Of a DNA stretch of 64,000 nt, positions 1-64,000 are shown piece by piece. The position numbers and the translations under genes are program-made. Position 1 is the first letter of the stretch. Each line of letters opens with the position of its first letter. The stretch comes from Dehalococcoidia bacterium (GTDB lineage Bacteria > Chloroflexota > Dehalococcoidia > Lucifugimonadales > UBA3495), in assembly GCA_965261355.1 (NCBI GenBank), contig OZ253464.1, forward strand, positions 1,241,907-1,305,906. The letters are read 5' to 3'. The notes under the pieces are model-generated. The model ran no database searches and was not told where the DNA came from. It saw only the letters and a program-made list of their open reading frames with translations.

Positions 1-14
1 CAGGAGGTTATGAG

Positions 15-398
15 ATGAAGAAAGTGACCATGGGCGACGTACCGCGAACCCCGGCCGACATGGCACCACTGGGCAGCGGCGGACTGATGACCGGATCCCA
101 GGTATGGCGCCAGTCCATACTGAACCCCGATGACTCCAGCAACTTCAACTTCGCCATTGTGGCCTTCGACGCAGGGTCACGGAACAAATTCCACATTCAC
201 TCCGGCGACCAGATCCTGGTCATCACCGAGGGCAAGGGCAAAGTAGCCAGCGACGATGAGACCCTAGAGGTTGTGGAAGGCGACGTAGTTGTTATCCCTG
301 CGGGGGAAAACCACTGGCATGGAGCTCCGGACGACACCGCCATGGCGCACATCACCATCACCGTAAAGGGCAGCCAGACGGAGCAGACCGAGGCTTAG
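15..398 (+). CDS. cupin-domain protein (127 aa)
   Basis: ATG at 15 is preceded by AGGAGG (2-7). Cupin motifs are visible (FHIHSGDQILVITEG ... GDVVVIPAGENHWHG). The ORF ends in TAG and is followed by a terminator hairpin. Confidence 0.75.
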   Translation: MKKVTMGDVPRTPADMAPLGSGGLMTGSQVWRQSILNPDDSSNFNFAIVAFDAGSRNKFHIHSGDQILVITEGKGKVASDDETLEVVEGDVVVIPAGENHWHGAPDDTAMAHITITVKGSQTEQTEA

Positions 399-434
399 GG
401 CAGCCACCGTCAAAGAGAACGGCTGAGAACCCAA

Positions 435-468
435 CAGCCCCGGCAGTATTGCCGGGGCTGTTTTCTTT
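435..468 (+). terminator. rho-independent terminator after the cupin gene
   Basis: Perfect 10-bp stem CAGCCCCGGC (435-444) / GCCGGGGCTG (451-460) with a 6-nt loop, followed by TTTTCTTT. Confidence 0.7.
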
Positions 469-506
469 GCGGCATCACCTGAGCTGACTTTAACCTGGAT
501 TGAGCG

Positions 507-2357
507 TCACTGCCGCAGCTGGGCGTATTCCAATCCGGTCAGTACGCGTTTGTCGCCGTACTCGAAATGTTCCTGCCAGGAGCCGACCCGAGGCCCAAGC
601 GGCCAGATCTGATTGACGCTGTACAGTCCCATTTCGACCACGTTCTCGTACGTGAAGCGTGCCACATCGACCATGATCGCATAACGCGCATCGTCATCTA
701 CGACTCGCAGCGCGTTCGCGATTCTTTCCTCCATATAGGCGTGCTCGAACCCCACGGTAAACGAAGCGTGCAGTGTGGTCAGCACCAGGAGCAAGCTCAA
801 CGGGTCAGTCCGGCCTCCAGTGCCGTGGCAGTTCGCCCCCTGGTAATCTCGGGTCCTTATCTGTGGTGAGAGAGAAGCATAGGGAATCTTCTGCAACTTG
901 ACATCGATTCCAATGTCCTCCCACATGGTGGCGATAGCCTCGCAGGCCTCCACCTCTGCCGGAACGCCACGGATGCTCGGCGTGAGGGTGATTTCGAATC
1001 CCCCACCAGGATAACCCGCTTCCGCCAGAAGCTGGCGGGCCTTTTCCGGATCGTAATCCCATTGCCTGATGTCCTCGGGGAGGCGGTGCAGGTTGTTTTC
1101 CCAGCCCCATAGAACCAGGGGCTTCCCCTCTCCGTGCAGAAGCTGGTCGACAATTCCCTGGCGGTCAATGGAAATTGCCATGGCTCTCCGGACCTTGGTG
1201 GCCTTCTCCCATTCCTCCGAGTTGGGCTCGGGGTCGGCGGAAACCCATGGAAGGTCTGGGTCATAGCCCGGACGCTGGTCCTCGGTGCCAAGGCCAACAT
1301 AGAACGCACCAAATATTCCCAGATGTTCCGTAGCTCCACCTTCCACCCGCATGAACTCAACGTCTTCAACTCTCTTGACGGCTGGCAGGGAGTCGAGACC
1401 AACGATGTTGAACGTGTCGAGGAGCCCCACCTGGAAATTTGCCAGCCGTGTCGACTCTTCGTTAATTTCGTGGAATACCAACTCAGCGAAATAAGGAGTC
1501 TTTCGCCAGTGGTCTTCCACCGCATTCATCTTCCAGAAGCGCCCCGACACCACCTCTGCAATTTCCCATGGCCCGGTGGCGGCTCCGTTGGCGCTGGCTT
1601 CGACCTCACCGAGTTCATCCACCTGCTTCTTGCTAACGATCTGTCCTGCGAAGGGCAGGCCCATCATAGGCAGAATATCGTACTGTACTTCGCCCGTATT
1701 TACCTCGATGGTGTAATCATCAATGGCCCTTGCACCACCTTCGGGGTTGTCCCAGAGCCGCTTGAGATGACTCGCGCGGGGCGAGATGCTGCCCTGGGCC
1801 CCGTATTTCTGCATCGTCCAGATGACGTCGTCTGCGGTCATCTCACCATAGCCCTTGTGAAACTGCACTCCCTCCTGCAGCTTGAATGTCCAAATAAGAC
1901 TGTCGGGGGTGACAGACCAGTCTGTGACCAGCTTGGGTAGAAAGTTTCCGTCGACCGTGGTCGATAGCAGCGATTCGCTTACGACACTGCCCACGAACAA
2001 CATGACCTGGCCGGGGGTCAACTTGGGATCGGTGCCGAAGAGGCCCAATTCCTTGTAGCCGACATTGATAGTCCCGGTAGGCACAACTCTATCCGACGTC
2101 GGTGCCGCGGCTGTTGCCGTTGGCTGGGCCTGCGGTACCGGGGTGGACGTTGCCGCAGGCTGGGGCGGCGTGGTCGCCATTGGCTGGGCAGGCGCCGCCT
2201 GCGTGGCGGCGGCAGTGGGCGCGATCGTAGCGTCGGCCTCAGGGGCTTGAGTTGCGGTGTCTGCCCCGCCGCAGGCGGCCAACAAAGCCAGGCAGAGAGC
2301 TACGGTCAGCAAGACAAGGATCCTTGGATCAACCAAAGGCCGACGACTCATAACCAT
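507..2357 (-). CDS. ABC transporter substrate-binding lipoprotein, family 5 (DppA/OppA/NikA-like)
   Basis: 616-aa ORF. It has a signal peptide with lipobox LLAACGG, then a ~60-aa Ala/Pro/Thr/Gln-rich linker, then a large SBP-like body (family resemblance by eye). GGGAG lies upstream of ATG 2357. Confidence 0.8.
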   Translation of the reverse strand: MVMSRRPLVDPRILVLLTVALCLALLAACGGADTATQAPEADATIAPTAAATQAAPAQPMATTPPQPAATSTPVPQAQPTATAAAPTSDRVVPTGTINVGYKELGLFGTDPKLTPGQVMLFVGSVVSESLLSTTVDGNFLPKLVTDWSVTPDSLIWTFKLQEGVQFHKGYGEMTADDVIWTMQKYGAQGSISPRASHLKRLWDNPEGGARAIDDYTIEVNTGEVQYDILPMMGLPFAGQIVSKKQVDELGEVEASANGAATGPWEIAEVVSGRFWKMNAVEDHWRKTPYFAELVFHEINEESTRLANFQVGLLDTFNIVGLDSLPAVKRVEDVEFMRVEGGATEHLGIFGAFYVGLGTEDQRPGYDPDLPWVSADPEPNSEEWEKATKVRRAMAISIDRQGIVDQLLHGEGKPLVLWGWENNLHRLPEDIRQWDYDPEKARQLLAEAGYPGGGFEITLTPSIRGVPAEVEACEAIATMWEDIGIDVKLQKIPYASLSPQIRTRDYQGANCHGTGGRTDPLSLLLVLTTLHASFTVGFEHAYMEERIANALRVVDDDARYAIMVDVARFTYENVVEMGLYSVNQIWPLGPRVGSWQEHFEYGDKRVLTGLEYAQLRQ

Positions 2358-2711
2358 TACTCCCGGCCGACTGTTGCCATCAATGGATTATCAGAATCCA
2401 TATAGCATTTCGTCGAACTTACAAGATGTATAATCTCAACGAGGCTATCATTAAAGGAATTATAAGTAAAGAATGTAATTGCCTTGTCGTAAACTGACCG
2501 ATTTTGGTCCATTTGACGGAATTGATTGCGAAACCGGACTATGCATTTCGAAGACGCCAAGGCGTTTGTCCGGTCTACGCCAAGCTACCCACAGCCGCTA
2601 TGCAAACACGAGGTTGCCAATACCTTCGGGTCAAATAGACGAGGTTTTCCTGCGGCACATGCCTTTGCTTCAGGAAAGATTTGTTGATCAATGTCCAATC
2701 TCGGGTTGCTC

Positions 2712-2748
2712 CCCAAACGAAAGAGCCCCGGCGCATACACCGGGGCTC
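2712..2748 (-). terminator. rho-independent terminator downstream of the metal-transporter operon
   Basis: Perfect 9-bp stem GAGCCCCGG (2723-2731) / CCGGGGCTC (2740-2748). On the minus strand it is followed by TTTCGTTTGGGG (2712-2722). It lies 34 nt past the znuB stop. Confidence 0.6.
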
Positions 2749-2781
2749 TCAATAATTACTGTCGGTATTGACCCTGGAGTC

Positions 2782-3702
2782 TCAGTCACCCTCGGTCTTA
2801 ACGGTTTCCGGGGATCGGGCGATCGCAGCGTCGGTGGGAGAAACAGCAGGCACGGAGACGGACGCACGCTGGCGCACGGCCACCAGGCGGGATCGCAGGT
2901 AGGAGTAAGCCATCACGACAGCGAACACAGACGCTTCCACCAGCACTATGGTTGCGCCTGAAGACACGTCTACGAAGTAGCTCAGGTAGATCCCCAAGAA
3001 GCCGCAGACGGCGCCTATTCCGGCGGAAAGCGTCAGCATCCTGGGAAAGCTGTCGGTCAGCATTCTGGCGGACACCGGCGGAATGACCGTCGCTCCGGCG
3101 ATTAGCAGCACACCTAGCACCTGCAGGGAGACCACGATTGTCCCGGCCAGCACCAGCGAAAACATCGCTTCCACCCAGCCCGTTGGCACCCCGTAGAATT
3201 GTGCCACGTCGCCGTCGAAGGTGGTGAACAAAAAGTGCTTGTAAGCTATGAACAGCACGAGTACGGTTGCCACCGTAACCGCCAATAGCGCCACCAGGTC
3301 GCCCGGGGTGACCCCGACGATGTTGCCGAACAGAGCTGTCTCAAAGTCGCGGGTGAAGCTCTTGTAGCGGCTGATGAGCACGATTCCCACGGCGAAGCTG
3401 GCAGTGGTGATAACACCGATCGCGGCGTCATACGCGATCTTCCGCCTCTTGGTGGTCAGCGTGATGAGCTGGGCGCAGAGAAATCCCCACACGGTGGAAC
3501 CGATTAGAAAGTTCAGGGACATCACGTAGGAAACCACGGCACCGCCTAGGACGGCGTGGGCCAGACCGTGACCGACGTAGGCCATGCGCTTCAGAACAAC
3601 GTAAACGCCGATGCCGCCGCAGAGGGCTCCAGCCAATATGGCAGCCGCCATTCCTCTGAGCATGAACGGGTAGCCGAAGGGTTCCAGAAGTGTTTCAAGC
3701 AT
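2782..3702 (-). CDS. znuB: metal ABC transporter permease (ABC-3 family, ZnuB/MntB/TroCD-like)
   Basis: ORF 2782-3759 trimmed to ATG 3702 (MLETLLEPFGYPFMLRG...), which overlaps the upstream ATPase stop by 8 nt. The sequence is a polytopic membrane protein typical of ABC-3 permeases. Confidence 0.85.
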   Translation of the reverse strand: MLETLLEPFGYPFMLRGMAAAILAGALCGGIGVYVVLKRMAYVGHGLAHAVLGGAVVSYVMSLNFLIGSTVWGFLCAQLITLTTKRRKIAYDAAIGVITTASFAVGIVLISRYKSFTRDFETALFGNIVGVTPGDLVALLAVTVATVLVLFIAYKHFLFTTFDGDVAQFYGVPTGWVEAMFSLVLAGTIVVSLQVLGVLLIAGATVIPPVSARMLTDSFPRMLTLSAGIGAVCGFLGIYLSYFVDVSSGATIVLVEASVFAVVMAYSYLRSRLVAVRQRASVSVPAVSPTDAAIARSPETVKTEGD

Positions 3703-4555
3703 GGCTGTGGCTGTGCGCGGATGCCGCCTCGTCGCCCCGGGCGCCGCCATTGCGGCCATATCGGTGAGGGCTCTCGGCTACTATGGGCATTCCTTCGTAG
3801 TGAATAACCGGCATATCCGCCCCGTAGGTCTTGCGGAGGTTTTCCGATGTAATGACCTCGGACGGTGGCCCCTCGGCAAGGATGCCTCCAGCCAAGCATA
3901 CCAGCCAGGGCAGATGGACCGCCACGGCATTGATCTCGTGGGTGGTGATGACGATGGTGACACCCTCGTGGTTCAGGTCGTGCAGCAGGTGCATCATGTC
4001 GTCGCGTGTCTTTACGTCAACACCCGACGTGGGCTCATCCAGCAGCAACAGCGACGGGCTGCTCACCAGCGCTCGGGCCAGAAACACGCGCTGCTGCTGG
4101 CCTCCCGACAACTCGCGGATGTGGCGCCCCGCCAGATGAAGTATTCCCAGCTGGTCCATCATCCGGTCGGCCAGTTCTTTATCTTCTCGCCGGAACCAGG
4201 GAAAGAACCGGTTTTCCATAGTGCGGCCCATCATCACAACTTCCCGAACTGTGACCGGGAAGTTCCAGTCGATGGTCTCCAGCTGGGGCACATACCCGAT
4301 GCGTGGCCGCTTCTGAGTAGTCGCCACGCCGTTCACGAGCACTTCGCCTTCGTAAACGTCAACCGCGCCCAGCATGGAGCGGAGCAGGGTGGTCTTGCCA
4401 GAACCGCTGGGACCAAGCAGCCCAACGAAGTCTCCCCGCATTATCTGCAGGTCCACTTTCTGGAGCACCTTCTGTTTTTCGTAGCCGCAGGACAGGCCGT
4501 TGATTTCCACAAGTGTGGGACCGGAACGGTATTGATGAGGAAGGGGGTGAAGCAT
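3695..4555 (-). CDS. znuC: metal ABC transporter ATP-binding protein (ZnuC-like) with His-rich C-terminal tail
   Basis: Walker A GPSGSGKTT, signature LSGGQQQR and Walker B LLLLDEP are present. The C-terminus reads ...GDEAASAHSHSHA. The gene is translationally coupled to the permease. Confidence 0.85.
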   Translation of the reverse strand: MLHPLPHQYRSGPTLVEINGLSCGYEKQKVLQKVDLQIMRGDFVGLLGPSGSGKTTLLRSMLGAVDVYEGEVLVNGVATTQKRPRIGYVPQLETIDWNFPVTVREVVMMGRTMENRFFPWFRREDKELADRMMDQLGILHLAGRHIRELSGGQQQRVFLARALVSSPSLLLLDEPTSGVDVKTRDDMMHLLHDLNHEGVTIVITTHEINAVAVHLPWLVCLAGGILAEGPPSEVITSENLRKTYGADMPVIHYEGMPIVAESPHRYGRNGGARGDEAASAHSHSHA

Positions 4556-4640
4556 TGGTCTGGTTCAGCCTTTCCGTAGTGTAGCTTTCCGTGTTTTCAG
4601 GATATTGGGCCGCCAACTGAGAGCCGAGGCTCGCCGTTTT

Positions 4641-7600
4641 CTAGTGATTGTGGTGATGCCCCCCCGGCATTCCGGCCCACCCTTCGGGCAAATCCGGTTC
4701 ATGCTCGTGACCACCGCCGTCCGAGTGTTCAGGCTCATTGCCGTTGGTCGCGCTGACCAGCTGCGTCGCGACAAGCTGGGCGTAGAGGCCCTGTCGCGTC
4801 AGCAGTTCCTGGTGGCTTCCTTGCTCCACCGCCTCGCCATGGTCCAGGACCACGATCCGGGCGGCGTCGCGTATCGTTGAAAGACGATGGGCGATGACCA
4901 GCGTGGTCCGCCCTTGCATCAGGTTCTCCAGCGCCTGCCTCAACTGGCTCTCGCTGACCGCGTCCAAGTGGGAAGTGGCTTCATCGAGGATCAGCACGGG
5001 GGCGTTCTTCAACAGGGCCCGGGCGATGGCGATTCGCTGGCGCTGGCCGCCGGAGAGTTGCATACCCCGTTCGCCGACGATGGTGTCGTAGCCGTCGGGG
5101 AAGGTCGTGATGAAGTCATGGCAGTTAGCCTGCCTCGCTGCATCCTCCAGGTCAGTTTGAGCCGCATCGGGCCTGCCCAACATTATGTTTTGCCGAATGG
5201 TCGCATTAAACAGGTAGGTGTCCTGGGAAACGAGCGCAATCTGGCTGCGCAACTCTTCCAGCTTGAACTCGCGAAGGTCGTGACCATCCAGCCGGACCGA
5301 CCCTGTGGCAGGGTCCCAGAATCGCATCGCAAGGTTCGCGCAGGTGGTCTTGCCAGCGCCCGACCGGCCCACCAGCGCCACGGTGTGGCCCGGCTCAACC
5401 CTGAAGCTGACTCCGCTCAGGGCCTGGGGCTCCCCGGGACCGTAGTCAAACCCAACGTGTTCGAAGTTCAGCGCAGGCGCCGCAGTTCCGTGTGCGTCGT
5501 GACGGCCGTCGTGTCCATCATGCAGGAGAACACCCGGGCCGTCGGCGACGGGCACCGGTTCGTCGTGAATGTCGAAAAGCCGCCGCGATGCCGCCAGGGT
5601 CTCCATGAGCTGCTTCATGGTGCGTGCTATGTCCGTAACAGGAGCGAAGGCTGCGACTGATAGGACGACAGCCAATATCAGCTCGGGCCTCGTGATGTTC
5701 CCGTTAGTGAGAAGCCAGACGCCAATGGCCAGCACAATCAGCCCGCCAAGGGCCGTCATCGATTCGATGAACCCGATCTGGAAGGCGCGTTCCTTGAGGA
5801 ATCGCAACTGGATGTGGGCGAACCGCCAGCTGTTGTCCACCATTTCAGCGGTCCTCGAGCGGCCCCGTCCAAAGGCAGAGATTTCCCGCATGCCCTGGAT
5901 GCTGTCAACCATGTGGGCGTGGACGTCGCCCAACTGGTGCCGAAGTTCCTCGCCCAGCCGCTCGGAGCGCTTCTGGGCAAAGAAGGGACTGAGGGCCACC
6001 ACCACGAGGAAGGGCGCAACGGCCACGGCCATGGGCCATGCGATTACGGCCAGCACGGCAACCACGACGCCGGGAACCACGACGGCGGTGAACGCAGGTG
6101 TGATGGTATGGGCGAAGAAGAACTCGACGGTCTCGACATCGCCACCGACCACGCTGACGAGGTCGCCCGACCGGCGACGGGTCATATAGGCGGGAGCCAG
6201 GGGGTCCAGTTTGCGGTAAACGTCCACGCGCATTTCGGCCAGCAGACGATAGGCCAGGTCGTGGGCCACCCAGGATTCCGTCCAGACGAAGAAGGCGGCC
6301 AACGGCGTCAGGACTCCCAACAGTATCAACAGCAGGGTCAGGTCGCCACCGGTGATGACTGCGCCAACCAGCAGGGCGCTGACGACCGCGACGCCTATGG
6401 CGGTGCCGTGATGCGCCACGCCCAGCAGGAATGTCAGGGAGAGTTCCGCGCCCCAGGGTCTCACCAGCCCAAGCAGCCGAATCCACACGGCGATGATGCC
6501 CAGCCTAGCGGGGTCTCCGTCGTGTTGGTGTTCCTCGTGATCACGGCGGACTGCCGGAGCCGCGTGGTGGTGGCCGTGGCCGTCGTGGCCCGGACGCGGC
6601 ATGAATGCGTCGGCATCGGGCTCCGGAACGTGGTCGGCATGCGCGGCGGCGTGGACGGCATGACGCTCGGCTTGCGCGTGGCCGGCGTCGCGGTGGTGCG
6701 CCTGGGCGGCACCGGGCTCTGCATGGCCGTGTTCGTTATTGTCGTGAGCATCATGGTCGTGAGCATCGCGAGCGTGATGCCCCGCTGATTCATCGTGGTG
6801 GGAGCCATCGCGATCATGGTCGGAATTATGGCGTTCGTGGCCATGTTCGTGCTCCCGGTCGGCATCGCTCCGATGGCTCTGCGGGGCGTCGTGATGCTGG
6901 TGCCCATGTCCCCCGTGGGCGGTGCGCGGCATGAAGGCTGCCACATCCACCTGCGGGACGGAATGGTGCCCATGGTCACTCGTTTCCGGTGCGGGCTGAA
7001 TTCCGAAGTCCAGCCGCTCCTGCTGCTGGGCCATCAGCCCGGCGTACAAGCCTCCGGCGGCCACCAGCGCGGTGTGATTGCCCGATTCGACCAGCCGGCC
7101 CTCATCAAGAACAAGGATGCGGTCGGCGTTGAGCACGCTGGAAAGACGGTGGGCGATGATCAGCGTCGTGCGGCCCTCCATCAGACGGTCAAGGGCTTCC
7201 TGTATGACTGCCTCGTTTTCGGCGTCCACGCTGGACAGCGCTTCGTCGAGTATGAGGACGGGGGCGTCCTTAAGCAGGGCGCGGGCGATGGCGATTCGCT
7301 GCTTCTGTCCACCCGAGAGCCGAACGGCGCGTTCTCCTACAACGGTATCGTATCCGTTTGCGAGGTGGTGGATGAATTCGTGGGCATTGGACGCACGAGC
7401 GGCCTGCTCCAGCTCATCCTGCGTTGCATTGGGATTGCCGAAACGGAGGTTGTCAGCGACCGTGCCGTGGAAGAGGTAGGTGTCCTGGGTGACGACCGAA
7501 ATTTGCTCTCTCAACTGCTCCAGCGGTATTGAGCGCAGGTCTCGACCACCTAGTTGAATTACACCTTCCTGCGGGTCAAAGAAACGCAGCATCAGCCAGA

Positions 7601-8756
7601 CAATGGTGGACTTGCCAGCGCCACTGGGCCCGACCAAGCCCAGCGTTTCTCCCTCGTGCAGGGTGAAGCTGAGGTCGTGGAGAGCGGGTCGGCGCCCCTC
7701 GCTATAGGCGTGGCTTACGCCCTCGAAGGAAAACTCCGCCTTAACGTCGGCAACAGACTCTGCGGAGTCATTCGCCTGACTGCGGTCGGGGTCCTGGACC
7801 GAGACCGGTGAATCCATGATCGCGAAAATGCCTTCGGCTGAGGACATGGCCATCACGCCGTCGTGGTACAGCTGCACCAGTTCCCGCAGAGGCCGGAAGA
7901 CCTCGACGCCCAGCATCAGGACTATCATCAGCGCCCGTAGTTCCAGGTCGCCGTCGGCTACACGCACGGCCCCCCAGCCCAGCGCGACCGCAGCGCCGCC
8001 GGTGATGCCGAGAATGGTCAGGGAGCCGGTGGCCGCGTTGGCCGAGAGGACTCCCATGGTGGTGCGAAAGAGTTGGCGGGCCCGCTCGGCCAGCAGTTCG
8101 CCTCGGACTCCGCTCTGGCCGAAAGCCTTGAGCGTCGCCAGTCCCTGAACCGCGTCGAGGAAGTCGGCCCCCAGCGCTCCATAGGCGTCGCGCCGCGCCA
8201 TGCTGCGTTCCCGGTTCCAGCGGTGAAACATGTTCGGGATTACCAGGGTCAGGAGCGCGAACCCCAGGAAGATCAGGCCAGTGTAGAAATCGATGAGGGC
8301 CATGAAAATGAAGATGACGACCGGGGCCAGGGCTGCGACGATCATCTGCGGCAGGTAACGGCCGAAGAATGCTTCAAGTCGCTCGACGCCCTCGGCCAGC
8401 GACATCAGGGCATCCCCGGTGCGCGATGAGTCGAAGTGGCCCGGCCCCAGGGCCAGCGAGTGCTCGTACAGGCGCTCCCGCAGCTTCACCTTGACCAGGC
8501 TGGCGGTGTGGTGGCTCATGACCTCCTGCAGGTACTGCAGGCAAGCGCGGGCCACGATGAGGACCGCCATAATGACCAGGGGCCAGGTAAGGGACTCGAA
8601 GGTGGCGTTTCCTCGCACCACTTCGACGATGATTACCGCGGCTACAGCCAACCGGGCCACCCCGGCGGCCACGGCCAGCATTCCCACCACAGCGGAGATG
8701 ATGATGCGCCAGCGTACGTCAGCGGCCAGCGCCAGCAGCCTGGGATGCAGATACAT
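4641..8756 (-). CDS. fused double ABC exporter (TMD-NBD-His-rich linker-TMD-NBD; CydDC/MdlB-type halves), 1371 aa
   Basis: A single uninterrupted ORF. It has two hydrophobic 6-TM-like blocks, each followed by an NBD (Walker A GPSGAGKST and GRSGAGKTT; signatures LSGGQKQR and LSGGQRQR; Walker B LILDEA(L/T)S). The C-terminal tail is GGGHEHE...GGHHHNH. Confidence 0.85.
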   Translation of the reverse strand: MYLHPRLLALAADVRWRIIISAVVGMLAVAAGVARLAVAAVIIVEVVRGNATFESLTWPLVIMAVLIVARACLQYLQEVMSHHTASLVKVKLRERLYEHSLALGPGHFDSSRTGDALMSLAEGVERLEAFFGRYLPQMIVAALAPVVIFIFMALIDFYTGLIFLGFALLTLVIPNMFHRWNRERSMARRDAYGALGADFLDAVQGLATLKAFGQSGVRGELLAERARQLFRTTMGVLSANAATGSLTILGITGGAAVALGWGAVRVADGDLELRALMIVLMLGVEVFRPLRELVQLYHDGVMAMSSAEGIFAIMDSPVSVQDPDRSQANDSAESVADVKAEFSFEGVSHAYSEGRRPALHDLSFTLHEGETLGLVGPSGAGKSTIVWLMLRFFDPQEGVIQLGGRDLRSIPLEQLREQISVVTQDTYLFHGTVADNLRFGNPNATQDELEQAARASNAHEFIHHLANGYDTVVGERAVRLSGGQKQRIAIARALLKDAPVLILDEALSSVDAENEAVIQEALDRLMEGRTTLIIAHRLSSVLNADRILVLDEGRLVESGNHTALVAAGGLYAGLMAQQQERLDFGIQPAPETSDHGHHSVPQVDVAAFMPRTAHGGHGHQHHDAPQSHRSDADREHEHGHERHNSDHDRDGSHHDESAGHHARDAHDHDAHDNNEHGHAEPGAAQAHHRDAGHAQAERHAVHAAAHADHVPEPDADAFMPRPGHDGHGHHHAAPAVRRDHEEHQHDGDPARLGIIAVWIRLLGLVRPWGAELSLTFLLGVAHHGTAIGVAVVSALLVGAVITGGDLTLLLILLGVLTPLAAFFVWTESWVAHDLAYRLLAEMRVDVYRKLDPLAPAYMTRRRSGDLVSVVGGDVETVEFFFAHTITPAFTAVVVPGVVVAVLAVIAWPMAVAVAPFLVVVALSPFFAQKRSERLGEELRHQLGDVHAHMVDSIQGMREISAFGRGRSRTAEMVDNSWRFAHIQLRFLKERAFQIGFIESMTALGGLIVLAIGVWLLTNGNITRPELILAVVLSVAAFAPVTDIARTMKQLMETLAASRRLFDIHDEPVPVADGPGVLLHDGHDGRHDAHGTAAPALNFEHVGFDYGPGEPQALSGVSFRVEPGHTVALVGRSGAGKTTCANLAMRFWDPATGSVRLDGHDLREFKLEELRSQIALVSQDTYLFNATIRQNIMLGRPDAAQTDLEDAARQANCHDFITTFPDGYDTIVGERGMQLSGGQRQRIAIARALLKNAPVLILDEATSHLDAVSESQLRQALENLMQGRTTLVIAHRLSTIRDAARIVVLDHGEAVEQGSHQELLTRQGLYAQLVATQLVSATNGNEPEHSDGGGHEHEPDLPEGWAGMPGGHHHNH
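6513..6977 (-). other. histidine-rich inter-half linker of the fused ABC exporter (155 aa, 38 His by my count)
   Basis: Translation runs DHGHHSVPQVDVAAFMPRTAHGGHGHQHH...DADAFMPRPGHDGHGHHHAAPAVRRDHEEHQHDGD. The composition is His/Asp/Glu/Ala-rich with no Cys. The segment lies between NBD1 and the second transmembrane block. Confidence 0.9.
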
Positions 8757-8819
8757 GGCTACGTCTCCTCTGTCATCATGCGCCTAGTCAGATTCGGGTT
8801 ACGCGCTCTGCGGCACAGC

Positions 8820-9848
8820 CTATTGCGGATAGACCGCACCGCTCTCTCCTTCAAACACAGGGCTGACGTCCACGCCATCGAAGGCGCCAGCGTTGCCCCC
8901 AAGGGCAGGGATCATGATTCGCATATTATGGCGCATCAGGCCGAGGTAAGAATGCTCAGGGTCACCGGGAGCGCCGGGCAGATCGTCGTCTGCGAGCTCA
9001 TCGATGAAGGCGGTGTTCCCTTCGCGAGCGATGGTCTCGAGCACACCGCTGGGAAATTCTTCCGAGCCAAAAATTGCCGGCAGGCCGAGCTCCCTGACCT
9101 GGTCGATGAGTTCGGCAACTTCCCTCGCAGAAGGCTCGGCGAAGTCGGAAGGCTGGACTGCGCCTATTACCTCCATTCCGTAGGTGAGGGCGAAATAGGC
9201 CCACGAGTCGTGGTATGTGACCAGCTTGCGGTTCTCGGGCGGAATCGTGGCGACGGATTCCCGGATGGCGGTGTCCATCGCTTTAATGCGCAAACGAAAG
9301 TCCTCGAGGCTACTCAGGTAATAGTCAGCGTTTTCAGGGTCGAGGGATGAGAGTTGCTGCTGCACCAGTTCGGCGTACTTCAGGCCAAGGAGCGGGTCAG
9401 GCCACAGATGGGGGTTCGGGTGTCCTTCAGACTCGGGAAAACTGAAGTCGAACCGCCACTGCTCCTTCGAGATAGCATTGTCCCCCAAAAGGATGATCGG
9501 AGTTTCGTTCTTCTTGTTGGCCTCAGCCAGTTCGAGGGTTGGCTGCTCCAGGAACAGTCCGTTCGCGATTATCAGGTCTGCGTCGGTCATCAGCCTGGCC
9601 AGCGAGGGCTGCGGTTCAAAGACGTGGGAGTTGACTCCCTCCGGGACCACCCCTTCGAGCTGGATACGGTTGCCTCCAATGTTCTCCACGATGCTGGTTA
9701 TGGGGGAGACCGTTGTAACCACCCTCAGTTTGCCTCCGTCATCCTGCTCCGTGCCACACCCCATCGTCAGGGCCAAGACCACAAGAATTGCCAGGATAGT
9801 TCTGGAATTAAGAGACCGTTTTACCTGCCGAGAAATCACCAGAATCAA
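8820..9848 (-). CDS. znuA: metal ABC transporter substrate-binding lipoprotein (cluster A-I, ZnuA/TroA-like)
   Basis: Lipobox LALTMGCG is present. Ligand motifs are NSHVFEP, NPHLWPDP and YHDSWAYF (His at the third ligand position, which is Zn/TroA-type rather than the Glu of Mn-type PsaA). The start codon is uncertain (TTG 9848 or GTG 9839). Confidence 0.85.
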   Translation of the reverse strand: MILVISRQVKRSLNSRTILAILVVLALTMGCGTEQDDGGKLRVVTTVSPITSIVENIGGNRIQLEGVVPEGVNSHVFEPQPSLARLMTDADLIIANGLFLEQPTLELAEANKKNETPIILLGDNAISKEQWRFDFSFPESEGHPNPHLWPDPLLGLKYAELVQQQLSSLDPENADYYLSSLEDFRLRIKAMDTAIRESVATIPPENRKLVTYHDSWAYFALTYGMEVIGAVQPSDFAEPSAREVAELIDQVRELGLPAIFGSEEFPSGVLETIAREGNTAFIDELADDDLPGAPGDPEHSYLGLMRHNMRIMIPALGGNAGAFDGVDVSPVFEGESGAVYPQ

Positions 9849-9856
9849 CTCTTGAA

Positions 9857-10345
9857 CTACGAATCAATCGCCCCGGGGTGCTGGGTGGACTCGGCTTCCT
9901 TGCTCTGGCAGTCCGCACAGACTCCCGACACGGAAAAATGCTCGAGGTCAGGGACAAAACCGAACTCGTGGACCAGTGTTTCCCTGAACTCAGACAAGTA
10001 GTGGGGGCTGAGGTTGTAGGCTCCGCTGCACACGCGGCATACCATGTGGTGGTGACGGTCGTGCGGCAGCGTCAACTCATAATGGAGGCGGTCGCCGATT
10101 TCAACCTCGGTCACCACTCCGGCGTCCTTGAACAGCCGCAGTGTCCGGTACACCGTAGCGATATCCATGAATTGGTAGGCCTCGCGGGCGCGGCGGAATA
10201 CCTCATCCACGCCCATGTGCTGCCGGCCCTCAGCCATCACGGAGAGCACCAGCAGTCTCTGGGGAGTGAGCCTGTGGCCCTGGAGGCGGAGCTTTTCCAA
10301 TGCCTGGTCGTGATGCAACGCGCGAGCCCTAGTAGATGCAATCAA
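9857..10345 (-). CDS. zur: Fur-family metalloregulator, Zur by context
   Basis: Winged-helix segment HRLTPQRLLVLSVM...VYRTLRLF, HHHMVC, and two CxxC pairs (CRVC, CADC). It lies 8 nt upstream of znuA. No ATG start is present; candidates are TTG 10345 or TTG 10318. Confidence 0.8.
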   Translation of the reverse strand: MIASTRARALHHDQALEKLRLQGHRLTPQRLLVLSVMAEGRQHMGVDEVFRRAREAYQFMDIATVYRTLRLFKDAGVVTEVEIGDRLHYELTLPHDRHHHMVCRVCSGAYNLSPHYLSEFRETLVHEFGFVPDLEHFSVSGVCADCQSKEAESTQHPGAIDS

Positions 10346-10357
10346 TTGCCGAAAACA

Positions 10358-10385
10358 ATTGTAGCGACAGGCAAGGGAAAGTCAA
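10358..10385 (-). promoter_or_regulatory. candidate sigma-70-type promoter of the zur operon
   Basis: Minus strand reads TTGACT (10385-10380), 16-nt spacer, TACAAT (10363-10358). Three CAATTG hexamers (10343-10348, 10356-10361, 10383-10388) overlap the -35, the -10 and the start region. Confidence 0.4.
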
Positions 10386-10418
10386 TTGTGCGCGGAGGGG
10401 GTTTGAGGGGTACCAACC

Positions 10419-11570
10419 TCAGTGGGCAATGCGAATTATGCTGTACATGTGCCGGAACAGGCGCATCGCCTCGCCCAGGAGCTCCCCAATCCCACTGGCG
10501 CCGGGCCGTACGTGCTCGAATGACAAGACCTCAGTGTAGCGGACGTCGCCCCGCTCTTCGGTTGCTGCCAGCAGGCGCCGGGATTCGGCGGCGGGCACAA
10601 GGCGATCGTACCGGTCGTGCAAGACCAGCAGGCGCGCTTGCACATCGTCGATATGCATGGAGGGCGAAACATCGGCCATGGCCATCCGGAAATCGGCAGG
10701 GAGTTCCTCGTATAGGGTGGCAGCTTCCTCCGGCGTGGTTCCGTCCAGCAGCGTGGAAACTGTCCGTGCCTGCGGCGATAGCGCCTCCAACTCCTCAGGG
10801 CTGAGCGCCTGATTGTTCATATACCGCCGGGTGAGCGAGTCGACATCAGAGGGATCATCCAGCGTCTCGATTAACTCGTTTGCCAGTACCCGCATGGTCA
10901 GGCGGTCCGGCTCCCAGTCTGTACGCTCACCGTCGTACAGGACCGAGCGCGACGCCGCCTGCAGCAACAGGCTCCCGGCGTCGAAATATGGTCCGAAGGC
11001 GTTCACGAAATGCACGTCTTCCCGGATCCTCTGGTCAGCGGCGGCCACCAGCGCAAAAGACGCACCGACGCAGAAGCCACCGAGGCCCGTGCGGTCGGAG
11101 TCCACGTATTCACGTTCGCTGAGGTACTGGTAGGCGGACACGAGGTTGCCGGTCTCGGCGGGCTCTATGTTGGCTCGCAAGGCCATGGTGGGGGACCAGT
11201 GGAACATGGCGACATATCCGGCTCTGGCGAGCGCGCTACCGAGGTTGATGACGTCGGGGTCGTCTCGGCCAGCTGCGTTGGCGCCCAGGAACAGCACCAC
11301 GGCCGCTCGGGGCTTGCCGTCGGCAGGGCGGTACACGTCGGCTACTGTCGTGCCGTCGGACGAAGGGTAGTGGACCTCATGCCGTAGCGGTTCGTCGGTA
11401 AACCAGGCCTGTGGCTTGATTGGAAGCTCCAGCACCTGTGTAACAAACAGCGTCGTATGGAATCCGGCGCGGCCCTGGGGCGTCACAGCGATAAAAAGCG
11501 TCAGCAGCACACCGAGCACCACCAACGCCTGAAACAGCCACGAGGCCCCTTTCCGGACAACCCGAATCAA
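10419..11570 (-). CDS. membrane-anchored alpha/beta hydrolase, dienelactone-hydrolase-like (Cys nucleophile elbow)
   Basis: An N-terminal hydrophobic helix (WLFQALVVLGVLLTLFIAV) is followed by an alpha/beta-hydrolase-like body with elbow GGFCVGAS. This G-x-C-x-G form matches DLH-type enzymes. Confidence 0.65.
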   Translation of the reverse strand: MIRVVRKGASWLFQALVVLGVLLTLFIAVTPQGRAGFHTTLFVTQVLELPIKPQAWFTDEPLRHEVHYPSSDGTTVADVYRPADGKPRAAVVLFLGANAAGRDDPDVINLGSALARAGYVAMFHWSPTMALRANIEPAETGNLVSAYQYLSEREYVDSDRTGLGGFCVGASFALVAAADQRIREDVHFVNAFGPYFDAGSLLLQAASRSVLYDGERTDWEPDRLTMRVLANELIETLDDPSDVDSLTRRYMNNQALSPEELEALSPQARTVSTLLDGTTPEEAATLYEELPADFRMAMADVSPSMHIDDVQARLLVLHDRYDRLVPAAESRRLLAATEERGDVRYTEVLSFEHVRPGASGIGELLGEAMRLFRHMYSIIRIAH

Positions 11571-11636
11571 GACGTCACCAGCCGCCCGTTGACCTCAATA
11601 TCGAAGCAGCGGAATTTGCCGATTCCAGCGGTGCCA

Positions 11637-12905
11637 CTATACACGCACCATTCTCATCATGAAAACAGAGACCACCCGAGTTGCCGCCATGGCCAGGAAT
11701 ACGATAGGCCACGGACTTCCGGTCATATCCAGCACAACTCCGAACACGATGGCCTGGGCGCCCGCGTAGAGGTAGCCGTGGGCGTCGAGGATTCCCGACG
11801 CCGTGCCGGCCATACGGCGCCCACCCAAGTCGACAGACACCGTCGACATGGGCGACATTCCCATCGCAATTCCCCCGGTCAGCAGCAGCGCGGCGCCCAG
11901 CAATTCGTTGGAGGGCGGCACCAGGGCGATAACCGAGATGATCACAGCGCTGGCCAGGCACGAGGATATCACCAAGGGCCGGCGCTGGCTGTTCAGGAAG
12001 TGGTCGGAAATAAAGCCGGACAGTGGCGGCGCGATGAGATACCCCACCGGCAGCAGTACCGTCACAAACACGGTGGACTCGATTGACAGTCCGCCAACTT
12101 CCGAATAGTAGATGGCGACCCAGGTGGTCAGGCCGTAGCGGACGACGTTCTCCAGCCCCTTGACATGGCAGGCCATCAGAAACCTTGTGTTGCCCAGAAG
12201 CACCCGGTACGGCCCCAGGCCTCGCAACCTTGCGGGATCCACAGATTCCGGAGTTGCCGATACCTCGTCTTCTTCTATGTATTCCGGCAGCCCCACGTCG
12301 GCGGGGCGATCGCGGACCAAAAAGTAGAACGCTACCCCTATGACGGCAAATACCAACGGCAGGTAGCGGAAAGCGGCCCGCCATCCCCATTCTGCGCCTA
12401 CCCAGCCTGCGAGGGCCCACATCAGCAGCATTGCGCCGCCCGCGGAGGTGCCAACGATGCCCAGCGCGACACCACGATGGCTGCGGGGCCACCACTGGGA
12501 GATCATGCTCATGGCGGGAGCCCAGCAGGCGGCGTTGACGAAACCTGCGAGGCCAAGCGGGACCGCCATGGTGAGCGGAGAGGTGGCAAAGCTTGTCAGC
12601 CAGTTGAAGACGGCCGTAAGCACCGCTCCCAGCATGACCCACAGGCGGAGCCCGAATGCCTCGGCGAGCCGCCCGTGGAAGACATCGCCCAAGGCAAAGC
12701 CCCAGAACAGCATTGCCCAGATGATCGCGATGTCGATGTTGCTGAGGCCCAGGTCTTCCTTTACCAGCGGGCCCAGCGGATAGAGGCTGAAGCGCCCGAG
12801 GTATGCGAACAGGTAGAAGACAGCGAACGCCAGCAGCACCCGCCACTTGAACACGTGGTAAGCGCGGGGCAGATCGTCAAACCGTACTGCATCGACGCTG
12901 CTCAT
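11637..12905 (-). CDS. MFS transporter
   Basis: 422-aa polytopic ORF with an MFS-like N-terminus (FAVFYLFAYLGRFSLYPLGPLVKEDLGLS...GDVFHGRLAEAFG). The overlapping ORF 11575-12846 in another frame is Arg/Gly/Pro-rich noise. Confidence 0.8.
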   Translation of the reverse strand: MSSVDAVRFDDLPRAYHVFKWRVLLAFAVFYLFAYLGRFSLYPLGPLVKEDLGLSNIDIAIIWAMLFWGFALGDVFHGRLAEAFGLRLWVMLGAVLTAVFNWLTSFATSPLTMAVPLGLAGFVNAACWAPAMSMISQWWPRSHRGVALGIVGTSAGGAMLLMWALAGWVGAEWGWRAAFRYLPLVFAVIGVAFYFLVRDRPADVGLPEYIEEDEVSATPESVDPARLRGLGPYRVLLGNTRFLMACHVKGLENVVRYGLTTWVAIYYSEVGGLSIESTVFVTVLLPVGYLIAPPLSGFISDHFLNSQRRPLVISSCLASAVIISVIALVPPSNELLGAALLLTGGIAMGMSPMSTVSVDLGGRRMAGTASGILDAHGYLYAGAQAIVFGVVLDMTGSPWPIVFLAMAATRVVSVFMMRMVRV

Positions 12906-12950
12906 ACTCAGGGACCGCTAGGGCTGAATTGCGAGGAATGCCGATCGCTG

Positions 12951-13000
12951 AAAACGGCCAAGCCCGGGCGACCGCGCGACGTAATGCGGGCCCGGGCCTT
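12951..13000 (-). terminator. candidate terminator after the VOC gene
   Basis: AAGCCCGGGC (12960-12969) pairs with GCCCGGGCCTT (12990-13000) with one bulge. On the minus strand the stem is followed by GTTTT (12951-12955). Confidence 0.4.
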
Positions 13001-13032
13001 GAAACACACTGGGGTGGCAGTGGCTGAAGGAG

Positions 13033-13509
13033 TTAGCTGGCCGGTATGGCGGCCCTAGCTATGCCGATCAGCTCCTCGTTGGAGGCTTCCAGGTCGATCA
13101 GGTCGCCGTGGGGCTGAGGGACATCGAACCCGGTCTTGCAGTAGAGCTCGATGCGGTTGCCCTCCGGGTCGAAGAAGTACATTCCGAAGGCGTTGCCGTG
13201 GCTGACTATCCGGTCAATCTCGACACCCTCGGACTTGATGCGCTGGTGGTATTCCTTCAGGTCGTCCAGACCGGGGACGATGAAGGAAATCTGCTGAATG
13301 ACCTTGGCATCGCCCGAGGTCACCCGGCCCTTCATCAGAACGAACTCATGGTGTTCGCGTACGGGATCGGAGCTGAGGAAGCTCATCCCACGGCCGTCCA
13401 GATCCTCGTCAGCGATCTCCAGACCCATCACGCGGGTGTAGAAGTCTCGCTGCTTCATAATGTCTTCGGCGTAAATACCGACGTGTCCCAGACCTTCAAT
13501 CTTCGCCAT
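13033..13509 (-). CDS. VOC family protein (glyoxalase/bleomycin-resistance/extradiol dioxygenase fold)
   Basis: 158 aa. It opens with GLGHVGIYAEDIMKQRDFYTRVMGL and has a second half-domain with EGVEIDRIVSHGNAFGMYFFDPEGNRIEL. Confidence 0.8.
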   Translation of the reverse strand: MAKIEGLGHVGIYAEDIMKQRDFYTRVMGLEIADEDLDGRGMSFLSSDPVREHHEFVLMKGRVTSGDAKVIQQISFIVPGLDDLKEYHQRIKSEGVEIDRIVSHGNAFGMYFFDPEGNRIELYCKTGFDVPQPHGDLIDLEASNEELIGIARAAIPAS

Positions 13510-13562
13510 TACTCTCCCCCGGCCAGACGGCTTGCTTGAGCCCGGCGGTCCAAGTTTTCGGG

Positions 13563-13572
13563 ATTATACACC
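13563..13572 (-). promoter_or_regulatory. candidate extended -10 promoter (GGTGTATAAT) for the VOC gene
   Basis: Minus strand reads GATGGTGTATAATCCCG. It lies 54 nt upstream of ATG 13509. The same GGTG(n)TATAATyCC pattern recurs upstream of proC and pdxA. Confidence 0.45.
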
Positions 13573-13597
13573 ATCGTCCTGATCGCGTAGGGGCCGC

Positions 13598-15112
13598 TTA
13601 TCGGTCGCCATTCGCCAGGTTGACGGCCAGTTGCGCCAGCGTGCGCGCCGGAGCGCCGGTTGCGCCCTTTACCTGATAGCCCGACGCCCTCTCGGAGGTG
13701 GATGTGCCGGCAATATCCAGGTGGGCCCAGGCTGCACCGTCCACGAACTCCTTGAGCAGAAAGGCCGCAGTGATGGAGCCCGCCTGGCGGCCGCCGGTGT
13801 TCTTCATGTCGGCCACGTCGCTTCGGATCAGCTCCTTGTACTCGTCGAACATGGGCAACTGCCAGAATTTTTCGCCGGTCTGCTTGCCCGCGTTGATTAC
13901 ATCGCCGATCAACTCGTCATCATTGCCCATCACGCCGGTGCAGGCCTTGCCAAGGGTGGTGACCATCGCGCCGGTCAGCGTGGCGATGTCCACCAGCCGG
14001 GTGATGCCACGTTCCCGCGCCAGACACAGGGCGTCGGCCAATACCAGGCGTCCTTCGGCGTCGGTGTTGATGACCTCGATGGTCTTGCCGTTCATGGCCC
14101 GCACCACATCGCCGGGCCTCTGCGCCGAACCGCCGGGCATGTTCTCGGTGGCCGCCACCATGCCTGTTACGTTGATGCGCGGCCGGAGACTGGCGATTAT
14201 CTGCATTGCGGCGATAACCGAGGCTCCGCCCGCCATGTCCCCCTTCATCGCTTCCATGTTGGCGGCGGGCTTCAGGGAAATTCCGCCGGTGTCGAAGGTG
14301 ATGCCCTTGCCGATCAGGCCGAGGTTGTTGTCAGGGTTTTCCGGGTCGCCTTCGTAGCTGAGGATGATGAGCTTGGCCGGTTCATCGGAACCCTGGGCCA
14401 CGCCGATGAAAGCGCCCATTCCCTTTTCCTTCATGTCGGCGTTGTCCATCACCTCAAAGCCGAGACTTTGCTCCTTGGCGACCCGCCGGGCAATTTCGGC
14501 CATCGCCGTGGGAGTCATTTCATTAGCCGGTTCGTTGACCATATTCCGCGCAACAAGGGTGGCCTCCGCCATCGCCCGACCCTGAGCGACCCCCGAGCGG
14601 AGGGCTTGCGCCCGCTCCGTGTCCCGCTCGGCGATGGTCAGCTCGGAGAACTCGCCGTCGGCGTCTTCGCCATTGGAGTGGTAGCGGTCGAACTTGTACA
14701 GGCCAAGCACCGCGCCTTCAGCTATAGCCCGGCCAGCGTCCTCGGGCGACAGGCCGCCCGCTCCCGCGCCGTGGGCGACAGAGACCGCCTCGGTAACCCC
14801 GCGACGGCGGAGGTAGCGCAGCGACTCGGACGACACGCGACGAGCGACTTCGGCGTCGAAGTCGTCCTGCTTGCCCAGGCCCGCTACCAGAACGCGGTCC
14901 GGAGCGATCCGGCCCATGGTGTGCAGCAGGGTCAGCTCCCCCCGCTTCCCCTTGATCTCGCCATCCTCGATCAATCGCGAGATAGCGCCATCGAGGGCCT
15001 GGTCGACGGCCCCGGTAGCACCTCCGGGGACCTCTACGCCACTGAACAGGTTTACGATCAGGGCCGGAGTGGGCGTAGATGTAATGTCAGTGATTTTCAC
15101 GTCTATATTCAT
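13598..15112 (-). CDS. pepA: leucyl aminopeptidase (M17)
   Basis: 504 aa carrying the M17 signature NTDAEGRLVLADAL and metal-site context (GKGITFDTGGISLKP). Confidence 0.9.
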   Translation of the reverse strand: MNIDVKITDITSTPTPALIVNLFSGVEVPGGATGAVDQALDGAISRLIEDGEIKGKRGELTLLHTMGRIAPDRVLVAGLGKQDDFDAEVARRVSSESLRYLRRRGVTEAVSVAHGAGAGGLSPEDAGRAIAEGAVLGLYKFDRYHSNGEDADGEFSELTIAERDTERAQALRSGVAQGRAMAEATLVARNMVNEPANEMTPTAMAEIARRVAKEQSLGFEVMDNADMKEKGMGAFIGVAQGSDEPAKLIILSYEGDPENPDNNLGLIGKGITFDTGGISLKPAANMEAMKGDMAGGASVIAAMQIIASLRPRINVTGMVAATENMPGGSAQRPGDVVRAMNGKTIEVINTDAEGRLVLADALCLARERGITRLVDIATLTGAMVTTLGKACTGVMGNDDELIGDVINAGKQTGEKFWQLPMFDEYKELIRSDVADMKNTGGRQAGSITAAFLLKEFVDGAAWAHLDIAGTSTSERASGYQVKGATGAPARTLAQLAVNLANGDR

Positions 15113-15202
15113 TTCGTATAGCCTTTCCCGTAAGTATGGCGGCCGCTACAGGGTATCCGATTGCCCCGAAGTGCGCCACGGCATTGTTCCTATAGCACAG
15201 TG

Positions 15203-15820
15203 CTAGTGTCCGCCTTGTGCCCATTCCAGCACCCGCTGGAGGAGGATGGCAGTGTCCAGCGACGTATCCACGAGGATGTGCGGGCGCTTCACCGGCTCCC
15301 ACGCGGGCGCCATGCGGGAGTATATGGCCCAACCAGCATCGGACCAGGACGTAGTATCGAGCCCGGATTCCCGTACATCCATGCGTCTCTTGATGGTCTC
15401 GGGAGGAGCGGACACGACGGCGATAGCCAACGGCACCCCGCGCTTCCTCGCTATGGCATAGATGGGTCTGCGATTCTTCTCGGTGACGTTGGTGGCATCG
15501 AAGAGCACGGGGTAACCAGCTGCCAGGAACTCTTCGATCAACCGGTGGCAGGCGCGGAACACTCGGCTGTGCTCGCCGGGAGTGTATTGAGGCTTAGGTA
15601 CCAACCCCTTGCGAAGGCGGTCGGCTTCCAATGACAGGATGGGGTACCGTTCGCTCACTTTGGCGGCGAAAGTGCTCTTGCCGGAACCCGGTAGGCCAGC
15701 CAGCATCAGCAGCTTCGGTTCGCCCGGGCGGAGATTCGCGGACCGGATGTCGCCCATCAACAGACGACGCAACAGACCGACATCGGCCTGCAATCGAGGG
15801 GCAGGAGCGGAGGAACCCAT
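15203..15820 (-). CDS. P-loop ATPase/kinase (AAA_33 / zeta-toxin-like fold)
   Basis: Walker A GLPGSGKST at about residue 42. It has small-kinase length (205 aa). It lies 15 nt downstream of the PadR-associated membrane protein. Confidence 0.6.
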   Translation of the reverse strand: MGSSAPAPRLQADVGLLRRLLMGDIRSANLRPGEPKLLMLAGLPGSGKSTFAAKVSERYPILSLEADRLRKGLVPKPQYTPGEHSRVFRACHRLIEEFLAAGYPVLFDATNVTEKNRRPIYAIARKRGVPLAIAVVSAPPETIKRRMDVRESGLDTTSWSDAGWAIYSRMAPAWEPVKRPHILVDTSLDTAILLQRVLEWAQGGH

Positions 15821-15835
15821 GGGCGGCGGGCGCCG

Positions 15836-16840
15836 CTAAGTGGTGTCCGAATACCAGCCTGGGGACTCATCTCCCTGGCTGGCTACGCTGAGACGGTCGC
15901 GGCGGTTGGCCTGTGCTTCCAGCACTGCGGGAGAGAGCAGGAAGGCCACCGATGCGAGAATCATCAACCCCACTGCGACTATTCCCAGGTCGACGGGCAA
16001 GGACAATGCGGTGATGATGATCAGGATCGATGTAATCACCGCCAAGAGCCCGATTCGCACAAGGCGCGGCCCAACCTTGAGGAATACGGCGGTGGTGATG
16101 GCGAGGGCAAGGAAAATGCAGGCCCGGGCGGTGTCAGACTGCTGCATGCGCTCGGCGTGGTCGCTCCACAGGCCGCCCGACCAGTTCAGGAACAGCACCC
16201 ACGAGGTGAGGAATGGGAAGGGCAACGCCGTCAGGGACACCAGCAGCCAGTCCCGCTTTGCAATCTTCACCACCACGTTGTAAACGATCCACATCGAAAG
16301 CGGCACGTAGCCCACGAGAAGGAAGAACAGAACCGTGTTAAAGGGAAGTTGGCCGGTGGTAATCAGTGTCCATCCGCCGTACCCCAGGGCTATCAGCGAC
16401 AGCAGCCAGGAAATGGCAGGGGCGGCCAGAGTGTATCCCATCCAGGAATACGACCACTTGCTTGGGTGGCCGGCGCGCCAGTTCCGCCAGGTAACGAAGG
16501 CGATTCCCACCAGGACCACGGATACCAGGAAGTAGTGGCTCCACAGATGAAGGGCGAAGAGCGCGGCCAACAGGAAGTGGGGCAGCATTGCCAGCAGGAC
16601 GTCCCGCCAGACGCCTGTGCTGTGGACCGCATACATGCGACTGGCCACGGTCCTTGGCGCGCCCATTTCTCCCACGGCACAGGCCAAAGCAGACTCACGG
16701 TCCATGCCCTCCGCTTCAAGCTCGTTGGCTTTGTCTTCAATGTGGGACTGAAGCTCCTCCAGGATCTCCCGCTCATGGTGCGGGTCGAGGTGGAGCCTCC
16801 GCGCCAGCGAGTTGAGGTAGTTGTTGATCAATCCCGGCAT
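15836..16840 (-). CDS. PadR-associated membrane protein (N-terminal HAAS / permease-prefix-type helical domain plus ~8 TM segments)
   Basis: The N-terminus NYLNSLARRLHLDPHHEREILEELQSHIEDKANELEAEGMDRESALACAVGEMGAP is the helical module usually found directly downstream of padR. The remainder is polytopic hydrophobic sequence. Confidence 0.6.
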   Translation of the reverse strand: MPGLINNYLNSLARRLHLDPHHEREILEELQSHIEDKANELEAEGMDRESALACAVGEMGAPRTVASRMYAVHSTGVWRDVLLAMLPHFLLAALFALHLWSHYFLVSVVLVGIAFVTWRNWRAGHPSKWSYSWMGYTLAAPAISWLLSLIALGYGGWTLITTGQLPFNTVLFFLLVGYVPLSMWIVYNVVVKIAKRDWLLVSLTALPFPFLTSWVLFLNWSGGLWSDHAERMQQSDTARACIFLALAITTAVFLKVGPRLVRIGLLAVITSILIIITALSLPVDLGIVAVGLMILASVAFLLSPAVLEAQANRRDRLSVASQGDESPGWYSDTT

Positions 16841-16863
16841 TACAACAACGCCCCGTCAGTCGA

Positions 16864-17196
16864 TTATTGAGCCCCAGCGAGCATAATGGAATCCATGGCG
16901 CGACTGAATCGCCGCCACTCGTGCAGGCGATCATGCAGGGCCTGCTTCCCCTTGGCGGTGATCAGGTAGTAGCGGCGGCGCACGCTGTTGGGCGTGTCTT
17001 CCCAGCGGCCCTCAATCAGGCCAGCCTTTTCCAGCCGGTGCAGGGCCGGATACAGGGTGCCTTCCTTGAAGGCAAAATAACCGTCACTACGCTTGTTGAC
17101 TTCCTTTACTATCTGGTAGCCGTACATCGGCTCGTCCTGCAGCAAAGCCAGCAGCAACGTATCGGTATTTCCCTTGAGTAGTTCTTGCTGTTGCAT
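16864..17196 (-). CDS. PadR family transcriptional regulator
   Basis: 110 aa with the typical PadR winged helix (LLLALLQDEPMYGYQIVKEVNKRSDGYFAFKEGTLYPALHRLEKAGLIEG). Confidence 0.85.
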   Translation of the reverse strand: MQQQELLKGNTDTLLLALLQDEPMYGYQIVKEVNKRSDGYFAFKEGTLYPALHRLEKAGLIEGRWEDTPNSVRRRYYLITAKGKQALHDRLHEWRRFSRAMDSIMLAGAQ

Positions 17197-17268
17197 TCAA
17201 CTAACCAGAGATGGGGGTTCTGCGCCAAGTCTATGTCTTGAACGCCAAGAGGTCAAATGGACTGCGAA

Positions 17269-17607
17269 TCAACTGAGGCTGTCAAGCACCTCTCGAATGA
17301 TGAACAGGATAATTATGACCACCATCGGGCTGAAATCCAGGCCGCCGAAGGAGGGGAGCATTCGTCGGATGGGCGCAAGCACCGGCTCGGTAACCTGGGT
17401 CACAATTCTGTCCACCTGCACAACAAAAGGATGGTAGGGAGGGCGCGTAAAATATGGCAGGAAGGATATTACCGCCCTGACGACAATCGCCAAAGTAAAC
17501 ATGTAGATAATGTAGCTGATGAGGCGGACAATCAGTTCCAAAACGGCACCGTCAGCAGTGGCCCGGCTATCCCTGGCCGAGCTGGACCGACTTTCTGTAG
17601 GCCGCAT
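17269..17607 (-). CDS. yggT: YggT family membrane protein
   Basis: YggT-like core (VVRAVISFLPYF...PVLAPIRRMLPSFGGLDFSPMVVIII). ATG 17607 overlaps proC by 41 nt. TTG 17541 is an alternative start giving 90 aa. Confidence 0.7.
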   Translation of the reverse strand: MRPTESRSSSARDSRATADGAVLELIVRLISYIIYMFTLAIVVRAVISFLPYFTRPPYHPFVVQVDRIVTQVTEPVLAPIRRMLPSFGGLDFSPMVVIIILFIIREVLDSLS

Positions 17608-18370
17608 CCACGGCGGCCACGATCGCAGCGGGAACGGCCTGTTCTTCCAGCACCCGCAGGGCTTCGGCAGTGGTCCCGGCAGGGGAGACCACCATGTCCT
17701 TCAACTCGGCTGGATGCCGGCCCGTCTCCATCACCAGCCTGGTGCTGCCGAAGACAGTCTGCAGTACCAGGGTGCGGGCCATGTCACGCGGCATGCCAAC
17801 GTAGACACCCGCGTCTATCAAGGCCTCGATGAACAGGAATACATACGCAGGACCGCTGGCGCTGAGTGCCGTCGCCATGTCCATGTACTTTTCGTCAGAG
17901 ACGTAAATTTCCTCGCCGACGCTGCCCAGCACCGCCTTCGTCATGTCGCGCTGGTAATCGCTGACACCGGAGGAACAGGTCCAGAGGGTCATCCCGCTCC
18001 CCACCTGGGCCGGAGTGTTGGGCATCACCCGTACAACCGACTTGTGGCCCAGGCCTTCCGTCAGAGTGGACATCCGGGCCCCGGCTACTATCGACAGGGC
18101 GGCCTGCTCGTCGTTAAGGGAGCCCTTCAGTTGCGACAACACCGAGGCCAGGTCCTGCGGCTTCACCGCCAGCACCACCAAGTCCGCCCCTGAAGCGGCC
18201 TCCAGGTTGTCGGCCACTGGGGACACTCCAAATTCGCCTTTCAGGAACGCGCGGCGTTCGGCCACAGGTTCGCCGACCGCAATGTCCGCGGGCGCCGCCA
18301 GCTCGCCGGACAGCACGCCGTGGACTATGGACTCGGCCATTTTCCCGCCGCCGATGAACGATAACTTCAT
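17567..18370 (-). CDS. proC: pyrroline-5-carboxylate reductase
   Basis: 267 aa. It has the N-terminal Rossmann motif KLSFIGGGKMAESI and a ProC C-terminal dimerisation region (SPAGTTAEALRVLE). Confidence 0.9.
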   Translation of the reverse strand: MKLSFIGGGKMAESIVHGVLSGELAAPADIAVGEPVAERRAFLKGEFGVSPVADNLEAASGADLVVLAVKPQDLASVLSQLKGSLNDEQAALSIVAGARMSTLTEGLGHKSVVRVMPNTPAQVGSGMTLWTCSSGVSDYQRDMTKAVLGSVGEEIYVSDEKYMDMATALSASGPAYVFLFIEALIDAGVYVGMPRDMARTLVLQTVFGSTRLVMETGRHPAELKDMVVSPAGTTAEALRVLEEQAVPAAIVAAVDAAYRKSVQLGQG

Positions 18371-18390
18371 AGCGCCCTTACTCCCGGAGA

Positions 18391-18400
18391 ATTATACCAC
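18391..18400 (-). promoter_or_regulatory. candidate extended -10 promoter (GTGGTATAAT) for proC
   Basis: Minus strand reads CCCGGTGGTATAATTCTCCGGGAGTAAGGGCGCT-ATG. This is TGnTATAAT 21 nt upstream of the proC start, with an SD in between. Confidence 0.5.
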
Positions 18401-18507
18401 CGGGGCCTGTATTACCTTACTCGCGGGGCAACCGTGGTCTGCCAGACTCCATGCCGCCGACAACAGATCCTCGGTCTGACAGGAACGAGGTGGCAGCAAG
18501 GGGGTGA

Positions 18508-19524
18508 CTAGAAGTCCGACAGCCCGTCTCCCTTGACAAGGGCGACCGCCAACCTGATGGACTCCAGCATGCTCGTGTGTGCGGCCACTCCCTTGCCAGC
18601 TATATCGAACGCCGTTCCATGATCGACCGACGTGCGGACGAAGGGCAGCCCGAGGTTCGCGGTAATGCTTTCTTCGAAGCCGTAAACCTTGACGGGGATG
18701 TGGCCTTGGTCGTGGTACATCGCCAGCACCACGTCGTAGCGACCTTCCGCGTGGTGGTGGAACACTATGTCTGCCGGGATTGGACCAAAGGCGTTGATAC
18801 CCTCGGAGCGGGCGGTTTCCACCGCAGGAGAGATTTCCTCCGCTTCCTCGTTGCCCAGCAGCCCGCCGTCGCTGCCGTGGGGGTTCAGAGCGGCGGCGGC
18901 AATGCGCGGCTCTCGGAAGCCGAACTTCACGAAGGACTCGTGAGTGAGACGAAGGTAGTCCAGTATCCGGTCCTTCTTCACGTAGTCGCAGGCCACTCGC
19001 AGCGAGCGATGCGTCGTAAGGTGGACAACTCTCATATTGCGGGCCATGAGCATTGTGGCCACAGTGCTGGAACCGGTGAGTTCCTGGAGCAACTCCATGT
19101 GGCCGATGGACCTGTATCCGGCCAGGCTCGCCGCCTCCTTGTTCAAGGGAGCAGTGGCCAGTCCATCCACCGCGCCGGCCTGCGCCAGCTCTCCCGCCCG
19201 GGTAACCCATTCCATGGCCGCCCTGCCGCAGGTGGGGTTGATCTCGCCAACGGTGATGTCTTCAGGGTTCAGGTTGCCGATGTCCACCACGTCAATAACC
19301 GAGCTGTCCCGTCCGGCACGGGCCGCGTCATCGGGTTGACCAACTCGAAGGGGAACGCCGGTCAGGGCCACCGCCTGCTCCATCGCATAGCTGCTGCCCA
19401 CAACCACGGGCCGGCACGAGTCATACACGCGAGGGTCGGCCAGTGCCTTGGCAACCACCTCGGGTCCGATACCGCAGGGGTCTCCCATGGTTATTGCAAT
19501 GCCGGGTTTGCGGCCGCTAGTCAT
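18508..19524 (-). CDS. pdxA: 4-hydroxythreonine-4-phosphate dehydrogenase
   Basis: 338 aa with PdxA motifs GDPCGIGPEV and SVDHGTAFDIAGKG. Confidence 0.9.
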   Translation of the reverse strand: MTSGRKPGIAITMGDPCGIGPEVVAKALADPRVYDSCRPVVVGSSYAMEQAVALTGVPLRVGQPDDAARAGRDSSVIDVVDIGNLNPEDITVGEINPTCGRAAMEWVTRAGELAQAGAVDGLATAPLNKEAASLAGYRSIGHMELLQELTGSSTVATMLMARNMRVVHLTTHRSLRVACDYVKKDRILDYLRLTHESFVKFGFREPRIAAAALNPHGSDGGLLGNEEAEEISPAVETARSEGINAFGPIPADIVFHHHAEGRYDVVLAMYHDQGHIPVKVYGFEESITANLGLPFVRTSVDHGTAFDIAGKGVAAHTSMLESIRLAVALVKGDGLSDF

Positions 19525-19550
19525 TTCAGCCCGCCTTAAGATTTTTGGGG

Positions 19551-19561
19551 ATTATATCACC
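19551..19561 (-). promoter_or_regulatory. candidate extended -10 promoter (GGTGATATAAT) for pdxA
   Basis: Minus strand reads CCGGTGATATAATCCCCAAAAATCTTAAGGCGGGCTGAA-ATG. This is TGnTATAAT 27 nt upstream of the start. Confidence 0.5.
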
Positions 19562-19662
19562 GGACCCAGCGGGAGAAGATGTACGCAAGCGCGTAAAGAG
19601 GGCGCTTTCCCGCTGGACTCCGCGCCCTCCCATGGTACCTTATTCAGCCGTTGCTCATGGTT

Positions 19663-22101
19663 CTATTCGCACTTGTTCCAGCCACAAGAAATGCACATCA
19701 GGCAGCCTTCCTGGTAGATGACCGGCGTGTTGCAGTCGGGGCAGCGCCGGCCGGTGAGCTGAACGACTCCGTTCTCTTGCAGGACGCCGTTCTCATGCCC
19801 GCTGCCGTTTCCGTTCCCGGAGTGGACCACTTCCGGCGCGAAGGCCATCTGCACAGCACCCCCCGATGCCGCAGCGCCCTCGACGCCGGCGGTGTGTCGC
19901 TCCAACGCCAGCGCCACCGCATCGGGACCGGACCGCACCAGGGTGCCCTCGTCCCAGGCCGGGCAGCAGGTGATTCCCCTCAGCTGTTCCAAAACGGCGG
20001 ATGGATCGATTCCCGACCGCAGCGCCAAGGACACCAGCCTCGAAATCGCCTCCAACTGCGCGGAATCGCAGCCCCCAGCCTTTCCGAGGTTTCCAAACAC
20101 CTCAAAGGGGCGGTGTTTCTCGTCAAAGTTTATGGTCACGTACATGTTCCCATGGCCAGTGCGAACCCGCTCCGTCACTCCCTGGATCGACTGCGGCCGA
20201 CTTCGAGGGGTGGCCCTGACCGACGCCGGACCTGCCTCCTCTTCCAGCGACTGTCCAGTCTCTCCGGTGCTTAGCACCTGCCCATCCTTGCTGCCGTCCC
20301 GGTACACCGTGATGCCCTTGCAGCCCAGCTCGTACGCCAGCATGTAGGCATCGGCAACATCCTGGACTGTTGCGGTGTGCGGGAAGTTGATGGTCTTGGA
20401 GACGGCATTGTCGGTGTGGTCCTGCGCTGCGCCCTGCATACGGACGTGCCATTCGGGTGATATGTCGTGGGAGGTGCGGAATACCTCCTTCACCCACTGC
20501 GGCACTTCCAGGCCATCCAGCGTTCCGGTCCGTGCGATCTCCTCGATCAGCTGCTCCGAGTAGAACCCCTCTGTGCGCGCCACGGCCTCGAAATAGGGAT
20601 TCCCCTCCACCAGGCGGGTGTTGTCCATCACGTTGCGGACGTATCCCAATGCAAACAGCGGCTCAATGCCGCTGGACGCGCCGGCTATGATGCTGATGGT
20701 ACCGGTGGGCGCAATGGTGGTGGGGGCGGAATTGCGCATCAGTCGTGGTTCGCCGCCGTCTCGACCATTGTATACGCTGCCATCCCAGGCAGGGAACGGG
20801 CCCCTGACTCCGGCGAGGTCAGAGGAGGCCTGGTGAGTCCGCCGCTGGATGAAGCCCATCACCTGACCGGCGATTTCCAATGCTTCCTCGGAGTCGTAGG
20901 GAACCGCAAGCTGGATGAGCAGGTCGGCAAAGCCCATGACTCCGAGACCGATACGCCTGGTCTTCTTGCTCATCTCTTCGATTTCGGGGATGGGGTACTT
21001 ATTCATATCGATGACGTTATCAAGCAGGTGGACCGCGACCTCTATCGTCTCGGACAGACGCTCCCAATCGATGGCCACATCGCCGTGCTCAAAGCGGACC
21101 ATGCGGCACAGGTTGATGGAGGCCAGGTTGCACGACTCGTGGGGCAGAAGCGGCTGCTCCCCGCACGGGTTGGTGCTTTCAATGACGCCCAACTGCGGGT
21201 TGGGGTTGTCACGGTTGATGACGTCTAGGAAGACGAGGCCCGGGTCTCCGGTCTTCCATGCCATCTCCGCGAGCAGGTCAAACACGTCACGAGCGTTCAA
21301 TTGGCCAGTGGTCTTGCCGTTGCGGGGGTTGATGAGATCATAGAACTCCCCCCGTTTAACCTTCTCCATGAAGTCAGCATCGACGCCCACCGATATGTTG
21401 AAGTTGACCAGCGTCTCGCCGTCTTCCTTCGATCGGATGAATTTCAGAATGTCGGGATGAGTGACGTCCAGGATGCCCATGTTCGCGCCCCGTCGCGTGC
21501 CACCCTGCTTGACCACGTCCGTTGCCGTGTCAAACGCGCGTATAAAGCTGACCGGGCCGCTGGCCACCCCGCCGGTGGAGCCGACAACGTCGCCTTCCGG
21601 ACGGAGACGACTGAAGGCGAAGCCAGTGCCCCCGCCGCTCTTGTGGATGAGGGCCGTCTGCTTCACTTTGTTGAATATCCCGTCCAACGAGTCGTCGACT
21701 GGCAGGACGAAGCAAGCGGAAAGCTGCTGCAGTTCGCGACCAGCGTTCATCAGCGTAGGCGAGTTGGGCAGCAGCTCTAGGCGCCGCATAGCCTCGTAGA
21801 AGCGGTCCTCCGTGGCCTGCCTCTCTTCTTCGGTTGCTCCGTACAGAAGGTCGGCCTGCGAAAGATTGTGCGCAACGCGACGGAACATGCCGACGGCGCC
21901 CTCCAGCACGTTGCCTTCGCGGTCCTTGGAAAGATAGCGGCGGAGCAGCACCACCTCTGCATTGGCGCTCAGCTCGCCGTTTCTCCCGTTAATATCTCCG
22001 GCGATGCCGGCCGCGGCAAGCGATTCGGCGATGCGTTGCCGGCTCTCGGGATTGGGGTTGACCGGAGACGCTTCTTCTGCAGTGTAATTGGTGACAGTCA
22101 T
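19663..22101 (-). CDS. nrdJ: class II (adenosylcobalamin-dependent) ribonucleotide reductase
   Basis: 812 aa. The active-site region is TNPCGEQPLLPHESCNLASINL. The C-terminal Cys-rich zinc-finger tail is CPDCNTPVIYQEGCLMCISCGWNKCE. nrdR lies upstream. Confidence 0.9.
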   Translation of the reverse strand: MTVTNYTAEEASPVNPNPESRQRIAESLAAAGIAGDINGRNGELSANAEVVLLRRYLSKDREGNVLEGAVGMFRRVAHNLSQADLLYGATEEERQATEDRFYEAMRRLELLPNSPTLMNAGRELQQLSACFVLPVDDSLDGIFNKVKQTALIHKSGGGTGFAFSRLRPEGDVVGSTGGVASGPVSFIRAFDTATDVVKQGGTRRGANMGILDVTHPDILKFIRSKEDGETLVNFNISVGVDADFMEKVKRGEFYDLINPRNGKTTGQLNARDVFDLLAEMAWKTGDPGLVFLDVINRDNPNPQLGVIESTNPCGEQPLLPHESCNLASINLCRMVRFEHGDVAIDWERLSETIEVAVHLLDNVIDMNKYPIPEIEEMSKKTRRIGLGVMGFADLLIQLAVPYDSEEALEIAGQVMGFIQRRTHQASSDLAGVRGPFPAWDGSVYNGRDGGEPRLMRNSAPTTIAPTGTISIIAGASSGIEPLFALGYVRNVMDNTRLVEGNPYFEAVARTEGFYSEQLIEEIARTGTLDGLEVPQWVKEVFRTSHDISPEWHVRMQGAAQDHTDNAVSKTINFPHTATVQDVADAYMLAYELGCKGITVYRDGSKDGQVLSTGETGQSLEEEAGPASVRATPRSRPQSIQGVTERVRTGHGNMYVTINFDEKHRPFEVFGNLGKAGGCDSAQLEAISRLVSLALRSGIDPSAVLEQLRGITCCPAWDEGTLVRSGPDAVALALERHTAGVEGAAASGGAVQMAFAPEVVHSGNGNGSGHENGVLQENGVVQLTGRRCPDCNTPVIYQEGCLMCISCGWNKCE

Positions 22102-22244
22102 GACCCCTCACTAACACGAGAGCGGGGATGTGGAGCGTGGATTTCAGCTCCCTGCCCCGTCTTCCAACAAATAAGAATCTCTTCCCAACTGCCACCGTAC
22201 AAGTGTCAAGTTAAGAAAGCAACCGACACTAAAGCTAAACGCCT

Positions 22245-22290
22245 ATACTACATATTGTGCGCAGCATTTTTGGTATACAGCAGGTTGTGG
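22245..22290. promoter_or_regulatory. tandem NrdR-box-like sites in the nrdJ leader
   Basis: The 16-mers ATACTACATATTGTGC (22245-22260) and ATACAGCAGGTTGTGG (22275-22290) are 30 bp apart start-to-start. They match the NrdR-box palindrome acaCwAtATaTwGtgt at 13/16 and 10/16 by my count. They sit just downstream of the predicted -10. Confidence 0.5.
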
Positions 22291-22293
22291 GGG

Positions 22294-22322
22294 ATTTTAA
22301 CTACACGATTATGTCGTGTCAA
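22294..22322 (-). promoter_or_regulatory. candidate sigma-70-type promoter of nrdJ
   Basis: Minus strand reads TTGACA (22322-22317), 17-nt spacer, TAAAAT (22299-22294). The spacer and -35 contain the inverted repeat ACACGA-ttatg-TCGTGT (22303-22319). Confidence 0.55.
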
Positions 22323-22360
22323 TAGCAGTAGAATCCGCTTGGTGCAATTTTTGAGAGCTC

Positions 22361-22588
22361 TTAGCCGGGAACGATGTCTTCGTCTTCCCAGTCCTCGTCC
22401 TCGAGCTCGAACTCGCCGGTTAGCCAGCATGTAGCCAGGCTGGATCGGCGGCGAACGTCAATGTCATCCTGAATCTGGGCAATGCGTCCGCTTACCGGCT
22501 GGGCCCTGAGGGTGGACCGCAACTCCTGGATCTCGGTGTTGAGAGTCAGCAATCTGGTGAGCGGAAAAATTTGCAGGCTGGTATCCAT
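22361..22588 (-). CDS. hypothetical small protein (75 aa) with acidic, Trp-containing C-terminal tail, between nrdR and nrdJ
   Basis: ATG 22588 lies 8 nt after AAGGAG (22602-22597), which overlaps the nrdR TAA stop. Third codon positions are GC-rich like neighbouring genes. The sequence is MDTSLQIFPLTRLLTLNTEIQELRSTLRAQ...GEFELEDEDWEDEDIVPG. I recognise no family. Confidence 0.5.
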   Translation of the reverse strand: MDTSLQIFPLTRLLTLNTEIQELRSTLRAQPVSGRIAQIQDDIDVRRRSSLATCWLTGEFELEDEDWEDEDIVPG

Positions 22589-22600
22589 GGGGGCCACTCC

Positions 22601-23239
22601 TTATTCGCCTCCCATCGTCCCCACAGCCTCACCTAATCTTTCTTCCTCGGTTTCCCTGGAAAGCTTATCTACAACCCCGGTGTCCTCATTGTCCGCCCCG
22701 TTGGGCACGCTTACAGGCACTGGTGCAGCCCTTCGGCGTCCCCTGGACGGGGAATGAGGAGCAGGAGGCATATCAAGGAGCGGCAACTGTTGTATGCTGT
22801 CGCGCAGGTCTCGAACTGCTTTCTCGAAACTTTCTATCTCTTGGAAGTTACGATGCACGCTCGCAAATCGGATGTAGGCGACCGTATCCAGGTCCTTTAA
22901 TCGGTCCATGATGGCGGTGCCCAGAACGTCCGATAGTACTTCTCCACTGCCGTTCTGCTGGAACTCGGCTTCGATCTCGTCCACCATTGTCTCAATCGAC
23001 CGGGCGGTAACCGGACGCTTGGCGCATGCCTTGCGCAGCCCAGCTACCATCTTCTCCCGACTGAACTCTTCCCGTCTGCCGTCGCGCTTTGAAACCATGA
23101 GTGGCACACTCTGCACCCGCTCGTGGGTGGTGAAGCGACGCTGGCAACCCAAGCACTCGCGGCGTCGGCGGATGCCCGCATCGTTCACCCGGGAGTCGGT
23201 GACCTTCGAGCTTTTATCGGAGCAGTATGGACAACGCAT
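22601..23239 (-). CDS. nrdR: transcriptional repressor NrdR, with ~55-aa C-terminal extension
   Basis: N-terminal zinc ribbon MRCPYCSDKSSKVTDSR...CLGCQRRFTTHERV followed by an ATP-cone. It is 212 aa, compared with the usual ~150-160 aa. Confidence 0.9.
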   Translation of the reverse strand: MRCPYCSDKSSKVTDSRVNDAGIRRRRECLGCQRRFTTHERVQSVPLMVSKRDGRREEFSREKMVAGLRKACAKRPVTARSIETMVDEIEAEFQQNGSGEVLSDVLGTAIMDRLKDLDTVAYIRFASVHRNFQEIESFEKAVRDLRDSIQQLPLLDMPPAPHSPSRGRRRAAPVPVSVPNGADNEDTGVVDKLSRETEEERLGEAVGTMGGE

Positions 23240-23285
23240 ATGCTTCGTTCCCGCGTGGCTACCAAAGTCGGCCGCGACAGATTAT

Positions 23286-23332
23286 GTACACTATTTGGTG
23301 CCGTATCCAGCTGGCAGTACTATTTGTTGTGG
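23286..23332. promoter_or_regulatory. tandem NrdR-box-like sites in the nrdR leader (autoregulation candidate)
   Basis: GTACACTATTTGGTGC (23286-23301) and GTACTATTTGTTGTGG (23317-23332) are 31 bp apart start-to-start. They match the NrdR-box consensus at 10/16 and 11/16 by my count. Confidence 0.45.
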
Positions 23333-23354
23333 GACTCCTTAAAGTATGCGGGGG

Positions 23355-23383
23355 ATTCTAATTTAGACTCTCGTGCAAGTCAA
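23355..23383 (-). promoter_or_regulatory. candidate sigma-70-type promoter of nrdR
   Basis: Minus strand reads TTGACT (23383-23378), 17-nt spacer, TAGAAT (23360-23355). It is followed by the two box-like sites. Confidence 0.5.
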
Positions 23384-23404
23384 ATCTCATGGACATCGAT
23401 ATTG

Positions 23405-23442
23405 GAAATACGAAAGGGCCGTCCCCCATTAGAGGGACGGCC
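23405..23442 (-). terminator. rho-independent terminator between ftsZ and the nrdR promoter
   Basis: Perfect 9-bp stem GGCCGTCCC (23417-23425) / GGGACGGCC (23434-23442). On the minus strand it is followed by CTTTCGTATTTCC. Confidence 0.6.
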
Positions 23443-23540
23443 TACGATGATTCCCGGCGCCCAAATTGTTGCCGGATTATGGTGGATAAGTGCGTCAGGC
23501 TGCCGAGAACGTTACTCCGCGCCAACGGCGGGGCTAAAGA

Positions 23541-23565
23541 AGCGGGCCGGGCGGGCCGGCCCGCT
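23541..23565 (-). terminator. GC-rich hairpin immediately after the ftsZ stop (weak terminator or mRNA-stabilising stem)
   Basis: Perfect 10-bp stem AGCGGGCCGG / CCGGCCCGCT with a 5-nt loop. Only a short T-containing tail follows on the minus strand. Confidence 0.3.
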
Positions 23566-23576
23566 GTGATCTGCTC

Positions 23577-24719
23577 CTAGCGGAAGTTGCCGAAAGAACG
23601 GCCCGAGTTGCGCCGCAGGAAGCTGGGGACGTCCAGCTCGTCCTCGGAAAGCGGCGACACGTCGGACAACAGGCGCTCCAGCTCCTGCTCCCGCATCTGA
23701 CGGTTTTCGGCCATCACCGGGAACGCTGCGGCGACCATGGTTATCTTGATCTCGTCCTCGAGACGCGGGTCGCGGCAGGTGCCGAAGATGATGTTGGATT
23801 CTGGGTCGGACATGTCCTGGATGACCTGGGCCGCGTCCTGAACTTCCTGCAGAGTCAGGCTGGCGCCGCCCGTGATCACGAACAGGATGCGCTTGGCGCC
23901 GTCCATGGTGATGTCGAGCAGCGGGCTCTTGGTGGCCATTCGGGCCGCTTCGACCGCCCGGTTGTCGCCCTTGCCCTTGCCGATGGCGAGCCAGGCCGGG
24001 CCGGCGTTGCTCAGGATGGTCCGCACGTCGGCGAAGTCCACGTTGATCTCCCCGGGGACCGTGATGACCTCGGCGATGGCCTGGATGCCCTGCTGCAGCA
24101 CCGAGTCAGCCATCTTCAGCGCGTCTTCCCAGGTAAAGTTCTGCTCGCCCCCGTCGATCAGGTGGAGCAGACGGTCGTTGGGGATGACGATGAGGGTGTC
24201 CACGTGGTCCTTCAGCCTGGCTATGCCCTCTTCGGCGTTCTTCTTGCGGGTGGCGGACTCGAAGGAGAAAGGACGACTCACAACGCCCACGGTGAGCGCC
24301 CCGGTTTCCTTCGCAATCTGGGCTACCACCGGGGACGCGCCGGTACCGGTACCACCGCCCATGCCCACGGCAACGAACACCAGGTCGGCGCCCTGCATCG
24401 CCTGCGCAATCTCTTGTCGGCTCTCCTCGGCAGCTTGGCGGCCCAGGTCGGGGTTCGCGCCGGAGCCGAGACCGCGGGTCAGGTTGGCGCCGATGGCCAT
24501 CCGGTTGGGGACGTCCAGCCGGAAGAGGTGCTGGGCGTCGGTGTTGATGCTGTAGTACTCCACGACCGGAAGTTTTTCCTTGTACATGCGGCTGACCGCG
24601 TTGGATCCGCCGCCGCCCACGCCTACCACCTTGATGGTGGGCGCTCCGGCATTGACTTCCTGGACCATGTCAAAGGTGTATTCAGGATCTTCTAGGGGTT
24701 CCCATGCCGCCGATGTCAT
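23577..24719 (-). CDS. ftsZ: cell division protein FtsZ
   Basis: ORF 23577-25007 trimmed to ATG 24719, which is preceded by GGAGGA at 8-nt spacing. The longer ORF runs into ftsA. The tubulin signature VGVGGGGSNAV and GGTGTG are present. Confidence 0.9.
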   Translation of the reverse strand: MTSAAWEPLEDPEYTFDMVQEVNAGAPTIKVVGVGGGGSNAVSRMYKEKLPVVEYYSINTDAQHLFRLDVPNRMAIGANLTRGLGSGANPDLGRQAAEESRQEIAQAMQGADLVFVAVGMGGGTGTGASPVVAQIAKETGALTVGVVSRPFSFESATRKKNAEEGIARLKDHVDTLIVIPNDRLLHLIDGGEQNFTWEDALKMADSVLQQGIQAIAEVITVPGEINVDFADVRTILSNAGPAWLAIGKGKGDNRAVEAARMATKSPLLDITMDGAKRILFVITGGASLTLQEVQDAAQVIQDMSDPESNIIFGTCRDPRLEDEIKITMVAAAFPVMAENRQMREQELERLLSDVSPLSEDELDVPSFLRRNSGRSFGNFR

Positions 24720-24880
24720 TTTCGCTTCCTCCGCATCGAGTGATGTTTTTTCTGTTACCGGGTCCCGTCCGGTATTGATTAGGCCCTGCCATGGGTAACT
24801 TGAATGTCCGTGGTAACTAGGGTTTCCCATCCAGGTTTCGGTCTTCCGAAACTGTGCCCCGCCTGACATGCGGCTATGGG

Positions 24881-26134
24881 TTAACCCGCTTCCACCCCGT
24901 TTTTCTTGCGGCCGATTGGCCGGAACCTGGGGATCCAACTCCTGGACTTGGTCTCCTTGGGCTCCTTGTTGAGTCTCTGGGCGCTGTCGTGGTGCTTGAT
25001 GCCCCACAGAAGCAGGCCCACGGCCGCCGAGTACTTTGGCTTCCGCAGCAGATCGGGCAGGCCGTAAATCCCATAGGGGAAGCCGATGCGCACCGGCTCA
25101 CCGACGATCCTGGCCGCCAGATCCGGCAGACCGGTCATCTCCGCACCGCCGCCGGTCACCACCAGCCCGCCTATTGGCCAGTCGTGCAGGCCCGCCTGCC
25201 GCATCTCCGCAATCGCCATCTTCAGGATCTCCGCCATGCGGTCGTGAAGGGGCTCGGCCAGCACTCTCTGGGGAATCGACTGGCGGCGTTGCCCCTGGTT
25301 CACAGGCAACTCCACTTCCTCATTCACCGGAACACTTTCCGGGTCCACGCTGCCGTACTTGATCTTCAGTTCCTCGGCAACATTCAGCGGGCACCTCAGC
25401 GCGGCCGCCAGGTCCCTGGTAAGCGCGTAGCCGCCAATCGGAAGGACCGTCGAGAACCAGGGGGTGCCCTGGCGGTACACCACGAGATCGGATGTGCCCG
25501 CGCCGATGTCCAGGAGCGCCACGCCCATTTCCCTTTCATCGCCGGTGAGCGTGGCTTCCCCCGAAGCCAGACCCTGCAGGACAAGACTCCTTACCGTGAC
25601 GTCTTTAGACTCGACGGAATTGATGGTGTTTTGCAGGACCACCGAGTCACCCATTACAACGTGTGCCTCGACCTCGACCAGTTTCCCGACCAACCCCATC
25701 GGGTTTCGCACTCCCGACAGACCGTCCACCGTATATCCCATCGGGATTACATGCAGGACCTGCTGCCCTGGGGCGATGTTGGGAAACGATCCCTTCAGCA
25801 GTCCGTCGATCATTCGGGCGGAGATGTCGTCCGGGTTTTCCTGGTTGTCCAGGATCTCCGAGCGGTTGACGCTGGATATGTGAGAGCCGCTGACGCTCAC
25901 GTACGCGCCGCTGGATACCGACTCCCCACCGACATATCGCTGTGCTTCCGTCAGGGCGGCGTTGACCGAGGCCTTGACCTCTTCGATGTTCTCGACTCTG
26001 CCCCTCTGGATGCCTTCCGAAGGGACAACGCCGATGCCGAAGATCTTCAAATCTCCTTCGGTACCCACGCGCGAAAGCAGTGCAGTTACTTTCGACGTGC
26101 CTATATCTACTGCCGTGTAGAACGAATCTCTCAT
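24881..26134 (-). CDS. ftsA: cell division protein FtsA
   Basis: 417 aa with an actin-fold N-terminus (AVDIGTSKVTALL) and later phosphate motifs (LDIGAGTSDLV, VVTGGGAEMTGL). It lies directly upstream of ftsZ. Confidence 0.9.
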   Translation of the reverse strand: MRDSFYTAVDIGTSKVTALLSRVGTEGDLKIFGIGVVPSEGIQRGRVENIEEVKASVNAALTEAQRYVGGESVSSGAYVSVSGSHISSVNRSEILDNQENPDDISARMIDGLLKGSFPNIAPGQQVLHVIPMGYTVDGLSGVRNPMGLVGKLVEVEAHVVMGDSVVLQNTINSVESKDVTVRSLVLQGLASGEATLTGDEREMGVALLDIGAGTSDLVVYRQGTPWFSTVLPIGGYALTRDLAAALRCPLNVAEELKIKYGSVDPESVPVNEEVELPVNQGQRRQSIPQRVLAEPLHDRMAEILKMAIAEMRQAGLHDWPIGGLVVTGGGAEMTGLPDLAARIVGEPVRIGFPYGIYGLPDLLRKPKYSAAVGLLLWGIKHHDSAQRLNKEPKETKSRSWIPRFRPIGRKKNGVEAG

Positions 26135-26184
26135 CCTGTCACCACCCTTTCCTGAATCGGAGGTCCTGCAATTTATTGCCGATG

Positions 26185-27225
26185 TTAAATTTTCTGTGCC
26201 ATTCGCAACCTGGCGCTACGGCTGCGAGGGTTGGCTGCAATTTCTTCAACTGATGGCCTTATTATTCGCCGATTGATTACCTTGAGGGACGGGCTGTGTC
26301 CGCAGACACATACCGGCAGACCAGGGGGACAGATGCAATCGGCCGAGATTCGGGCCAGGAAATTTTTAACGATCCGGTCTTCCAGACTGTGGTAACTGAT
26401 CACCGCCAGTCTTCCGCCTGGGTTCAGCAGGTCAACGGCAGCTTCCAGTCCAGCTCGCAGGTTGTCCAGTTCCCCGTTGACCGCTATCCGGAGTGCCTGG
26501 AACACCCGGGTCGCCGGGTGTATGCGTCGTCCTGTCCCACGCCCAACCACTCGTTCCACCAGGGCTGCAAGCTCCGCCGTCGTGTTCAGCGGCCGTTCGC
26601 TCCTTTGGCGCACTATTGCTCGGGCGATGGCTCGGGCTCGTGGTTCTTCCCCCAGACGCCGGAACAGTTCGACAAGATCCAACTCAGACCTCGAGTTGAC
26701 CACTTCGGCGGCATCGAGCGGTTGCGCCGCGTCGTACCGCATATCCAGGGGCTCTTCGGTCTGGAAGGAAAGCCCGTACCCGGGACTTTCCACCTGCCGA
26801 GAGGAAAACCCCAGGTCCAGCAGCACTCCATCCACCCCGGCGATACCCCGCTCCGCAGCCAGCGACACCATGTCGGCATAGTTGCCCTGTTGGGCCAGGA
26901 AGCGGCCGCGATAGCGCGAAAGCCTCGCCGACGCCTCCTCAACGGAACGGCCGTCCAGGTCCACCCCCAACACCAACTGCGCTTGCGGGTCCGCCAGCAG
27001 CAAGGCGAGGGAGTGACCACCTTCGCCAAGGGTGCCATCGAGATAAACGCCGTTTTCTACCGCAATCAGTCCTGCAACCACCTCGGAAACTAGGACCGGC
27101 AGGTGGTACCCTGAAGGCTGGCCTTCGGACCGGCCCGAGGCGAAATTCGGCATCTCGCCCGACCTGTCGTCCGCAGTCATTCCTTCCTTTGCCGTGATTG
27201 CCATTGTGCGCGTTGCCAGAACCAC
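26185..27225 (-). CDS. rsmH: 16S rRNA (cytosine1402-N4)-methyltransferase
   Basis: Motifs HLPVLVSEV, DGTLGEGGHS and DLGFSS are present. The true start is probably internal (for example ATG 27153, MPNFASG...), because RsmH normally starts ~10-15 aa before H-x-P-V-L. Confidence 0.85.
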   Translation of the reverse strand: MVLATRTMAITAKEGMTADDRSGEMPNFASGRSEGQPSGYHLPVLVSEVVAGLIAVENGVYLDGTLGEGGHSLALLLADPQAQLVLGVDLDGRSVEEASARLSRYRGRFLAQQGNYADMVSLAAERGIAGVDGVLLDLGFSSRQVESPGYGLSFQTEEPLDMRYDAAQPLDAAEVVNSRSELDLVELFRRLGEEPRARAIARAIVRQRSERPLNTTAELAALVERVVGRGTGRRIHPATRVFQALRIAVNGELDNLRAGLEAAVDLLNPGGRLAVISYHSLEDRIVKNFLARISADCICPPGLPVCVCGHSPSLKVINRRIIRPSVEEIAANPRSRSARLRMAQKI

Positions 27226-27475
27226 ATCCCCACCAGTTCCCCGCCCACTCGGCGGCGCTGTCTCGATATCCGGGTTTCAGGAGGCTGACCTTGGGCGCTC
27301 CCGATGTGAAACATAATGAAGGTACCAATCCTTCGTGCGTATGTCAATCAAAATATAAGAAAGTTTTTAGATAAATTTTGTAGAACGATAAAGTTAGTTT
27401 TCGGAAACCGGCGTAAACCTGATAAGTGGGCCACTGCGCCAACTCTTTCTCCCTTCGAACTCTTCCCCCCTTCTT

Positions 27476-27502
27476 TTGCGTCAAATCCGTCTGTGCTATA
27501 AT
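27476..27502 (+). promoter_or_regulatory. candidate extended -10 promoter for tig-clpP-clpP-clpX
   Basis: TTGCGT (27476-27481), 15-nt spacer, TGcTATAAT (27494-27502). It lies 80 nt upstream of the tig GTG start. Confidence 0.4.
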
Positions 27503-27581
27503 TTATCTATCCAGCCATCCGTCTGGGAAATTGGCGTGTCCGCGGTTTTGCGGCATAAACCTGACAATTAGAAGGTAGCCG

Positions 27582-29024
27582 GTGAACGTTACACGGGAAT
27601 CGGATAATTCCACCGAAGTCACCCTCAGCATCCTCATGGATTCAGAGGACGAAGAGCCGTTCCTGAATCGCTCCTACCGCCGGCTGGCCAGCCGCGTCCG
27701 GATACCCGGATTCCGTCCCGGCAAGGCCCCTAGATCCATCGTGGAGAGCCACCTGGGGCGGGCAACTCTGGTGCAGGAAGCCCTCGAATTCATGATTCCT
27801 GAATGCTTGGACACGGTCCTGAAGGAACAGGATATCCGGGCCTTCACGGAGCCACAGCTCGAGGTGCTGGAACTGGAGCCGGTGTCTTTCAAGGCCGTTG
27901 TGCCCCTGGAACCCACGGTCGACCTGGGAGAGTTCCGTTCCATACGCTTACAGGCCCCCGAGGTCGAGGTTGGGGACGAAGACGTCAACTCGGTCCTGGA
28001 AAGCCTGCGATTTGAGAGCGCCCCGTGGGAGCCAGCCGAACGGCCCGTGGCCTTCGGCGACCAGGTGACCCTGAACGTCCGCGGCACGGTGGGCGGTCAG
28101 GAGACCATAAATGACGAGGGCGTCGACTACATTCCCGAATTGGAAAAGGCATTCCCCGTTCCGGGCTTTTCCGTTTATCTCGAAGGAATGACCGAGGGAC
28201 AGGAGAAGGAATTCACCCTGCCCATCCCCGAGGAATCCCTTCCCGAGGATTCCACCGCGACGGATTGCAACTTCACCGTTGAAGTCCTGTCCATAAAGGA
28301 AAAGCGGCTCCCCGAACTCGACGACGAATTTGCCAAGGGCGTCAGGGACGGGTTTGAGAGCATGGAGGCTCTCTCCGAACACGTGCGCCAGCGACTTACC
28401 GAAGACGCAGAGGCTACGGCTCAGCGTGAACTGGAGCGCAACAGCCTGGAAGAAGTCAAGAAGATGGCCACTGTCCAGGCCTCTGACATCATCTACCAGC
28501 GGGAAATGGAGTCCATCCGCGAAGACCACGAACGGACCCTTCGAAACCAGCGGCTGGACATGGACACATACCTCCGCTTTATCGGCCAGACGGAGCAGGA
28601 GTGGCAGGAACAACTCCGGCCACAAGCCGAGGACCGGCTCACGACGTTCCTAGTGCTGCGCAAGCTGGGCGAGCAGGAAGAGCTTGAAGTCGGGGACGAC
28701 GAAATAGTCGCCGAAATCGACCGCCTAATGGAAAACTCAGCGGAGGAGACGGCAGAAGGCCTCCGCCGGATGCTGGGCACCGATGAGTCTCGCGATTCAA
28801 TTCGCACTTCCCTGCTCAACCGCAAGGTGATGGGCCGTCTCGTTGAAATCGTCAGCAGAGAAGATGAAGAGACCGCCGAAGGCAGCGACGAAGCCGAAGC
28901 CGAACCGATCGCCGAAGGCAGCGACGGAGCGGTCGCCGAAGTCGAATCCCCTGCTGCATCAGAAGAAGCCGATGCCTCCGAAGGTACGGAGGACTCCGAA
29001 ACGGGGGAGCTGTCGAATGGTTAG
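27582..29024 (+). CDS. tig: trigger factor
   Basis: GTG start after AGAAGG. The ribosome-binding signature region is [16 protein letters not shown] central FKBP-like segment and an acidic C-terminal tail follow. Confidence 0.85.
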
Positions 29025-29658
29025 CGATCCTTCCGGCAACCGCCTCTTCATCCCACAGGCGATAATCCCAACCGTTATAGAGAACAGCCCGAGGGGTGAG
29101 CGGGCCTTTGACATATACTCGCTGCTTTTGCGCGAGCGGATCGTCTTTCTAAATACCCCAATCAATGACCGCGTGGCAAACACCATCATCGCCCAGTTGC
29201 TCTTTCTCGAACGCGAAGACCCGGACCGGGACATTAATTTGTACATCACCAGTCCAGGGGGCGTAATTCGCGCCGGCTTCGCCATCTACGACACCATGCA
29301 GCTTATCAACCCCGACGTTTCCACCATTTGCCTGGGGATGGCTGCGAGCATGGCCTCATTCCTGCTGGCCGGGGGCAAAAAAGGAAAGCGCTATGCCCTG
29401 CCCAACTCCACCGTCCACACCCACCAGGCCATGGGTGGAGCCCAGGGACAGGCCTCAGATATCGAGATCGCGGCACGGGAGATCATTCGCCTGGAGCACA
29501 CCCTGAACTCCATCCTCGCCGCAAATACCGGTCAGCCATACGAGAAGGTGGCGCAGGATTCCAACAGGGATTTCTATCTGACAGCCGAAGAGGCTCTGGA
29601 ATACGGCTGGATCGACGAAATACTGGGGGGCAAAAAGCAGGACGCCCAGGAAGCCTAG
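29017..29658 (+). CDS. clpP: ATP-dependent Clp protease proteolytic subunit, copy 1
   Basis: ORF 28843-29658 trimmed to ATG 29017, which overlaps the tig stop by 8 nt. The Ser-His-Asp context is retained (GMAASMA, HTHQ, RDFYL). Confidence 0.9.
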
Positions 29659-29724
29659 ATTTTCGGCACACTGCGTAAGAAGGCACACTGCCTAAGAAGG
29701 AAACCTTGAGAGGAGACAGACCTG

Positions 29725-30381
29725 ATGCCTGAGACACCCCAGAACAACGGACTTTTCGTACCTCAAAGCATTATCCCCATGGTTATCGAGACCAGTCCAA
29801 GGGGTGAGCGGGCATTCGACATATATTCGCTTCTTCTCAAAGAGCGGATTGTCTTTCTCAATACTCCGATAAACGACCAGGTTGCCAACGTTATCATCGC
29901 CCAGTTGCTGTTCCTGGAGCGGGAAGACCCCGACCGCGACATCAACCTGTACATCACGAGCCCCGGCGGCGTAGTCAGCGCCGGTCTGGCGATATACGAC
30001 ACGATGCACCTGATCAACCCCGAAGTATCGACCATCTGCCTCGGGATGGCAGCCAGCATGGCGACGATCCTGCTCTCCGGCGGAGCAAAGGGAAAGCGAT
30101 ACGCCCTGCCCAATTCCACCATCCACATGCACCAGCCCCTGGGCGGTGCGCAGGGGCAGGCATCGGACATCGAGATTGCGGCAAGAGAGATTATCCGTCT
30201 GCAAGACAAGCTGCGGTCCATGCTCGCTGAGAACACCGGCCAGCCTTATGACAAGATTGCGACGGACACGGACCGTGACTACTACCTGACTGCCGAACAG
30301 GCGACGGAATACGGCCTTATCGACGAAATCCTGGGTGCCAAGAAGGAAGAGGAAAGCGGAGCAAACCAGGAAGACAGCTAG
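29725..30381 (+). CDS. clpP: ATP-dependent Clp protease proteolytic subunit, copy 2
   Basis: 218 aa, roughly 80% identical to copy 1 over the core by eye. The triad context is retained (GMAASMA, HMHQ, RDYYL). Confidence 0.9.
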
Positions 30382-30439
30382 GCAACATGGGAAGGGAAGA
30401 GGCGACACCGGCCAGGTGCCGCCGACGGGGGTACGAGAA

Positions 30440-31726
30440 GTGACTATAGGCCATAGCAATCCAAGGTCGTCCCAGTGCTCTTTTTGCGACAAGCCTAATT
30501 CCAGATCGGAAATCATGCTTTCCAGCCGGGGACACGCAGCGGTCTGCTATGACTGCGTCAGGGTCCTGGCCCAAGTTGTGGCTGAGGAAGCGGCCGATGA
30601 GCCGGAAGAGACCCAGTTCTTCCTCCAGATGGCCCCAAGGGAAATTTACGCCAATCTCGACGCCTATGTGATAGCCCAGGAAAGGGCAAAGAAGATACTG
30701 AGCGTCGCAGTTTACAACCACTTCAAACGCATCCGCTCCGGCGTCGCCTCCGACGTCGAAATACAAAAGGCCAACATCCTGCTCATCGGTCCCACCGGTT
30801 GCGGCAAGACCCTGTTGGCGGAAACCCTGGCCCGCACTCTCGATGTCCCCTTCGCCGTATGCGACGCGACATCCCTGACCGAGTCCGGATACGTGGGCGA
30901 GGATGTGGAAAACATCCTGTTGCGCCTCATCCAGGCCGCCGACTGGGACATTGCGCGCGCCGAGCGTGGGATCATCTACATCGACGAGATGGACAAAATC
31001 GCCCGCAAGGAAGGCGTGAACCGGTCCATTACCCGCGACGTTTCCGGGGAGGGCGTGCAGCAGGAACTGCTGAAGATCATCGAAGGATGCATTGCCAACG
31101 TGCCGCCCCAGGGCGGCCGAAAGCACCCTCATCAGGACTTTCTGCAGATTGACACCCGCAACATACTGTTCATCTGCGGTGGCGCCTTTGACGGCATTGA
31201 CCAGATAGTGGAAGACAGGGCCAGTTCCGGTTCCGCCCGACTCGGGTTCCTGGCGGGCAGCCGCAGCGCTTCCGCATTGCCGGGAGGCGCGGTGAACAAC
31301 ATAACCCCGGATGACCTGCTGGAGTTCGGATTCATTCCGGAAATGGTGGGGCGCCTTCCGGTCGCCGTCATGCTGGAGTCGCTGGACCGCGAGGACTTGG
31401 TCCGGGTTCTCACAGAGCCGAAGAACGCCATCGTGAAACAGTACCAGCACCTGTTCAGAATGGACGGCGTGGAACTGGAATTCACCCAGGGCGCCCTGGA
31501 GGCAGCTGCTGACCGTGCGCTCGAACACTCCACCGGCGCGCGCTGCCTGCGCTACGTCATTGAGGACACCCTGCTGGACGTCATGTACGATCTTCCATCG
31601 ATCACCGGAGCCACCCGATGCGTGGTCGAGCGAGGCAGCATAGAAGGCAGGGAAGTGCCGGCCCTCCGGGACGCCTTCGGCAATGAAGTGCCCCTGACTA
31701 CCGAGCCGCTACGGAAGTCCGCCTAG
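30440..31726 (+). CDS. clpX: ATP-dependent Clp protease ATP-binding subunit ClpX
   Basis: ORF 30335-31726 trimmed to GTG 30440. This gives ~12 aa before the zinc-binding domain (CSFCDK...CYDC). Walker A is GPTGCGKT. The ATG at 30335 lies inside clpP2. Confidence 0.9.
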
Positions 31727-32538
31727 ACAATATCGTCCCTCAGCATCGCCTTCGCCACCTCACTGTCCAGGCACAGCCCCCCGAAGCCCTCGGGGTCGTA
31801 GACGCCGGTTTCCAACTTGACTCCTCCGGTTACGCTGAGCACGACCCTGCCCAGGTGGATTGCGCGCAGCGTCTCCAGCAGCAGATAGGGCTCACGGCGA
31901 AACTGTGCGGCCCGAATTTCCCGGAACAGCGCATAGTCTTCGCCATGCGTTTCCCTGATTGCATCCGTACTGGCATCACCCAGTTCTCGCCAGTACGCTT
32001 CAAGTTCAGGCGAGTCCAGGGGCACGGTGACGTACGACACGACGGGGCCCCGGTCCACTGCCTCGGTGGCAAGGTGCATCATCGCTCCGGTGCGGGAAGC
32101 TCGGTGCTCGATCAGCTCCCAAACCACCTCCTGCCAGGTGCCAATTGGCCCGTCGGGAAGTGCCGGGTGCAGGTTGAGCAGCGGGTACTCGCGGCACAGG
32201 TCTCCGCTGGCGATGAGCATATAACCGGCCAGCACACAGACATCGGGACGGTAATCCCTGAGCAGGGCCATGACTTCTGCGTCGTATTCGGCTCGATGGT
32301 CGGCGAAGCGGCCGCCGGCCCGCCGCCGGAATTCCGTGGAGGAATGAGTGACGAGGGGAAGGCCATAGTTTTCCACTAAGCGAAAGTATTCGTCAGACCC
32401 TTCGGCCTCCCCTGGTGCGCGGTTGCTGAAAACGAAGTCTATGCGCGCGTCTATTTCCTCCAGCCTTTCGTGAACGAAGCGCAGCAGTCCTCTGGAGCCC
32501 TCCCCTCTGCCGGTGGAAAACCATCCGATTCGCACCAT
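31723..32538 (-). CDS. formyltransferase-family protein (PurN-like N-terminal domain plus C-terminal extension)
   Basis: ORF trimmed to ATG 32538, directly after the PHP gene stop. The motif context is VLAGYM...LLNLHPALP...HLATEAVDRGPVV, with the catalytic His/Asp pattern of formyltransferases. Confidence 0.65.
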   Translation of the reverse strand: MVRIGWFSTGRGEGSRGLLRFVHERLEEIDARIDFVFSNRAPGEAEGSDEYFRLVENYGLPLVTHSSTEFRRRAGGRFADHRAEYDAEVMALLRDYRPDVCVLAGYMLIASGDLCREYPLLNLHPALPDGPIGTWQEVVWELIEHRASRTGAMMHLATEAVDRGPVVSYVTVPLDSPELEAYWRELGDASTDAIRETHGEDYALFREIRAAQFRREPYLLLETLRAIHLGRVVLSVTGGVKLETGVYDPEGFGGLCLDSEVAKAMLRDDIV

Positions 32539-32540
32539 CT

Positions 32541-33209
32541 TCAGCCCAGCAGCTTCCTGAATTTGGCGAAGCCCGGTGCCAGCAGCAGCCACGGCGGCGG
32601 CCGACGACCCACGCACGTCCCGCCGCGGATGGCCCGCATCAGGCCCTCCGGCGTACCGTCCAGCTCATCTGCTGGCACTTCGGTGTAGGCGCGGCCCAGC
32701 TCAAGAGCTGAATGTGAATCACTGCATGAAACCGCCGGAAGCGAATGTAGAGCGGCGAACTCCGCTCCCTTCCGGTTGTCCCCGGGCAGCACCGTATGAC
32801 CATTGTAGCCTTCCAGGAAGTCGACCCACGGCAGGATTTCCAACAGCGCTTTCAGTCCCATCGCGGTGGGCCTGATGCGGTCGAACGGATGTGGGATGCC
32901 CACCAGTCCGCCCTGGTCCTTGACCCGCTTGACGGTTTCAAGAGGTGTCAACCGAGGTGGCACCGGTTCTTCAAGGAACAGGCCAATGACGTCTCCCTTC
33001 GACGACTTGATCTCTTCTCCAACGATTACCGGAAGGCCGCCCCCGTCCCGCGCCTCCAAACCACCCCGGATGTTGTCGTGGTCAGTGATGGCGACAAGCC
33101 CAAGCCCGGAATCGCGACATCGCTGGAGCACCGAGTCGACCGGAGCGGCCGAATCATGGGAGTGGCGGGTGTGGACGTGCAGGTCAATTCGGACGGTGCC
33201 GGGTTTCAT
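32541..33209 (-). CDS. PHP-domain metal-dependent phosphoesterase
   Basis: N-terminal IDLHVHTRHSHDS, then later ITDHD and CSDSH histidine/aspartate motifs. Confidence 0.75.
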   Translation of the reverse strand: MKPGTVRIDLHVHTRHSHDSAAPVDSVLQRCRDSGLGLVAITDHDNIRGGLEARDGGGLPVIVGEEIKSSKGDVIGLFLEEPVPPRLTPLETVKRVKDQGGLVGIPHPFDRIRPTAMGLKALLEILPWVDFLEGYNGHTVLPGDNRKGAEFAALHSLPAVSCSDSHSALELGRAYTEVPADELDGTPEGLMRAIRGGTCVGRRPPPWLLLAPGFAKFRKLLG

Positions 33210-33247
33210 ATACGACTATCTGGGCCGGAAGGGCTAGTCCGGAAGGG

Positions 33248-33571
33248 TTAGTCCGGAAGGCTGTTCTCGTCTTCGTCCTCGAAATACTCTTCGCCGTCCG
33301 CGGGGTATTGTAAGCTGGCCGGTTCCGGTTGAAGGCCATTCATACCATCCGGCCTCTGGTAGCTCTCCCGCAGCTGGGTAATCTCTAGCTCGGCGGTGTC
33401 GAGCAGGTGGTTGCAGTGCTGCACCAACTTCATACCTTGCTCGAATCGTGCGGTGGCTTCCGACAGCGTCAACCCGCCCTTTTCCATCCCTTCGGCGATC
33501 TCGGCAAGTTGTCGGAAGGCGTCTTCAAAACTCAGGGGCTGTGAATCTTCGGAAGTCATATCAACACTCAA
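33248..33571 (-). CDS. xseB: exodeoxyribonuclease VII small subunit
   Basis: 107 aa with an XseB-like helical core (LSFEDAFRQLAEIAEGMEKGGLTLSEATARFEQGMKLVQHC). It lies downstream of xseA. Confidence 0.85.
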   Translation of the reverse strand: MSVDMTSEDSQPLSFEDAFRQLAEIAEGMEKGGLTLSEATARFEQGMKLVQHCNHLLDTAELEITQLRESYQRPDGMNGLQPEPASLQYPADGEEYFEDEDENSLPD

Positions 33572-33630
33572 ACGGTCACCCGAACTGATGCTTACGCACG
33601 CCCCGTATGGGGGAAGGCAGGAAAGAGATC

Positions 33631-34896
33631 CTAGAACAGCGTTGCCGAAGCGGGCGCGACCTTATCTTTCCGGCCCTTCTTCCTGGCTGGAGGCGGCGCA
33701 TCCGGCGGCAACTGCGAAGGCAGGCCAGCCACGGCGGGCAGAGTGCCGTCGGAAACGGTGATGCTCAGCGCGTCTCCCGGGTTTGCCTGCCCCACGCTGG
33801 TGAGGGCCTTTCCTACACCCGCCAGCTCCACTACCGCGAATCCCCGGGCCAGGGTCCCCTTAGGGTCGAGACCTCGCAGCCGCTGGTACAGCCCGTCCGC
33901 TTCCAGCCGCCTCTGCTTCGTCATGGAAGCCACGGCGCCAGCCGAGATGCGGGACTGGTCGTCTATGCGACGCCGTAATGTGGAGATGTCGGGCAACCCC
34001 GCTTCCAGTTGCCGCCGGGCCCGTTCCACCGTCGAGCGGTCCTGCTGGAGCCGAACGGACAAGCTCCGCCCCACCATTCCCGTAAAGTGGACTACAGTCG
34101 CCTTCAGGTCACGCACGTCGGGGGCCACCAACTCGGCCGCGGCAGACGGCGTGGGCGCGCGCACGTCGGCAACATAGTCGGCTATGGTCTCGTCGGTCTC
34201 GTGCCCCACGCCGCTCACCACCGGAGTCCGACAGGCGTATATGGCACGGGCGACTATCTCTTCGTTGAATGCCCACAGATCTTCCAGCGACCCGCCTCCG
34301 CGGGCGATGATTATCACGTCGCAATCGCCTTCCTCATCCAGCCGCTGGAGCGCTGAGGCTATGCTCTCTTTCGCCTGCTGCCCCTGCACCGTGGCCGGCG
34401 AGAGCACCAGCTTCGCAAGGGGGTAGCGGCGGGAAAGGACGTTGCAGATATCGTGGAAGACAGCCCCAGTGGGGGAGGTGACCACTCCGACCACCTTGGG
34501 GAGCACAGGCAGCGGACGCTTGCGGGCAGCGTCGAACAGGCCTTCGGACGCCAGCTTCTGCTTCAGCCGCTCCAGCTCCAGGGCCAACTCCCCCAAGCCC
34601 TGGGGCGCGACAACGTCCACCGAGATGTTGAGCGTTCCGCGGGGTTCGTAGAAGGAGACTTTGCCGTGGGCGGCAACCGACACGCCGTTGGCCAGCAACT
34701 CGATGCCGTGGCGGTTCCGGAACATCACCGCCTGCAGTACCGCCTGTTGATCCTTCAGGTTGAAATAGGCGTGGCCTGAAGATGCGATGCTGAGATTGGA
34801 GATTTCGCCTTCTATCCACAGGTCAGCCAGAAAGGGGTTGCTTTCCAGTAACTCCTTTATTTCCGCGGTAACCTGGCTGACTGTGTAGGTCGGCAC
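33631..34896 (-). CDS. xseA: exodeoxyribonuclease VII large subunit
   Basis: 421 aa. The N-terminal OB-fold region is LWIEGEISN...SGHAYFNLKD. The catalytic core is IIIARGGGSLEDLWAFNEE. Confidence 0.9.
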   Translation of the reverse strand: MPTYTVSQVTAEIKELLESNPFLADLWIEGEISNLSIASSGHAYFNLKDQQAVLQAVMFRNRHGIELLANGVSVAAHGKVSFYEPRGTLNISVDVVAPQGLGELALELERLKQKLASEGLFDAARKRPLPVLPKVVGVVTSPTGAVFHDICNVLSRRYPLAKLVLSPATVQGQQAKESIASALQRLDEEGDCDVIIIARGGGSLEDLWAFNEEIVARAIYACRTPVVSGVGHETDETIADYVADVRAPTPSAAAELVAPDVRDLKATVVHFTGMVGRSLSVRLQQDRSTVERARRQLEAGLPDISTLRRRIDDQSRISAGAVASMTKQRRLEADGLYQRLRGLDPKGTLARGFAVVELAGVGKALTSVGQANPGDALSITVSDGTLPAVAGLPSQLPPDAPPPARKKGRKDKVAPASATLF

Positions 34897-34900
34897 GCCT

Positions 34901-35467
34901 CTAGCTCACGCGCTCTGTGTAGGTGCCGGTGCGCGTGTCCACCCGCACCACGGTGCCCGGCGTGATGAACATGGGAACATTGATCCGCAGACCGGTCTCC
35001 AGCGTGGCTGGCTTGTTGCCTCCCTGGGCCGTGTCTCCCCTCAAGGACGGAGGTGTCTCAGTGACCTCCAACTCCACATGAGTCGGAAGGTTCACGCTGA
35101 TGGCCGCTCCATTGTAGAAGACAACTTCGACTCCCGCATTCTCCTTCAGGTAGCCCAGGGAATCGCCGAGAATCTCAGTGGTCAACTCGTATTGGTCGAA
35201 AGTCTCCTGGTCGAGAAAGTAGTAGAACTCGCCATCGGTGTAGAGGTACTGGGTCGGGCGGTTGTCGATGTCCGCGACGGTGAATCCGGTGTCGTACCGC
35301 TGGAACGTCCGCTCCACAACTGCGCCGCTGAGCAAATTCTTCATCTTGATTCGAGTTACCGGGGCGCGCTGCTGCATCTTGTGGCGCTCGTAGTCCATGA
35401 CCATCCAGGGCTGCCCGTCCAGTTCGATAACGAGGCCCCGGTTCAGGTCGCTGAAGTTGATGCTCAT
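34901..35467 (-). CDS. efp: elongation factor P (non-canonical tip loop)
   Basis: 188 aa with clear EF-P domains II/III (LRGDTAQGGNKPATLETG...VPMFI). The loop that normally reads KPGKG reads HKMQQRAP (nt 35360-35383). Confidence 0.85.
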   Translation of the reverse strand: MSINFSDLNRGLVIELDGQPWMVMDYERHKMQQRAPVTRIKMKNLLSGAVVERTFQRYDTGFTVADIDNRPTQYLYTDGEFYYFLDQETFDQYELTTEILGDSLGYLKENAGVEVVFYNGAAISVNLPTHVELEVTETPPSLRGDTAQGGNKPATLETGLRINVPMFITPGTVVRVDTRTGTYTERVS

Positions 35468-35535
35468 TCAAACCGCCCTTCAGTTATGTCTTAACGCGCG
35501 GGGCGGCAACACCATTCCCCGAAGCGAGCCCTTTT

Positions 35536-36606
35536 CTACTTTGACGCCTTGCTCAGTGGCGTAGCGCCGCCTTCTCCTAGAATCACGATGTCCTCGATCC
35601 GGACCCCGCCCCAGCCGCTGAGATAGATACCCGGTTCCACCGTGAATACTGAGTTTACGTCCAGCGGGTCCTGCGAGCGAGGGCTCACCCGGGGGTTCTC
35701 GTGTACCGCCAGCCCGACCCCATGCCCGAGGCTGTGCCCGAAGTTGTCGCCATATCCTGCGTCCGAGATGACGTCACGCGCCAGTCCGTCCGCCTCTTCC
35801 CCGGTCATTCCGGTGTGGACCTTGTGGATGGCCGTCATCTGCGCGTCGAGCACGATGCCGTAGATCTTGTGGAACATCTCGTCGGGTTCGCCCACCACCA
35901 CCGTTCGGGTGATGTCCGAGCAGTAGCCACCCACCTTCGCTCCCATGTCGATGACGATGGGCTCGCCGCGCAGGATGACCTTGTCGGTGGGCATGTGGTG
36001 GGCCATGGCGCCGTTCGGGCCGGCCGCGACGATGGTGTCGAAGCTGATGCCGTCGGCCCCGGCGTCGCGCATCGCCATCTCCATCCGCCAGGCAACTTCC
36101 CGTTCGGTCATGCCTTCCGTGATGGTGGGACACACCTTCTCCATCGCGATGTCCGATGCGTCGATGGCGCGCTGCAGCAGGACCAGTTCCTCGCCGTCCT
36201 TGATGCTGCGCTGGCTGTCAGTGAGGTCCGAAAATGGCACAAGCTCCACGCCGGAGAGGTCCGTGTCCTCATTGATGGCGCCCATCAGAGAGTTGTAGGT
36301 GGACACCGTCATTGCCTGACTCTCGAATCCCACCCGCTTGGCGCCGGTCTCTTTTAACTGCGAAAGAAGCCAGTCCCAGCCGACTCGCACCTGCTCCACG
36401 TTGAAATGGAGCGCCTGTGCCGTGGCCTGCTCGGTGTACCGGAAGTCGGTGGCCAAGTGGGCCCGGTCGCCGGTGATGTACAGGTATCCGGCGGAACCGG
36501 AAAAGCCCGACAGATAGCGACGATTTTCGGCACCCGAAACTAGGATGGCGTCCACTTCGCGTTCGGGCAACTGGGCGACAAAAGTGGCCAGACGTGTTTG
36601 CATCAT
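35536..36606 (-). CDS. pepP: Xaa-Pro aminopeptidase (M24B)
   Basis: ORF trimmed to ATG 36606 (ATGA overlap with the aroQ stop). The M24 metal-ligand context is DMGAKVGGYCSDITRT...HSLGHGVGLAVHE...EPGIY. Confidence 0.85.
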   Translation of the reverse strand: MMQTRLATFVAQLPEREVDAILVSGAENRRYLSGFSGSAGYLYITGDRAHLATDFRYTEQATAQALHFNVEQVRVGWDWLLSQLKETGAKRVGFESQAMTVSTYNSLMGAINEDTDLSGVELVPFSDLTDSQRSIKDGEELVLLQRAIDASDIAMEKVCPTITEGMTEREVAWRMEMAMRDAGADGISFDTIVAAGPNGAMAHHMPTDKVILRGEPIVIDMGAKVGGYCSDITRTVVVGEPDEMFHKIYGIVLDAQMTAIHKVHTGMTGEEADGLARDVISDAGYGDNFGHSLGHGVGLAVHENPRVSPRSQDPLDVNSVFTVEPGIYLSGWGGVRIEDIVILGEGGATPLSKASK

Positions 36607-37049
36607 TGGGATTCTTCCCCCACTAGGGCGGCCAGTATTTCTAATGCAGCAGTATAGCTTCTCCACCCGAAGCCCGCAATTTGACCGCGGGCTATGTCGG
36701 ACAGCACGGAGTGGCGGCGAAATTCGTCCCGCGCCAAGGGGTTGCTGAGGTGGACTTCTACGAAAGGCAGGCGTGCGTCTATCAATGCGTCCTTGAGGGT
36801 CAGACCGTAGTGTGTCAACGCGCCACCGTTGACTATCAGCCCGTCAACGCGGTCCCGCGCCTCCTGGATGCAGTCGACCAGCGACCCTTCGTGGTTGGAC
36901 TGGTAGAACTCGACTTCGACTCCGATACGTGCCGCCACGGCCCGGATCTCGTCGTTTACTTCGTCGAGGGTTTTGACGCCGTAGAAGCCCGTATCGCGAC
37001 GGCCCAGCATGTTTATGTTGGGTCCATTCAGGATCAGGAACCGGGCCAT
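36603..37049 (-). CDS. aroQ: type II 3-dehydroquinate dehydratase
   Basis: 148 aa with the signature start ILNGPNINMLGRR and EVHLSNPLAREEFR-like segment (EVHLSNPLARDEFRRHS). Confidence 0.9.
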   Translation of the reverse strand: MARFLILNGPNINMLGRRDTGFYGVKTLDEVNDEIRAVAARIGVEVEFYQSNHEGSLVDCIQEARDRVDGLIVNGGALTHYGLTLKDALIDARLPFVEVHLSNPLARDEFRRHSVLSDIARGQIAGFGWRSYTAALEILAALVGEESQ

Positions 37050-37050
37050 A

Positions 37051-38085
37051 CTAAGGCTGGCTCTCCTCTTCCGGTTGCGGCGGGACAGGAGTCGTCGGCT
37101 CGTCGGCCCTCGGGTGATGGGTCAGGTACGCTTCCAGTGCCTCGGACTTGGTGATGTGGGTGTAAATCTGCGTTGTCTGTGGGCTGGAATGGCCAAGCAG
37201 TTCCTGGATCACGCGCAGATCGGCCCCACCTTCCAGCATGTGCGTGGCGAAGGTGTGACGCAGCGTGTGTGGATGCACGTCGTCCCGGGTTCCCGCTGCC
37301 GCCGAATATCGCTTCACCAGCGTTTCGATGCTGCGCCGCGACAGCCGCAGGCCGTAACGGTTCAGGAACAGCGCCTCGGACTTCTTGCTGGGATCGGCCC
37401 CTTCCGCCATCAGGGGGCGCCCCTCGTTCAGGTACCTTGCCAGCGCTCCCTCGGCCGGGCGGCCAAACAGGACTTGCCGCTCCTTGTCTCCCTTGCCGCG
37501 GACGAAGACCGACCGCTGGCCCATGTTGATGTCGGCCGCGTCCATGCTTTGTATCTCGGCCAGCCGGATGCCGCAGCCATACAGCATTTCCAGGATGGCC
37601 TTGTCACGCATCCCGATGGGCGTCGTGTCGTCGGGCGCATCCAGCAGCCGCTCGGCCTCCTTGTGCCCCAGAAAAGACGGCAGTGTTTTGGCAATCTTCA
37701 GCCTGAAGCTCCGACCTGACGGCACTGGGGTCGACTGGAACATTCCCTCCTGGACCAGGAACAGGTAAAAGGAGCGCACGACGGTGAGCTTGCGGGCCAC
37801 GCTCACCCTCTCGTAGCCTTTGCCTCCGTCCCGCTCCGGGGTCGCCAGCCAGGCCAGGTAGCCCCGCAGCGTACTGCGGTCCATGTCTGTCAGCAACAGG
37901 TTGTTCCGCAACAGGTACTCGCGGAAGGCGAGCAGGTCGCTCATGTATACCCGCTCGGTATTCTCGGAGAGCCCGCGCTGGCCCCGCAGGTATAAGGGGA
38001 ACCGCTCGCGATACCCATCGAATTCGACGATGTTCGGCGGTATCTCGCCCGGATCTGCGCGGTCGATTGCGGGACTAGTCGCCAA
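37051..38085 (-). CDS. xerC: tyrosine recombinase XerC/XerD family
   Basis: The catalytic region is HPHTLRHTFATHMLEGGADLRVIQELLGHSSPQTTQIYTH, preceded by an N-terminal SAM-like core-binding domain. Confidence 0.85.
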   Translation of the reverse strand: MATSPAIDRADPGEIPPNIVEFDGYRERFPLYLRGQRGLSENTERVYMSDLLAFREYLLRNNLLLTDMDRSTLRGYLAWLATPERDGGKGYERVSVARKLTVVRSFYLFLVQEGMFQSTPVPSGRSFRLKIAKTLPSFLGHKEAERLLDAPDDTTPIGMRDKAILEMLYGCGIRLAEIQSMDAADINMGQRSVFVRGKGDKERQVLFGRPAEGALARYLNEGRPLMAEGADPSKKSEALFLNRYGLRLSRRSIETLVKRYSAAAGTRDDVHPHTLRHTFATHMLEGGADLRVIQELLGHSSPQTTQIYTHITKSEALEAYLTHHPRADEPTTPVPPQPEEESQP

Positions 38086-40561
38086 CTGTTGCCAACTCCT
38101 CGGTCTGGGCGGGCTGGACTGCCGGCTCCTGCCAGTCGCACACCGTGCAGCTGATGTCGTTTCGGTTCTTCTGCACCATCATTTTGCCGCACTCAGGGCA
38201 GGGCTTGGGGACCGGCTTGCGGTTGGAAAGGAATTCGCATTCGGGATATCGGGAGCACCCCCAGAAGGGCCTTCCGCCCTTGCCTCTTGCCCGCCGTTCA
38301 ACGAGGTCGCCCCCGCACTCCGGACAGGCGACGCCTATCTTGTTCAGCAGGTTGCGGCGATTTTCGCAGGGGTTTTCCTCGGCGTTGTACCCCGTGCAGG
38401 CCAGGAACCTGCCGTAACGTCCAACCCTGATCACCATCGGCCTTTCGCACTTCTCGCACACCTCGTCCGTCTCTTCCTCGAACGGCGTGCCCGAACCCTC
38501 ACCCAGGTCCTTGGTGTTGCGACACTTGGGATACCCGGTGCAGGCCATGAACCTCCCGAAGCGCCCCGTCTTGATTGCCATCGGCTCGCCGCACTTTTCG
38601 CAGACTTCGTCAGTCTCCTCGGCTCGCGAGAACGTTTCGTTTGCCCTGTTCACGGCTTCGTGGAACGGGTCATAGAAGTCCCGGAGCATGGGCACCCACT
38701 CGCGTTCTCCCTGGGCCACGCCGTCCAGCTCCTCCTCCATCTTGGCGGTGAAGTCCAGGTCCATCACGTCGGTGAAATGCTCGGTCAACAGGTCAGTGAC
38801 CGTAATGCCCAGATGCGTGGGAGTCAGCCGGTTCCGTTCCCTATCGACATACTTGCGGTCCACCAGGGTGCCAATGGTGGGCGCGTAGGTGCTGGGGCGG
38901 CCAATGCCCCGCTCCTCCATCGCCCGGATGAGAGTGGCTTCAGTGTAGCGCGGGGGCGGCTCGGTGAAGTGTTGATTGGCTCCCAGTTTGGAGCAATCCA
39001 ACGTATCGCCGGCGTCCAGCGGCGGGAGACTCTTGCTGTCTCCATCGTCAGCCGTATCGTCCTTACCCTCGAGATACACCGACCGGAACCCCGCGAAGCG
39101 CAGAACCGAACCGGAGGCCCTGAAGTTGTATACGTTGTCCGTATGCTGGCAGGCTGCGTCTATGTCGACAGTAGTGGCCTCTGATATGGCATCCGACATC
39201 TGGCTCGCCAGCATCCGCTCCCAGATCAGCCTGTAAAGGTTGAGCTGTTCTCGGGAGAGGAATGATTTCAGCGTGTCCGGGTGCCGGCCAATGGCCGTGG
39301 GCCGTATGGCCTCGTGGGCTTCTTGTGCAGCCTTGGAGCGGCGCGAGTGAGTACGCGGCTTATCGGGCCGGTAGGAGTTTCCATACCTCCCGGCTATGTA
39401 CTCCCGCACTTCGGTTATGGCAGAGGCAGCGACCTGGGTCGAGTCGGTCCTCATGTAGGTGATCAAACCAACGGAGCCTTCTCCCTCGATCTCCAGCCCT
39501 TCATACAGTTGCTGGGCAACGGCCATGGTCCTTTGCGCAGTAAACCGGAGCTTCCGCCCGGCATCCTGCTGCAGGGTGCTGGTCGTGAAGGGCGGCGCCG
39601 GACGCTGCCGCACGTCCCTCTTACGTACGTCGGCAATCTGATATGTAGCATCCGTCAGTTCCGATTCAAGGGCCCGCGCCTGTTCCCCGTTCGGGACGTT
39701 GATGCGTCCGCGCTTGCCTTTGAGGGAATGCAACTGCGCCCCGAATTCGGTCTTGGCGTCCGCGTCCTCTTGCTTCCGCAAGATTGCATCGAGGGTCCAG
39801 GATTCAACGGGAACGAAGGACGTGATCTCCCGCTCCCGGTCAACCACCATCCTCAGCGCAACCGACTGCACCCGACCGGCCGACAATCCGCGCTGCACCC
39901 GCCGCCACAGTAGCGGGCTGATTTCGTATCCCACCAGCCGGTCCAGGATTCGACGCGCCTGCTGCGCGTTGACCAGCTGCATGTCGATTTCCCTGGGCTG
40001 CTGGAACGCTTCTTCCACGGCTTCGCGGGTGATTTCATGAAAGACCACCCGTTTCGGCGCCGAAGCGCGGTCATCCCACTTCGCTGCTGCCTGCAGGTGC
40101 CAGGAAATGGCCTCACCCTCCCGGTCGGGGTCGGTGGCGAGATATATGTTCCTCGCGCCGTCGCCGGCGGACTTGAGGTCCTTCAGCAGGGACCGCTTGT
40201 CCTGCATAACGACGTAGGAAGGTTCGAAGTCCTCTTCCACTTTGACGCCGATCTTGCTCTTCGGCAGGTCTCGGAGGTGTCCCTGCGAGGCAGTGACCAC
40301 ATACTTTCTGCCCAGAATCTGCCCCACCGTCCTGGCTTTGGCCGGCGACTCCACAATCACCAGGTCCTTGCCCTTGGTGCTCGGGGTGGATGAGCGGGAA
40401 GAAGTTCGGGTCGATGAACCACGGGTCTTGCCCGCCGAGCGAGCCGGGGTCTTGGTCTTCGCCGGAGCCTTGGTCTTCTTCGTTGCCGCTGCCGGTCCCT
40501 TCCCGGCAGCGGTTTCCTTGCCTGACTTCTTGCTGGTGGCGCCTTTCGCGTTAGTTGCCAT
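38075..40561 (-). CDS. topA: DNA topoisomerase I with N-terminal Lys/Ser/Thr-rich tail and four C-terminal zinc fingers
   Basis: TOPRIM begins at DLVIVESPAKA (residue 66). Four C4-type fingers are present (for example CEKCGEPM...CTGYPKC). The first 65 residues are basic low-complexity sequence. Confidence 0.9.
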   Translation of the reverse strand: MATNAKGATSKKSGKETAAGKGPAAATKKTKAPAKTKTPARSAGKTRGSSTRTSSRSSTPSTKGKDLVIVESPAKARTVGQILGRKYVVTASQGHLRDLPKSKIGVKVEEDFEPSYVVMQDKRSLLKDLKSAGDGARNIYLATDPDREGEAISWHLQAAAKWDDRASAPKRVVFHEITREAVEEAFQQPREIDMQLVNAQQARRILDRLVGYEISPLLWRRVQRGLSAGRVQSVALRMVVDREREITSFVPVESWTLDAILRKQEDADAKTEFGAQLHSLKGKRGRINVPNGEQARALESELTDATYQIADVRKRDVRQRPAPPFTTSTLQQDAGRKLRFTAQRTMAVAQQLYEGLEIEGEGSVGLITYMRTDSTQVAASAITEVREYIAGRYGNSYRPDKPRTHSRRSKAAQEAHEAIRPTAIGRHPDTLKSFLSREQLNLYRLIWERMLASQMSDAISEATTVDIDAACQHTDNVYNFRASGSVLRFAGFRSVYLEGKDDTADDGDSKSLPPLDAGDTLDCSKLGANQHFTEPPPRYTEATLIRAMEERGIGRPSTYAPTIGTLVDRKYVDRERNRLTPTHLGITVTDLLTEHFTDVMDLDFTAKMEEELDGVAQGEREWVPMLRDFYDPFHEAVNRANETFSRAEETDEVCEKCGEPMAIKTGRFGRFMACTGYPKCRNTKDLGEGSGTPFEEETDEVCEKCERPMVIRVGRYGRFLACTGYNAEENPCENRRNLLNKIGVACPECGGDLVERRARGKGGRPFWGCSRYPECEFLSNRKPVPKPCPECGKMMVQKNRNDISCTVCDWQEPAVQPAQTEELATVGD

Positions 40562-41717
40562 GCGTCACCTCCACGGCCGACGCTTTGACATAGTGCATAC
40601 TACCTACCTGTTCTACAAATCCCTTGATTTCCAGCAATGCCAGCATGCTGGATATGGAAGCAATGGGCATCCCTGATACGCGGCACAGGTCATCGACATG
40701 TACCGGCTTGGCCGACAGACACCGCAGAAGAGCTGCCTCTCCTTCGTCCATTTCGGCGATTTCCGCCTCGCCCATCTCGTTTGACAATTTGCCTTGACCA
40801 TTCGGCTCAGCGACGGTCCTTCCGACAGCAGCCTCGGAAGACTCTGGCGACGGCAGGTTCAATTCTTCCAGAATGTCAGTGTAATCGGCAACCAGTTTGG
40901 CCCCTTCCTTTATCATTCGGTTGGTGAACTGGCTAGCAGGAGAGAAAATGTCTCCCGGAACACAGAACACCTCGCGGTTCTGCTCCAGGGCCTGGTAGAC
41001 GGTCCATCGAGTGCCGCTGCCCTCGGCCGCCTCCACCACCAGTGTACCCAGCGTCATTCCGCTGATCAGCCGGTTGCGGCGGGGAAAACTGCGCGGATCA
41101 GGGCGCATTCCCAGCGGGTGCTCACTGACCACCGCGCCACGTTCCTGAATCTGGCGGAAGAGGCTGGCGTGTTCCTTCGGATAAACGGAATCCAGGCCAC
41201 CCGCTACCACTGCGATGGTACGTCCGCCGCACTCGAGGGCCGCCCGGTGCGCCACGCCGTCGATACCGAGCGCGAGTCCGCTTATCACGGTTATGCCTGC
41301 CGAAGCAAGGTCCCGGCTCAGTACTGAGGCTGCTTTGCGTCCGTACGCCGTTGGACGGCGCGTCCCAACGATTGCCACCGAGCATTCATCCGCGGGGGTG
41401 ATTTCGCCTGTGCAATACAAAACCGGCGGCGGGTCGGAGATCTGCTTGAGGCGAGTCGGGTATTCTTCGCAGTTCCAGTTGGTGGCTGCTACGCCCGCCC
41501 TCTCCAGCGAAGCCATCTTCTCATCGGGATCCAGCTGCCGCCGGGCTGCAACGACCTCCTGCACGGTGCGGGAATCGAGCCCCGCTTCGTTCAGCTCATT
41601 CGGTCCCGCCAGCCACGCCTGCTCCAGATTGTCGAAGTAAGACTCCAGTCTTCGAAAGCGGGCGGCTCCCAATTGCGGTATGGAGCTGAGCGCCACCCAA
41701 TATTTCAGGTCATCCAT
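40551..41717 (-). CDS. dprA: DNA-processing protein DprA (Smf)
   Basis: ORF trimmed to ATG 41717 (MDDLKYWVALSSIPQLG...). A Rossmann-like DprA core (VISGLALGIDGVAHRAAL) and a C-terminal winged helix are present. It overlaps the topA start by 11 nt. Confidence 0.85.
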   Translation of the reverse strand: MDDLKYWVALSSIPQLGAARFRRLESYFDNLEQAWLAGPNELNEAGLDSRTVQEVVAARRQLDPDEKMASLERAGVAATNWNCEEYPTRLKQISDPPPVLYCTGEITPADECSVAIVGTRRPTAYGRKAASVLSRDLASAGITVISGLALGIDGVAHRAALECGGRTIAVVAGGLDSVYPKEHASLFRQIQERGAVVSEHPLGMRPDPRSFPRRNRLISGMTLGTLVVEAAEGSGTRWTVYQALEQNREVFCVPGDIFSPASQFTNRMIKEGAKLVADYTDILEELNLPSPESSEAAVGRTVAEPNGQGKLSNEMGEAEIAEMDEGEAALLRCLSAKPVHVDDLCRVSGMPIASISSMLALLEIKGFVEQVGSMHYVKASAVEVTHGN

Positions 41718-41774
41718 GTTCGCGATTCTAGCACAGCCCAAAATGCGCCAACAACGCAATACGGTCACCTTTCT

Positions 41775-42990
41775 AGGGCTATTGCATTTGGATTTTGGTG
41801 AATTGGGATAGCAATGTGGCGAGGTAGTTGTTGTCCCACCCGGCCCGTTTCAGCTTGCCTCTCATGGATCCTTTGGAGGGTTCCAGCCGGGCCAGGTTTA
41901 GCGCCAGTTTGCGTAGCAGGGCCAGATTGTCCGGGCAGTTGTCCTTCCGGTTCCGGGACTGGTCCTCATTGAACACCACATCCAGCACCCAGTGCAGTTG
42001 GTTCTCGATTCCCCAGTGGGCCCGCGCGATTTGGTTGAACCGCGCCGGCGGAAATGCCTGGCTCAACAGATAGTACCGGCTCTCGACACTGCTATGGCCT
42101 CCCTCCTAGCGGCTGGCGGTTATCTTCCCCACTGCCGCAAGCCCGGGCCACTGGTGCCGCTCCTGCAGCCAGGCCACATCGCTGCTTATGCTGGCCGTCC
42201 GGATCTCGATACGCCCGTGCCCCTTGTTGGTCTGGCTTGCCTGTGCCACGTCTGTGGCCGAATCGTCGAGGAACAGGCGCACATCATCGTTCAGGGACTC
42301 CTGGTTGCCCTTGAGGACCAGTACGTAATCGGCCCCCTGGTCCAGCACCTGCTGGGACAGCCTTCTCTGGCAGTGCATGGCGTCAGCGGTGACCACCATT
42401 CCCGGCAGGGCCAGCATTTCCAGGAGTTTGGGCACTGCGGTTATCTCGTTGGACTTGCCGTCAACGGCCAGTTGCCCCAGCACCAGGCGCTGCTCTGCGG
42501 CCCAGGCATTGACCAGGTGCAGAGGCGACTTGGCCTCGGCGCGGTCATAGGAGCGCCGCAACGTCTTGCCGTCTATGGCCAGGACCCCCTCGCAGCCTTG
42601 GGCAAACTGGCCCATGAACCCCAGAAACCACTTCTGGAATGCCTCTGGGTCCAACAGGCGAAACACCCTGGAGAAGGTGTCGTGGCTGGGGATGCCATTC
42701 CTGAGCGGCAGGAAGGATTCCAAGAACTCCCGCTTTGAGTGGCCGAAGAGGGCCATGTCGGTGCACGTTTCGCCGCCGCATAGGATGGCGCAAAGGGCAA
42801 TGATCAGGATGTCGTGCAGAGAATGCCGCTCTGCGTTTCCGTGTCTGGGATCCTCCAAGGGCTCCAATTCCTCAATCGTCATCCCCATCACCACTGCCTC
42901 CACACAACTCAGCGCCAAAGCACTGTGTCTTCCTCAACACCTGCTACTCTAAAACCTCCAACACCACTCCCCCGCAAATGCGATTGCCCT
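41775..42990 (-). mobile_element. ISAs1-family insertion sequence (~1.2 kb)
   Basis: Terminal inverted repeats AGGGCTATTGCATTTGG (41775-41791) and the reverse complement of 42974-42990 (AGGGCAATCGCATTTGC) match at 14/17. A 9-bp direct repeat GGTCACCTT abuts the right end (42991-42999) and lies 3 nt from the left end (41763-41771). The element encloses an ISAs1/H-repeat-type transposase. Confidence 0.7.
41779..42918 (-). pseudogene. ISAs1-family (DDE) transposase interrupted by a single in-frame TAG
   Basis: ORFs 42106-42918 and 41779-42066 are in the same frame. Reading through TAG (42106-42108) gives ...GKITASR*EGGHSSVESRYYLLSQAFPP...HWGIENQLHWVLDV, which is continuous with the family pattern. 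Confidence 0.75.
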
Positions 42991-43041
42991 GGTCACCTTG
43001 CCCGCCGACGCCCCGCCGTCACTGCCTTAAGCGCAAGTTCG

Positions 43042-43070
43042 TTGACAAGGTTTTGAGGTGGCTGTATAGT
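43042..43070 (+). promoter_or_regulatory. near-consensus sigma-70-type promoter upstream of korAB
   Basis: TTGACA (43042-43047), exactly 17-nt spacer, TATAGT (43065-43070), with TG immediately 5' of the -10. It lies ~250 nt upstream of ATG 43324. Confidence 0.55.
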
Positions 43071-43323
43071 TCATACGCTTAGACACCCGCAAAGAAATGG
43101 GTTGAGGTGTTGGGTTGCGCATCGCGCTCTGCGGTGCCGGCCGGACCCCAGAGGAAGCAATCCGCAAGCTGTCATGACCATCGCAGCTCAACATCCCGAT
43201 AGGAATCGGGATACCCCTTTCTCCCCCCGGACGCCCTTTTTCCTTTTTCGGTTCAACCCATCGTTTTTGCGGCTGTCTGCCAATTTCTTTCGCACCTCAC
43301 AGTGAGCTGGGAGGACTCCCCTT

Positions 43324-45039
43324 ATGCAAATGCGCGATTTCGTCGTTCGGTTCGCCGGTGAAGGCGGACAGGGTGTCGTAACTTCGGCTGAGGGCTTGGC
43401 CCAATCGTCAACCCAGGTGGGCTATCACGCCCTGACTTTCGCCACTTTTCCGTCGCAGATTTTAGGCGGCCCAACTTGGACCCAGGCCCGCATCTCCGTC
43501 GACCCTGTCCTGGCCCCCGGGGACGACGTTGACGTCTTGGTGGCTTTCAACCAGGAAGCCTACGATAGCCACGTCTCCGACGTACGGGAAGATGGCGTCG
43601 TCATCTTCAACTCCACCGAGTTTGAGCTGGAAGGCGACGCCCGTGCCTTCGGGCTGCCGGTCGAAGAGCTGGCTCGCTCCACAGGCAACAACCGCGCCGC
43701 CAACATGGTGATCATGGGCGCCCTGGCCCACTTGGTGAACATGCCCCACGAATATCTTGAAGAGTTCGTGGAGAAGCGCTTCAGCCGCGGCAGGGACGGC
43801 GACGACGAGATTATCCGCTCCAACATCCAGGCACTGCGCTTGGGACGCGAGCACATCGCCATCAGCGGCTTGAGCCTCGGCGACCTCGCGCCGGCACATA
43901 TGCCGGAATACCAACAGTTGATGATAAAGGGCAACGAAGCCCTGTCGCTGGGGGCTATCGCCGGAGGACTGGAATTCTACGTCGGTTACCCCATTTCGCC
44001 GGCCACGCCAATTCTGCTCTATATGGAGCGCAATCTGGTTGGCAAGGACCGTTTCGCCTACCAGGTGAGCTCTGAAATCGAGTCCATCACTGCCATTCTC
44101 GGTGCTGGCTACGCTGGCAAGCGATCAATGACCGCCACAGCCGGTCCCGGCGTCTCCCTTATGAGTGAAGGCTTAGGGCTGAGTTGGGTCGCGGAGATCC
44201 CGCTGGTAGTGGTCAACGTGCAGCGTGGTGGACCGGCCACCGGATTGCCCACCAAGACCGAGCAGTCCGACCTGATGAGTTGCATGTTCCCGGCCCATGG
44301 CGACGTGCGATTGCCAGTCATTGCCGTTGGCACCGTCGAAGAGTGCTTCTATGGCGCAGTGAAGGCCATCGAGTGGGCCGAGAAGTACCAGGGACCCGTT
44401 ATCCTGATGTCCGAAATGGCCCTGGCCGAGCGGGCCCAGAACATACCCAAGCCGGACCTGAGCAAGATCGAGCCCGCCAAGCGCTGGGTGTACGAAGGGA
44501 ACAACGGCTACAAGCGCTACGCCGGCTTCGAACTGTCTCCCATGCCTGTGCCCGGTAGGCCCGGCGCCTACGTTGCCAATGGCAGCGAGCACGACGACAT
44601 CGGCGATACAACCCACCTTCCTGAACGCCACATACAGATGACGCAGCGGCGCTTCAGCAAGATTGCTCTCCTGGAAGAAGAAGATTACGAGCGGGAAGGC
44701 GCGGAGCATTCCGTCGCCATGCTCCCCTGGGGCGGCAGCAAGGGGCCGGCACGGGAAGCGTACGACATGCTCAAGCAGCAGGGCGTCCCCGTGGGCTGGT
44801 ACTACACGATGTTCCTGAACCCCCTCCCACCCAAGCTGCTGGAAGAACTCAAGCAGAAGGACTTGGTCATTGTCCCTGAGCTGAACTACCAGGGCCAGTT
44901 CTCCACAATACTGCGGGGACTGGGCGTGAAGGCCGAATCCATCACCCAGTACACCGGGCTGCCCTTCAGGGCACGCACCCTGGTGGAGCGGATTTCCGAA
45001 ATGACCAATTCCTGGTCAACGGAGGCTGTAGCTGTATGA
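43324..45039 (+). CDS. korA: 2-oxoacid:ferredoxin oxidoreductase, fused gamma/alpha subunit
   Basis: 571 aa. The N-terminal gamma-like domain is RFAGEGGQGVVTSAEGLA, followed by an alpha domain. GGGAGGA SD is present. There is an ATGA overlap with the beta subunit. Confidence 0.85.
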   Translation: MQMRDFVVRFAGEGGQGVVTSAEGLAQSSTQVGYHALTFATFPSQILGGPTWTQARISVDPVLAPGDDVDVLVAFNQEAYDSHVSDVREDGVVIFNSTEFELEGDARAFGLPVEELARSTGNNRAANMVIMGALAHLVNMPHEYLEEFVEKRFSRGRDGDDEIIRSNIQALRLGREHIAISGLSLGDLAPAHMPEYQQLMIKGNEALSLGAIAGGLEFYVGYPISPATPILLYMERNLVGKDRFAYQVSSEIESITAILGAGYAGKRSMTATAGPGVSLMSEGLGLSWVAEIPLVVVNVQRGGPATGLPTKTEQSDLMSCMFPAHGDVRLPVIAVGTVEECFYGAVKAIEWAEKYQGPVILMSEMALAERAQNIPKPDLSKIEPAKRWVYEGNNGYKRYAGFELSPMPVPGRPGAYVANGSEHDDIGDTTHLPERHIQMTQRRFSKIALLEEEDYEREGAEHSVAMLPWGGSKGPAREAYDMLKQQGVPVGWYYTMFLNPLPPKLLEELKQKDLVIVPELNYQGQFSTILRGLGVKAESITQYTGLPFRARTLVERISEMTNSWSTEAVAV

Positions 45040-45902
45040 GCAAGAAGAACCCGGAATACGACTTCAAATGGTGCCCCGGCTGCGGAGACTTCGGTGTGCG
45101 CCGGGCCCTCGAAATCGCCATGATAGACCGGCTAGAAGAAACCGGTCTGCCCATGGAAAATAACGTCGTAGTGGCCGGCATCGGCTGCTCTGGCAACCTC
45201 GTCCACCTTCTTGAAGGCGACCAGCCCTACGGAATGCACGGCATCCACGGGCGTTCCCTCCCCATCGCCCTCGGCGTAAAGATGGCCCGTCCTGAGCTCA
45301 ATGTCGTGGTCGTTGCCGGCGACGGCGACTTCCTCAGCATCGGTGGAGAGCATATCGGCCCTCAGGCCGCCCGCAACGTCAACATCACCGCTGTCGTCAT
45401 GGACAACGGCGTCTATGGCCTGACCAAGGGACAGAGTTCCCCGACCACCAAGCTGGGCGTCATAACCAGTTCCACCCCCTACGGCAAGATCGAGAGCCAG
45501 ATTAATCCCCTGGAGCTATACCTGACCCTCGGAGTATCCTACATAGCGTCGGGCTTCTCCGGTCAGCCGAGGCCCCTGTCCCAGCTCATCAAGCGCGGCA
45601 TGGAGCACTCTGGGTTCTCCATCGTGCACGTCCAGTCTCCATGTACCACTTACAACGACACCTTTGAGGAGTTGAAGGGCAACCCTCGCAAGGGAATCGA
45701 GCCTACGCTGTGGGACGTCCCGGACGACCACGACTACAGCAGTAGGGGCGCTGCCTATGACTTGCTGCAACGTAGCGGACTGCCCGTCGGCGTGGTCTAT
45801 CACGACGAGGACCGTCCCGCCCTGGAGCAACGAGTGGAACATATGTGGGATACCGCCCGCGCCCGTTCCGCCGAAGAATTGATGGCCGCATTCGAGTTCT
45901 AG
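45036..45902 (+). CDS. korB: 2-oxoacid:ferredoxin oxidoreductase, beta (TPP-binding) subunit
   Basis: 288 aa with WCPGCGDFGV and the TPP motif GDGDFLSIGGEH...NNGVYGLTKGQ. Confidence 0.9.
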   Translation: MSKKNPEYDFKWCPGCGDFGVRRALEIAMIDRLEETGLPMENNVVVAGIGCSGNLVHLLEGDQPYGMHGIHGRSLPIALGVKMARPELNVVVVAGDGDFLSIGGEHIGPQAARNVNITAVVMDNGVYGLTKGQSSPTTKLGVITSSTPYGKIESQINPLELYLTLGVSYIASGFSGQPRPLSQLIKRGMEHSGFSIVHVQSPCTTYNDTFEELKGNPRKGIEPTLWDVPDDHDYSSRGAAYDLLQRSGLPVGVVYHDEDRPALEQRVEHMWDTARARSAEELMAAFEF

Positions 45903-45932
45903 CAATCCCGGGACGTCGGACTGAAAAAGCTG

Positions 45933-45955
45933 GGGGCGGGTTAATCACCCGCCCC
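45933..45955. terminator. candidate bidirectional terminator between korB and ccmE
   Basis: Perfect 8-bp stem GGGGCGGG (45933-45940) / CCCGCCCC (45948-45955). It is flanked by AAAAAG on the left and TAAATCTT on the right. The flanking genes are convergent. Confidence 0.45.
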
Positions 45956-45991
45956 TAAATCTTGGGCCCCCGAATCTTTTACAGAGGGCGG

Positions 45992-46495
45992 TTAAGTGGA
46001 AGCGCCGTAGTTGGGCTGCTCCACCTGGTCCTCAATGTCCTGGTACTTGGAGGGGCACTTCACCAGGATCTCGTTCGCATGGAAGACTCCCTCCTCGGAG
46101 TAGCTTCCCTCCAGGATAATTTCAGAATGAGGATTGAAGAAAAGGTCCGGCAGCACTCCGTCGTATGTTGCCGCCAGCATGGCCAAACCGGATGCCGTCC
46201 CTTCCTTGTCGGTAATCTGGAAGTGGGATACGGTGGATTTCTCCGGTCGGTCGAACGTGCCTTCCACCAGCATGCCCGACACCCTCACCATCTGTCCGTC
46301 TTCGATCCCCTGCACGACCTGCCGGTCGTTGAACTCGCTGACGGTGAGGAAAAATCGGGTGTTTTCGCCGAACGCGGCCCATATCATGAAGGCGAGAGCA
46401 AGCGACACCACAGCGGCTATAATGATGAACCGCGTCCGGTGGGAACGACTCTCCGGTGGCTCGTTGATCTCCAGTCCTGCGCCTTGGGCTTCCAA
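45992..46495 (-). CDS. ccmE: cytochrome c maturation heme chaperone CcmE, Cys-type (CxxxY) variant
   Basis: An N-terminal membrane anchor is followed by an OB-fold region (VRVSGMLVEG...YDGVLPDLF...ILEGSY). Where canonical CcmE has H-x-x-x-Y, this protein reads LVKCPSKY. The start is TTG. Confidence 0.8.
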   Translation of the reverse strand: MEAQGAGLEINEPPESRSHRTRFIIIAAVVSLALAFMIWAAFGENTRFFLTVSEFNDRQVVQGIEDGQMVRVSGMLVEGTFDRPEKSTVSHFQITDKEGTASGLAMLAATYDGVLPDLFFNPHSEIILEGSYSEEGVFHANEILVKCPSKYQDIEDQVEQPNYGAST

Positions 46496-46722
46496 ATCAA
46501 TCTCCGGAAATCAGCGGAATTACCACCGGTACATTGTGATAATAATAACAAATACGGCTGAAACTGCCAACGCGGGCCGATGGCCCTTCGGTCGAGGAAG
46601 CGCGTCGGGCTGCAGCGTCCGGTTTCCGCAAAGGAACTCCCTTCCGCCGGGACTGGATCCCATCTTCTGGCGCAACTGCCAAATTGAAGTGCGAAACAAA
46701 CCGGCGGCCATTCCTTTCCACT

Positions 46723-46758
46723 AGTCGGAGTTCCCCAGATAGTCGGGGTTCCCCGGAG
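46723..46758. repeat. 18-bp tandem direct repeat x2
   Basis: AGTCGGAGTTCCCCAGAT / AGTCGGGGTTCCCCGGAG, 15/18 identical. Confidence 0.9.
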
Positions 46759-46782
46759 GAAATGAAATTGCTGACATTTCCT
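46757..46782. repeat. perfect 8-bp inverted repeat (hairpin)
   Basis: AGGAAATG (46757-46764) and CATTTCCT (46775-46782) with a 10-nt loop. Confidence 0.9.
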
Positions 46783-46815
46783 GGTTGTGTGCCGCGGTCA
46801 CGCACGGGTACCATT

Positions 46816-46857
46816 ATTGTAATGAATCGTACTTCTATTGTGATGAATCGTATTTCG
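46816..46857. repeat. 21-bp tandem direct repeat x2
   Basis: ATTGTAATGAATCGTACTTCT / ATTGTGATGAATCGTATTTCG, 18/21 identical. Confidence 0.9.
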
Positions 46858-46900
46858 CTGCTGGCCTTCCGAACTCCAGAAAGCTCTGGCCGACACCCGA

Positions 46901-46930
46901 AACTTTACAAAACTTTACAAAACTTTACAC
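46901..46930. repeat. 10-bp tandem direct repeat x3 (helical-phase spacing)
   Basis: AACTTTACAA AACTTTACAA AACTTTACAC. Each unit contains TTTACA. Confidence 0.9.
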
Positions 46931-47120
46931 GCTATAGAAACAATTCTCTGCGGGAGTTTGCTGCCCCGACAGGGCCTCTGGCGGTAACCCCGATAGACTT
47001 CCGATGCAGGCGGCTTTCCCATGTGCTGGGACGCGAGGCAATGCGCCCTCCCATTCCTCGGGTGCAAATTGCCGGGAATAAGCCGCATGAGCCGGATCCT
47101 CGGAAAGCGGGCTGCCTGAA

Positions 47121-47843
47121 TTGACCAGCGGAAACTCCGACTGCGCCATCTACGTTGAAGGCTTGGAGAAGAGTTACCGGGACTGGCCGGTACTTTGGGA
47201 CCTGGACTTGACCGTTCCCTGGGGTGAGGCACTGGCCCTTTTCGGCGCCAACGGGGCTGGCAAGACCACTCTACTACGGATATTGTCCACCGGCGCCCGG
47301 CCGGACGCCGGGACAGTGCGCATTTCCGGCCGCGACCTCCGCAGACACACCTCGGAAGTCCGCTGGCGCATCGGCGTTGTGGGGCACCGCAGTTTCCTAT
47401 ACGACGACCTGACCCCGCGCGAAAACCTGAACTACTACGCGAGGCTTTACGACCTCGGAAACCGGGCCGAACGGGTGAATGACGTCCTCGAACGCGTGGG
47501 ACTTGCCCGTCGCGCCGATCACCGTGTCCGCGCCCTGTCCAACGGCATGCAGCGCCGCGCCGCCATCGCCCGCGCCATCCTGCACCGGCCGGATGTGCTG
47601 CTCCTCGACGAGCCCGAGGCGGGTCTTGACCGAGACTCCCGCCGCATGCTGGGCGACCTCCTGTCCGAATGGACCGGAGGGGGCGGTTCCGTCATCTTCA
47701 CTACTCATGACATCGAGCTGGGTCTGGCTTGGGGACACCGTTCGGCCGTGCTGGTCGGAGGGAAACTCTCCCTTCCCGAAGGTGGAGCAACGGAGATACA
47801 GCATGCCCTTTCTCCGTCGGATCCGGCCAGGAACGCGCCGTGA
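47121..47843 (+). CDS. ccmA: heme exporter ATP-binding protein CcmA
   Basis: Walker A GANGAGKTT, signature LSNGMQRRAAIARA and Walker B LLLDEP are present. It is followed by ccmB and ccmC. The start is TTG and is uncertain. Confidence 0.8.
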   Translation: MTSGNSDCAIYVEGLEKSYRDWPVLWDLDLTVPWGEALALFGANGAGKTTLLRILSTGARPDAGTVRISGRDLRRHTSEVRWRIGVVGHRSFLYDDLTPRENLNYYARLYDLGNRAERVNDVLERVGLARRADHRVRALSNGMQRRAAIARAILHRPDVLLLDEPEAGLDRDSRRMLGDLLSEWTGGGGSVIFTTHDIELGLAWGHRSAVLVGGKLSLPEGGATEIQHALSPSDPARNAP

Positions 47844-48514
47844 ACCCTCTGCTGCGGCACATGGCCACGATGGTCTGGAAGGACATCGTGCTCGAGCTGA
47901 GGTCGCGAGAGCTCGTGGTCTCTGTCATCGTCTTCGGGCTGCTGGTAGTCATCGTCTTCAGCTTCGCCCTCGACCCTGAACCCGGCCAGGCCACCAAACT
48001 CGCTCCCGGTATCCTGTGGGTGGCCTTCGCCTTCGCCGCCACTCTGGCGATGAACCGCTCTTTTGTCCGCGAACAGGAAGCCGGCGCACTTGAAGGCCTG
48101 CTTGTGTCGCCGGTAAGCCGCGACGCCATCTTCCTCGCCAAGGCGGCATCCAGCTTCATATTCATGCTGCTGGTGGAAGCTGTGCTACTTCCCGCCTACG
48201 CGGTTATGCTGGACTTCTCGGCCCTCTCCTGGACTCTTGGCGTTACCATCCTGCTGGCTACCCTCGGATTCGCCCTTATAGGAACGCTGTTTTCCGCCCT
48301 GGCGGCACAGACCCGCTCCCGCGAAATACTGCTGCCGGTCTTGTTCTTCCCCATCGTGCTGCCGGTCATTCTGGCCGCCGTCGAGTCCACCACCCGCGCC
48401 GTGGGAGGCGAGACTTTCGTGGGCGTGGGCCGATGGTTACCGCTGATCGCAATTTTCGACGCGCTGTTTCTGGTAATATGTCCGTGGGTTTTTTCATTCG
48501 TTGTAGAGGATTAA
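47840..48514 (+). CDS. ccmB: heme exporter permease CcmB
   Basis: ORF 47729-48514 trimmed to GTG 47840 (GTGA overlap with the ccmA stop). The CcmB-like core is PGILWVAFAFAATLAMNRSFVREQEAGALEGLLVSP. Confidence 0.8.
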   Translation: MNPLLRHMATMVWKDIVLELRSRELVVSVIVFGLLVVIVFSFALDPEPGQATKLAPGILWVAFAFAATLAMNRSFVREQEAGALEGLLVSPVSRDAIFLAKAASSFIFMLLVEAVLLPAYAVMLDFSALSWTLGVTILLATLGFALIGTLFSALAAQTRSREILLPVLFFPIVLPVILAAVESTTRAVGGETFVGVGRWLPLIAIFDALFLVICPWVFSFVVED

Positions 48515-48520
48515 CGCGGA

Positions 48521-49285
48521 TTGGCGAATACGGACAGAATCGCGAGGCGACCTCGCGCGAGTGCCGGGGCCAGGCCAGGATGGCGAATCACTCCGCGTTT
48601 GGTTGTCGGAATCATCGCCGCTGTACTGCTGGTGGTCAGCCTGTACATGATGTTCATGGTGGCTCCCACCGATGCCAATCTCGGCAATGTGCAGCGTGTG
48701 TTCTACATCCACGTCCCCATCGCCCTGATGTCCTTCCTCGCCTTCTTCCTGGTCTTCGTCGGCAGTCTGATGTACCTGATCAAGCGCAGCGGCCGGTGGG
48801 ACAGCTTGGCGCTCTCGGCTGGCGAAGTGGGGGTCGTGTTCGTCTCGCTGGCCTTGATTACCGGCGTCATCTGGGCCAAGCCCGTCTGGAACGTCTGGTG
48901 GACCTGGGAGCCTCGCCTCACGACCACGCTCGTGCTGTGGCTCATCTACGTCGGATACTTGATGGTGCGGGCCTACGCCCCCGATCGCTCCCGCGCGGCC
49001 GTCTACTCCGCGGTCGTCGGTATCATCGGCTTCGTCGACGTGCCCATCGTCTACTATTCCGTGCAGTGGTGGCGTTCCATCCATCCTGACCAGGTGGTGG
49101 GACCACTGGCCGACACGGGTTCCCTGGACCCTACGATGTACCTGGTCCTAATGGTCTCCATGCTTGCTTTCCTTTTCTTCACCATTTGGCTGGTGCTGGA
49201 ACGGATGGCCTCCCGCGACGCCGAAGACGACCTCGGCCATCTCCGTTTCGAGCTGCGACGGGAGGGACGCTCCGCCGAAGCGTAG
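48521..49285 (+). CDS. ccmC: heme lyase/exporter subunit CcmC
   Basis: The Trp-rich WWD-type motif is WAKPVWNVWWTWEPRLT. It is flanked by the conserved His contexts FYIHVP and WWRSIHP. The start is TTG. Confidence 0.85.
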   Translation: MANTDRIARRPRASAGARPGWRITPRLVVGIIAAVLLVVSLYMMFMVAPTDANLGNVQRVFYIHVPIALMSFLAFFLVFVGSLMYLIKRSGRWDSLALSAGEVGVVFVSLALITGVIWAKPVWNVWWTWEPRLTTTLVLWLIYVGYLMVRAYAPDRSRAAVYSAVVGIIGFVDVPIVYYSVQWWRSIHPDQVVGPLADTGSLDPTMYLVLMVSMLAFLFFTIWLVLERMASRDAEDDLGHLRFELRREGRSAEA

Positions 49286-49347
49286 CCTTGGATCTTCCTG
49301 CATCTCCCCCTTCACGGTGAGGACAGCCAACGGATCGAGTACTGAAT

Positions 49348-49542
49348 ATGTTGCCCTTGTTACAGATAGACCTGCCGCCGTCCAACCTGCCTTACCTGGT
49401 ATCTGCCTTCGTAGTGACCGGGGTAGTATTCCTCGGCTACATCTACTTCATCTTCAAGCGAAGGCAGGAAACCCGGAACGAAATCGGCCGCCTCCTGACC
49501 TCCCTGGAAGAGGTGGAAACGGGCGATCGAGCGGCGCCCTGA
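49348..49542 (+). CDS. ccmD: small heme-exporter membrane protein CcmD
   Basis: 64 aa with a single TM (PYLVSAFVVTGVVFLGYIYFIF) followed by a basic stretch KRRQETR. It sits in the position expected after ccmC. Confidence 0.6.
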   Translation: MLPLLQIDLPPSNLPYLVSAFVVTGVVFLGYIYFIFKRRQETRNEIGRLLTSLEEVETGDRAAP

Positions 49543-49583
49543 CACGTCGCGCATATCGATTGCGCCGAATTTGAGAAACGATA

Positions 49584-49611
49584 AGGCCCTCCCCAATCTG
49601 GAAGAGGGCCT
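49584..49611. terminator. candidate terminator between ccmD and the convergent acyl-CoA synthetase gene
   Basis: 8-bp stem AGGCCCTC (49584-49591) / GAGGGCCT (49604-49611) with a 12-nt loop. The T-tail is weak. Confidence 0.35.
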
Positions 49612-49638
49612 CGGTCTTCGCGGTATCCGCGCCCGCGA

Positions 49639-51258
49639 CTACCGGCTGACTTCGTGGTCCTGGAACCGGTCCCGAAGCACCTTCTTGTCAAACTTGCCCA
49701 CGCTGGTCTTGGGTATTTCCTCGATAAACACCACGTCGTCGGGAATCCACCATGAAGCGAACCGCGGCCGGATGAACTCCAGCACCTCGCTCCTGTCCAG
49801 CGTGTCCCGGTACTCCGCGTGGGGTACCACGCAAGCAAGCGGCCGCTCCTGCCACGTGGAATGCGGTATCGCGATGACCGCCGCCTCCAGCACGCCCGGA
49901 TGGGCGATGATGGCCGTCTCCAGGTCCACCGATGATATCCATTCGCCGCCGCTCTTCACCATGTCCTTGACCCGGTCGCCGATCTGGATGTTCCCCAATC
50001 GGTCCACCGACGCTATGTCGCCGCTATGATACCAGCCGTCGATGAACGTCTCGTCGCTGCGCGGATCGTTCCGGTATTCGGCGGCGATCCAGGGACCCCG
50101 GAACAGCAGTTCCCCGCGTTGCTCGCCGTCCCACTCGAGGTCTACTCCGTTCTCGTCAACCAGCCTCATCTCCACGCCGTACACCGGCACACCCTGCTTG
50201 CCCTGTTCAACCAGAAGGGCATCGCCCTCTACCCCGTCCAGTTCGCTGGGCAGGCGGTTGTAGGAGACCAACGGCGAGGCCTCGGTCATACCGTAAGCCT
50301 GTATCAGGTCAACGCCCAAACGCTCCTTGAATGTCTCTATCATGCTGATCGGCACCGCCGAGCCTCCGCTTACCACCGCCCGCAGGCTGGAGAGGTCGAA
50401 CTCCTCTTCGGTGCGCGACAGGTAGTCCAGCATCCCCACCCAGATTGTGGGCACGCCCAGGCTGATGGTTACTCCCTGTTCGCTGATCAGCCGGCAGACT
50501 GCGGCGGGGTCGGGGCGCACTCCCGTCAGCACCTGCGTCGCGCCCGTCATGGTCGCCGAGTACGGCACACCCCAGCTGTTGGCGTGGAACATCGGCACCA
50601 CCGCCATCACCACGTCGCGCTCCCGAACGCCTGCAGCGTCGGCGCTGCACTCCATCATCGCGTGCAGAATCTGCGCCCGGTGTGTGTAGGTGACCCCCTT
50701 CGGCCTGCCAGTGGTCGCCGACGTATAGCACAGCCCTGCCGGATCGTTCTCGTCCAGCGACGGCGAGTCAAAGTCGTCTGACGCGGCGTCCATGAGGTCC
50801 TCGTATATATGGGCCGCCGGTAGCGATGTCTTGAAGTCGCGGTCGCCCGTCAGCACCACGAAATGCTCCACCGTTTCCAGACGCGACACCAGCGGTTCCA
50901 GAATGGGCACCAGGTCAGGATCCACCAGCAGCACCTTGTCTCCAGCGTGATTCAGGATGTACGTAAGGTCATCGGGCGACAGGCGGATGTTGGTCGTATG
51001 GGTGACCGCCCCCATAGTCGGGGGCGCGAAGTAGGCCTCCAGGTGCCTATAAGTGTTCCAGGCGAAAGTCCCCACCCGGTCTCCTTTCCCTATGCCGAGA
51101 CCGGCCAGCGCGTTGCACAGCCGGTTCACCCTGCCCTTCAGGTCGCGGTAGGTATAGCGATGAACGCCGTCGCCCTCGCGGGTGATGATTTTCTTATTCG
51201 GGAAGTATGTGTTGGCGCGGTCCAACAGCCCCGGCACCAGTAGCTGGTAGTTCATCAT
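49639..51258 (-). CDS. AMP-forming acyl-CoA synthetase (fatty-acid--CoA ligase family)
   Basis: 539 aa. The AMP-binding motif is YTSATTGRPKGV. Later motifs are YGMTE and GWYHSGD, with a C-terminal IPKTSVGKFDK. Confidence 0.85.
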   Translation of the reverse strand: MMNYQLLVPGLLDRANTYFPNKKIITREGDGVHRYTYRDLKGRVNRLCNALAGLGIGKGDRVGTFAWNTYRHLEAYFAPPTMGAVTHTTNIRLSPDDLTYILNHAGDKVLLVDPDLVPILEPLVSRLETVEHFVVLTGDRDFKTSLPAAHIYEDLMDAASDDFDSPSLDENDPAGLCYTSATTGRPKGVTYTHRAQILHAMMECSADAAGVRERDVVMAVVPMFHANSWGVPYSATMTGATQVLTGVRPDPAAVCRLISEQGVTISLGVPTIWVGMLDYLSRTEEEFDLSSLRAVVSGGSAVPISMIETFKERLGVDLIQAYGMTEASPLVSYNRLPSELDGVEGDALLVEQGKQGVPVYGVEMRLVDENGVDLEWDGEQRGELLFRGPWIAAEYRNDPRSDETFIDGWYHSGDIASVDRLGNIQIGDRVKDMVKSGGEWISSVDLETAIIAHPGVLEAAVIAIPHSTWQERPLACVVPHAEYRDTLDRSEVLEFIRPRFASWWIPDDVVFIEEIPKTSVGKFDKKVLRDRFQDHEVSR

Positions 51259-51303
51259 GGCGCGTTGCCTCCGTTGGTGGGATTTGCGAGCGTATCTGGC
51301 AAA

Positions 51304-52095
51304 CTATGGCGACTTGATATTCACGCCGCCATCCACGGCCCACGTCTGCCCAGTAATATATGACGCAGCGGGCGACGCGAGAAAGACACAGAGATAGCCC
51401 GGTTCCTTCAGTTCGCCTAGTCTGTCCAGCGGCACCTGGCCCTTCGCCTGCTCCTGCCGAGCTTCGTACGCTTCCGCCGACAACTGTTCCGGGTCAGGGA
51501 AGTACCCCGGCGCGACCGTGTTCACCCGCACTCTGTAGGGAGCCCACTCCTGCGCCAGGCTCTCGGTAAAACGCATCACTCCCGCCTTGGCGGCATCGTA
51601 TGCCGCAGAACCCGCTCGCCCTCGGAACGATGCAAATCCGGAGATGTTGATAACGCAGCCGCTTCCGCGCTCCAGCAGATGCGGACCAATCGCCCGGCAC
51701 CCCTGGAACGCCTCGGTGAGGTTCACATCCACTACGAAGTGCCATTCCTCTTCGCTCATGCCCTTCGTGCCGTCCGGAAGGTTGGCCACGGGCTTGCGGA
51801 TGGCGTCGCCCACGCAGTTCACCAGCGTATCCACTCGTCCGAACTCCCGCAGGGTGTCCGACGCGATGCGCTCCATGTCGGCAGCCTTCGTCGCATCGCC
51901 GGTCAGCGGGAGGGCGTTCCGGCCAAGGGCGCGGATTTCCTCCGCCACCTACCCCACGGTCCCGGGAGACAGGCTGGTTACAGCGACATCGGCACCCGCT
52001 TCCGCGAACGCCAGCGCGATGCCCTTGCCGATGCCCCGGCCGGCGCCTACCACCAGCACCTTCTGTCCGCTTATGTCAAATTGCGGCAGGCTCAT
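51304..52095 (-). pseudogene. SDR-family oxidoreductase interrupted by a single in-frame TAG at codon 49
   Basis: ATG 52095 opens MSLPQFDISGQKVLVVGAGRGIGKGIALAFAEAGADVAVTSLSPGTVG, then TAG (51949-51951). The same frame continues VAEEIRALGRNALPL...YDAAKAGV... to 51304. The Rossmann motif and the catalytic Y-x-x-x-K lie on opposite sides of the stop. Confidence 0.7.
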
Positions 52096-52849
52096 TTATA
52101 AGCTCCCTCCAGTCGTCCCACATCGTGAGCGAAACCTCAACGTGCTCTGATAAGTCTCTCGGCGCCCGCCGGGATTCGCATCCGCTCAATGGGCAGCTAG
52201 AGCACTCCGGCGTCCTTGTGCAGCACACCTGACCGTGCAGACGCAGCAGCTCGTGCACGTCCACCATGGCCATCGACAGGTCGGCAAACTCCCTGTGCCG
52301 CCTACGATAGACGCACTTGAGGTGTTCACGCAACGGCGCGGGCTGCTTCCTTCCCCATTCCAGGCCGAATACCCTGTCCAGCACCCTGACGCAGTTGGCG
52401 TCCAGGGGCAGCGCATCATCCCCCCAGCCATAGGCCAGCACGCACTCGGCGATCTTGTCGCCCACGCCCTTGATCCGCAGCAGCCCCTCTCGCCAGCGCG
52501 GCACGCCAGGCGCCAGTTCCGCCGCCATGGACACCACGATCGGCAACTGCCCGGCCCGCACGATTCCTCGTGCGTCGTCCGCCACATTGTCCTTCGTCTC
52601 GACCAGTGTTTCGGCATCCGGAAATCTCCGGAAGAACTCTCGGCACATCTCCACCAGCAGTGCGTCCCGCGTTCGCGCGCTGAGCCCGAACAGCACCAGC
52701 GTCAGGTACGGGCTCCGGCGATGTCCTTCGCGTGCCCAGACCTCCGATTCCCATGAAAATTCACGATGCGCGGTCTTCAGTTCCGCCATCAGTTTCACGA
52801 GTCGGTGATCTGGCATGGAATTCATCTGAAGCCCTCCTTTTGACGCCAC
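52076..52849 (-). CDS. HhH-GPD base-excision DNA glycosylase (endonuclease III-like) with Fe-S cluster loop
   Basis: The helix-hairpin-helix is LLRIKGVGDKIAECVL, followed by PLDANCVRV and a C-terminal Cys cluster CCTRTPECSSCPLSGC. Confidence 0.7.
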   Translation of the reverse strand: MASKGGLQMNSMPDHRLVKLMAELKTAHREFSWESEVWAREGHRRSPYLTLVLFGLSARTRDALLVEMCREFFRRFPDAETLVETKDNVADDARGIVRAGQLPIVVSMAAELAPGVPRWREGLLRIKGVGDKIAECVLAYGWGDDALPLDANCVRVLDRVFGLEWGRKQPAPLREHLKCVYRRRHREFADLSMAMVDVHELLRLHGQVCCTRTPECSSCPLSGCESRRAPRDLSEHVEVSLTMWDDWRELINEPAAI

Positions 52850-52944
52850 CCGGCGGCGCAGGTATCATTTGGCGGGCACAGGCCCATTTTACTATCGTTT
52901 ATCGATTCGAATTAATCTGCCTGTTAATTGCAGGAGGACACCCG

Positions 52945-53976
52945 ATGAAGGCAGTCTATATCAACGAGCACGGCGGCACTGACATGCTCATCTGCGGCGA
53001 CCGGCCCGAGCCCGAAGTCGGCCCGGGAGACGTGATGTTGCGAGTGCGGGCCAGCGCGCTGAACCACCTCGACCTGAACCTGCGCGAAGGCCGTACCTAC
53101 CGTGGACCCCTGCCCCGCATCCTCGGCTGCGACATCGCGGGCGAGGTGGTCGCCATCAGCCCTGCGGCCAACACTTCGCTCAGGATCGGCGACCGCGTCA
53201 TCCTCAATAACCGCGTGACCTGCGGCTCGTGCCACAGCTGCCAGTTGGGTATGGACCAGAATTGCCCCAACCAGGAGCGACTCGGAGTCGACCTGGACGG
53301 CGGCCACGCGGAATACATCACCGCGCCGGCCATCAATGCCCACGTAATCCCCGACGACATGGACTTCACTGAGGCCGCTGCCCTTCCCATCGCGGCCCAC
53401 ACCGCTTGGCATTGCCTCGTGACCCAAGCGCAGATACGCCCGTGGGACGACGTGCTGATCCAGGCCGCAGGCAGCGGCGTCGGCAGTATGGGCATCCAGA
53501 TCGCCAAGATGATGGGTGCCCGGGTAATCACCACTGCCGGCATCGAGTGGAAGCTGGACCGGGCGGCAGAGCTGGGCGCCGACGAAGTGATCAACTACAA
53601 CGAGTCGCCCAATTTCAGCCAGCGGGTGCTGGAGCTCACCGAAGGTCGCGGCGTGGACCTCGTATTCGACTGCGTCGGCGCCTCCGTTTGGGAAGAGAAC
53701 CTGCTGTCGCTGAAGGCCGGGGGACGGTTGGTTATCACCGGCGTCACCAGTGGTGCCACCGCCAACTTGAACCTGTCCTTGCTACAGAGCAAACCCCTGC
53801 ACCTCATGGGCAGCGGCGGCCGCAGCAATCGCACCTTCGCCGACTTCATGAAGGTCGTGCACCACGGTTCCCTTGGCGGCATAGCCGGCCGCATTTTCCC
53901 CCTCGAGGAGATCGGCGCCGCCCATCAGGCCATGGCCGACCGCGACTTCTTCGGCAAGATCGTCATCGAGAGCTAG
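52945..53976 (+). CDS. zinc-type medium-chain dehydrogenase/reductase (alcohol dehydrogenase/quinone oxidoreductase family)
   Basis: ORF trimmed to ATG 52945 after AGGAGGA. The structural-zinc Cys cluster is CGSCHSCQLGMDQNC. The Rossmann motif is QAAGSGVGSMGIQIAK. Confidence 0.85.
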   Translation: MKAVYINEHGGTDMLICGDRPEPEVGPGDVMLRVRASALNHLDLNLREGRTYRGPLPRILGCDIAGEVVAISPAANTSLRIGDRVILNNRVTCGSCHSCQLGMDQNCPNQERLGVDLDGGHAEYITAPAINAHVIPDDMDFTEAAALPIAAHTAWHCLVTQAQIRPWDDVLIQAAGSGVGSMGIQIAKMMGARVITTAGIEWKLDRAAELGADEVINYNESPNFSQRVLELTEGRGVDLVFDCVGASVWEENLLSLKAGGRLVITGVTSGATANLNLSLLQSKPLHLMGSGGRSNRTFADFMKVVHHGSLGGIAGRIFPLEEIGAAHQAMADRDFFGKIVIES

Positions 53977-54073
53977 GACTGTCTGCTCTTTCCCTCTCGG
54001 TAGCCAACCGGCAGGTCAGACGGTAAAATCTACCTGCCTGAAATGAATCACATCATCCTCAAAGGAGCAGTCA

Positions 54074-54844
54074 ATGAAAATCGCCCGCTACGAGGCTCAC
54101 GGGGCCATCCACCACGGTGTGGTCGACGGGGACAACGTCGCCGCCATCGACGGCAGTCCCTTCGGCGAGTTCACCGTCACTGACCACGTCCACAAACTGT
54201 CCGACGTCAAGCTGCTCGCCCCCGTGGAGCCCGGCAAGATCCTGGCAATGGGCCTGAACTACACCACCCACATCGGCGACCGGCCTGCCCCCGAGTACCC
54301 CATGGTCTTCCACAAGACCCCGACCAGCGTCATCGGCCCCAACGACTCCATCATCCGTCCCAAGGAGGTCCAGAGGTTTGACGCCGAGGGCGAGATGGTC
54401 GTTGTCATCAAGGACAACTGCCGCTACGTCTCCAAGGCCGACGCACTGAACCACGTCTTGGGATACACCTGCGGCAACGACGTCTCCGCCCGCGACTGGC
54501 AGCGCCGCGACCGCAATGAAAACAACTCCGACTGGTGGCGCGCCAAGTCAGCCGACACATTCTCGCCGATGGGTCCGTGGATCGAGACCGACGTCGACCC
54601 GTCCGACCAGTGGCTGCAGACCCGCGTCAACGGCAACGTGGAGCAGGACCAGAGCACCAAGGACCTCATCTTCGACGTGCCGACTATGATTGAGTTCCTC
54701 ACCAAGTACGTTACCCTGAACGCTGGCGACTGCATCTACACCGGCACCCCAGGTACAACGCAGAACATGGAAGAGGGCGCCGTCTGCGAGATCGACATTA
54801 GCGGCATTGGCGTTCTCCGCAACACCGTAAAACTCGAGGCCTAG
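54074..54844 (+). CDS. fumarylacetoacetate hydrolase (FAH) family protein
   Basis: 256 aa with an FAH-family core (GLNYTTHIGD...FDAEGEMVVVI...GYTCGNDVSARDWQ...GDCIYTGTPGT). AAAGGAG SD is present. Confidence 0.85.
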   Translation: MKIARYEAHGAIHHGVVDGDNVAAIDGSPFGEFTVTDHVHKLSDVKLLAPVEPGKILAMGLNYTTHIGDRPAPEYPMVFHKTPTSVIGPNDSIIRPKEVQRFDAEGEMVVVIKDNCRYVSKADALNHVLGYTCGNDVSARDWQRRDRNENNSDWWRAKSADTFSPMGPWIETDVDPSDQWLQTRVNGNVEQDQSTKDLIFDVPTMIEFLTKYVTLNAGDCIYTGTPGTTQNMEEGAVCEIDISGIGVLRNTVKLEA

Positions 54845-54952
54845 ACTCCCAACCTGCCTGAATCGGCATCAAGCAACTCGCAAACCAAGCGCCGGCGGCA
54901 AATCACCGTCGGCGCATTCCTTTTGAGAACGCGGGCCCAGTGCCCGCAGGCT

Positions 54953-55783
54953 TCATGGCTTCATCACCCGCAGGGTGTAGGCATCCCCTTCCATGATCCC
55001 GGCAATCTGGGGCGACATGCTGCGAAAGTCGTCCGCCGTTGCGGATATTATCCTTCCCGACAGGCCTCGGCTCTCGTCCGACGCCAGCCACACTGCCAGC
55101 TCGGCGCAGTCGTCAATGGAAGCCCCGCCTCCTGAGAGCACGCGCTGGCCCAACGCGTGGATGAATTCAGCCCCAGCCTCGGCAGCCTGTTCCGTCATCT
55201 TCTCCCACATATCGGTATGCACCGACCCGGGTCCGAGGGCGTTGACCGTTATCCCTTTGCCTTCCAGCTCCTGCGCCAGCACCTCGGTCAGCCGGACCAC
55301 CGCCGCCTTGCTCGAGCAGTAGGCAGACATGTTGCTCCAGGCGTTGGCAACACCTGCGCCAGACAGGTTGATGATCTTGCCGCCGCCTTGTTCGATCATC
55401 ACCGGAACGACAGCTCGACAGACGAGGAACGTACCTGTCAGGTTGACGTTTATCGTGTCCACCCACTCGGAGATGTTGTTGTCCTGCAACGGGCCTACCG
55501 GCCCGGAGGTGCCCGCGTTATTCACCAGCACGTCGATGCGCCCGAACCTCTCCACTACCCTTCGGGCCAGCCGTGCAGTGGCCATCTCGCTGGTGACATC
55601 GGTACGTACGGCGATGGCCTCCGCGCCCAGTTCCGCTACCGCAGTGGCGGCCTCCTCAAGATCCGGCTCGCTGCGGGCAGCAAGCGCCACCCGCGCTCCT
55701 TCCCGGGCGTAGGCCAACGCGATGGCCTTGCCGATGCCGCGCCCGGCCCCCGTGATTACTGCCACCTGCCCATCCAGCCTCAT
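54953..55783 (-). CDS. SDR-family oxidoreductase (intact)
   Basis: TGAGRGIG Rossmann motif, NNAG, and catalytic YCSSKAAV. Confidence 0.85.
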   Translation of the reverse strand: MRLDGQVAVITGAGRGIGKAIALAYAREGARVALAARSEPDLEEAATAVAELGAEAIAVRTDVTSEMATARLARRVVERFGRIDVLVNNAGTSGPVGPLQDNNISEWVDTINVNLTGTFLVCRAVVPVMIEQGGGKIINLSGAGVANAWSNMSAYCSSKAAVVRLTEVLAQELEGKGITVNALGPGSVHTDMWEKMTEQAAEAGAEFIHALGQRVLSGGGASIDDCAELAVWLASDESRGLSGRIISATADDFRSMSPQIAGIMEGDAYTLRVMKP

Positions 55784-55808
55784 GCCATTCCCTCGCTCAA
55801 TGCCCAGT

Positions 55809-56960
55809 CTACTCTCGCCACGGACGGACCAGCCTCCCGTTTCGATGCTCTGGAGGCCAGACTATGACCTTCCGTCCATGCTGCCACTGCACCAACAGCG
55901 CGGGCTTGTCTGTAGGCCGCCCGGTCTCTGTGTCGACGCAAAACCTGCCGTAGAAGGTCGTGAAGTCCTGCGAAGACGCAGCCTTGCGCAATTCTCCATC
56001 CTCAAGGCTGCCGCATTCCTCGACACAGCGTTGGATCGCGACGCCGACAGCGTATGCTTGCGCCATCGGGTAGTCAATCACCGGATGCCCGGCCCGCCTC
56101 AGCGAACCCCGCACTTCCTCCACGCTCGGGCCATAGTCTATGTCGTACCCGGCGTCCGGCTCCCACTGGCTCGGGCCGACGAAGTTCTCCGCGCCTTTGC
56201 CCAGGCGCTTCCTGAAGGAGCCCACCCCGGCGGCCACCACGGCAACCACGTCGACGGACGGAGCCACCTTCGCCAGCTGTTCCGCCAGGTCGAGGTCGTT
56301 CCGGAAACGCCCGACCGCAACCAGCACTTCCGGTGCGGACCGACTCACATGCTGCACAAACTCTCCGAAGTCCTCGGTCCCAACGTTGAACTGCTGCGAC
56401 ATGACTATGCGGAACCCAGCTGCCTCCGCACCACGTTCCACTCCGCGTATCACATCTCGCGGAAACGCCCCCGTCGCTGCCCTCAGCAACGCCACGGTCG
56501 ACGTCGCCGGCCAACCCTCCTGAACCGCCGGAAGCAGCCCGGCAAGGTATTCGTCGGCCGGTGTCAGGATCCCTACAACCCACGGGTTGCCGCGTTGATA
56601 GACAACCGGCGAAGCTCCCCCCTGGTTCCACATCAGCCTTCGGCGGGACTGCGCTATCTCGGCCGCCGCATTGGTAAGCACGGCTGAGTACGGCCCGACC
56701 AGCAGGTTAACCCGGTCAGCCATGATCAGGTGATCGGTCACGGCCCGCACCTTGTCCCGAAGACTCTCGTCGTCGTGCCAGATGATTTCAACTGGAACGG
56801 TGTGTCGCCCGACTGTCATGCCACCGGAGCGGTTCACGTCGTCGGCCCAGCAACGGATGCCAGACAGCGTTTGCCTGCCCTGCAGCCTGAACTGCCCCGT
56901 CAGCGATACGGGAATGCCGACCTTGATTGCCATCAATTGCTCAAGTGCTTGCCGAAACAC
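55809..56960 (-). CDS. type-1 periplasmic-binding-protein fold (LivJ/AmiC-like) protein without signal peptide
   Basis: 383 aa with a Leu/Ile/Val-binding-protein-like N-terminus (IKVGIPVSLTGQFRLQGRQ...VNLLVGPYSAV). The N-terminus MFRQALEQLMAIKVG has no hydrophobic signal region or lipobox. Confidence 0.7.
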   Translation of the reverse strand: MFRQALEQLMAIKVGIPVSLTGQFRLQGRQTLSGIRCWADDVNRSGGMTVGRHTVPVEIIWHDDESLRDKVRAVTDHLIMADRVNLLVGPYSAVLTNAAAEIAQSRRRLMWNQGGASPVVYQRGNPWVVGILTPADEYLAGLLPAVQEGWPATSTVALLRAATGAFPRDVIRGVERGAEAAGFRIVMSQQFNVGTEDFGEFVQHVSRSAPEVLVAVGRFRNDLDLAEQLAKVAPSVDVVAVVAAGVGSFRKRLGKGAENFVGPSQWEPDAGYDIDYGPSVEEVRGSLRRAGHPVIDYPMAQAYAVGVAIQRCVEECGSLEDGELRKAASSQDFTTFYGRFCVDTETGRPTDKPALLVQWQHGRKVIVWPPEHRNGRLVRPWRE

Positions 56961-57029
56961 AAATCCGCCCCTCCCATGGTGTCTTCAGGAGGGACGGATT
57001 TCGAGAATCGGTTGTTGGCTCCTTACCCG

Positions 57030-58211
<1,182 letters not shown>

Positions 58212-58366
58212 CAGGCCACCTCCTGCATTTGACCATGTGATTGCGGCCAGTATAGCACTCACGCACCGGTGGCCGTTGACGCAGCACTCGCCCATCCCTA
58301 CGATGGCAGGAAGACTTGGAACTCCTCGAATTCACCGATTACAGGTAACTGAGCAAGGAGCCTTCC

Positions 58367-58558
58367 ATGGCCGAGCTAGAACTTTCCAGCGAAGAACGGG
58401 TCAGGGAACTGGCCCGACTTTCGGGAATTGCCATCACTGAAGACGAGGTCGCCGAGGTCGCCAACCGCTTCGAGAGCCTGATGCTGGAACTCGACAAGAT
58501 CAGCGACCTCGACCTGTCCGACATCCATCCCGTGAGCATCTTCCCCGACGAGGGCTAG
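58367..58558 (+). CDS. GatC/AtzG-like small subunit (63 aa)
   Basis: AAGGAG lies 6 nt before the ATG. The GatC-like sequence is VRELARLSGIAITEDEVAEVANRFESLMLELDKISDLDL. It lies 34 nt upstream of an amidase-signature enzyme. Confidence 0.6.
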   Translation: MAELELSSEERVRELARLSGIAITEDEVAEVANRFESLMLELDKISDLDLSDIHPVSIFPDEG

Positions 58559-58592
58559 CCTCCAAGCCGATCCACCGCCCGAGAGTATTGAA

Positions 58593-60020
58593 ATGGACAG
58601 CAACGATATCGCCTTCCTGTCCGCCGCCGCCACCGCCCGTGCGGTCCGCGCCGGTGAACTCACTCCCGAACATGCGGTGCGGGCATACCTGGACCGCATC
58701 GACCGGCTGGACTCCCGCCTTTCCGCTTACATCACTGTCACCCGAGAGGAAGCCCTCGACGCAGCACGGCGAGTGGAGTGGCGCCTGTCCGCTGGCGGGG
58801 ACCCGGGCGCGTTGTGCGGCGTCCCAGTGGCCATCAAGGACCAGTTCTGGACCGACGGCATTCTCACCAGTAACGGCTCGCGGGTCTACCGCGATTTCGT
58901 CCCCACCGAGGACGCCACCATCGTCCGGCGTTTGAAGGAGGCTGGCGCGACGCTGCTGGGCAAGCTGAACCTGAGCGAGCTGGCCATGGGCGGCACCCAG
59001 GAACCTCCCTACGGTATACCGGCCAACCCGTGGGACCTGGAACGCACGCCCGGCGAGTCCAGCAGCGGCTCCGGCGTCGCCCTCTCGGCCCATCTGTGCG
59101 CCGCATCCATCGGCGAGGATACCGGAGGCTCCGGCCGAGGCCCGGCGGCCTACTGCGGCGTTGTGGGCCTGCGTCCCACCTTCACCCGCGTCAGCCGTTA
59201 CGGGATGACTCACATGTGCTGGTTCATGGACGCCGCGGCCCCAATGACCAAGACGGTGGAGGATCGCGCCATCGTTCTGGGTGCAATCGCCGGCTACGAC
59301 GAGCGCGACCCATACACCAGCCGTCGCTCCGTGCCCGACTACACCGAAACGCTCGGATACGGCGTCAAGGGTATGCGCTTCGGCCTGATTCGTGAGCTCC
59401 ACGAGAGCGCCGACATGCACCCTGAAGTCCGCCGGGCTGTCGAATCTTCTCTCGAAACCCTGAAGGAACAGGGCGCAGAGGTTCGCGAGGTCTCCATCCC
59501 CCTCGTTCAGCTGGCTGGGGCCATCTTCGTCGGTGTCGCCGACACAGAGGGCGCAGGAGCCAGGGATGAGATTCTGCGGACTCGAGCCGACGAGCTTGAC
59601 CAGGCCAGCCGCACCCGTCTCCAATCGGCGTCACTGGTTCCATTCAAGGTTTACAACCGCGCCGCCAAGGCCAGGGTGCTGCTCCGCCGCCAGTTCATGG
59701 CCGCCCTTGACGATGTCGACGTGCTGGTATCGCCCACATCACCCTATCCTGCTCCACTGCATACGGCTCTGACGGCGCGATTCGAGAGCGCCGAGGACGT
59801 GAGGGCACGCTTCTTCTTCCGCCGCGCATACACCGGCTGCTACTCCCTCACCGCCCTGCCAGCGATTTCCATACCCGGTGGATTCACCAGCGACGGGCTC
59901 CCCATCGGCTTGCAGTTCGGACCACGGCCCTTCGCCGAAGAGACGCTGTTCCGCGCCGCCTACGCTTACGAGCAGGCAACCGACTGGCATACCCGCATAG
60001 CACCGGCGGCCCTAGCTTAG
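58593..60020 (+). CDS. amidase-signature (AS) family enzyme, GatA/AtzE-like
   Basis: 475 aa. The Lys context is VAIKDQF. The Gly/Ser-rich AS motif is GESSSGSGVALSA...GEDTGGSGRGPAAYCG. No gatB follows. Confidence 0.85.
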   Translation: MDSNDIAFLSAAATARAVRAGELTPEHAVRAYLDRIDRLDSRLSAYITVTREEALDAARRVEWRLSAGGDPGALCGVPVAIKDQFWTDGILTSNGSRVYRDFVPTEDATIVRRLKEAGATLLGKLNLSELAMGGTQEPPYGIPANPWDLERTPGESSSGSGVALSAHLCAASIGEDTGGSGRGPAAYCGVVGLRPTFTRVSRYGMTHMCWFMDAAAPMTKTVEDRAIVLGAIAGYDERDPYTSRRSVPDYTETLGYGVKGMRFGLIRELHESADMHPEVRRAVESSLETLKEQGAEVREVSIPLVQLAGAIFVGVADTEGAGARDEILRTRADELDQASRTRLQSASLVPFKVYNRAAKARVLLRRQFMAALDDVDVLVSPTSPYPAPLHTALTARFESAEDVRARFFFRRAYTGCYSLTALPAISIPGGFTSDGLPIGLQFGPRPFAEETLFRAAYAYEQATDWHTRIAPAALA

Positions 60021-60038
60021 TACAGAGGAGTAGCTGTC

Positions 60039-61136
60039 ATGACTGACAAGATACGCGTGGGAATCATCGGGGCCAACGCCAACTACGGATGGAGCAAGCG
60101 CGCTCACCTGCCCGCCCTGCTGGGGATGCTCGACTTCGAACTGACCGCCGTATGCACCTCTCGTCCCGAAACCGCCGAGGAATCAAGGGCCTTCTACGGC
60201 GCAAAGCTGGCCTTTCACGACTATACCGAGATGGCGAACCACCCCGATGTCGACCTCGTGGTGGTCTCCGTGAGCGTTCCGGCCCACTACGGAATGGTTA
60301 CTGCCGGACTCCAGGCGAGCAAGCACGTCTTCTGCGAGTGGCCCCTTGGAGCCAACACGGGCGAGGCCGTCGAGTTGGCAGACCTGGCCCGCGACAAGGG
60401 TGTCCGAACCATCATCGGCCTTCAGGCCCGGGGCGGTCCAGCCCTGCTGCGCCTGCGCGAATTGGTCGCCGAGGGCTACGTGGGCGAGTTGCTGGCCTGC
60501 AACATGACCATGTTCCTGCCAGGGCTGCTTCAGCGAGGCATCGACCGTGCCTGGATGGCCGACCGCTCCAAGGGTGCCAACACCCTGAGCATCGCCTCTG
60601 GCCACGCCCTCGATATCTTCTGCCACTGCGTCGGTGAATTCCGCGAGCTCTCGGCCCAGGTCAGCGTCCAGCTCGACCAGTGGCCCTCAGGGAACGGCGG
60701 GAGCGTTGACGTGGACGCCGCCGACAACGTGGTAGTCAGCGGCGTGTTGGAGAACGGCGCTGCTGCCTCTGCCCACATCGCCACCATCCCCTGGAACGGC
60801 AGCGGCTGGCGCATGGAGGTGTACGGCACAGAGGGTACCCTCGCGGCCAGCTCACAGGAGATGGTTCAGTACGGCAACGTCCAACTCTACGGCGCCCAGG
60901 GAGCCGGTCAGCCCCTGCAGCAGCTGCAGGTTCCCGCTCACCTGTCCTCCGCCCCCGATGCAGTCCCGGGCGGAGAGCCCTACAACGTGGCCCAGCTCTA
61001 CGAAATCATCGGGAATGCCATCCGCAACGGTGGACCGGCGGAGCCCGACTTCGATGCAGCGGTCTCCCGGCATCGCTTCCTCGATCTCTTGCAGCGATCA
61101 TCGGACGAAGGTAAGAGAGTAGTGGTGGGCAAGTGA
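60039..61136 (+). CDS. Gfo/Idh/MocA family oxidoreductase
   Basis: The N-terminal Rossmann motif is IRVGIIGANANYGWSKRAHLPAL, followed by the EWPL motif (VFCEWPLG). AGAGGAG SD is present. Confidence 0.85.
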   Translation: MTDKIRVGIIGANANYGWSKRAHLPALLGMLDFELTAVCTSRPETAEESRAFYGAKLAFHDYTEMANHPDVDLVVVSVSVPAHYGMVTAGLQASKHVFCEWPLGANTGEAVELADLARDKGVRTIIGLQARGGPALLRLRELVAEGYVGELLACNMTMFLPGLLQRGIDRAWMADRSKGANTLSIASGHALDIFCHCVGEFRELSAQVSVQLDQWPSGNGGSVDVDAADNVVVSGVLENGAAASAHIATIPWNGSGWRMEVYGTEGTLAASSQEMVQYGNVQLYGAQGAGQPLQQLQVPAHLSSAPDAVPGGEPYNVAQLYEIIGNAIRNGGPAEPDFDAAVSRHRFLDLLQRSSDEGKRVVVGK

Positions 61137-61249
61137 ATGCTGGTTAAGGAGATCCCGGCGGTGAATCCGATGGGATGTTAAAATAGGGCCGTCGGAGGGG
61201 GGCAGGGAGGTGAACAGCCAATCGCCTTGTATTCCCGTGTTCCCAGAAT

Positions 61250-62374
61250 ATGAATTCGCATTCCAGTCGCCTCAGATCTCTCGTAAATCTTCTTCCCGGC
61301 CTGCCACGCCGGGAAGGTTCCCTTCCTCTGCGCAACGGTCGGAAGGCCTTGGAGTCGGGACCGCGCATTACCGTCATCGGCGGCGGCACCGGTCTGCCCA
61401 GCCTCATCCGCGGCATCAAGCATTACTCTCACAACATTACCGCCATAGTCACTATGGCCGACGACGGAGGCAGTTCCGGCAGGCTCCGCAGCGAGCTCGG
61501 AATACAACCGCCGGGCGACATTCGCAATTGCCTCGTCGCCCTGGCAGATTCCGAAGACGTCATGCAGAAGCTGATGGACTACCGCTTCACTTCCGACGGA
61601 CAGCTCAACGGCCACAGCTTCGGCAACATGCTCCTCGCGGCTCTGGCAGGCATCGGCGGCGATTTTTCCCGGGCCGTCGAGATTGCCGGCGAACTCCTTG
61701 CCATCCGCGGCCGCGTCGTTCCGTCAACGACCACCGACGTCACACTATTGGCCACTACCGAGACCGGCGAGACCCTCGTCGGCGAGACCAATGTCGCAGG
61801 CGCATCCGCCCGTCTCGTGTCCCTAGCCCTGTGCCCGCCCAACCCACAGGCGCACCCCGAGGCGCTGGCCGCCCTTCACGACGCAGACCTGGTGATCATC
61901 GGTCCGGGAAGCCTCTATACCAGCATCGTCCCGAATCTGCTGATTCCGGGTATAGCCGACGGCGTGGCCAGATCGAAGGCCCTTAAGGTGTACATCTGCA
62001 ACGTGGCCGAAGAACCCCGACAGACCGAGGGATATTCGGTGCAGGACCACCTCGAGGTCGTGCGACGCTACACCGGCCCCGGCTCAATTCACGCCCTTGT
62101 CGCCAATTGCCGCATTCCCGCAGGACCAACCCCCGCCGGCCTTGACTTCATCGAGCCATCTCATCCATGGAACGACGAAACATTGCTAATCCATGCCGAC
62201 GTGATCGATGAAGAAGCAACAGCCCGGCATGACCCGGATAAGCTCGCCCTGACCGTCGCCACCACTTACCGCCGTCATCGTGGACAACGCCGTCGGCTCT
62301 CCCGTGCGAAAACCGTTCCACCTGCCCAAGCCGATTGCCGGGAGTTGCAGTCCGATGCCTTGGGCGGAGACTAG
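61250..62374 (+). CDS. yvcK: YvcK/CofD-like (UPF0052, gluconeogenesis-factor family) protein
   Basis: The core is ITVIGGGTGLPSLIRGIK...ITAIVTMADDGGSSGRLR...PPGDIRNCLVAL. A ~38-aa N-terminal extension makes the start uncertain. Confidence 0.8.
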   Translation: MNSHSSRLRSLVNLLPGLPRREGSLPLRNGRKALESGPRITVIGGGTGLPSLIRGIKHYSHNITAIVTMADDGGSSGRLRSELGIQPPGDIRNCLVALADSEDVMQKLMDYRFTSDGQLNGHSFGNMLLAALAGIGGDFSRAVEIAGELLAIRGRVVPSTTTDVTLLATTETGETLVGETNVAGASARLVSLALCPPNPQAHPEALAALHDADLVIIGPGSLYTSIVPNLLIPGIADGVARSKALKVYICNVAEEPRQTEGYSVQDHLEVVRRYTGPGSIHALVANCRIPAGPTPAGLDFIEPSHPWNDETLLIHADVIDEEATARHDPDKLALTVATTYRRHRGQRRRLSRAKTVPPAQADCRELQSDALGGD

Positions 62375-64000
62375 AAGCCGGGCCGAAAAGCCCTGGATGG
62401 GGAGAGAGATTTCGGCAGTAAAGCCGGGGCGAACAGAATCTGGGACCACAGCAGTCCGAGCCGGACAGCGCCGAAAATGGCCGTAGCATGGGCGACCACA
62501 CCGTGGGAAACAGCCTGGACATCACTGGGGACGGCACTGGGGACGGCACTGAGGACGGCGCGGTGGCGCGGAAGCCCACCGCCGACACTGTCCGACAGCT
62601 CGATTTTGCCCGCCACCAGGGTCAGGTTGGCCACTGTAGCCGCTAGGTACAGCTGGAATCGCGTCTTGGCGCGTCCGAAGTAGCGGGACTGGCGAATGCC
62701 CAACTGGACCAGTCGGGCCAATCTGTGCTCGACCACCACGCGTCGCGCTCGATATTCGTCATACCCGGCGCTCTGTTGCAACGCACGGGCCTGTTGCAGG
62801 AGAGCCTCCTGGGGATGGATCAGCACCCGCCGTCCCTTCCTGCCCTTGGCCGAGATGCACTGAGACCGCAGGGGACATGTCATACATTCGGACCCGTCGA
62901 ACTGGAAGGCCTGCAAGTGGTGTATCCGACCCGCGGCATCCGTACGCCGTCCCGCTGGCACTATGGTGTGGGTGACCTGCCCTGCCGGACAGGTGCAACT
63001 GCCCGCCACCAGGTCGATGACAAAGTCATTCTTGGGAAAGCGCTGCCGGTCGGGCCGTCCCGGCACCCGGGCAATCAGGGTGCGGCCCGCGTCGGCGAAG
63101 GTCTGCCTGGTAGCTCCGTCTCCATAGGCGGCGTCGCCCATGGCCTCCTGCACCGGCACACCGGTGTTGGCCTCGCTCTGTTCTACCAGTTCCAGCGCCC
63201 CCAGGTTGTCCGGAGCGTTGCCCGGCAGTACCTCCACGGCGGTGATCAGCTGGGTGTCGGTGTCAACCACAATCGCCGCCTTGTGTCCGTCGAAGCGTCT
63301 CCTGCTGCTCTTGTGCCCGTGGCGCATCTCAGGGTCGTGCACCGACATCATCCGGTCCTTGCTCACCCCGTCCTTGAGGCTCACGCCGTCATCGCCGTCG
63401 CCGTCGCCACCCTTGCGCTCAATGTCCTGGAGCAGCAACTGCCCCAGCAGTTCCGCCGCCGCCACTATCTGCTGACGCTCAGCACCGTCCTCGGGCAACT
63501 CCCCCTGGGCCAGCCGCGATAATTCCAAGAGCCGGTCCGCGTCTCCCACAATCCCCGCCAGCAGTGCCGTCCGCGCCCGCTTGTCCGACCAGTCGATGGT
63601 CGCCTCTCCCTTGATGCTGGAGGCGAGGTACCGCCCGTATCCCCGGGCCTTGGCCCATTTCCCGACGCTGATTCCCTCAACCTGCGCCAGCGCCCGCATC
63701 AGTTTGACGATCCCGTCGGCCAGCAGATTGTAGGTGTCCCTCACCGCGCCCCGGCCCAGGATGTTGGTCGTGTCCAGAGCCACCTTCATGCTGCGCCTCT
63801 TCAGGTAGCCCGACTCCCGGGCGAGGCGCACGCTGGACTCGAATACCTCCCGCACCCTGTCGTGCAGGATCAGCTGGGCCCGGAACACCTGGAGCGTGCT
63901 TTTGGCGAAGGGCCTGTCCTCCACCTCAATCCCCAGAGCCACCTTCCAGCGGATGTCGAAGTCGGCCCGGGCCTTGGCCTCGGCGTCGCTCACCTTGTCG
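62371..64000 (-). CDS. IS5/IS1182-type DDE transposase, 5' end beyond the window (partial IS)
   Basis: The open frame runs off the right edge. The DDE region is AAYGDG. A Cys-rich segment (GSCTCPAGQ...CMTCPLRSQC) and the family-typical end RYFGRAKTRFQLYLAATVANL are present. The ORF tail reads on for ~80 aa and overlaps the yvcK stop by 4 nt. Confidence 0.75.
   Translation of the reverse strand, partial: DKVSDAEAKARADFDIRWKVALGIEVEDRPFAKSTLQVFRAQLILHDRVREVFESSVRLARESGYLKRRSMKVALDTTNILGRGAVRDTYNLLADGIVKLMRALAQVEGISVGKWAKARGYGRYLASSIKGEATIDWSDKRARTALLAGIVGDADRLLELSRLAQGELPEDGAERQQIVAAAELLGQLLLQDIERKGGDGDGDDGVSLKDGVSKDRMMSVHDPEMRHGHKSSRRRFDGHKAAIVVDTDTQLITAVEVLPGNAPDNLGALELVEQSEANTGVPVQEAMGDAAYGDGATRQTFADAGRTLIARVPGRPDRQRFPKNDFVIDLVAGSCTCPAGQVTHTIVPAGRRTDAAGRIHHLQAFQFDGSECMTCPLRSQCISAKGRKGRRVLIHPQEALLQQARALQQSAGYDEYRARRVVVEHRLARLVQLGIRQSRYFGRAKTRFQLYLAATVANLTLVAGKIELSDSVGGGLPRHRAVLSAVPSAVPSDVQAVSHGVVAHATAIFGAVRLGLLWSQILFAPALLPKSLSPSRAFRPGF
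62523..62558. repeat. 12-bp tandem repeat x3
   Basis: CACTGGGGACGG CACTGGGGACGG CACTGAGGACGG. It lies inside the read-through tail of the transposase ORF and encodes SAVPSAVPS on the minus strand. Confidence 0.9.

What the first reader, a model, noticed from the sequence alone, without database searches (positions are those of the whole stretch)
4641..8756. Giant fused double ABC exporter wedged inside a Zur-headed znuA/znuCB importer operon
The minus-strand gene order is: Fur/Zur-family regulator (9857-10345), ZnuA/TroA-type binding lipoprotein (8820-9848), a 1371-aa ORF, ZnuC-like ATPase, ZnuB-like permease. The gaps are 8, 63 and 85 nt and then an 8-nt overlap, and a terminator appears only after znuB. 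The large ORF is not importer-type. It consists of two complete exporter half-transporters, each with a 6-TM block plus an NBD carrying Walker A, signature and Walker B motifs. The halves are fused head to tail, joined by a His-rich linker, and end in GGHHHNH. I do not know of an exporter-fold ABC protein as a standard component of znuABC loci. Plausible roles are export of a zinc-scavenging metallophore, metal efflux or buffering coupled to uptake, or a metal-sensing regulatory ABC protein. I consider this the best candidate for an undescribed system in the window.
Basis: partly seen in the sequence, partly recalled or inferred. Interest (0 to 1): 0.72.

Follow-up and report, generated by a model that had tools for sequence, protein, structure and literature searches.

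The report
His-rich ABC exporter inside metal-uptake operon
A group of uncultured Dehalococcoidia bacteria carry a large two-in-one ABC "exporter" with histidine-rich, probably metal-binding, cytoplasmic tails inside a probable zinc-uptake operon; this arrangement appears undescribed and hints at an unknown step in bacterial zinc handling.

Summary
On the minus strand lie a Fur-family regulator, a ZnuA/TroA-type lipoprotein, a 1371-aa fused ABC exporter (EXP), a ZnuC-like ATPase and a ZnuB-like permease. One conserved promoter and operator precede them, and one strong terminator follows znuB.

EXP is a type IV (ABCB/CydDC-like) full transporter. Pipelines name its relatives "CydC" or "CydCD", but no homolog examined lies next to cydAB.

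EXP homologs were found in 56 species-level Dehalococcoidia/SAR202-type genomes:
- 44 have EXP between znuA and znuCB.
- 4 keep only EXP plus ZnuC.
- 8 have EXP alone in unrelated contexts; 6 of the 7 placed on the tree are basal.

The znu-linked clade alone carries 1-3 copies of a linker motif, DxxAF[MIV]PxPAHxGxGHHHH, in a disordered cytoplasmic linker. Every family member ends in a His tail, and ZnuC has one too. The membrane domains barely changed when the gene entered the operon.

"Zur" is not verified. The regulator and its operator (GCAA-N4-TTGC) look Nur-like, while the binding protein has zinc-type ligands (three His plus Asp).

Function is inferred only. I favour an accessory transporter of a metal-starvation regulon, gated by cytosolic metal through the His-rich segments. 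Direction and substrate are unresolved. It is a new variant of known kinds and moderately interesting.

The parts
10358..10385 (-). Sigma-70-type promoter TTGACT-16-TACAAT in front of the regulator gene. It is the only promoter-like site found for the five-gene block.
   Evidence: 10 of 12 matches. The same TTGAC(T/A)-N17-CTAnnAT architecture is conserved in the 38 species with a Fur hit and upstream DNA.
10338..10349 (.). Operator palindrome GCAATTGATTGC (GCAA-N4-TTGC), 8-9 nt after the -10 hexamer. It overlaps the mechanically called TTG start of the regulator ORF.
   Evidence: The strict box sits at the same position in 33 of 38 species, against a background of 0.047 per kb across the loci. 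Its geometry resembles the Nur box tTGCaa-N5-ttGCAA (PMC2691836).
9857..10345 (-). Fur-family metalloregulator. The true start is probably the conserved TTG at 10318 (MHHDQALEKL...). It has four Cys in two CxxC pairs. Metal specificity is unresolved.
   Evidence: Pfam FUR 4e-21. All NCBIfam hits are below cut-off. Best PDB hits: Nur 3EYY 81.6 bits, PerR 73, Fur 67.5, ScZur 53.5. It has Glu, Glu, His where Nur has the Ni-site residues H70, H72, H126. The conserved TTG-CAT-CAC is seen.
8820..9848 (-). ZnuA/TroA/AztC-type (cluster A-I) metal-binding lipoprotein, with a lipobox-like LTMGC. Its ligand set is His, His, His, Asp.
   Evidence: Pfam ZnuA 2e-64. Best NCBIfam hit is AztC at 177.9 bits, below cut-off. 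In the alignment to PsaA/MntA, the query has His where Mn-type proteins have Glu205, and Asp at the position of D280.
4641..8756 (-). EXP: a 1371-aa fused type IV ABC exporter-fold transporter, built as TMD1-NBD1-linker-TMD2-NBD2-tail. The RBS GAGGAG lies 8 nt before the ATG.
7752..8756 (-). EXP TMD1 (aa 1-335), six TM helices, CydD-like half.
   Evidence: ABC_membrane is matched in two stretches. The N half scores best on CydD TIGR02857: 411.7 bits against a cut-off of 435.
7017..7736 (-). EXP NBD1 (aa 341-580) with canonical Walker A, Q-loop, signature, Walker B-Glu and H-loop.
6501..7016 (-). Cytoplasmic inter-half linker (aa 581-752), rich in His, Asp and Glu. Its length is hypervariable among species (64-209 aa in znu-linked forms) and it is predicted to be disordered.
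   Evidence: pLDDT is about 30 for the modelled part. A small 15-nt x 2.3 tandem repeat lies at 6743-6777.
6891..6947 (-). Linker motif copy 1: DVAAFMPRTAHGGHGHQHH (aa 604-622).
6564..6617 (-). Linker motif copy 2: DADAFMPRPGHDGHGHHH (aa 714-731). F718, P720, P722, H724, G726, G728 and H730 are invariant in alignment A1.
5487..6500 (-). EXP TMD2 (aa 753-1090), six long TM helices, CydC-like half.
   Evidence: CydC TIGR02868: 356 bits against a cut-off of 329. Foldseek TM-score to CydC 7zda_C is 0.84.
4752..5474 (-). EXP NBD2 (aa 1095-1335), canonical motifs.
4644..4751 (-). EXP C-terminal disordered tail ending in ..EGWAGMPGGHHHNH. A His tail is present in every family member, including the basal standalone ones.
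   Evidence: pLDDT is below 50.
3695..4555 (-). ZnuC/AztA/MntA-like importer ATPase with a C-terminal tail ..ASAHSHSHA. It lacks the E. coli ZnuC zinc-sensing motif.
   Evidence: The E. coli motif is described in PMC12236471.
2782..3759 (-). ZnuB/AztB-like ABC-3 permease. The likely start is Met20 at 3702, giving an 8-nt overlap with znuC.
   Evidence: ZnuB is 291 aa in other genomes.
2714..2749 (-). Intrinsic terminator of the operon: a 10-bp G+C-rich stem, an 8-nt loop and a T-rich tail, 32 nt after the znuB stop.
   Evidence: Read directly from the sequence.

Best explanation
What it is (shown; about 0.85 confidence): a five-gene operon, fur-family regulator, znuA-type binding lipoprotein, EXP, znuC, znuB. 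It has one promoter with an overlapping palindromic operator and one terminator. EXP is a fused type IV ABC transporter of the Chloroflexota 'CydCD-like' orphan family. A disordered, His-rich cytoplasmic segment follows each of its two ATPase domains.

How it most likely works (inferred; about 0.3 confidence):
1. With metal bound, the regulator occupies the operator just downstream of the -10 box. The whole block, EXP included, is therefore made only when the metal is scarce. The binding protein's ligands point to zinc.
2. EXP supports acquisition rather than detoxification. It pumps out an organic metal-binding ligand, the same unknown substrate its standalone orthologs move. The ZnuA lipoprotein and ZnuBC then recover the metal.
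3. The AFxPxPAHxGxGHHHH linker motifs and the C-terminal His tails of EXP, together with the His tail of ZnuC, act as low-affinity cytosolic metal sensors. When cytosolic zinc rises they bind it and restrain the ATPase domains. This would shut export and import off together, faster than transcriptional repression can.

Steps 1-3 are inference from anatomy, conservation and precedent. No expression, binding or transport data exist.
For: Operon unity:
- There is a single promoter-like site with a conserved operator.
- The internal gaps hold no terminator or promoter, and a terminator follows znuB.
- Order and strand are conserved in 44 of 56 species. Gaps are 10-156 nt (znuA to EXP) and 8-247 nt (EXP to znuC).
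- The operator sits right after the -10 box, the position of a repressor.

Metal:
- The binding protein has His, His, His, Asp, with His where Mn-type proteins have Glu.
- AztC and AztB are the best NCBIfam hits.

EXP fold:
- Pfam and NCBIfam results.
- AF2 model with pLDDT 76 and Foldseek hits only to type IV exporters.

The His-rich segments are derived and tied to the operon:
- The motif is present in 44 of 45 znu-clade proteins (74 copies) and in 0 of 6 basal standalone proteins.
- None of 15 outgroup representatives has a His-rich linker or tail.
- The segments are predicted to be disordered. They must be cytoplasmic because they follow the NBDs; this follows from established ABC exporter architecture.

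The substrate path did not change on capture: only 23 clade-specific positions differ, all conservative, and no new His, Cys or Asp appears in TM segments.

Precedents:
- Metal-uptake loci that include a ligand exporter, such as CntE and CntI in opine-metallophore systems (own knowledge).
Against: - No ligand biosynthesis genes are conserved nearby. The upstream MFS is an organophosphate/anion type and the hydrolase has no assignable function.
- Four species keep EXP and ZnuC but have lost ZnuA, ZnuB, the regulator and the operator. That is hard to reconcile with a ligand made for ZnuA.
- Basal orthologs sit in non-metal contexts, without the operator, yet already carry a His tail.
- The regulator's metal is not established. 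It is Nur-like rather than Zur-like.
- His-rich tails suit Ni or Co handling as well as Zn.
- There are no transcript, binding or transport data.
Confidence: 0.3

Rival explanations
1. Exporter-fold importer. Like YbtPQ and IrtAB, EXP would run inward and bring organically complexed zinc (a foreign or environmental chelate) into the cell, in parallel with ZnuABC, which takes the free ion. The cytoplasmic His-rich linker and tails would strip or accept the metal at the inner face, much as the cytoplasmic siderophore-interaction domain fused to IrtA processes iron.
For: - Type IV ABC transporters in metal-starvation regulons have twice proved to be importers (PMC7002159, PMC11779899).
- YbtPQ and IrtAB are among the Foldseek matches.
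- No biosynthesis genes are needed, which fits the neighbourhood.
- EXP remains useful without ZnuA and ZnuB, as in the four EXP+ZnuC species.
- Cytoplasmic metal-binding appendages make most sense where the metal arrives.
- Expression under metal limitation is implied by the operator position.
Against: - No sequence signature separates importers from exporters of this fold, so nothing here tests direction.
- Sequence similarity to YbtPQ or IrtAB is no higher than to Sav1866, MsbA or CydDC.
- The TM domains are unchanged from standalone orthologs in non-metal contexts.
Confidence: 0.2
2. Zinc-shock relief valve. EXP would export excess metal, probably as a thiol or other conjugate as in Atm1/HMT1-type transporters. 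It is co-expressed with the high-affinity importer so that starved cells survive sudden resupply. Metal binding to the His-rich segments would activate the pump or feed it.
For: - Yeast Zap1 induces the cytosol-clearing transporter ZRC1 during zinc deficiency for exactly this reason (PMC2535606).
- His-rich cytosolic loops are typical of zinc and nickel efflux proteins such as CDF/ZnT and RcnA (own knowledge).
- Atm1-family structures are among the fold matches.
- The His tail predates capture, and standalone orthologs would make sense as allosterically activated efflux pumps.
- EXP stays useful after loss of ZnuA and ZnuB.
Against: - I know of no type IV ABC exporter shown to pump zinc in bacteria.
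- Placing an efflux pump under a starvation-induced operator is unusual in bacteria.
- The TM segments carry no clade-specific metal ligands.
Confidence: 0.2
3. Ordinary CydDC-type or general-purpose exporter (thiol, heme, lipid or drug) that merely hitch-hikes in the operon. The His-rich stretches would be compositional drift in a disordered linker, with no role in metal homeostasis.
For: - NCBIfam places the C half above the CydC cut-off and the N half just below the CydD cut-off.
- Pipelines name relatives CydC or CydCD.
- CydC gives the highest TM-score.
- Basal and outgroup members are standalone in unrelated contexts.
- The TM domains are unchanged.
Against: - The position between znuA and znuCB is kept in 44 species down to about 66% identity, with gaps as small as 8-14 nt.
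- The motif is not drift. A 19-residue pattern has invariant F, P and H in all 74 copies and G in 70-71, inside otherwise hypervariable sequence. It is duplicated or triplicated, and restricted to the znu-linked clade.
- ZnuC carries a matching His tail.
- No cydAB lies within 7-8 kb in any locus examined.
Confidence: 0.15

Closest known systems
CydDC (E. coli heterodimeric ABC exporter for thiols/heme, needed for cytochrome bd assembly) and the fused 'CydCD' forms annotated in Actinobacteria and Chloroflexota
   Same: - Type IV exporter fold.
- A CydD-like half precedes a CydC-like half.
- TIGR02857 is the best hit for the N half, and TIGR02868 is passed by the C half.
- The best structural TM-score is to CydC (0.84).
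- Pipelines give relatives this name.
   Different: - No cydAB lies near any of the 12 loci inspected.
- The N half falls below the CydD cut-off.
- E. coli CydD and CydC are not among the 60 best PDB sequence hits.
- Both ATP sites are canonical.
- EXP carries a His-rich linker and tail.
- EXP is embedded in a metal-uptake operon.
ZnuABC / AztABCD / TroABCD cluster A-I metal importers under Fur-family control
   Same: - The flanking genes are this system: a ZnuA-family SBP with 3His+Asp ligands, an ABC-3 permease and an ATPase, headed by a Fur-family regulator.
   Different: - No described member of these systems carries an exporter-fold ABC gene between the SBP gene and the ATPase gene. Literature searches were negative.
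- All equivalog cut-offs are missed.
- ZnuC lacks the E. coli zinc-sensing motif and has a His tail instead.
YbtPQ and IrtAB (siderophore importers with exporter fold)
   Same: - Type IV ABC transporters encoded in metal-starvation regulons.
- IrtA carries an extra cytoplasmic metal-processing domain.
- Both are structural matches.
   Different: - They are heterodimers of separate chains.
- They are linked to siderophore biosynthesis clusters and iron.
- They have no His-rich disordered segments.
- They show no specific sequence affinity to EXP.
Cytosolic zinc-sensing elements of zinc transporters (ZnuC zinc-sensing domain; His-rich loops of ZIP and CDF/ZnT proteins)
   Same: - A cytoplasmic metal-binding element attached to the transporter, proposed to gate transport after translation (PMC12236471).
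   Different: - Here the elements are disordered His-rich segments following the NBDs of an exporter-fold ABC protein, with a defined AFxPxPAH-G-GHHHH motif.
- They are not a folded Cys/His domain, and not a loop between TM helices.
Nur (Streptomyces coelicolor nickel-responsive Fur homolog)
   Same: - It is the best solved relative of the regulator.
- The operator has TTGCAA-like half-sites separated by several bases (6-4-6 here, 6-5-6 for Nur), unlike 7-1-7 Fur/Zur/PerR boxes.
   Different: - Two of the three Ni-site histidines (H70, H72) are Glu here.
- The spacing is one base shorter.
- The regulated importer is ZnuA-type rather than NikA or NikM type.
Zap1-ZRC1 'zinc shock' logic in yeast; PA4063-PA4066 Zur-regulated non-canonical ABC system in Pseudomonas aeruginosa
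   Same: - Both are examples of a zinc-starvation regulon that includes an unexpected transporter type.
   Different: - The protein families differ: CDF in yeast, MacB-type in Pseudomonas.
- Neither gene lies inside the znu operon.

Membership tests
Type IV (ABCB-like) ABC exporter fold, full transporter | Two transmembrane domains of six long helices (PF00664), each followed by an NBD (PF00005) | tested here: met
   Pfam matches ABC_membrane in two stretches (1e-53) and ABC_tran in two stretches (8e-69). The AF2 model of the C half has six long helices plus an NBD, pLDDT 76. All top Foldseek hits are type IV exporters.
Type IV (ABCB-like) ABC exporter fold, full transporter | Catalytically competent NBD motifs: Walker A, Q-loop, LSGGQ, Walker B with Glu, H-loop | tested here: met
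   Both NBDs are canonical in the translation and invariant in alignment A1.
CydDC (thiol/heme exporter for cytochrome bd assembly) | Each half passes the curated equivalog model (TIGR02857 CydD, TIGR02868 CydC) | tested here: inconclusive
   N half: CydD is the best hit but scores 411.7 against a cut-off of 435. C half: CydC scores 356 against a cut-off of 329 and passes; MsbA scores higher (405.7) but is far below its own cut-off of 602.
CydDC (thiol/heme exporter for cytochrome bd assembly) | Genomic linkage with cydAB | tested here: not met
   No cytochrome bd genes lie within 7-8 kb in 9 family loci. None lie within 6 kb in the four loci (L072-L075) returned for 3 outgroup proteins. None lie among the window's neighbours at 1-16.8 kb. 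The rest of each genome was not searched.
CydDC (thiol/heme exporter for cytochrome bd assembly) | Required for cytochrome bd / periplasmic redox homeostasis; transports thiols or heme | not testable with these tools
   This needs genetics and biochemistry.
ZnuABC/AztABC-type cluster A-I metal importer (flanking genes) | ZnuA-family SBP, ABC-3 permease and ABC ATPase in one operon | tested here: met
   Pfam ZnuA 2e-64, ABC-3 7e-61, ABC_tran 4e-31.
ZnuABC/AztABC-type cluster A-I metal importer (flanking genes) | Zinc-type primary ligands in the SBP (three His, plus Asp/Glu/water), as opposed to the Mn-type His-His-Glu-Asp set | tested here: met
   In the alignment to PsaA and MntA, the query has H, H, H (where PsaA has E205) and D (where PsaA has D280). 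The ligand rule itself comes from own knowledge of cluster A-I structures. The TroA-type 3His+Asp set can also bind Mn or Fe.
ZnuABC/AztABC-type cluster A-I metal importer (flanking genes) | Passes the curated equivalog cut-offs (AztC/AztB/AztA or ZnuA/ZnuB) | tested here: not met
   AztC 177.9 against 350, AztB 188.3 against 280, AztA 179.5 against 220, ZnuA 66 against 268, ZnuB 104 against 284.
Zur (zinc uptake regulator) | Fur-family fold with a structural Cys4 site | tested here: met
   Pfam FUR 4e-21. Two CxxC pairs are present.
Zur (zinc uptake regulator) | Zinc-sensing site including a Cys (ScZur C79 in the M-site), and closest similarity to known Zur proteins | tested here: inconclusive
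   There is no fifth Cys. By my own register, anchored on the CxxC motif, the query has Thr where ScZur has C79. ScZur, MtZur and EcZur rank below Nur, PerR and Fur. However, Synechococcus Zur also lacks the M-site (PMC11077047).
Zur (zinc uptake regulator) | 7-1-7 type Zur box operator | tested here: not met
   The conserved operator is GCAA-N4-TTGC(AA), a 6-4-6 arrangement. By contrast, the Zur and Per boxes have a single central base (PMC2691836).
Nur (nickel-responsive Fur homolog) | Ni-site His70, His72, His126 | tested here: not met
   The query has Glu, Glu, His at these positions in the alignment to 3EYY.
Nur (nickel-responsive Fur homolog) | Palindromic TTGCAA half-sites separated by several bases | tested here: inconclusive
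   The half-sites are alike, but the spacing is 4 rather than 5.
Exporter-fold metal-chelate importers (YbtPQ, IrtAB) | Inward transport of a metal-chelate by a type IV fold | not testable with these tools
   No sequence signature for direction is known. The only result is a structural match at the general fold level.

The most novel reading that the evidence does not exclude
EXP would be the first zinc-dedicated transporter with the ABC exporter fold. Its activity would be set directly by cytosolic zinc through intrinsically disordered His-rich motifs that follow each ATPase domain, and it would be hard-wired into the uptake operon. It would work either as an importer of organically complexed zinc or as a zinc-shock relief valve. 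The ZnuC ATPase, always kept next to it even where ZnuA and ZnuB are lost, would be a functional partner. If the importer version is right, it would give a molecular handle on how oligotrophic SAR202-type bacteria use the ligand-bound zinc that dominates in seawater and soils.
Probability: 0.25. Interest if true: 0.8.

Novelty: new variant of a known kind. Interest (0 to 1): 0.55.

Why it matters
Bacterial zinc-uptake operons are thought to be well understood: a regulator, a binding protein, a permease and an ATPase, sometimes with a chaperone or metallophore genes.

Here a full ABC exporter-fold transporter has been a fixed fifth member of such an operon across at least 44 species of an abundant but uncultured lineage. 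After it was captured, it evolved a defined His-rich motif. This points to an unknown step, which could be ligand export, chelate import or overflow protection. It also points to a possible new way of gating an ABC transporter, through disordered metal-binding tails on the ATPase domains.

The finding gives three concrete experimental objects:
- the AFxPxPAHxGxGHHHH motif;
- a Nur-like operator, GCAA-N4-TTGC;
- a natural set of variants: znu-linked, EXP+ZnuC only, and standalone.

If the His segments turn out to be inert, the result is only an unusual gene order.

Tried and rejected
I used the N half instead.
2. A word-index search with the 50-aa motif region found no candidates at all, so I cannot say whether the motif exists in other protein families. 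Within the 75 held loci and the window it occurs only in EXP.
3. A second perfect palindrome, GCAATTTATTGC at 26168-26179, was considered as another regulon site. It lies between mraW and ftsA and is probably chance.
4. The conserved upstream MFS and alpha/beta-hydrolase genes were considered as a metallophore exporter and esterase. The MFS is an organophosphate/anion type and the hydrolase has only marginal hits, so I rejected them as evidence.
5. I looked for cydAB linkage and found none.
6. The E. coli ZnuC zinc-sensing motif is absent from this ZnuC: only the first Cys aligns.
7. I searched for clade-specific metal ligands in the TM segments and found none.
8. An Rfam scan of the whole window for riboswitches or other RNAs found no match.
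9. Three literature searches for an ABCB/CydDC-type exporter in Zur or znu contexts found nothing relevant. A fourth, for fused cydCD forms, likewise listed nothing on metal-uptake operons.
10. The promoter/terminator scan missed the real terminator after znuB, which I read by eye.

Full report
**1. The observation**

Pfam assigns them as follows:

| Coordinates | Pfam family | E-value |
|---|---|---|
| 9857-10345 | FUR | 4e-21 |
| 8820-9848 | ZnuA | 2e-64 |
| 4641-8756 | ABC_membrane, two stretches; ABC_tran, two stretches | 1e-53; 8e-69 |
| 3695-4555 | ABC_tran | 4e-31 |
| 2782-3759 | ABC-3 | 7e-61 |

- The gaps are 8, 63 and 85 nt. The 8-nt znuC/znuB overlap holds if znuB starts at Met20, which fits the 291-aa ZnuB called in other genomes.
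- The 1371-aa protein (EXP below) reads TMD1-NBD1-linker-TMD2-NBD2-tail. Both NBDs carry canonical Walker A, signature, Walker B-Glu and H-loop motifs. A His/Asp/Glu-rich linker spans about aa 581-752, and the protein ends in GGHHHNH.
- A strong intrinsic terminator lies 32 nt after the znuB stop: a 10-bp stem, an 8-nt loop, then TTCGTTT. I read it directly. The consensus scan missed it and found nothing in the internal gaps.

**2. What EXP is**

- Scored alone, the N half hits CydD best (TIGR02857, 411.7 bits, just under the cut-off of 435).
- The C half passes the CydC model (TIGR02868, 356 bits against 329). It scores higher on MsbA (405.7) but is far below that model's cut-off of 602.
- By sequence against the PDB, both halves match generic ABCB-type exporters (Sav1866, MsbA, TM287/288, P-glycoprotein) at 1e-77 to 1e-143.
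- An AlphaFold2 model of aa 700-1371 has a mean pLDDT of 76. It shows an elbow helix, six long TM helices and an NBD.
- The 49 linker residues in the model, which include the second His motif, and the last 34 residues have pLDDT below 50 and are probably disordered.
- Foldseek returns only type IV exporters. The best TM-score is to CydC (0.84). Atm1, IrtAB and YbtPQ are also in the list.

The exporter fold is therefore established. The linker and tail follow NBDs, so they must be cytoplasmic; this follows from the known architecture of the fold.

**3. Distribution and context**

More than 120 90%-identity clusters carry the same fused ORF at 66-100% identity. Almost all come from metagenomes. 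One named example is [quoted passage not shown].

A scan of one genome per GTDB species with two family-specific peptides found 56 loci. All are in Dehalococcoidia, SAR202 or Chloroflexota MAGs, at 60-87% identity. I ran tblastn with the window's neighbouring proteins against these loci:

| Arrangement | Species |
|---|---|
| Complete znuA-EXP-znuC-znuB (35 also have a detectable Fur gene) | 38 |
| On truncated contigs, consistent with the same order | 6 |
| EXP plus the ZnuC-like ATPase only | 4 |
| EXP alone | 8 |

- Gaps run from 10 to 156 nt for znuA to EXP (median 63) and from 8 to 247 nt for EXP to znuC (median 84). The deeper-branching znu-linked members have 10-14 nt.
- The standalone genes sit among flavin reductase, luciferase-like monooxygenase, SGL and MOSC genes.
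- A neighbour-joining tree on 1206 well-aligned columns puts 6 of the 7 standalone forms that could be included at the base and makes the znu-linked forms one clade. The three EXP+ZnuC forms included and one relocated standalone form nest inside that clade, so they are secondary losses.

**4. The wider family**

- A search of the 50%-identity representatives with the N half shows that the next relatives are also fused proteins, 1190-1290 aa long, at 35-45% identity.
- None of the 15 outgroup representatives I read has a His-rich linker or tail.
- The nearest outgroup family occurs in Thermomicrobiales, Sphaerobacteraceae and other Chloroflexota. Pipelines name it CydC or CydCD.
- Three of its members looked up on long contigs are monocistronic, with no cydAB and no metal genes nearby.

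So EXP derives from a Chloroflexota-wide orphan fused exporter. The 'CydDC' name rests on profile similarity only.

**5. The His-rich elements**

- Alignment shows that the linker is hypervariable in length and sequence, apart from one motif.
- A census found 74 copies in 44 of 45 znu-clade proteins and none in the 6 basal standalone proteins.
- The consensus is D-[AV]-[SE]-A-F-[MIV]-P-[QRS]-[PT]-[AG]-H-x-G-[HDE]-G-H-H-H-H-(A-A-P).
- The window has two copies (aa 604-622 and 714-731). Two species have three tandem 25-residue copies.
- The basal forms have 56-58-aa linkers with 2-5 His.
- Every family member, basal ones included, ends in a related tail (..[MV]PG..GGHHHxH). The tail therefore predates the operon capture, and the linker motif came with it.
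- The ZnuC-like ATPase of the operon also ends in a His-containing tail (GHSHSHA), which is longer and richer in other species. It lacks the Cys/His zinc-sensing motif described for E. coli ZnuC (PMC12236471).
- Only 23 positions separate the znu-linked clade from the basal forms. All changes are conservative, and none adds a potential metal ligand to a TM segment.

The translocation pathway, and presumably the substrate, did not change. The cytoplasmic appendages and the regulation did.

**6. Regulation**

- The only promoter-like site for the block is TTGACT-16-TACAAT at 10385-10358.
- The palindrome GCAATTGATTGC lies eight to nine bases after the -10 hexamer.
- The promoter and a strict GCAA-N4-TTGC box at the same position are present in 33 of 38 species that have upstream DNA. 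The background rate across the loci is 0.047 boxes per kb.
- The box overlaps the mechanically called TTG start. The conserved TTG-CAT-CAC at 10318 is the likelier start.
- The position fits a repressor that blocks initiation, so the block is probably expressed when the co-repressor metal is scarce. This is an inference.
- The box is absent upstream of the standalone genes and the EXP+ZnuC genes.

**7. Which metal?**

In the alignment to PsaA and MntA, the binding protein has His, His, His, Asp at the four ligand positions. It has His where manganese-type proteins have Glu. That is the zinc/TroA/AztC pattern, and AztC and AztB are the best NCBIfam hits, though both are below cut-off.

The regulator is not demonstrably Zur:
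- Its best solved relatives are Nur (81.6 bits), PerR (73) and Fur (67.5), ahead of the ScZur, MtZur and EcZur structures (53.5, 43.9 and 30.7).
- It has no Cys beyond the structural CxxC pairs, whereas the ScZur M-site uses C79. Synechococcus Zur also lacks that site, so this alone does not exclude Zur (PMC11077047).
- Its operator has half-sites separated by four bases, like the 6-5-6 Nur box tTGCaa-N5-ttGCAA and unlike the 7-1-7 Fur/Zur/Per boxes (PMC2691836).
- It is not Nur either. Two of the three Ni-site histidines are Glu.

Zinc is the best guess from the transporter. The regulator's ligand is open.

**8. Mechanism**

The shown part is the anatomy, the conservation and the derived nature of the His motif. 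The rest is inference.

I favour, at about 0.3, an acquisition-side accessory transporter. It would export an organic metal ligand, the ancestral substrate. The His-rich segments of EXP and ZnuC would sense cytosolic metal and shut both pumps off after translation, by analogy with the ZnuC zinc-sensing domain and the ZIP His-rich loops.

The rivals are:
- an exporter-fold importer of chelated zinc, like YbtPQ and IrtAB, at 0.2;
- a zinc-shock relief valve, like yeast ZRC1 under Zap1, at 0.2;
- a hitch-hiking general exporter, at 0.15.

Points that cut across the models:
- No ligand biosynthesis genes are nearby. This weakens the export model.
- The four species that keep EXP plus ZnuC without ZnuA and ZnuB also weaken the export model.
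- The motif's tight conservation and its restriction to one clade weaken the hitch-hiker model.
- No model explains why ZnuC stays beside EXP.

**9. Novelty**

- Fused CydCD-like exporters and Fur-family-controlled znu operons are both known kinds.
- An exporter-fold ABC gene fixed between znuA and znuCB, with a defined His-rich linker motif, was not found in three literature searches aimed at it; a fourth, on fused cydCD, also listed nothing of the kind. No curated family model captures it.
- I class it as a new variant of a known kind, with interest 0.55.
- It would rise sharply in interest if the His segments are shown to gate transport, or if EXP moves zinc or a zinc chelate.

Noticed in passing
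window 10338-10385; loci L010-L065 upstream of the Fur gene: The promoter plus GCAA-N4-TTGC(AA) operator is highly conserved, and a further conserved TTGCG lies 8-10 nt downstream. The geometry resembles the Nur box (6-5-6) rather than Fur/Zur boxes. This may define the DNA site of an uncharacterised Fur subfamily in Dehalococcoidia.
   Followed up: partly
L007/L050, L046, L051, L060 (EXP at about 7000-10840, ZnuC immediately after): Four species retain EXP and the ZnuC-like ATPase (75-81% identical to the window's, 8-nt gap). They have lost the regulator, ZnuA, ZnuB and the operator at the same syntenic site. Their ZnuC tails are longer and richer in His, Asp, Glu and Pro.
   Followed up: partly
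L035 aa 598-672 and L037 aa 608-682 of EXP: The 25-residue His motif unit is triplicated in tandem (AFxPQPxHxGxGHGHEHxAPAVAV x3). This shows that the linker evolves by repeat expansion. In the window a 15-nt x 2.3 DNA repeat lies at 6743-6777.
   Followed up: partly
window 507-2357 (-) and 2518-2529: A 616-aa family-5 solute-binding lipoprotein (Opp/NikA-like, with a weak CntA hit) is inserted between znuB and the cupin gene. Among the held loci only the closest relative, L010, has it at this site. A one-mismatch copy of the operator (GCAATCAATTCC) lies about 160 nt upstream of its start.
   Followed up: partly
window 26168-26179: A perfect palindrome, GCAATTTATTGC, matches the operator pattern in the 50-nt spacer between mraW and ftsA. 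It is probably chance.
   Followed up: yes
window 23577-27225 (-): mraW, ftsA and ftsZ are directly adjacent, with no mur, ftsW or ftsI genes between them. This is a very reduced division cluster.
   Followed up: no
EXP aa 26, 118, 138, 314, 956: Five of the 23 substitutions that separate the znu-linked clade from the basal standalone forms are Leu to Met.
   Followed up: no
window 10419-15112 (-): The block M17 aminopeptidase, glyoxalase-fold protein, MFS (organophosphate/anion type), alpha/beta-hydrolase lies upstream of the operon. It is syntenic in most family genomes, including those that lost ZnuA and ZnuB. No functional link to the operon was found.
   Followed up: partly
window 1-64000: No Rfam family reaches its gathering score anywhere in the window.
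   Followed up: yes
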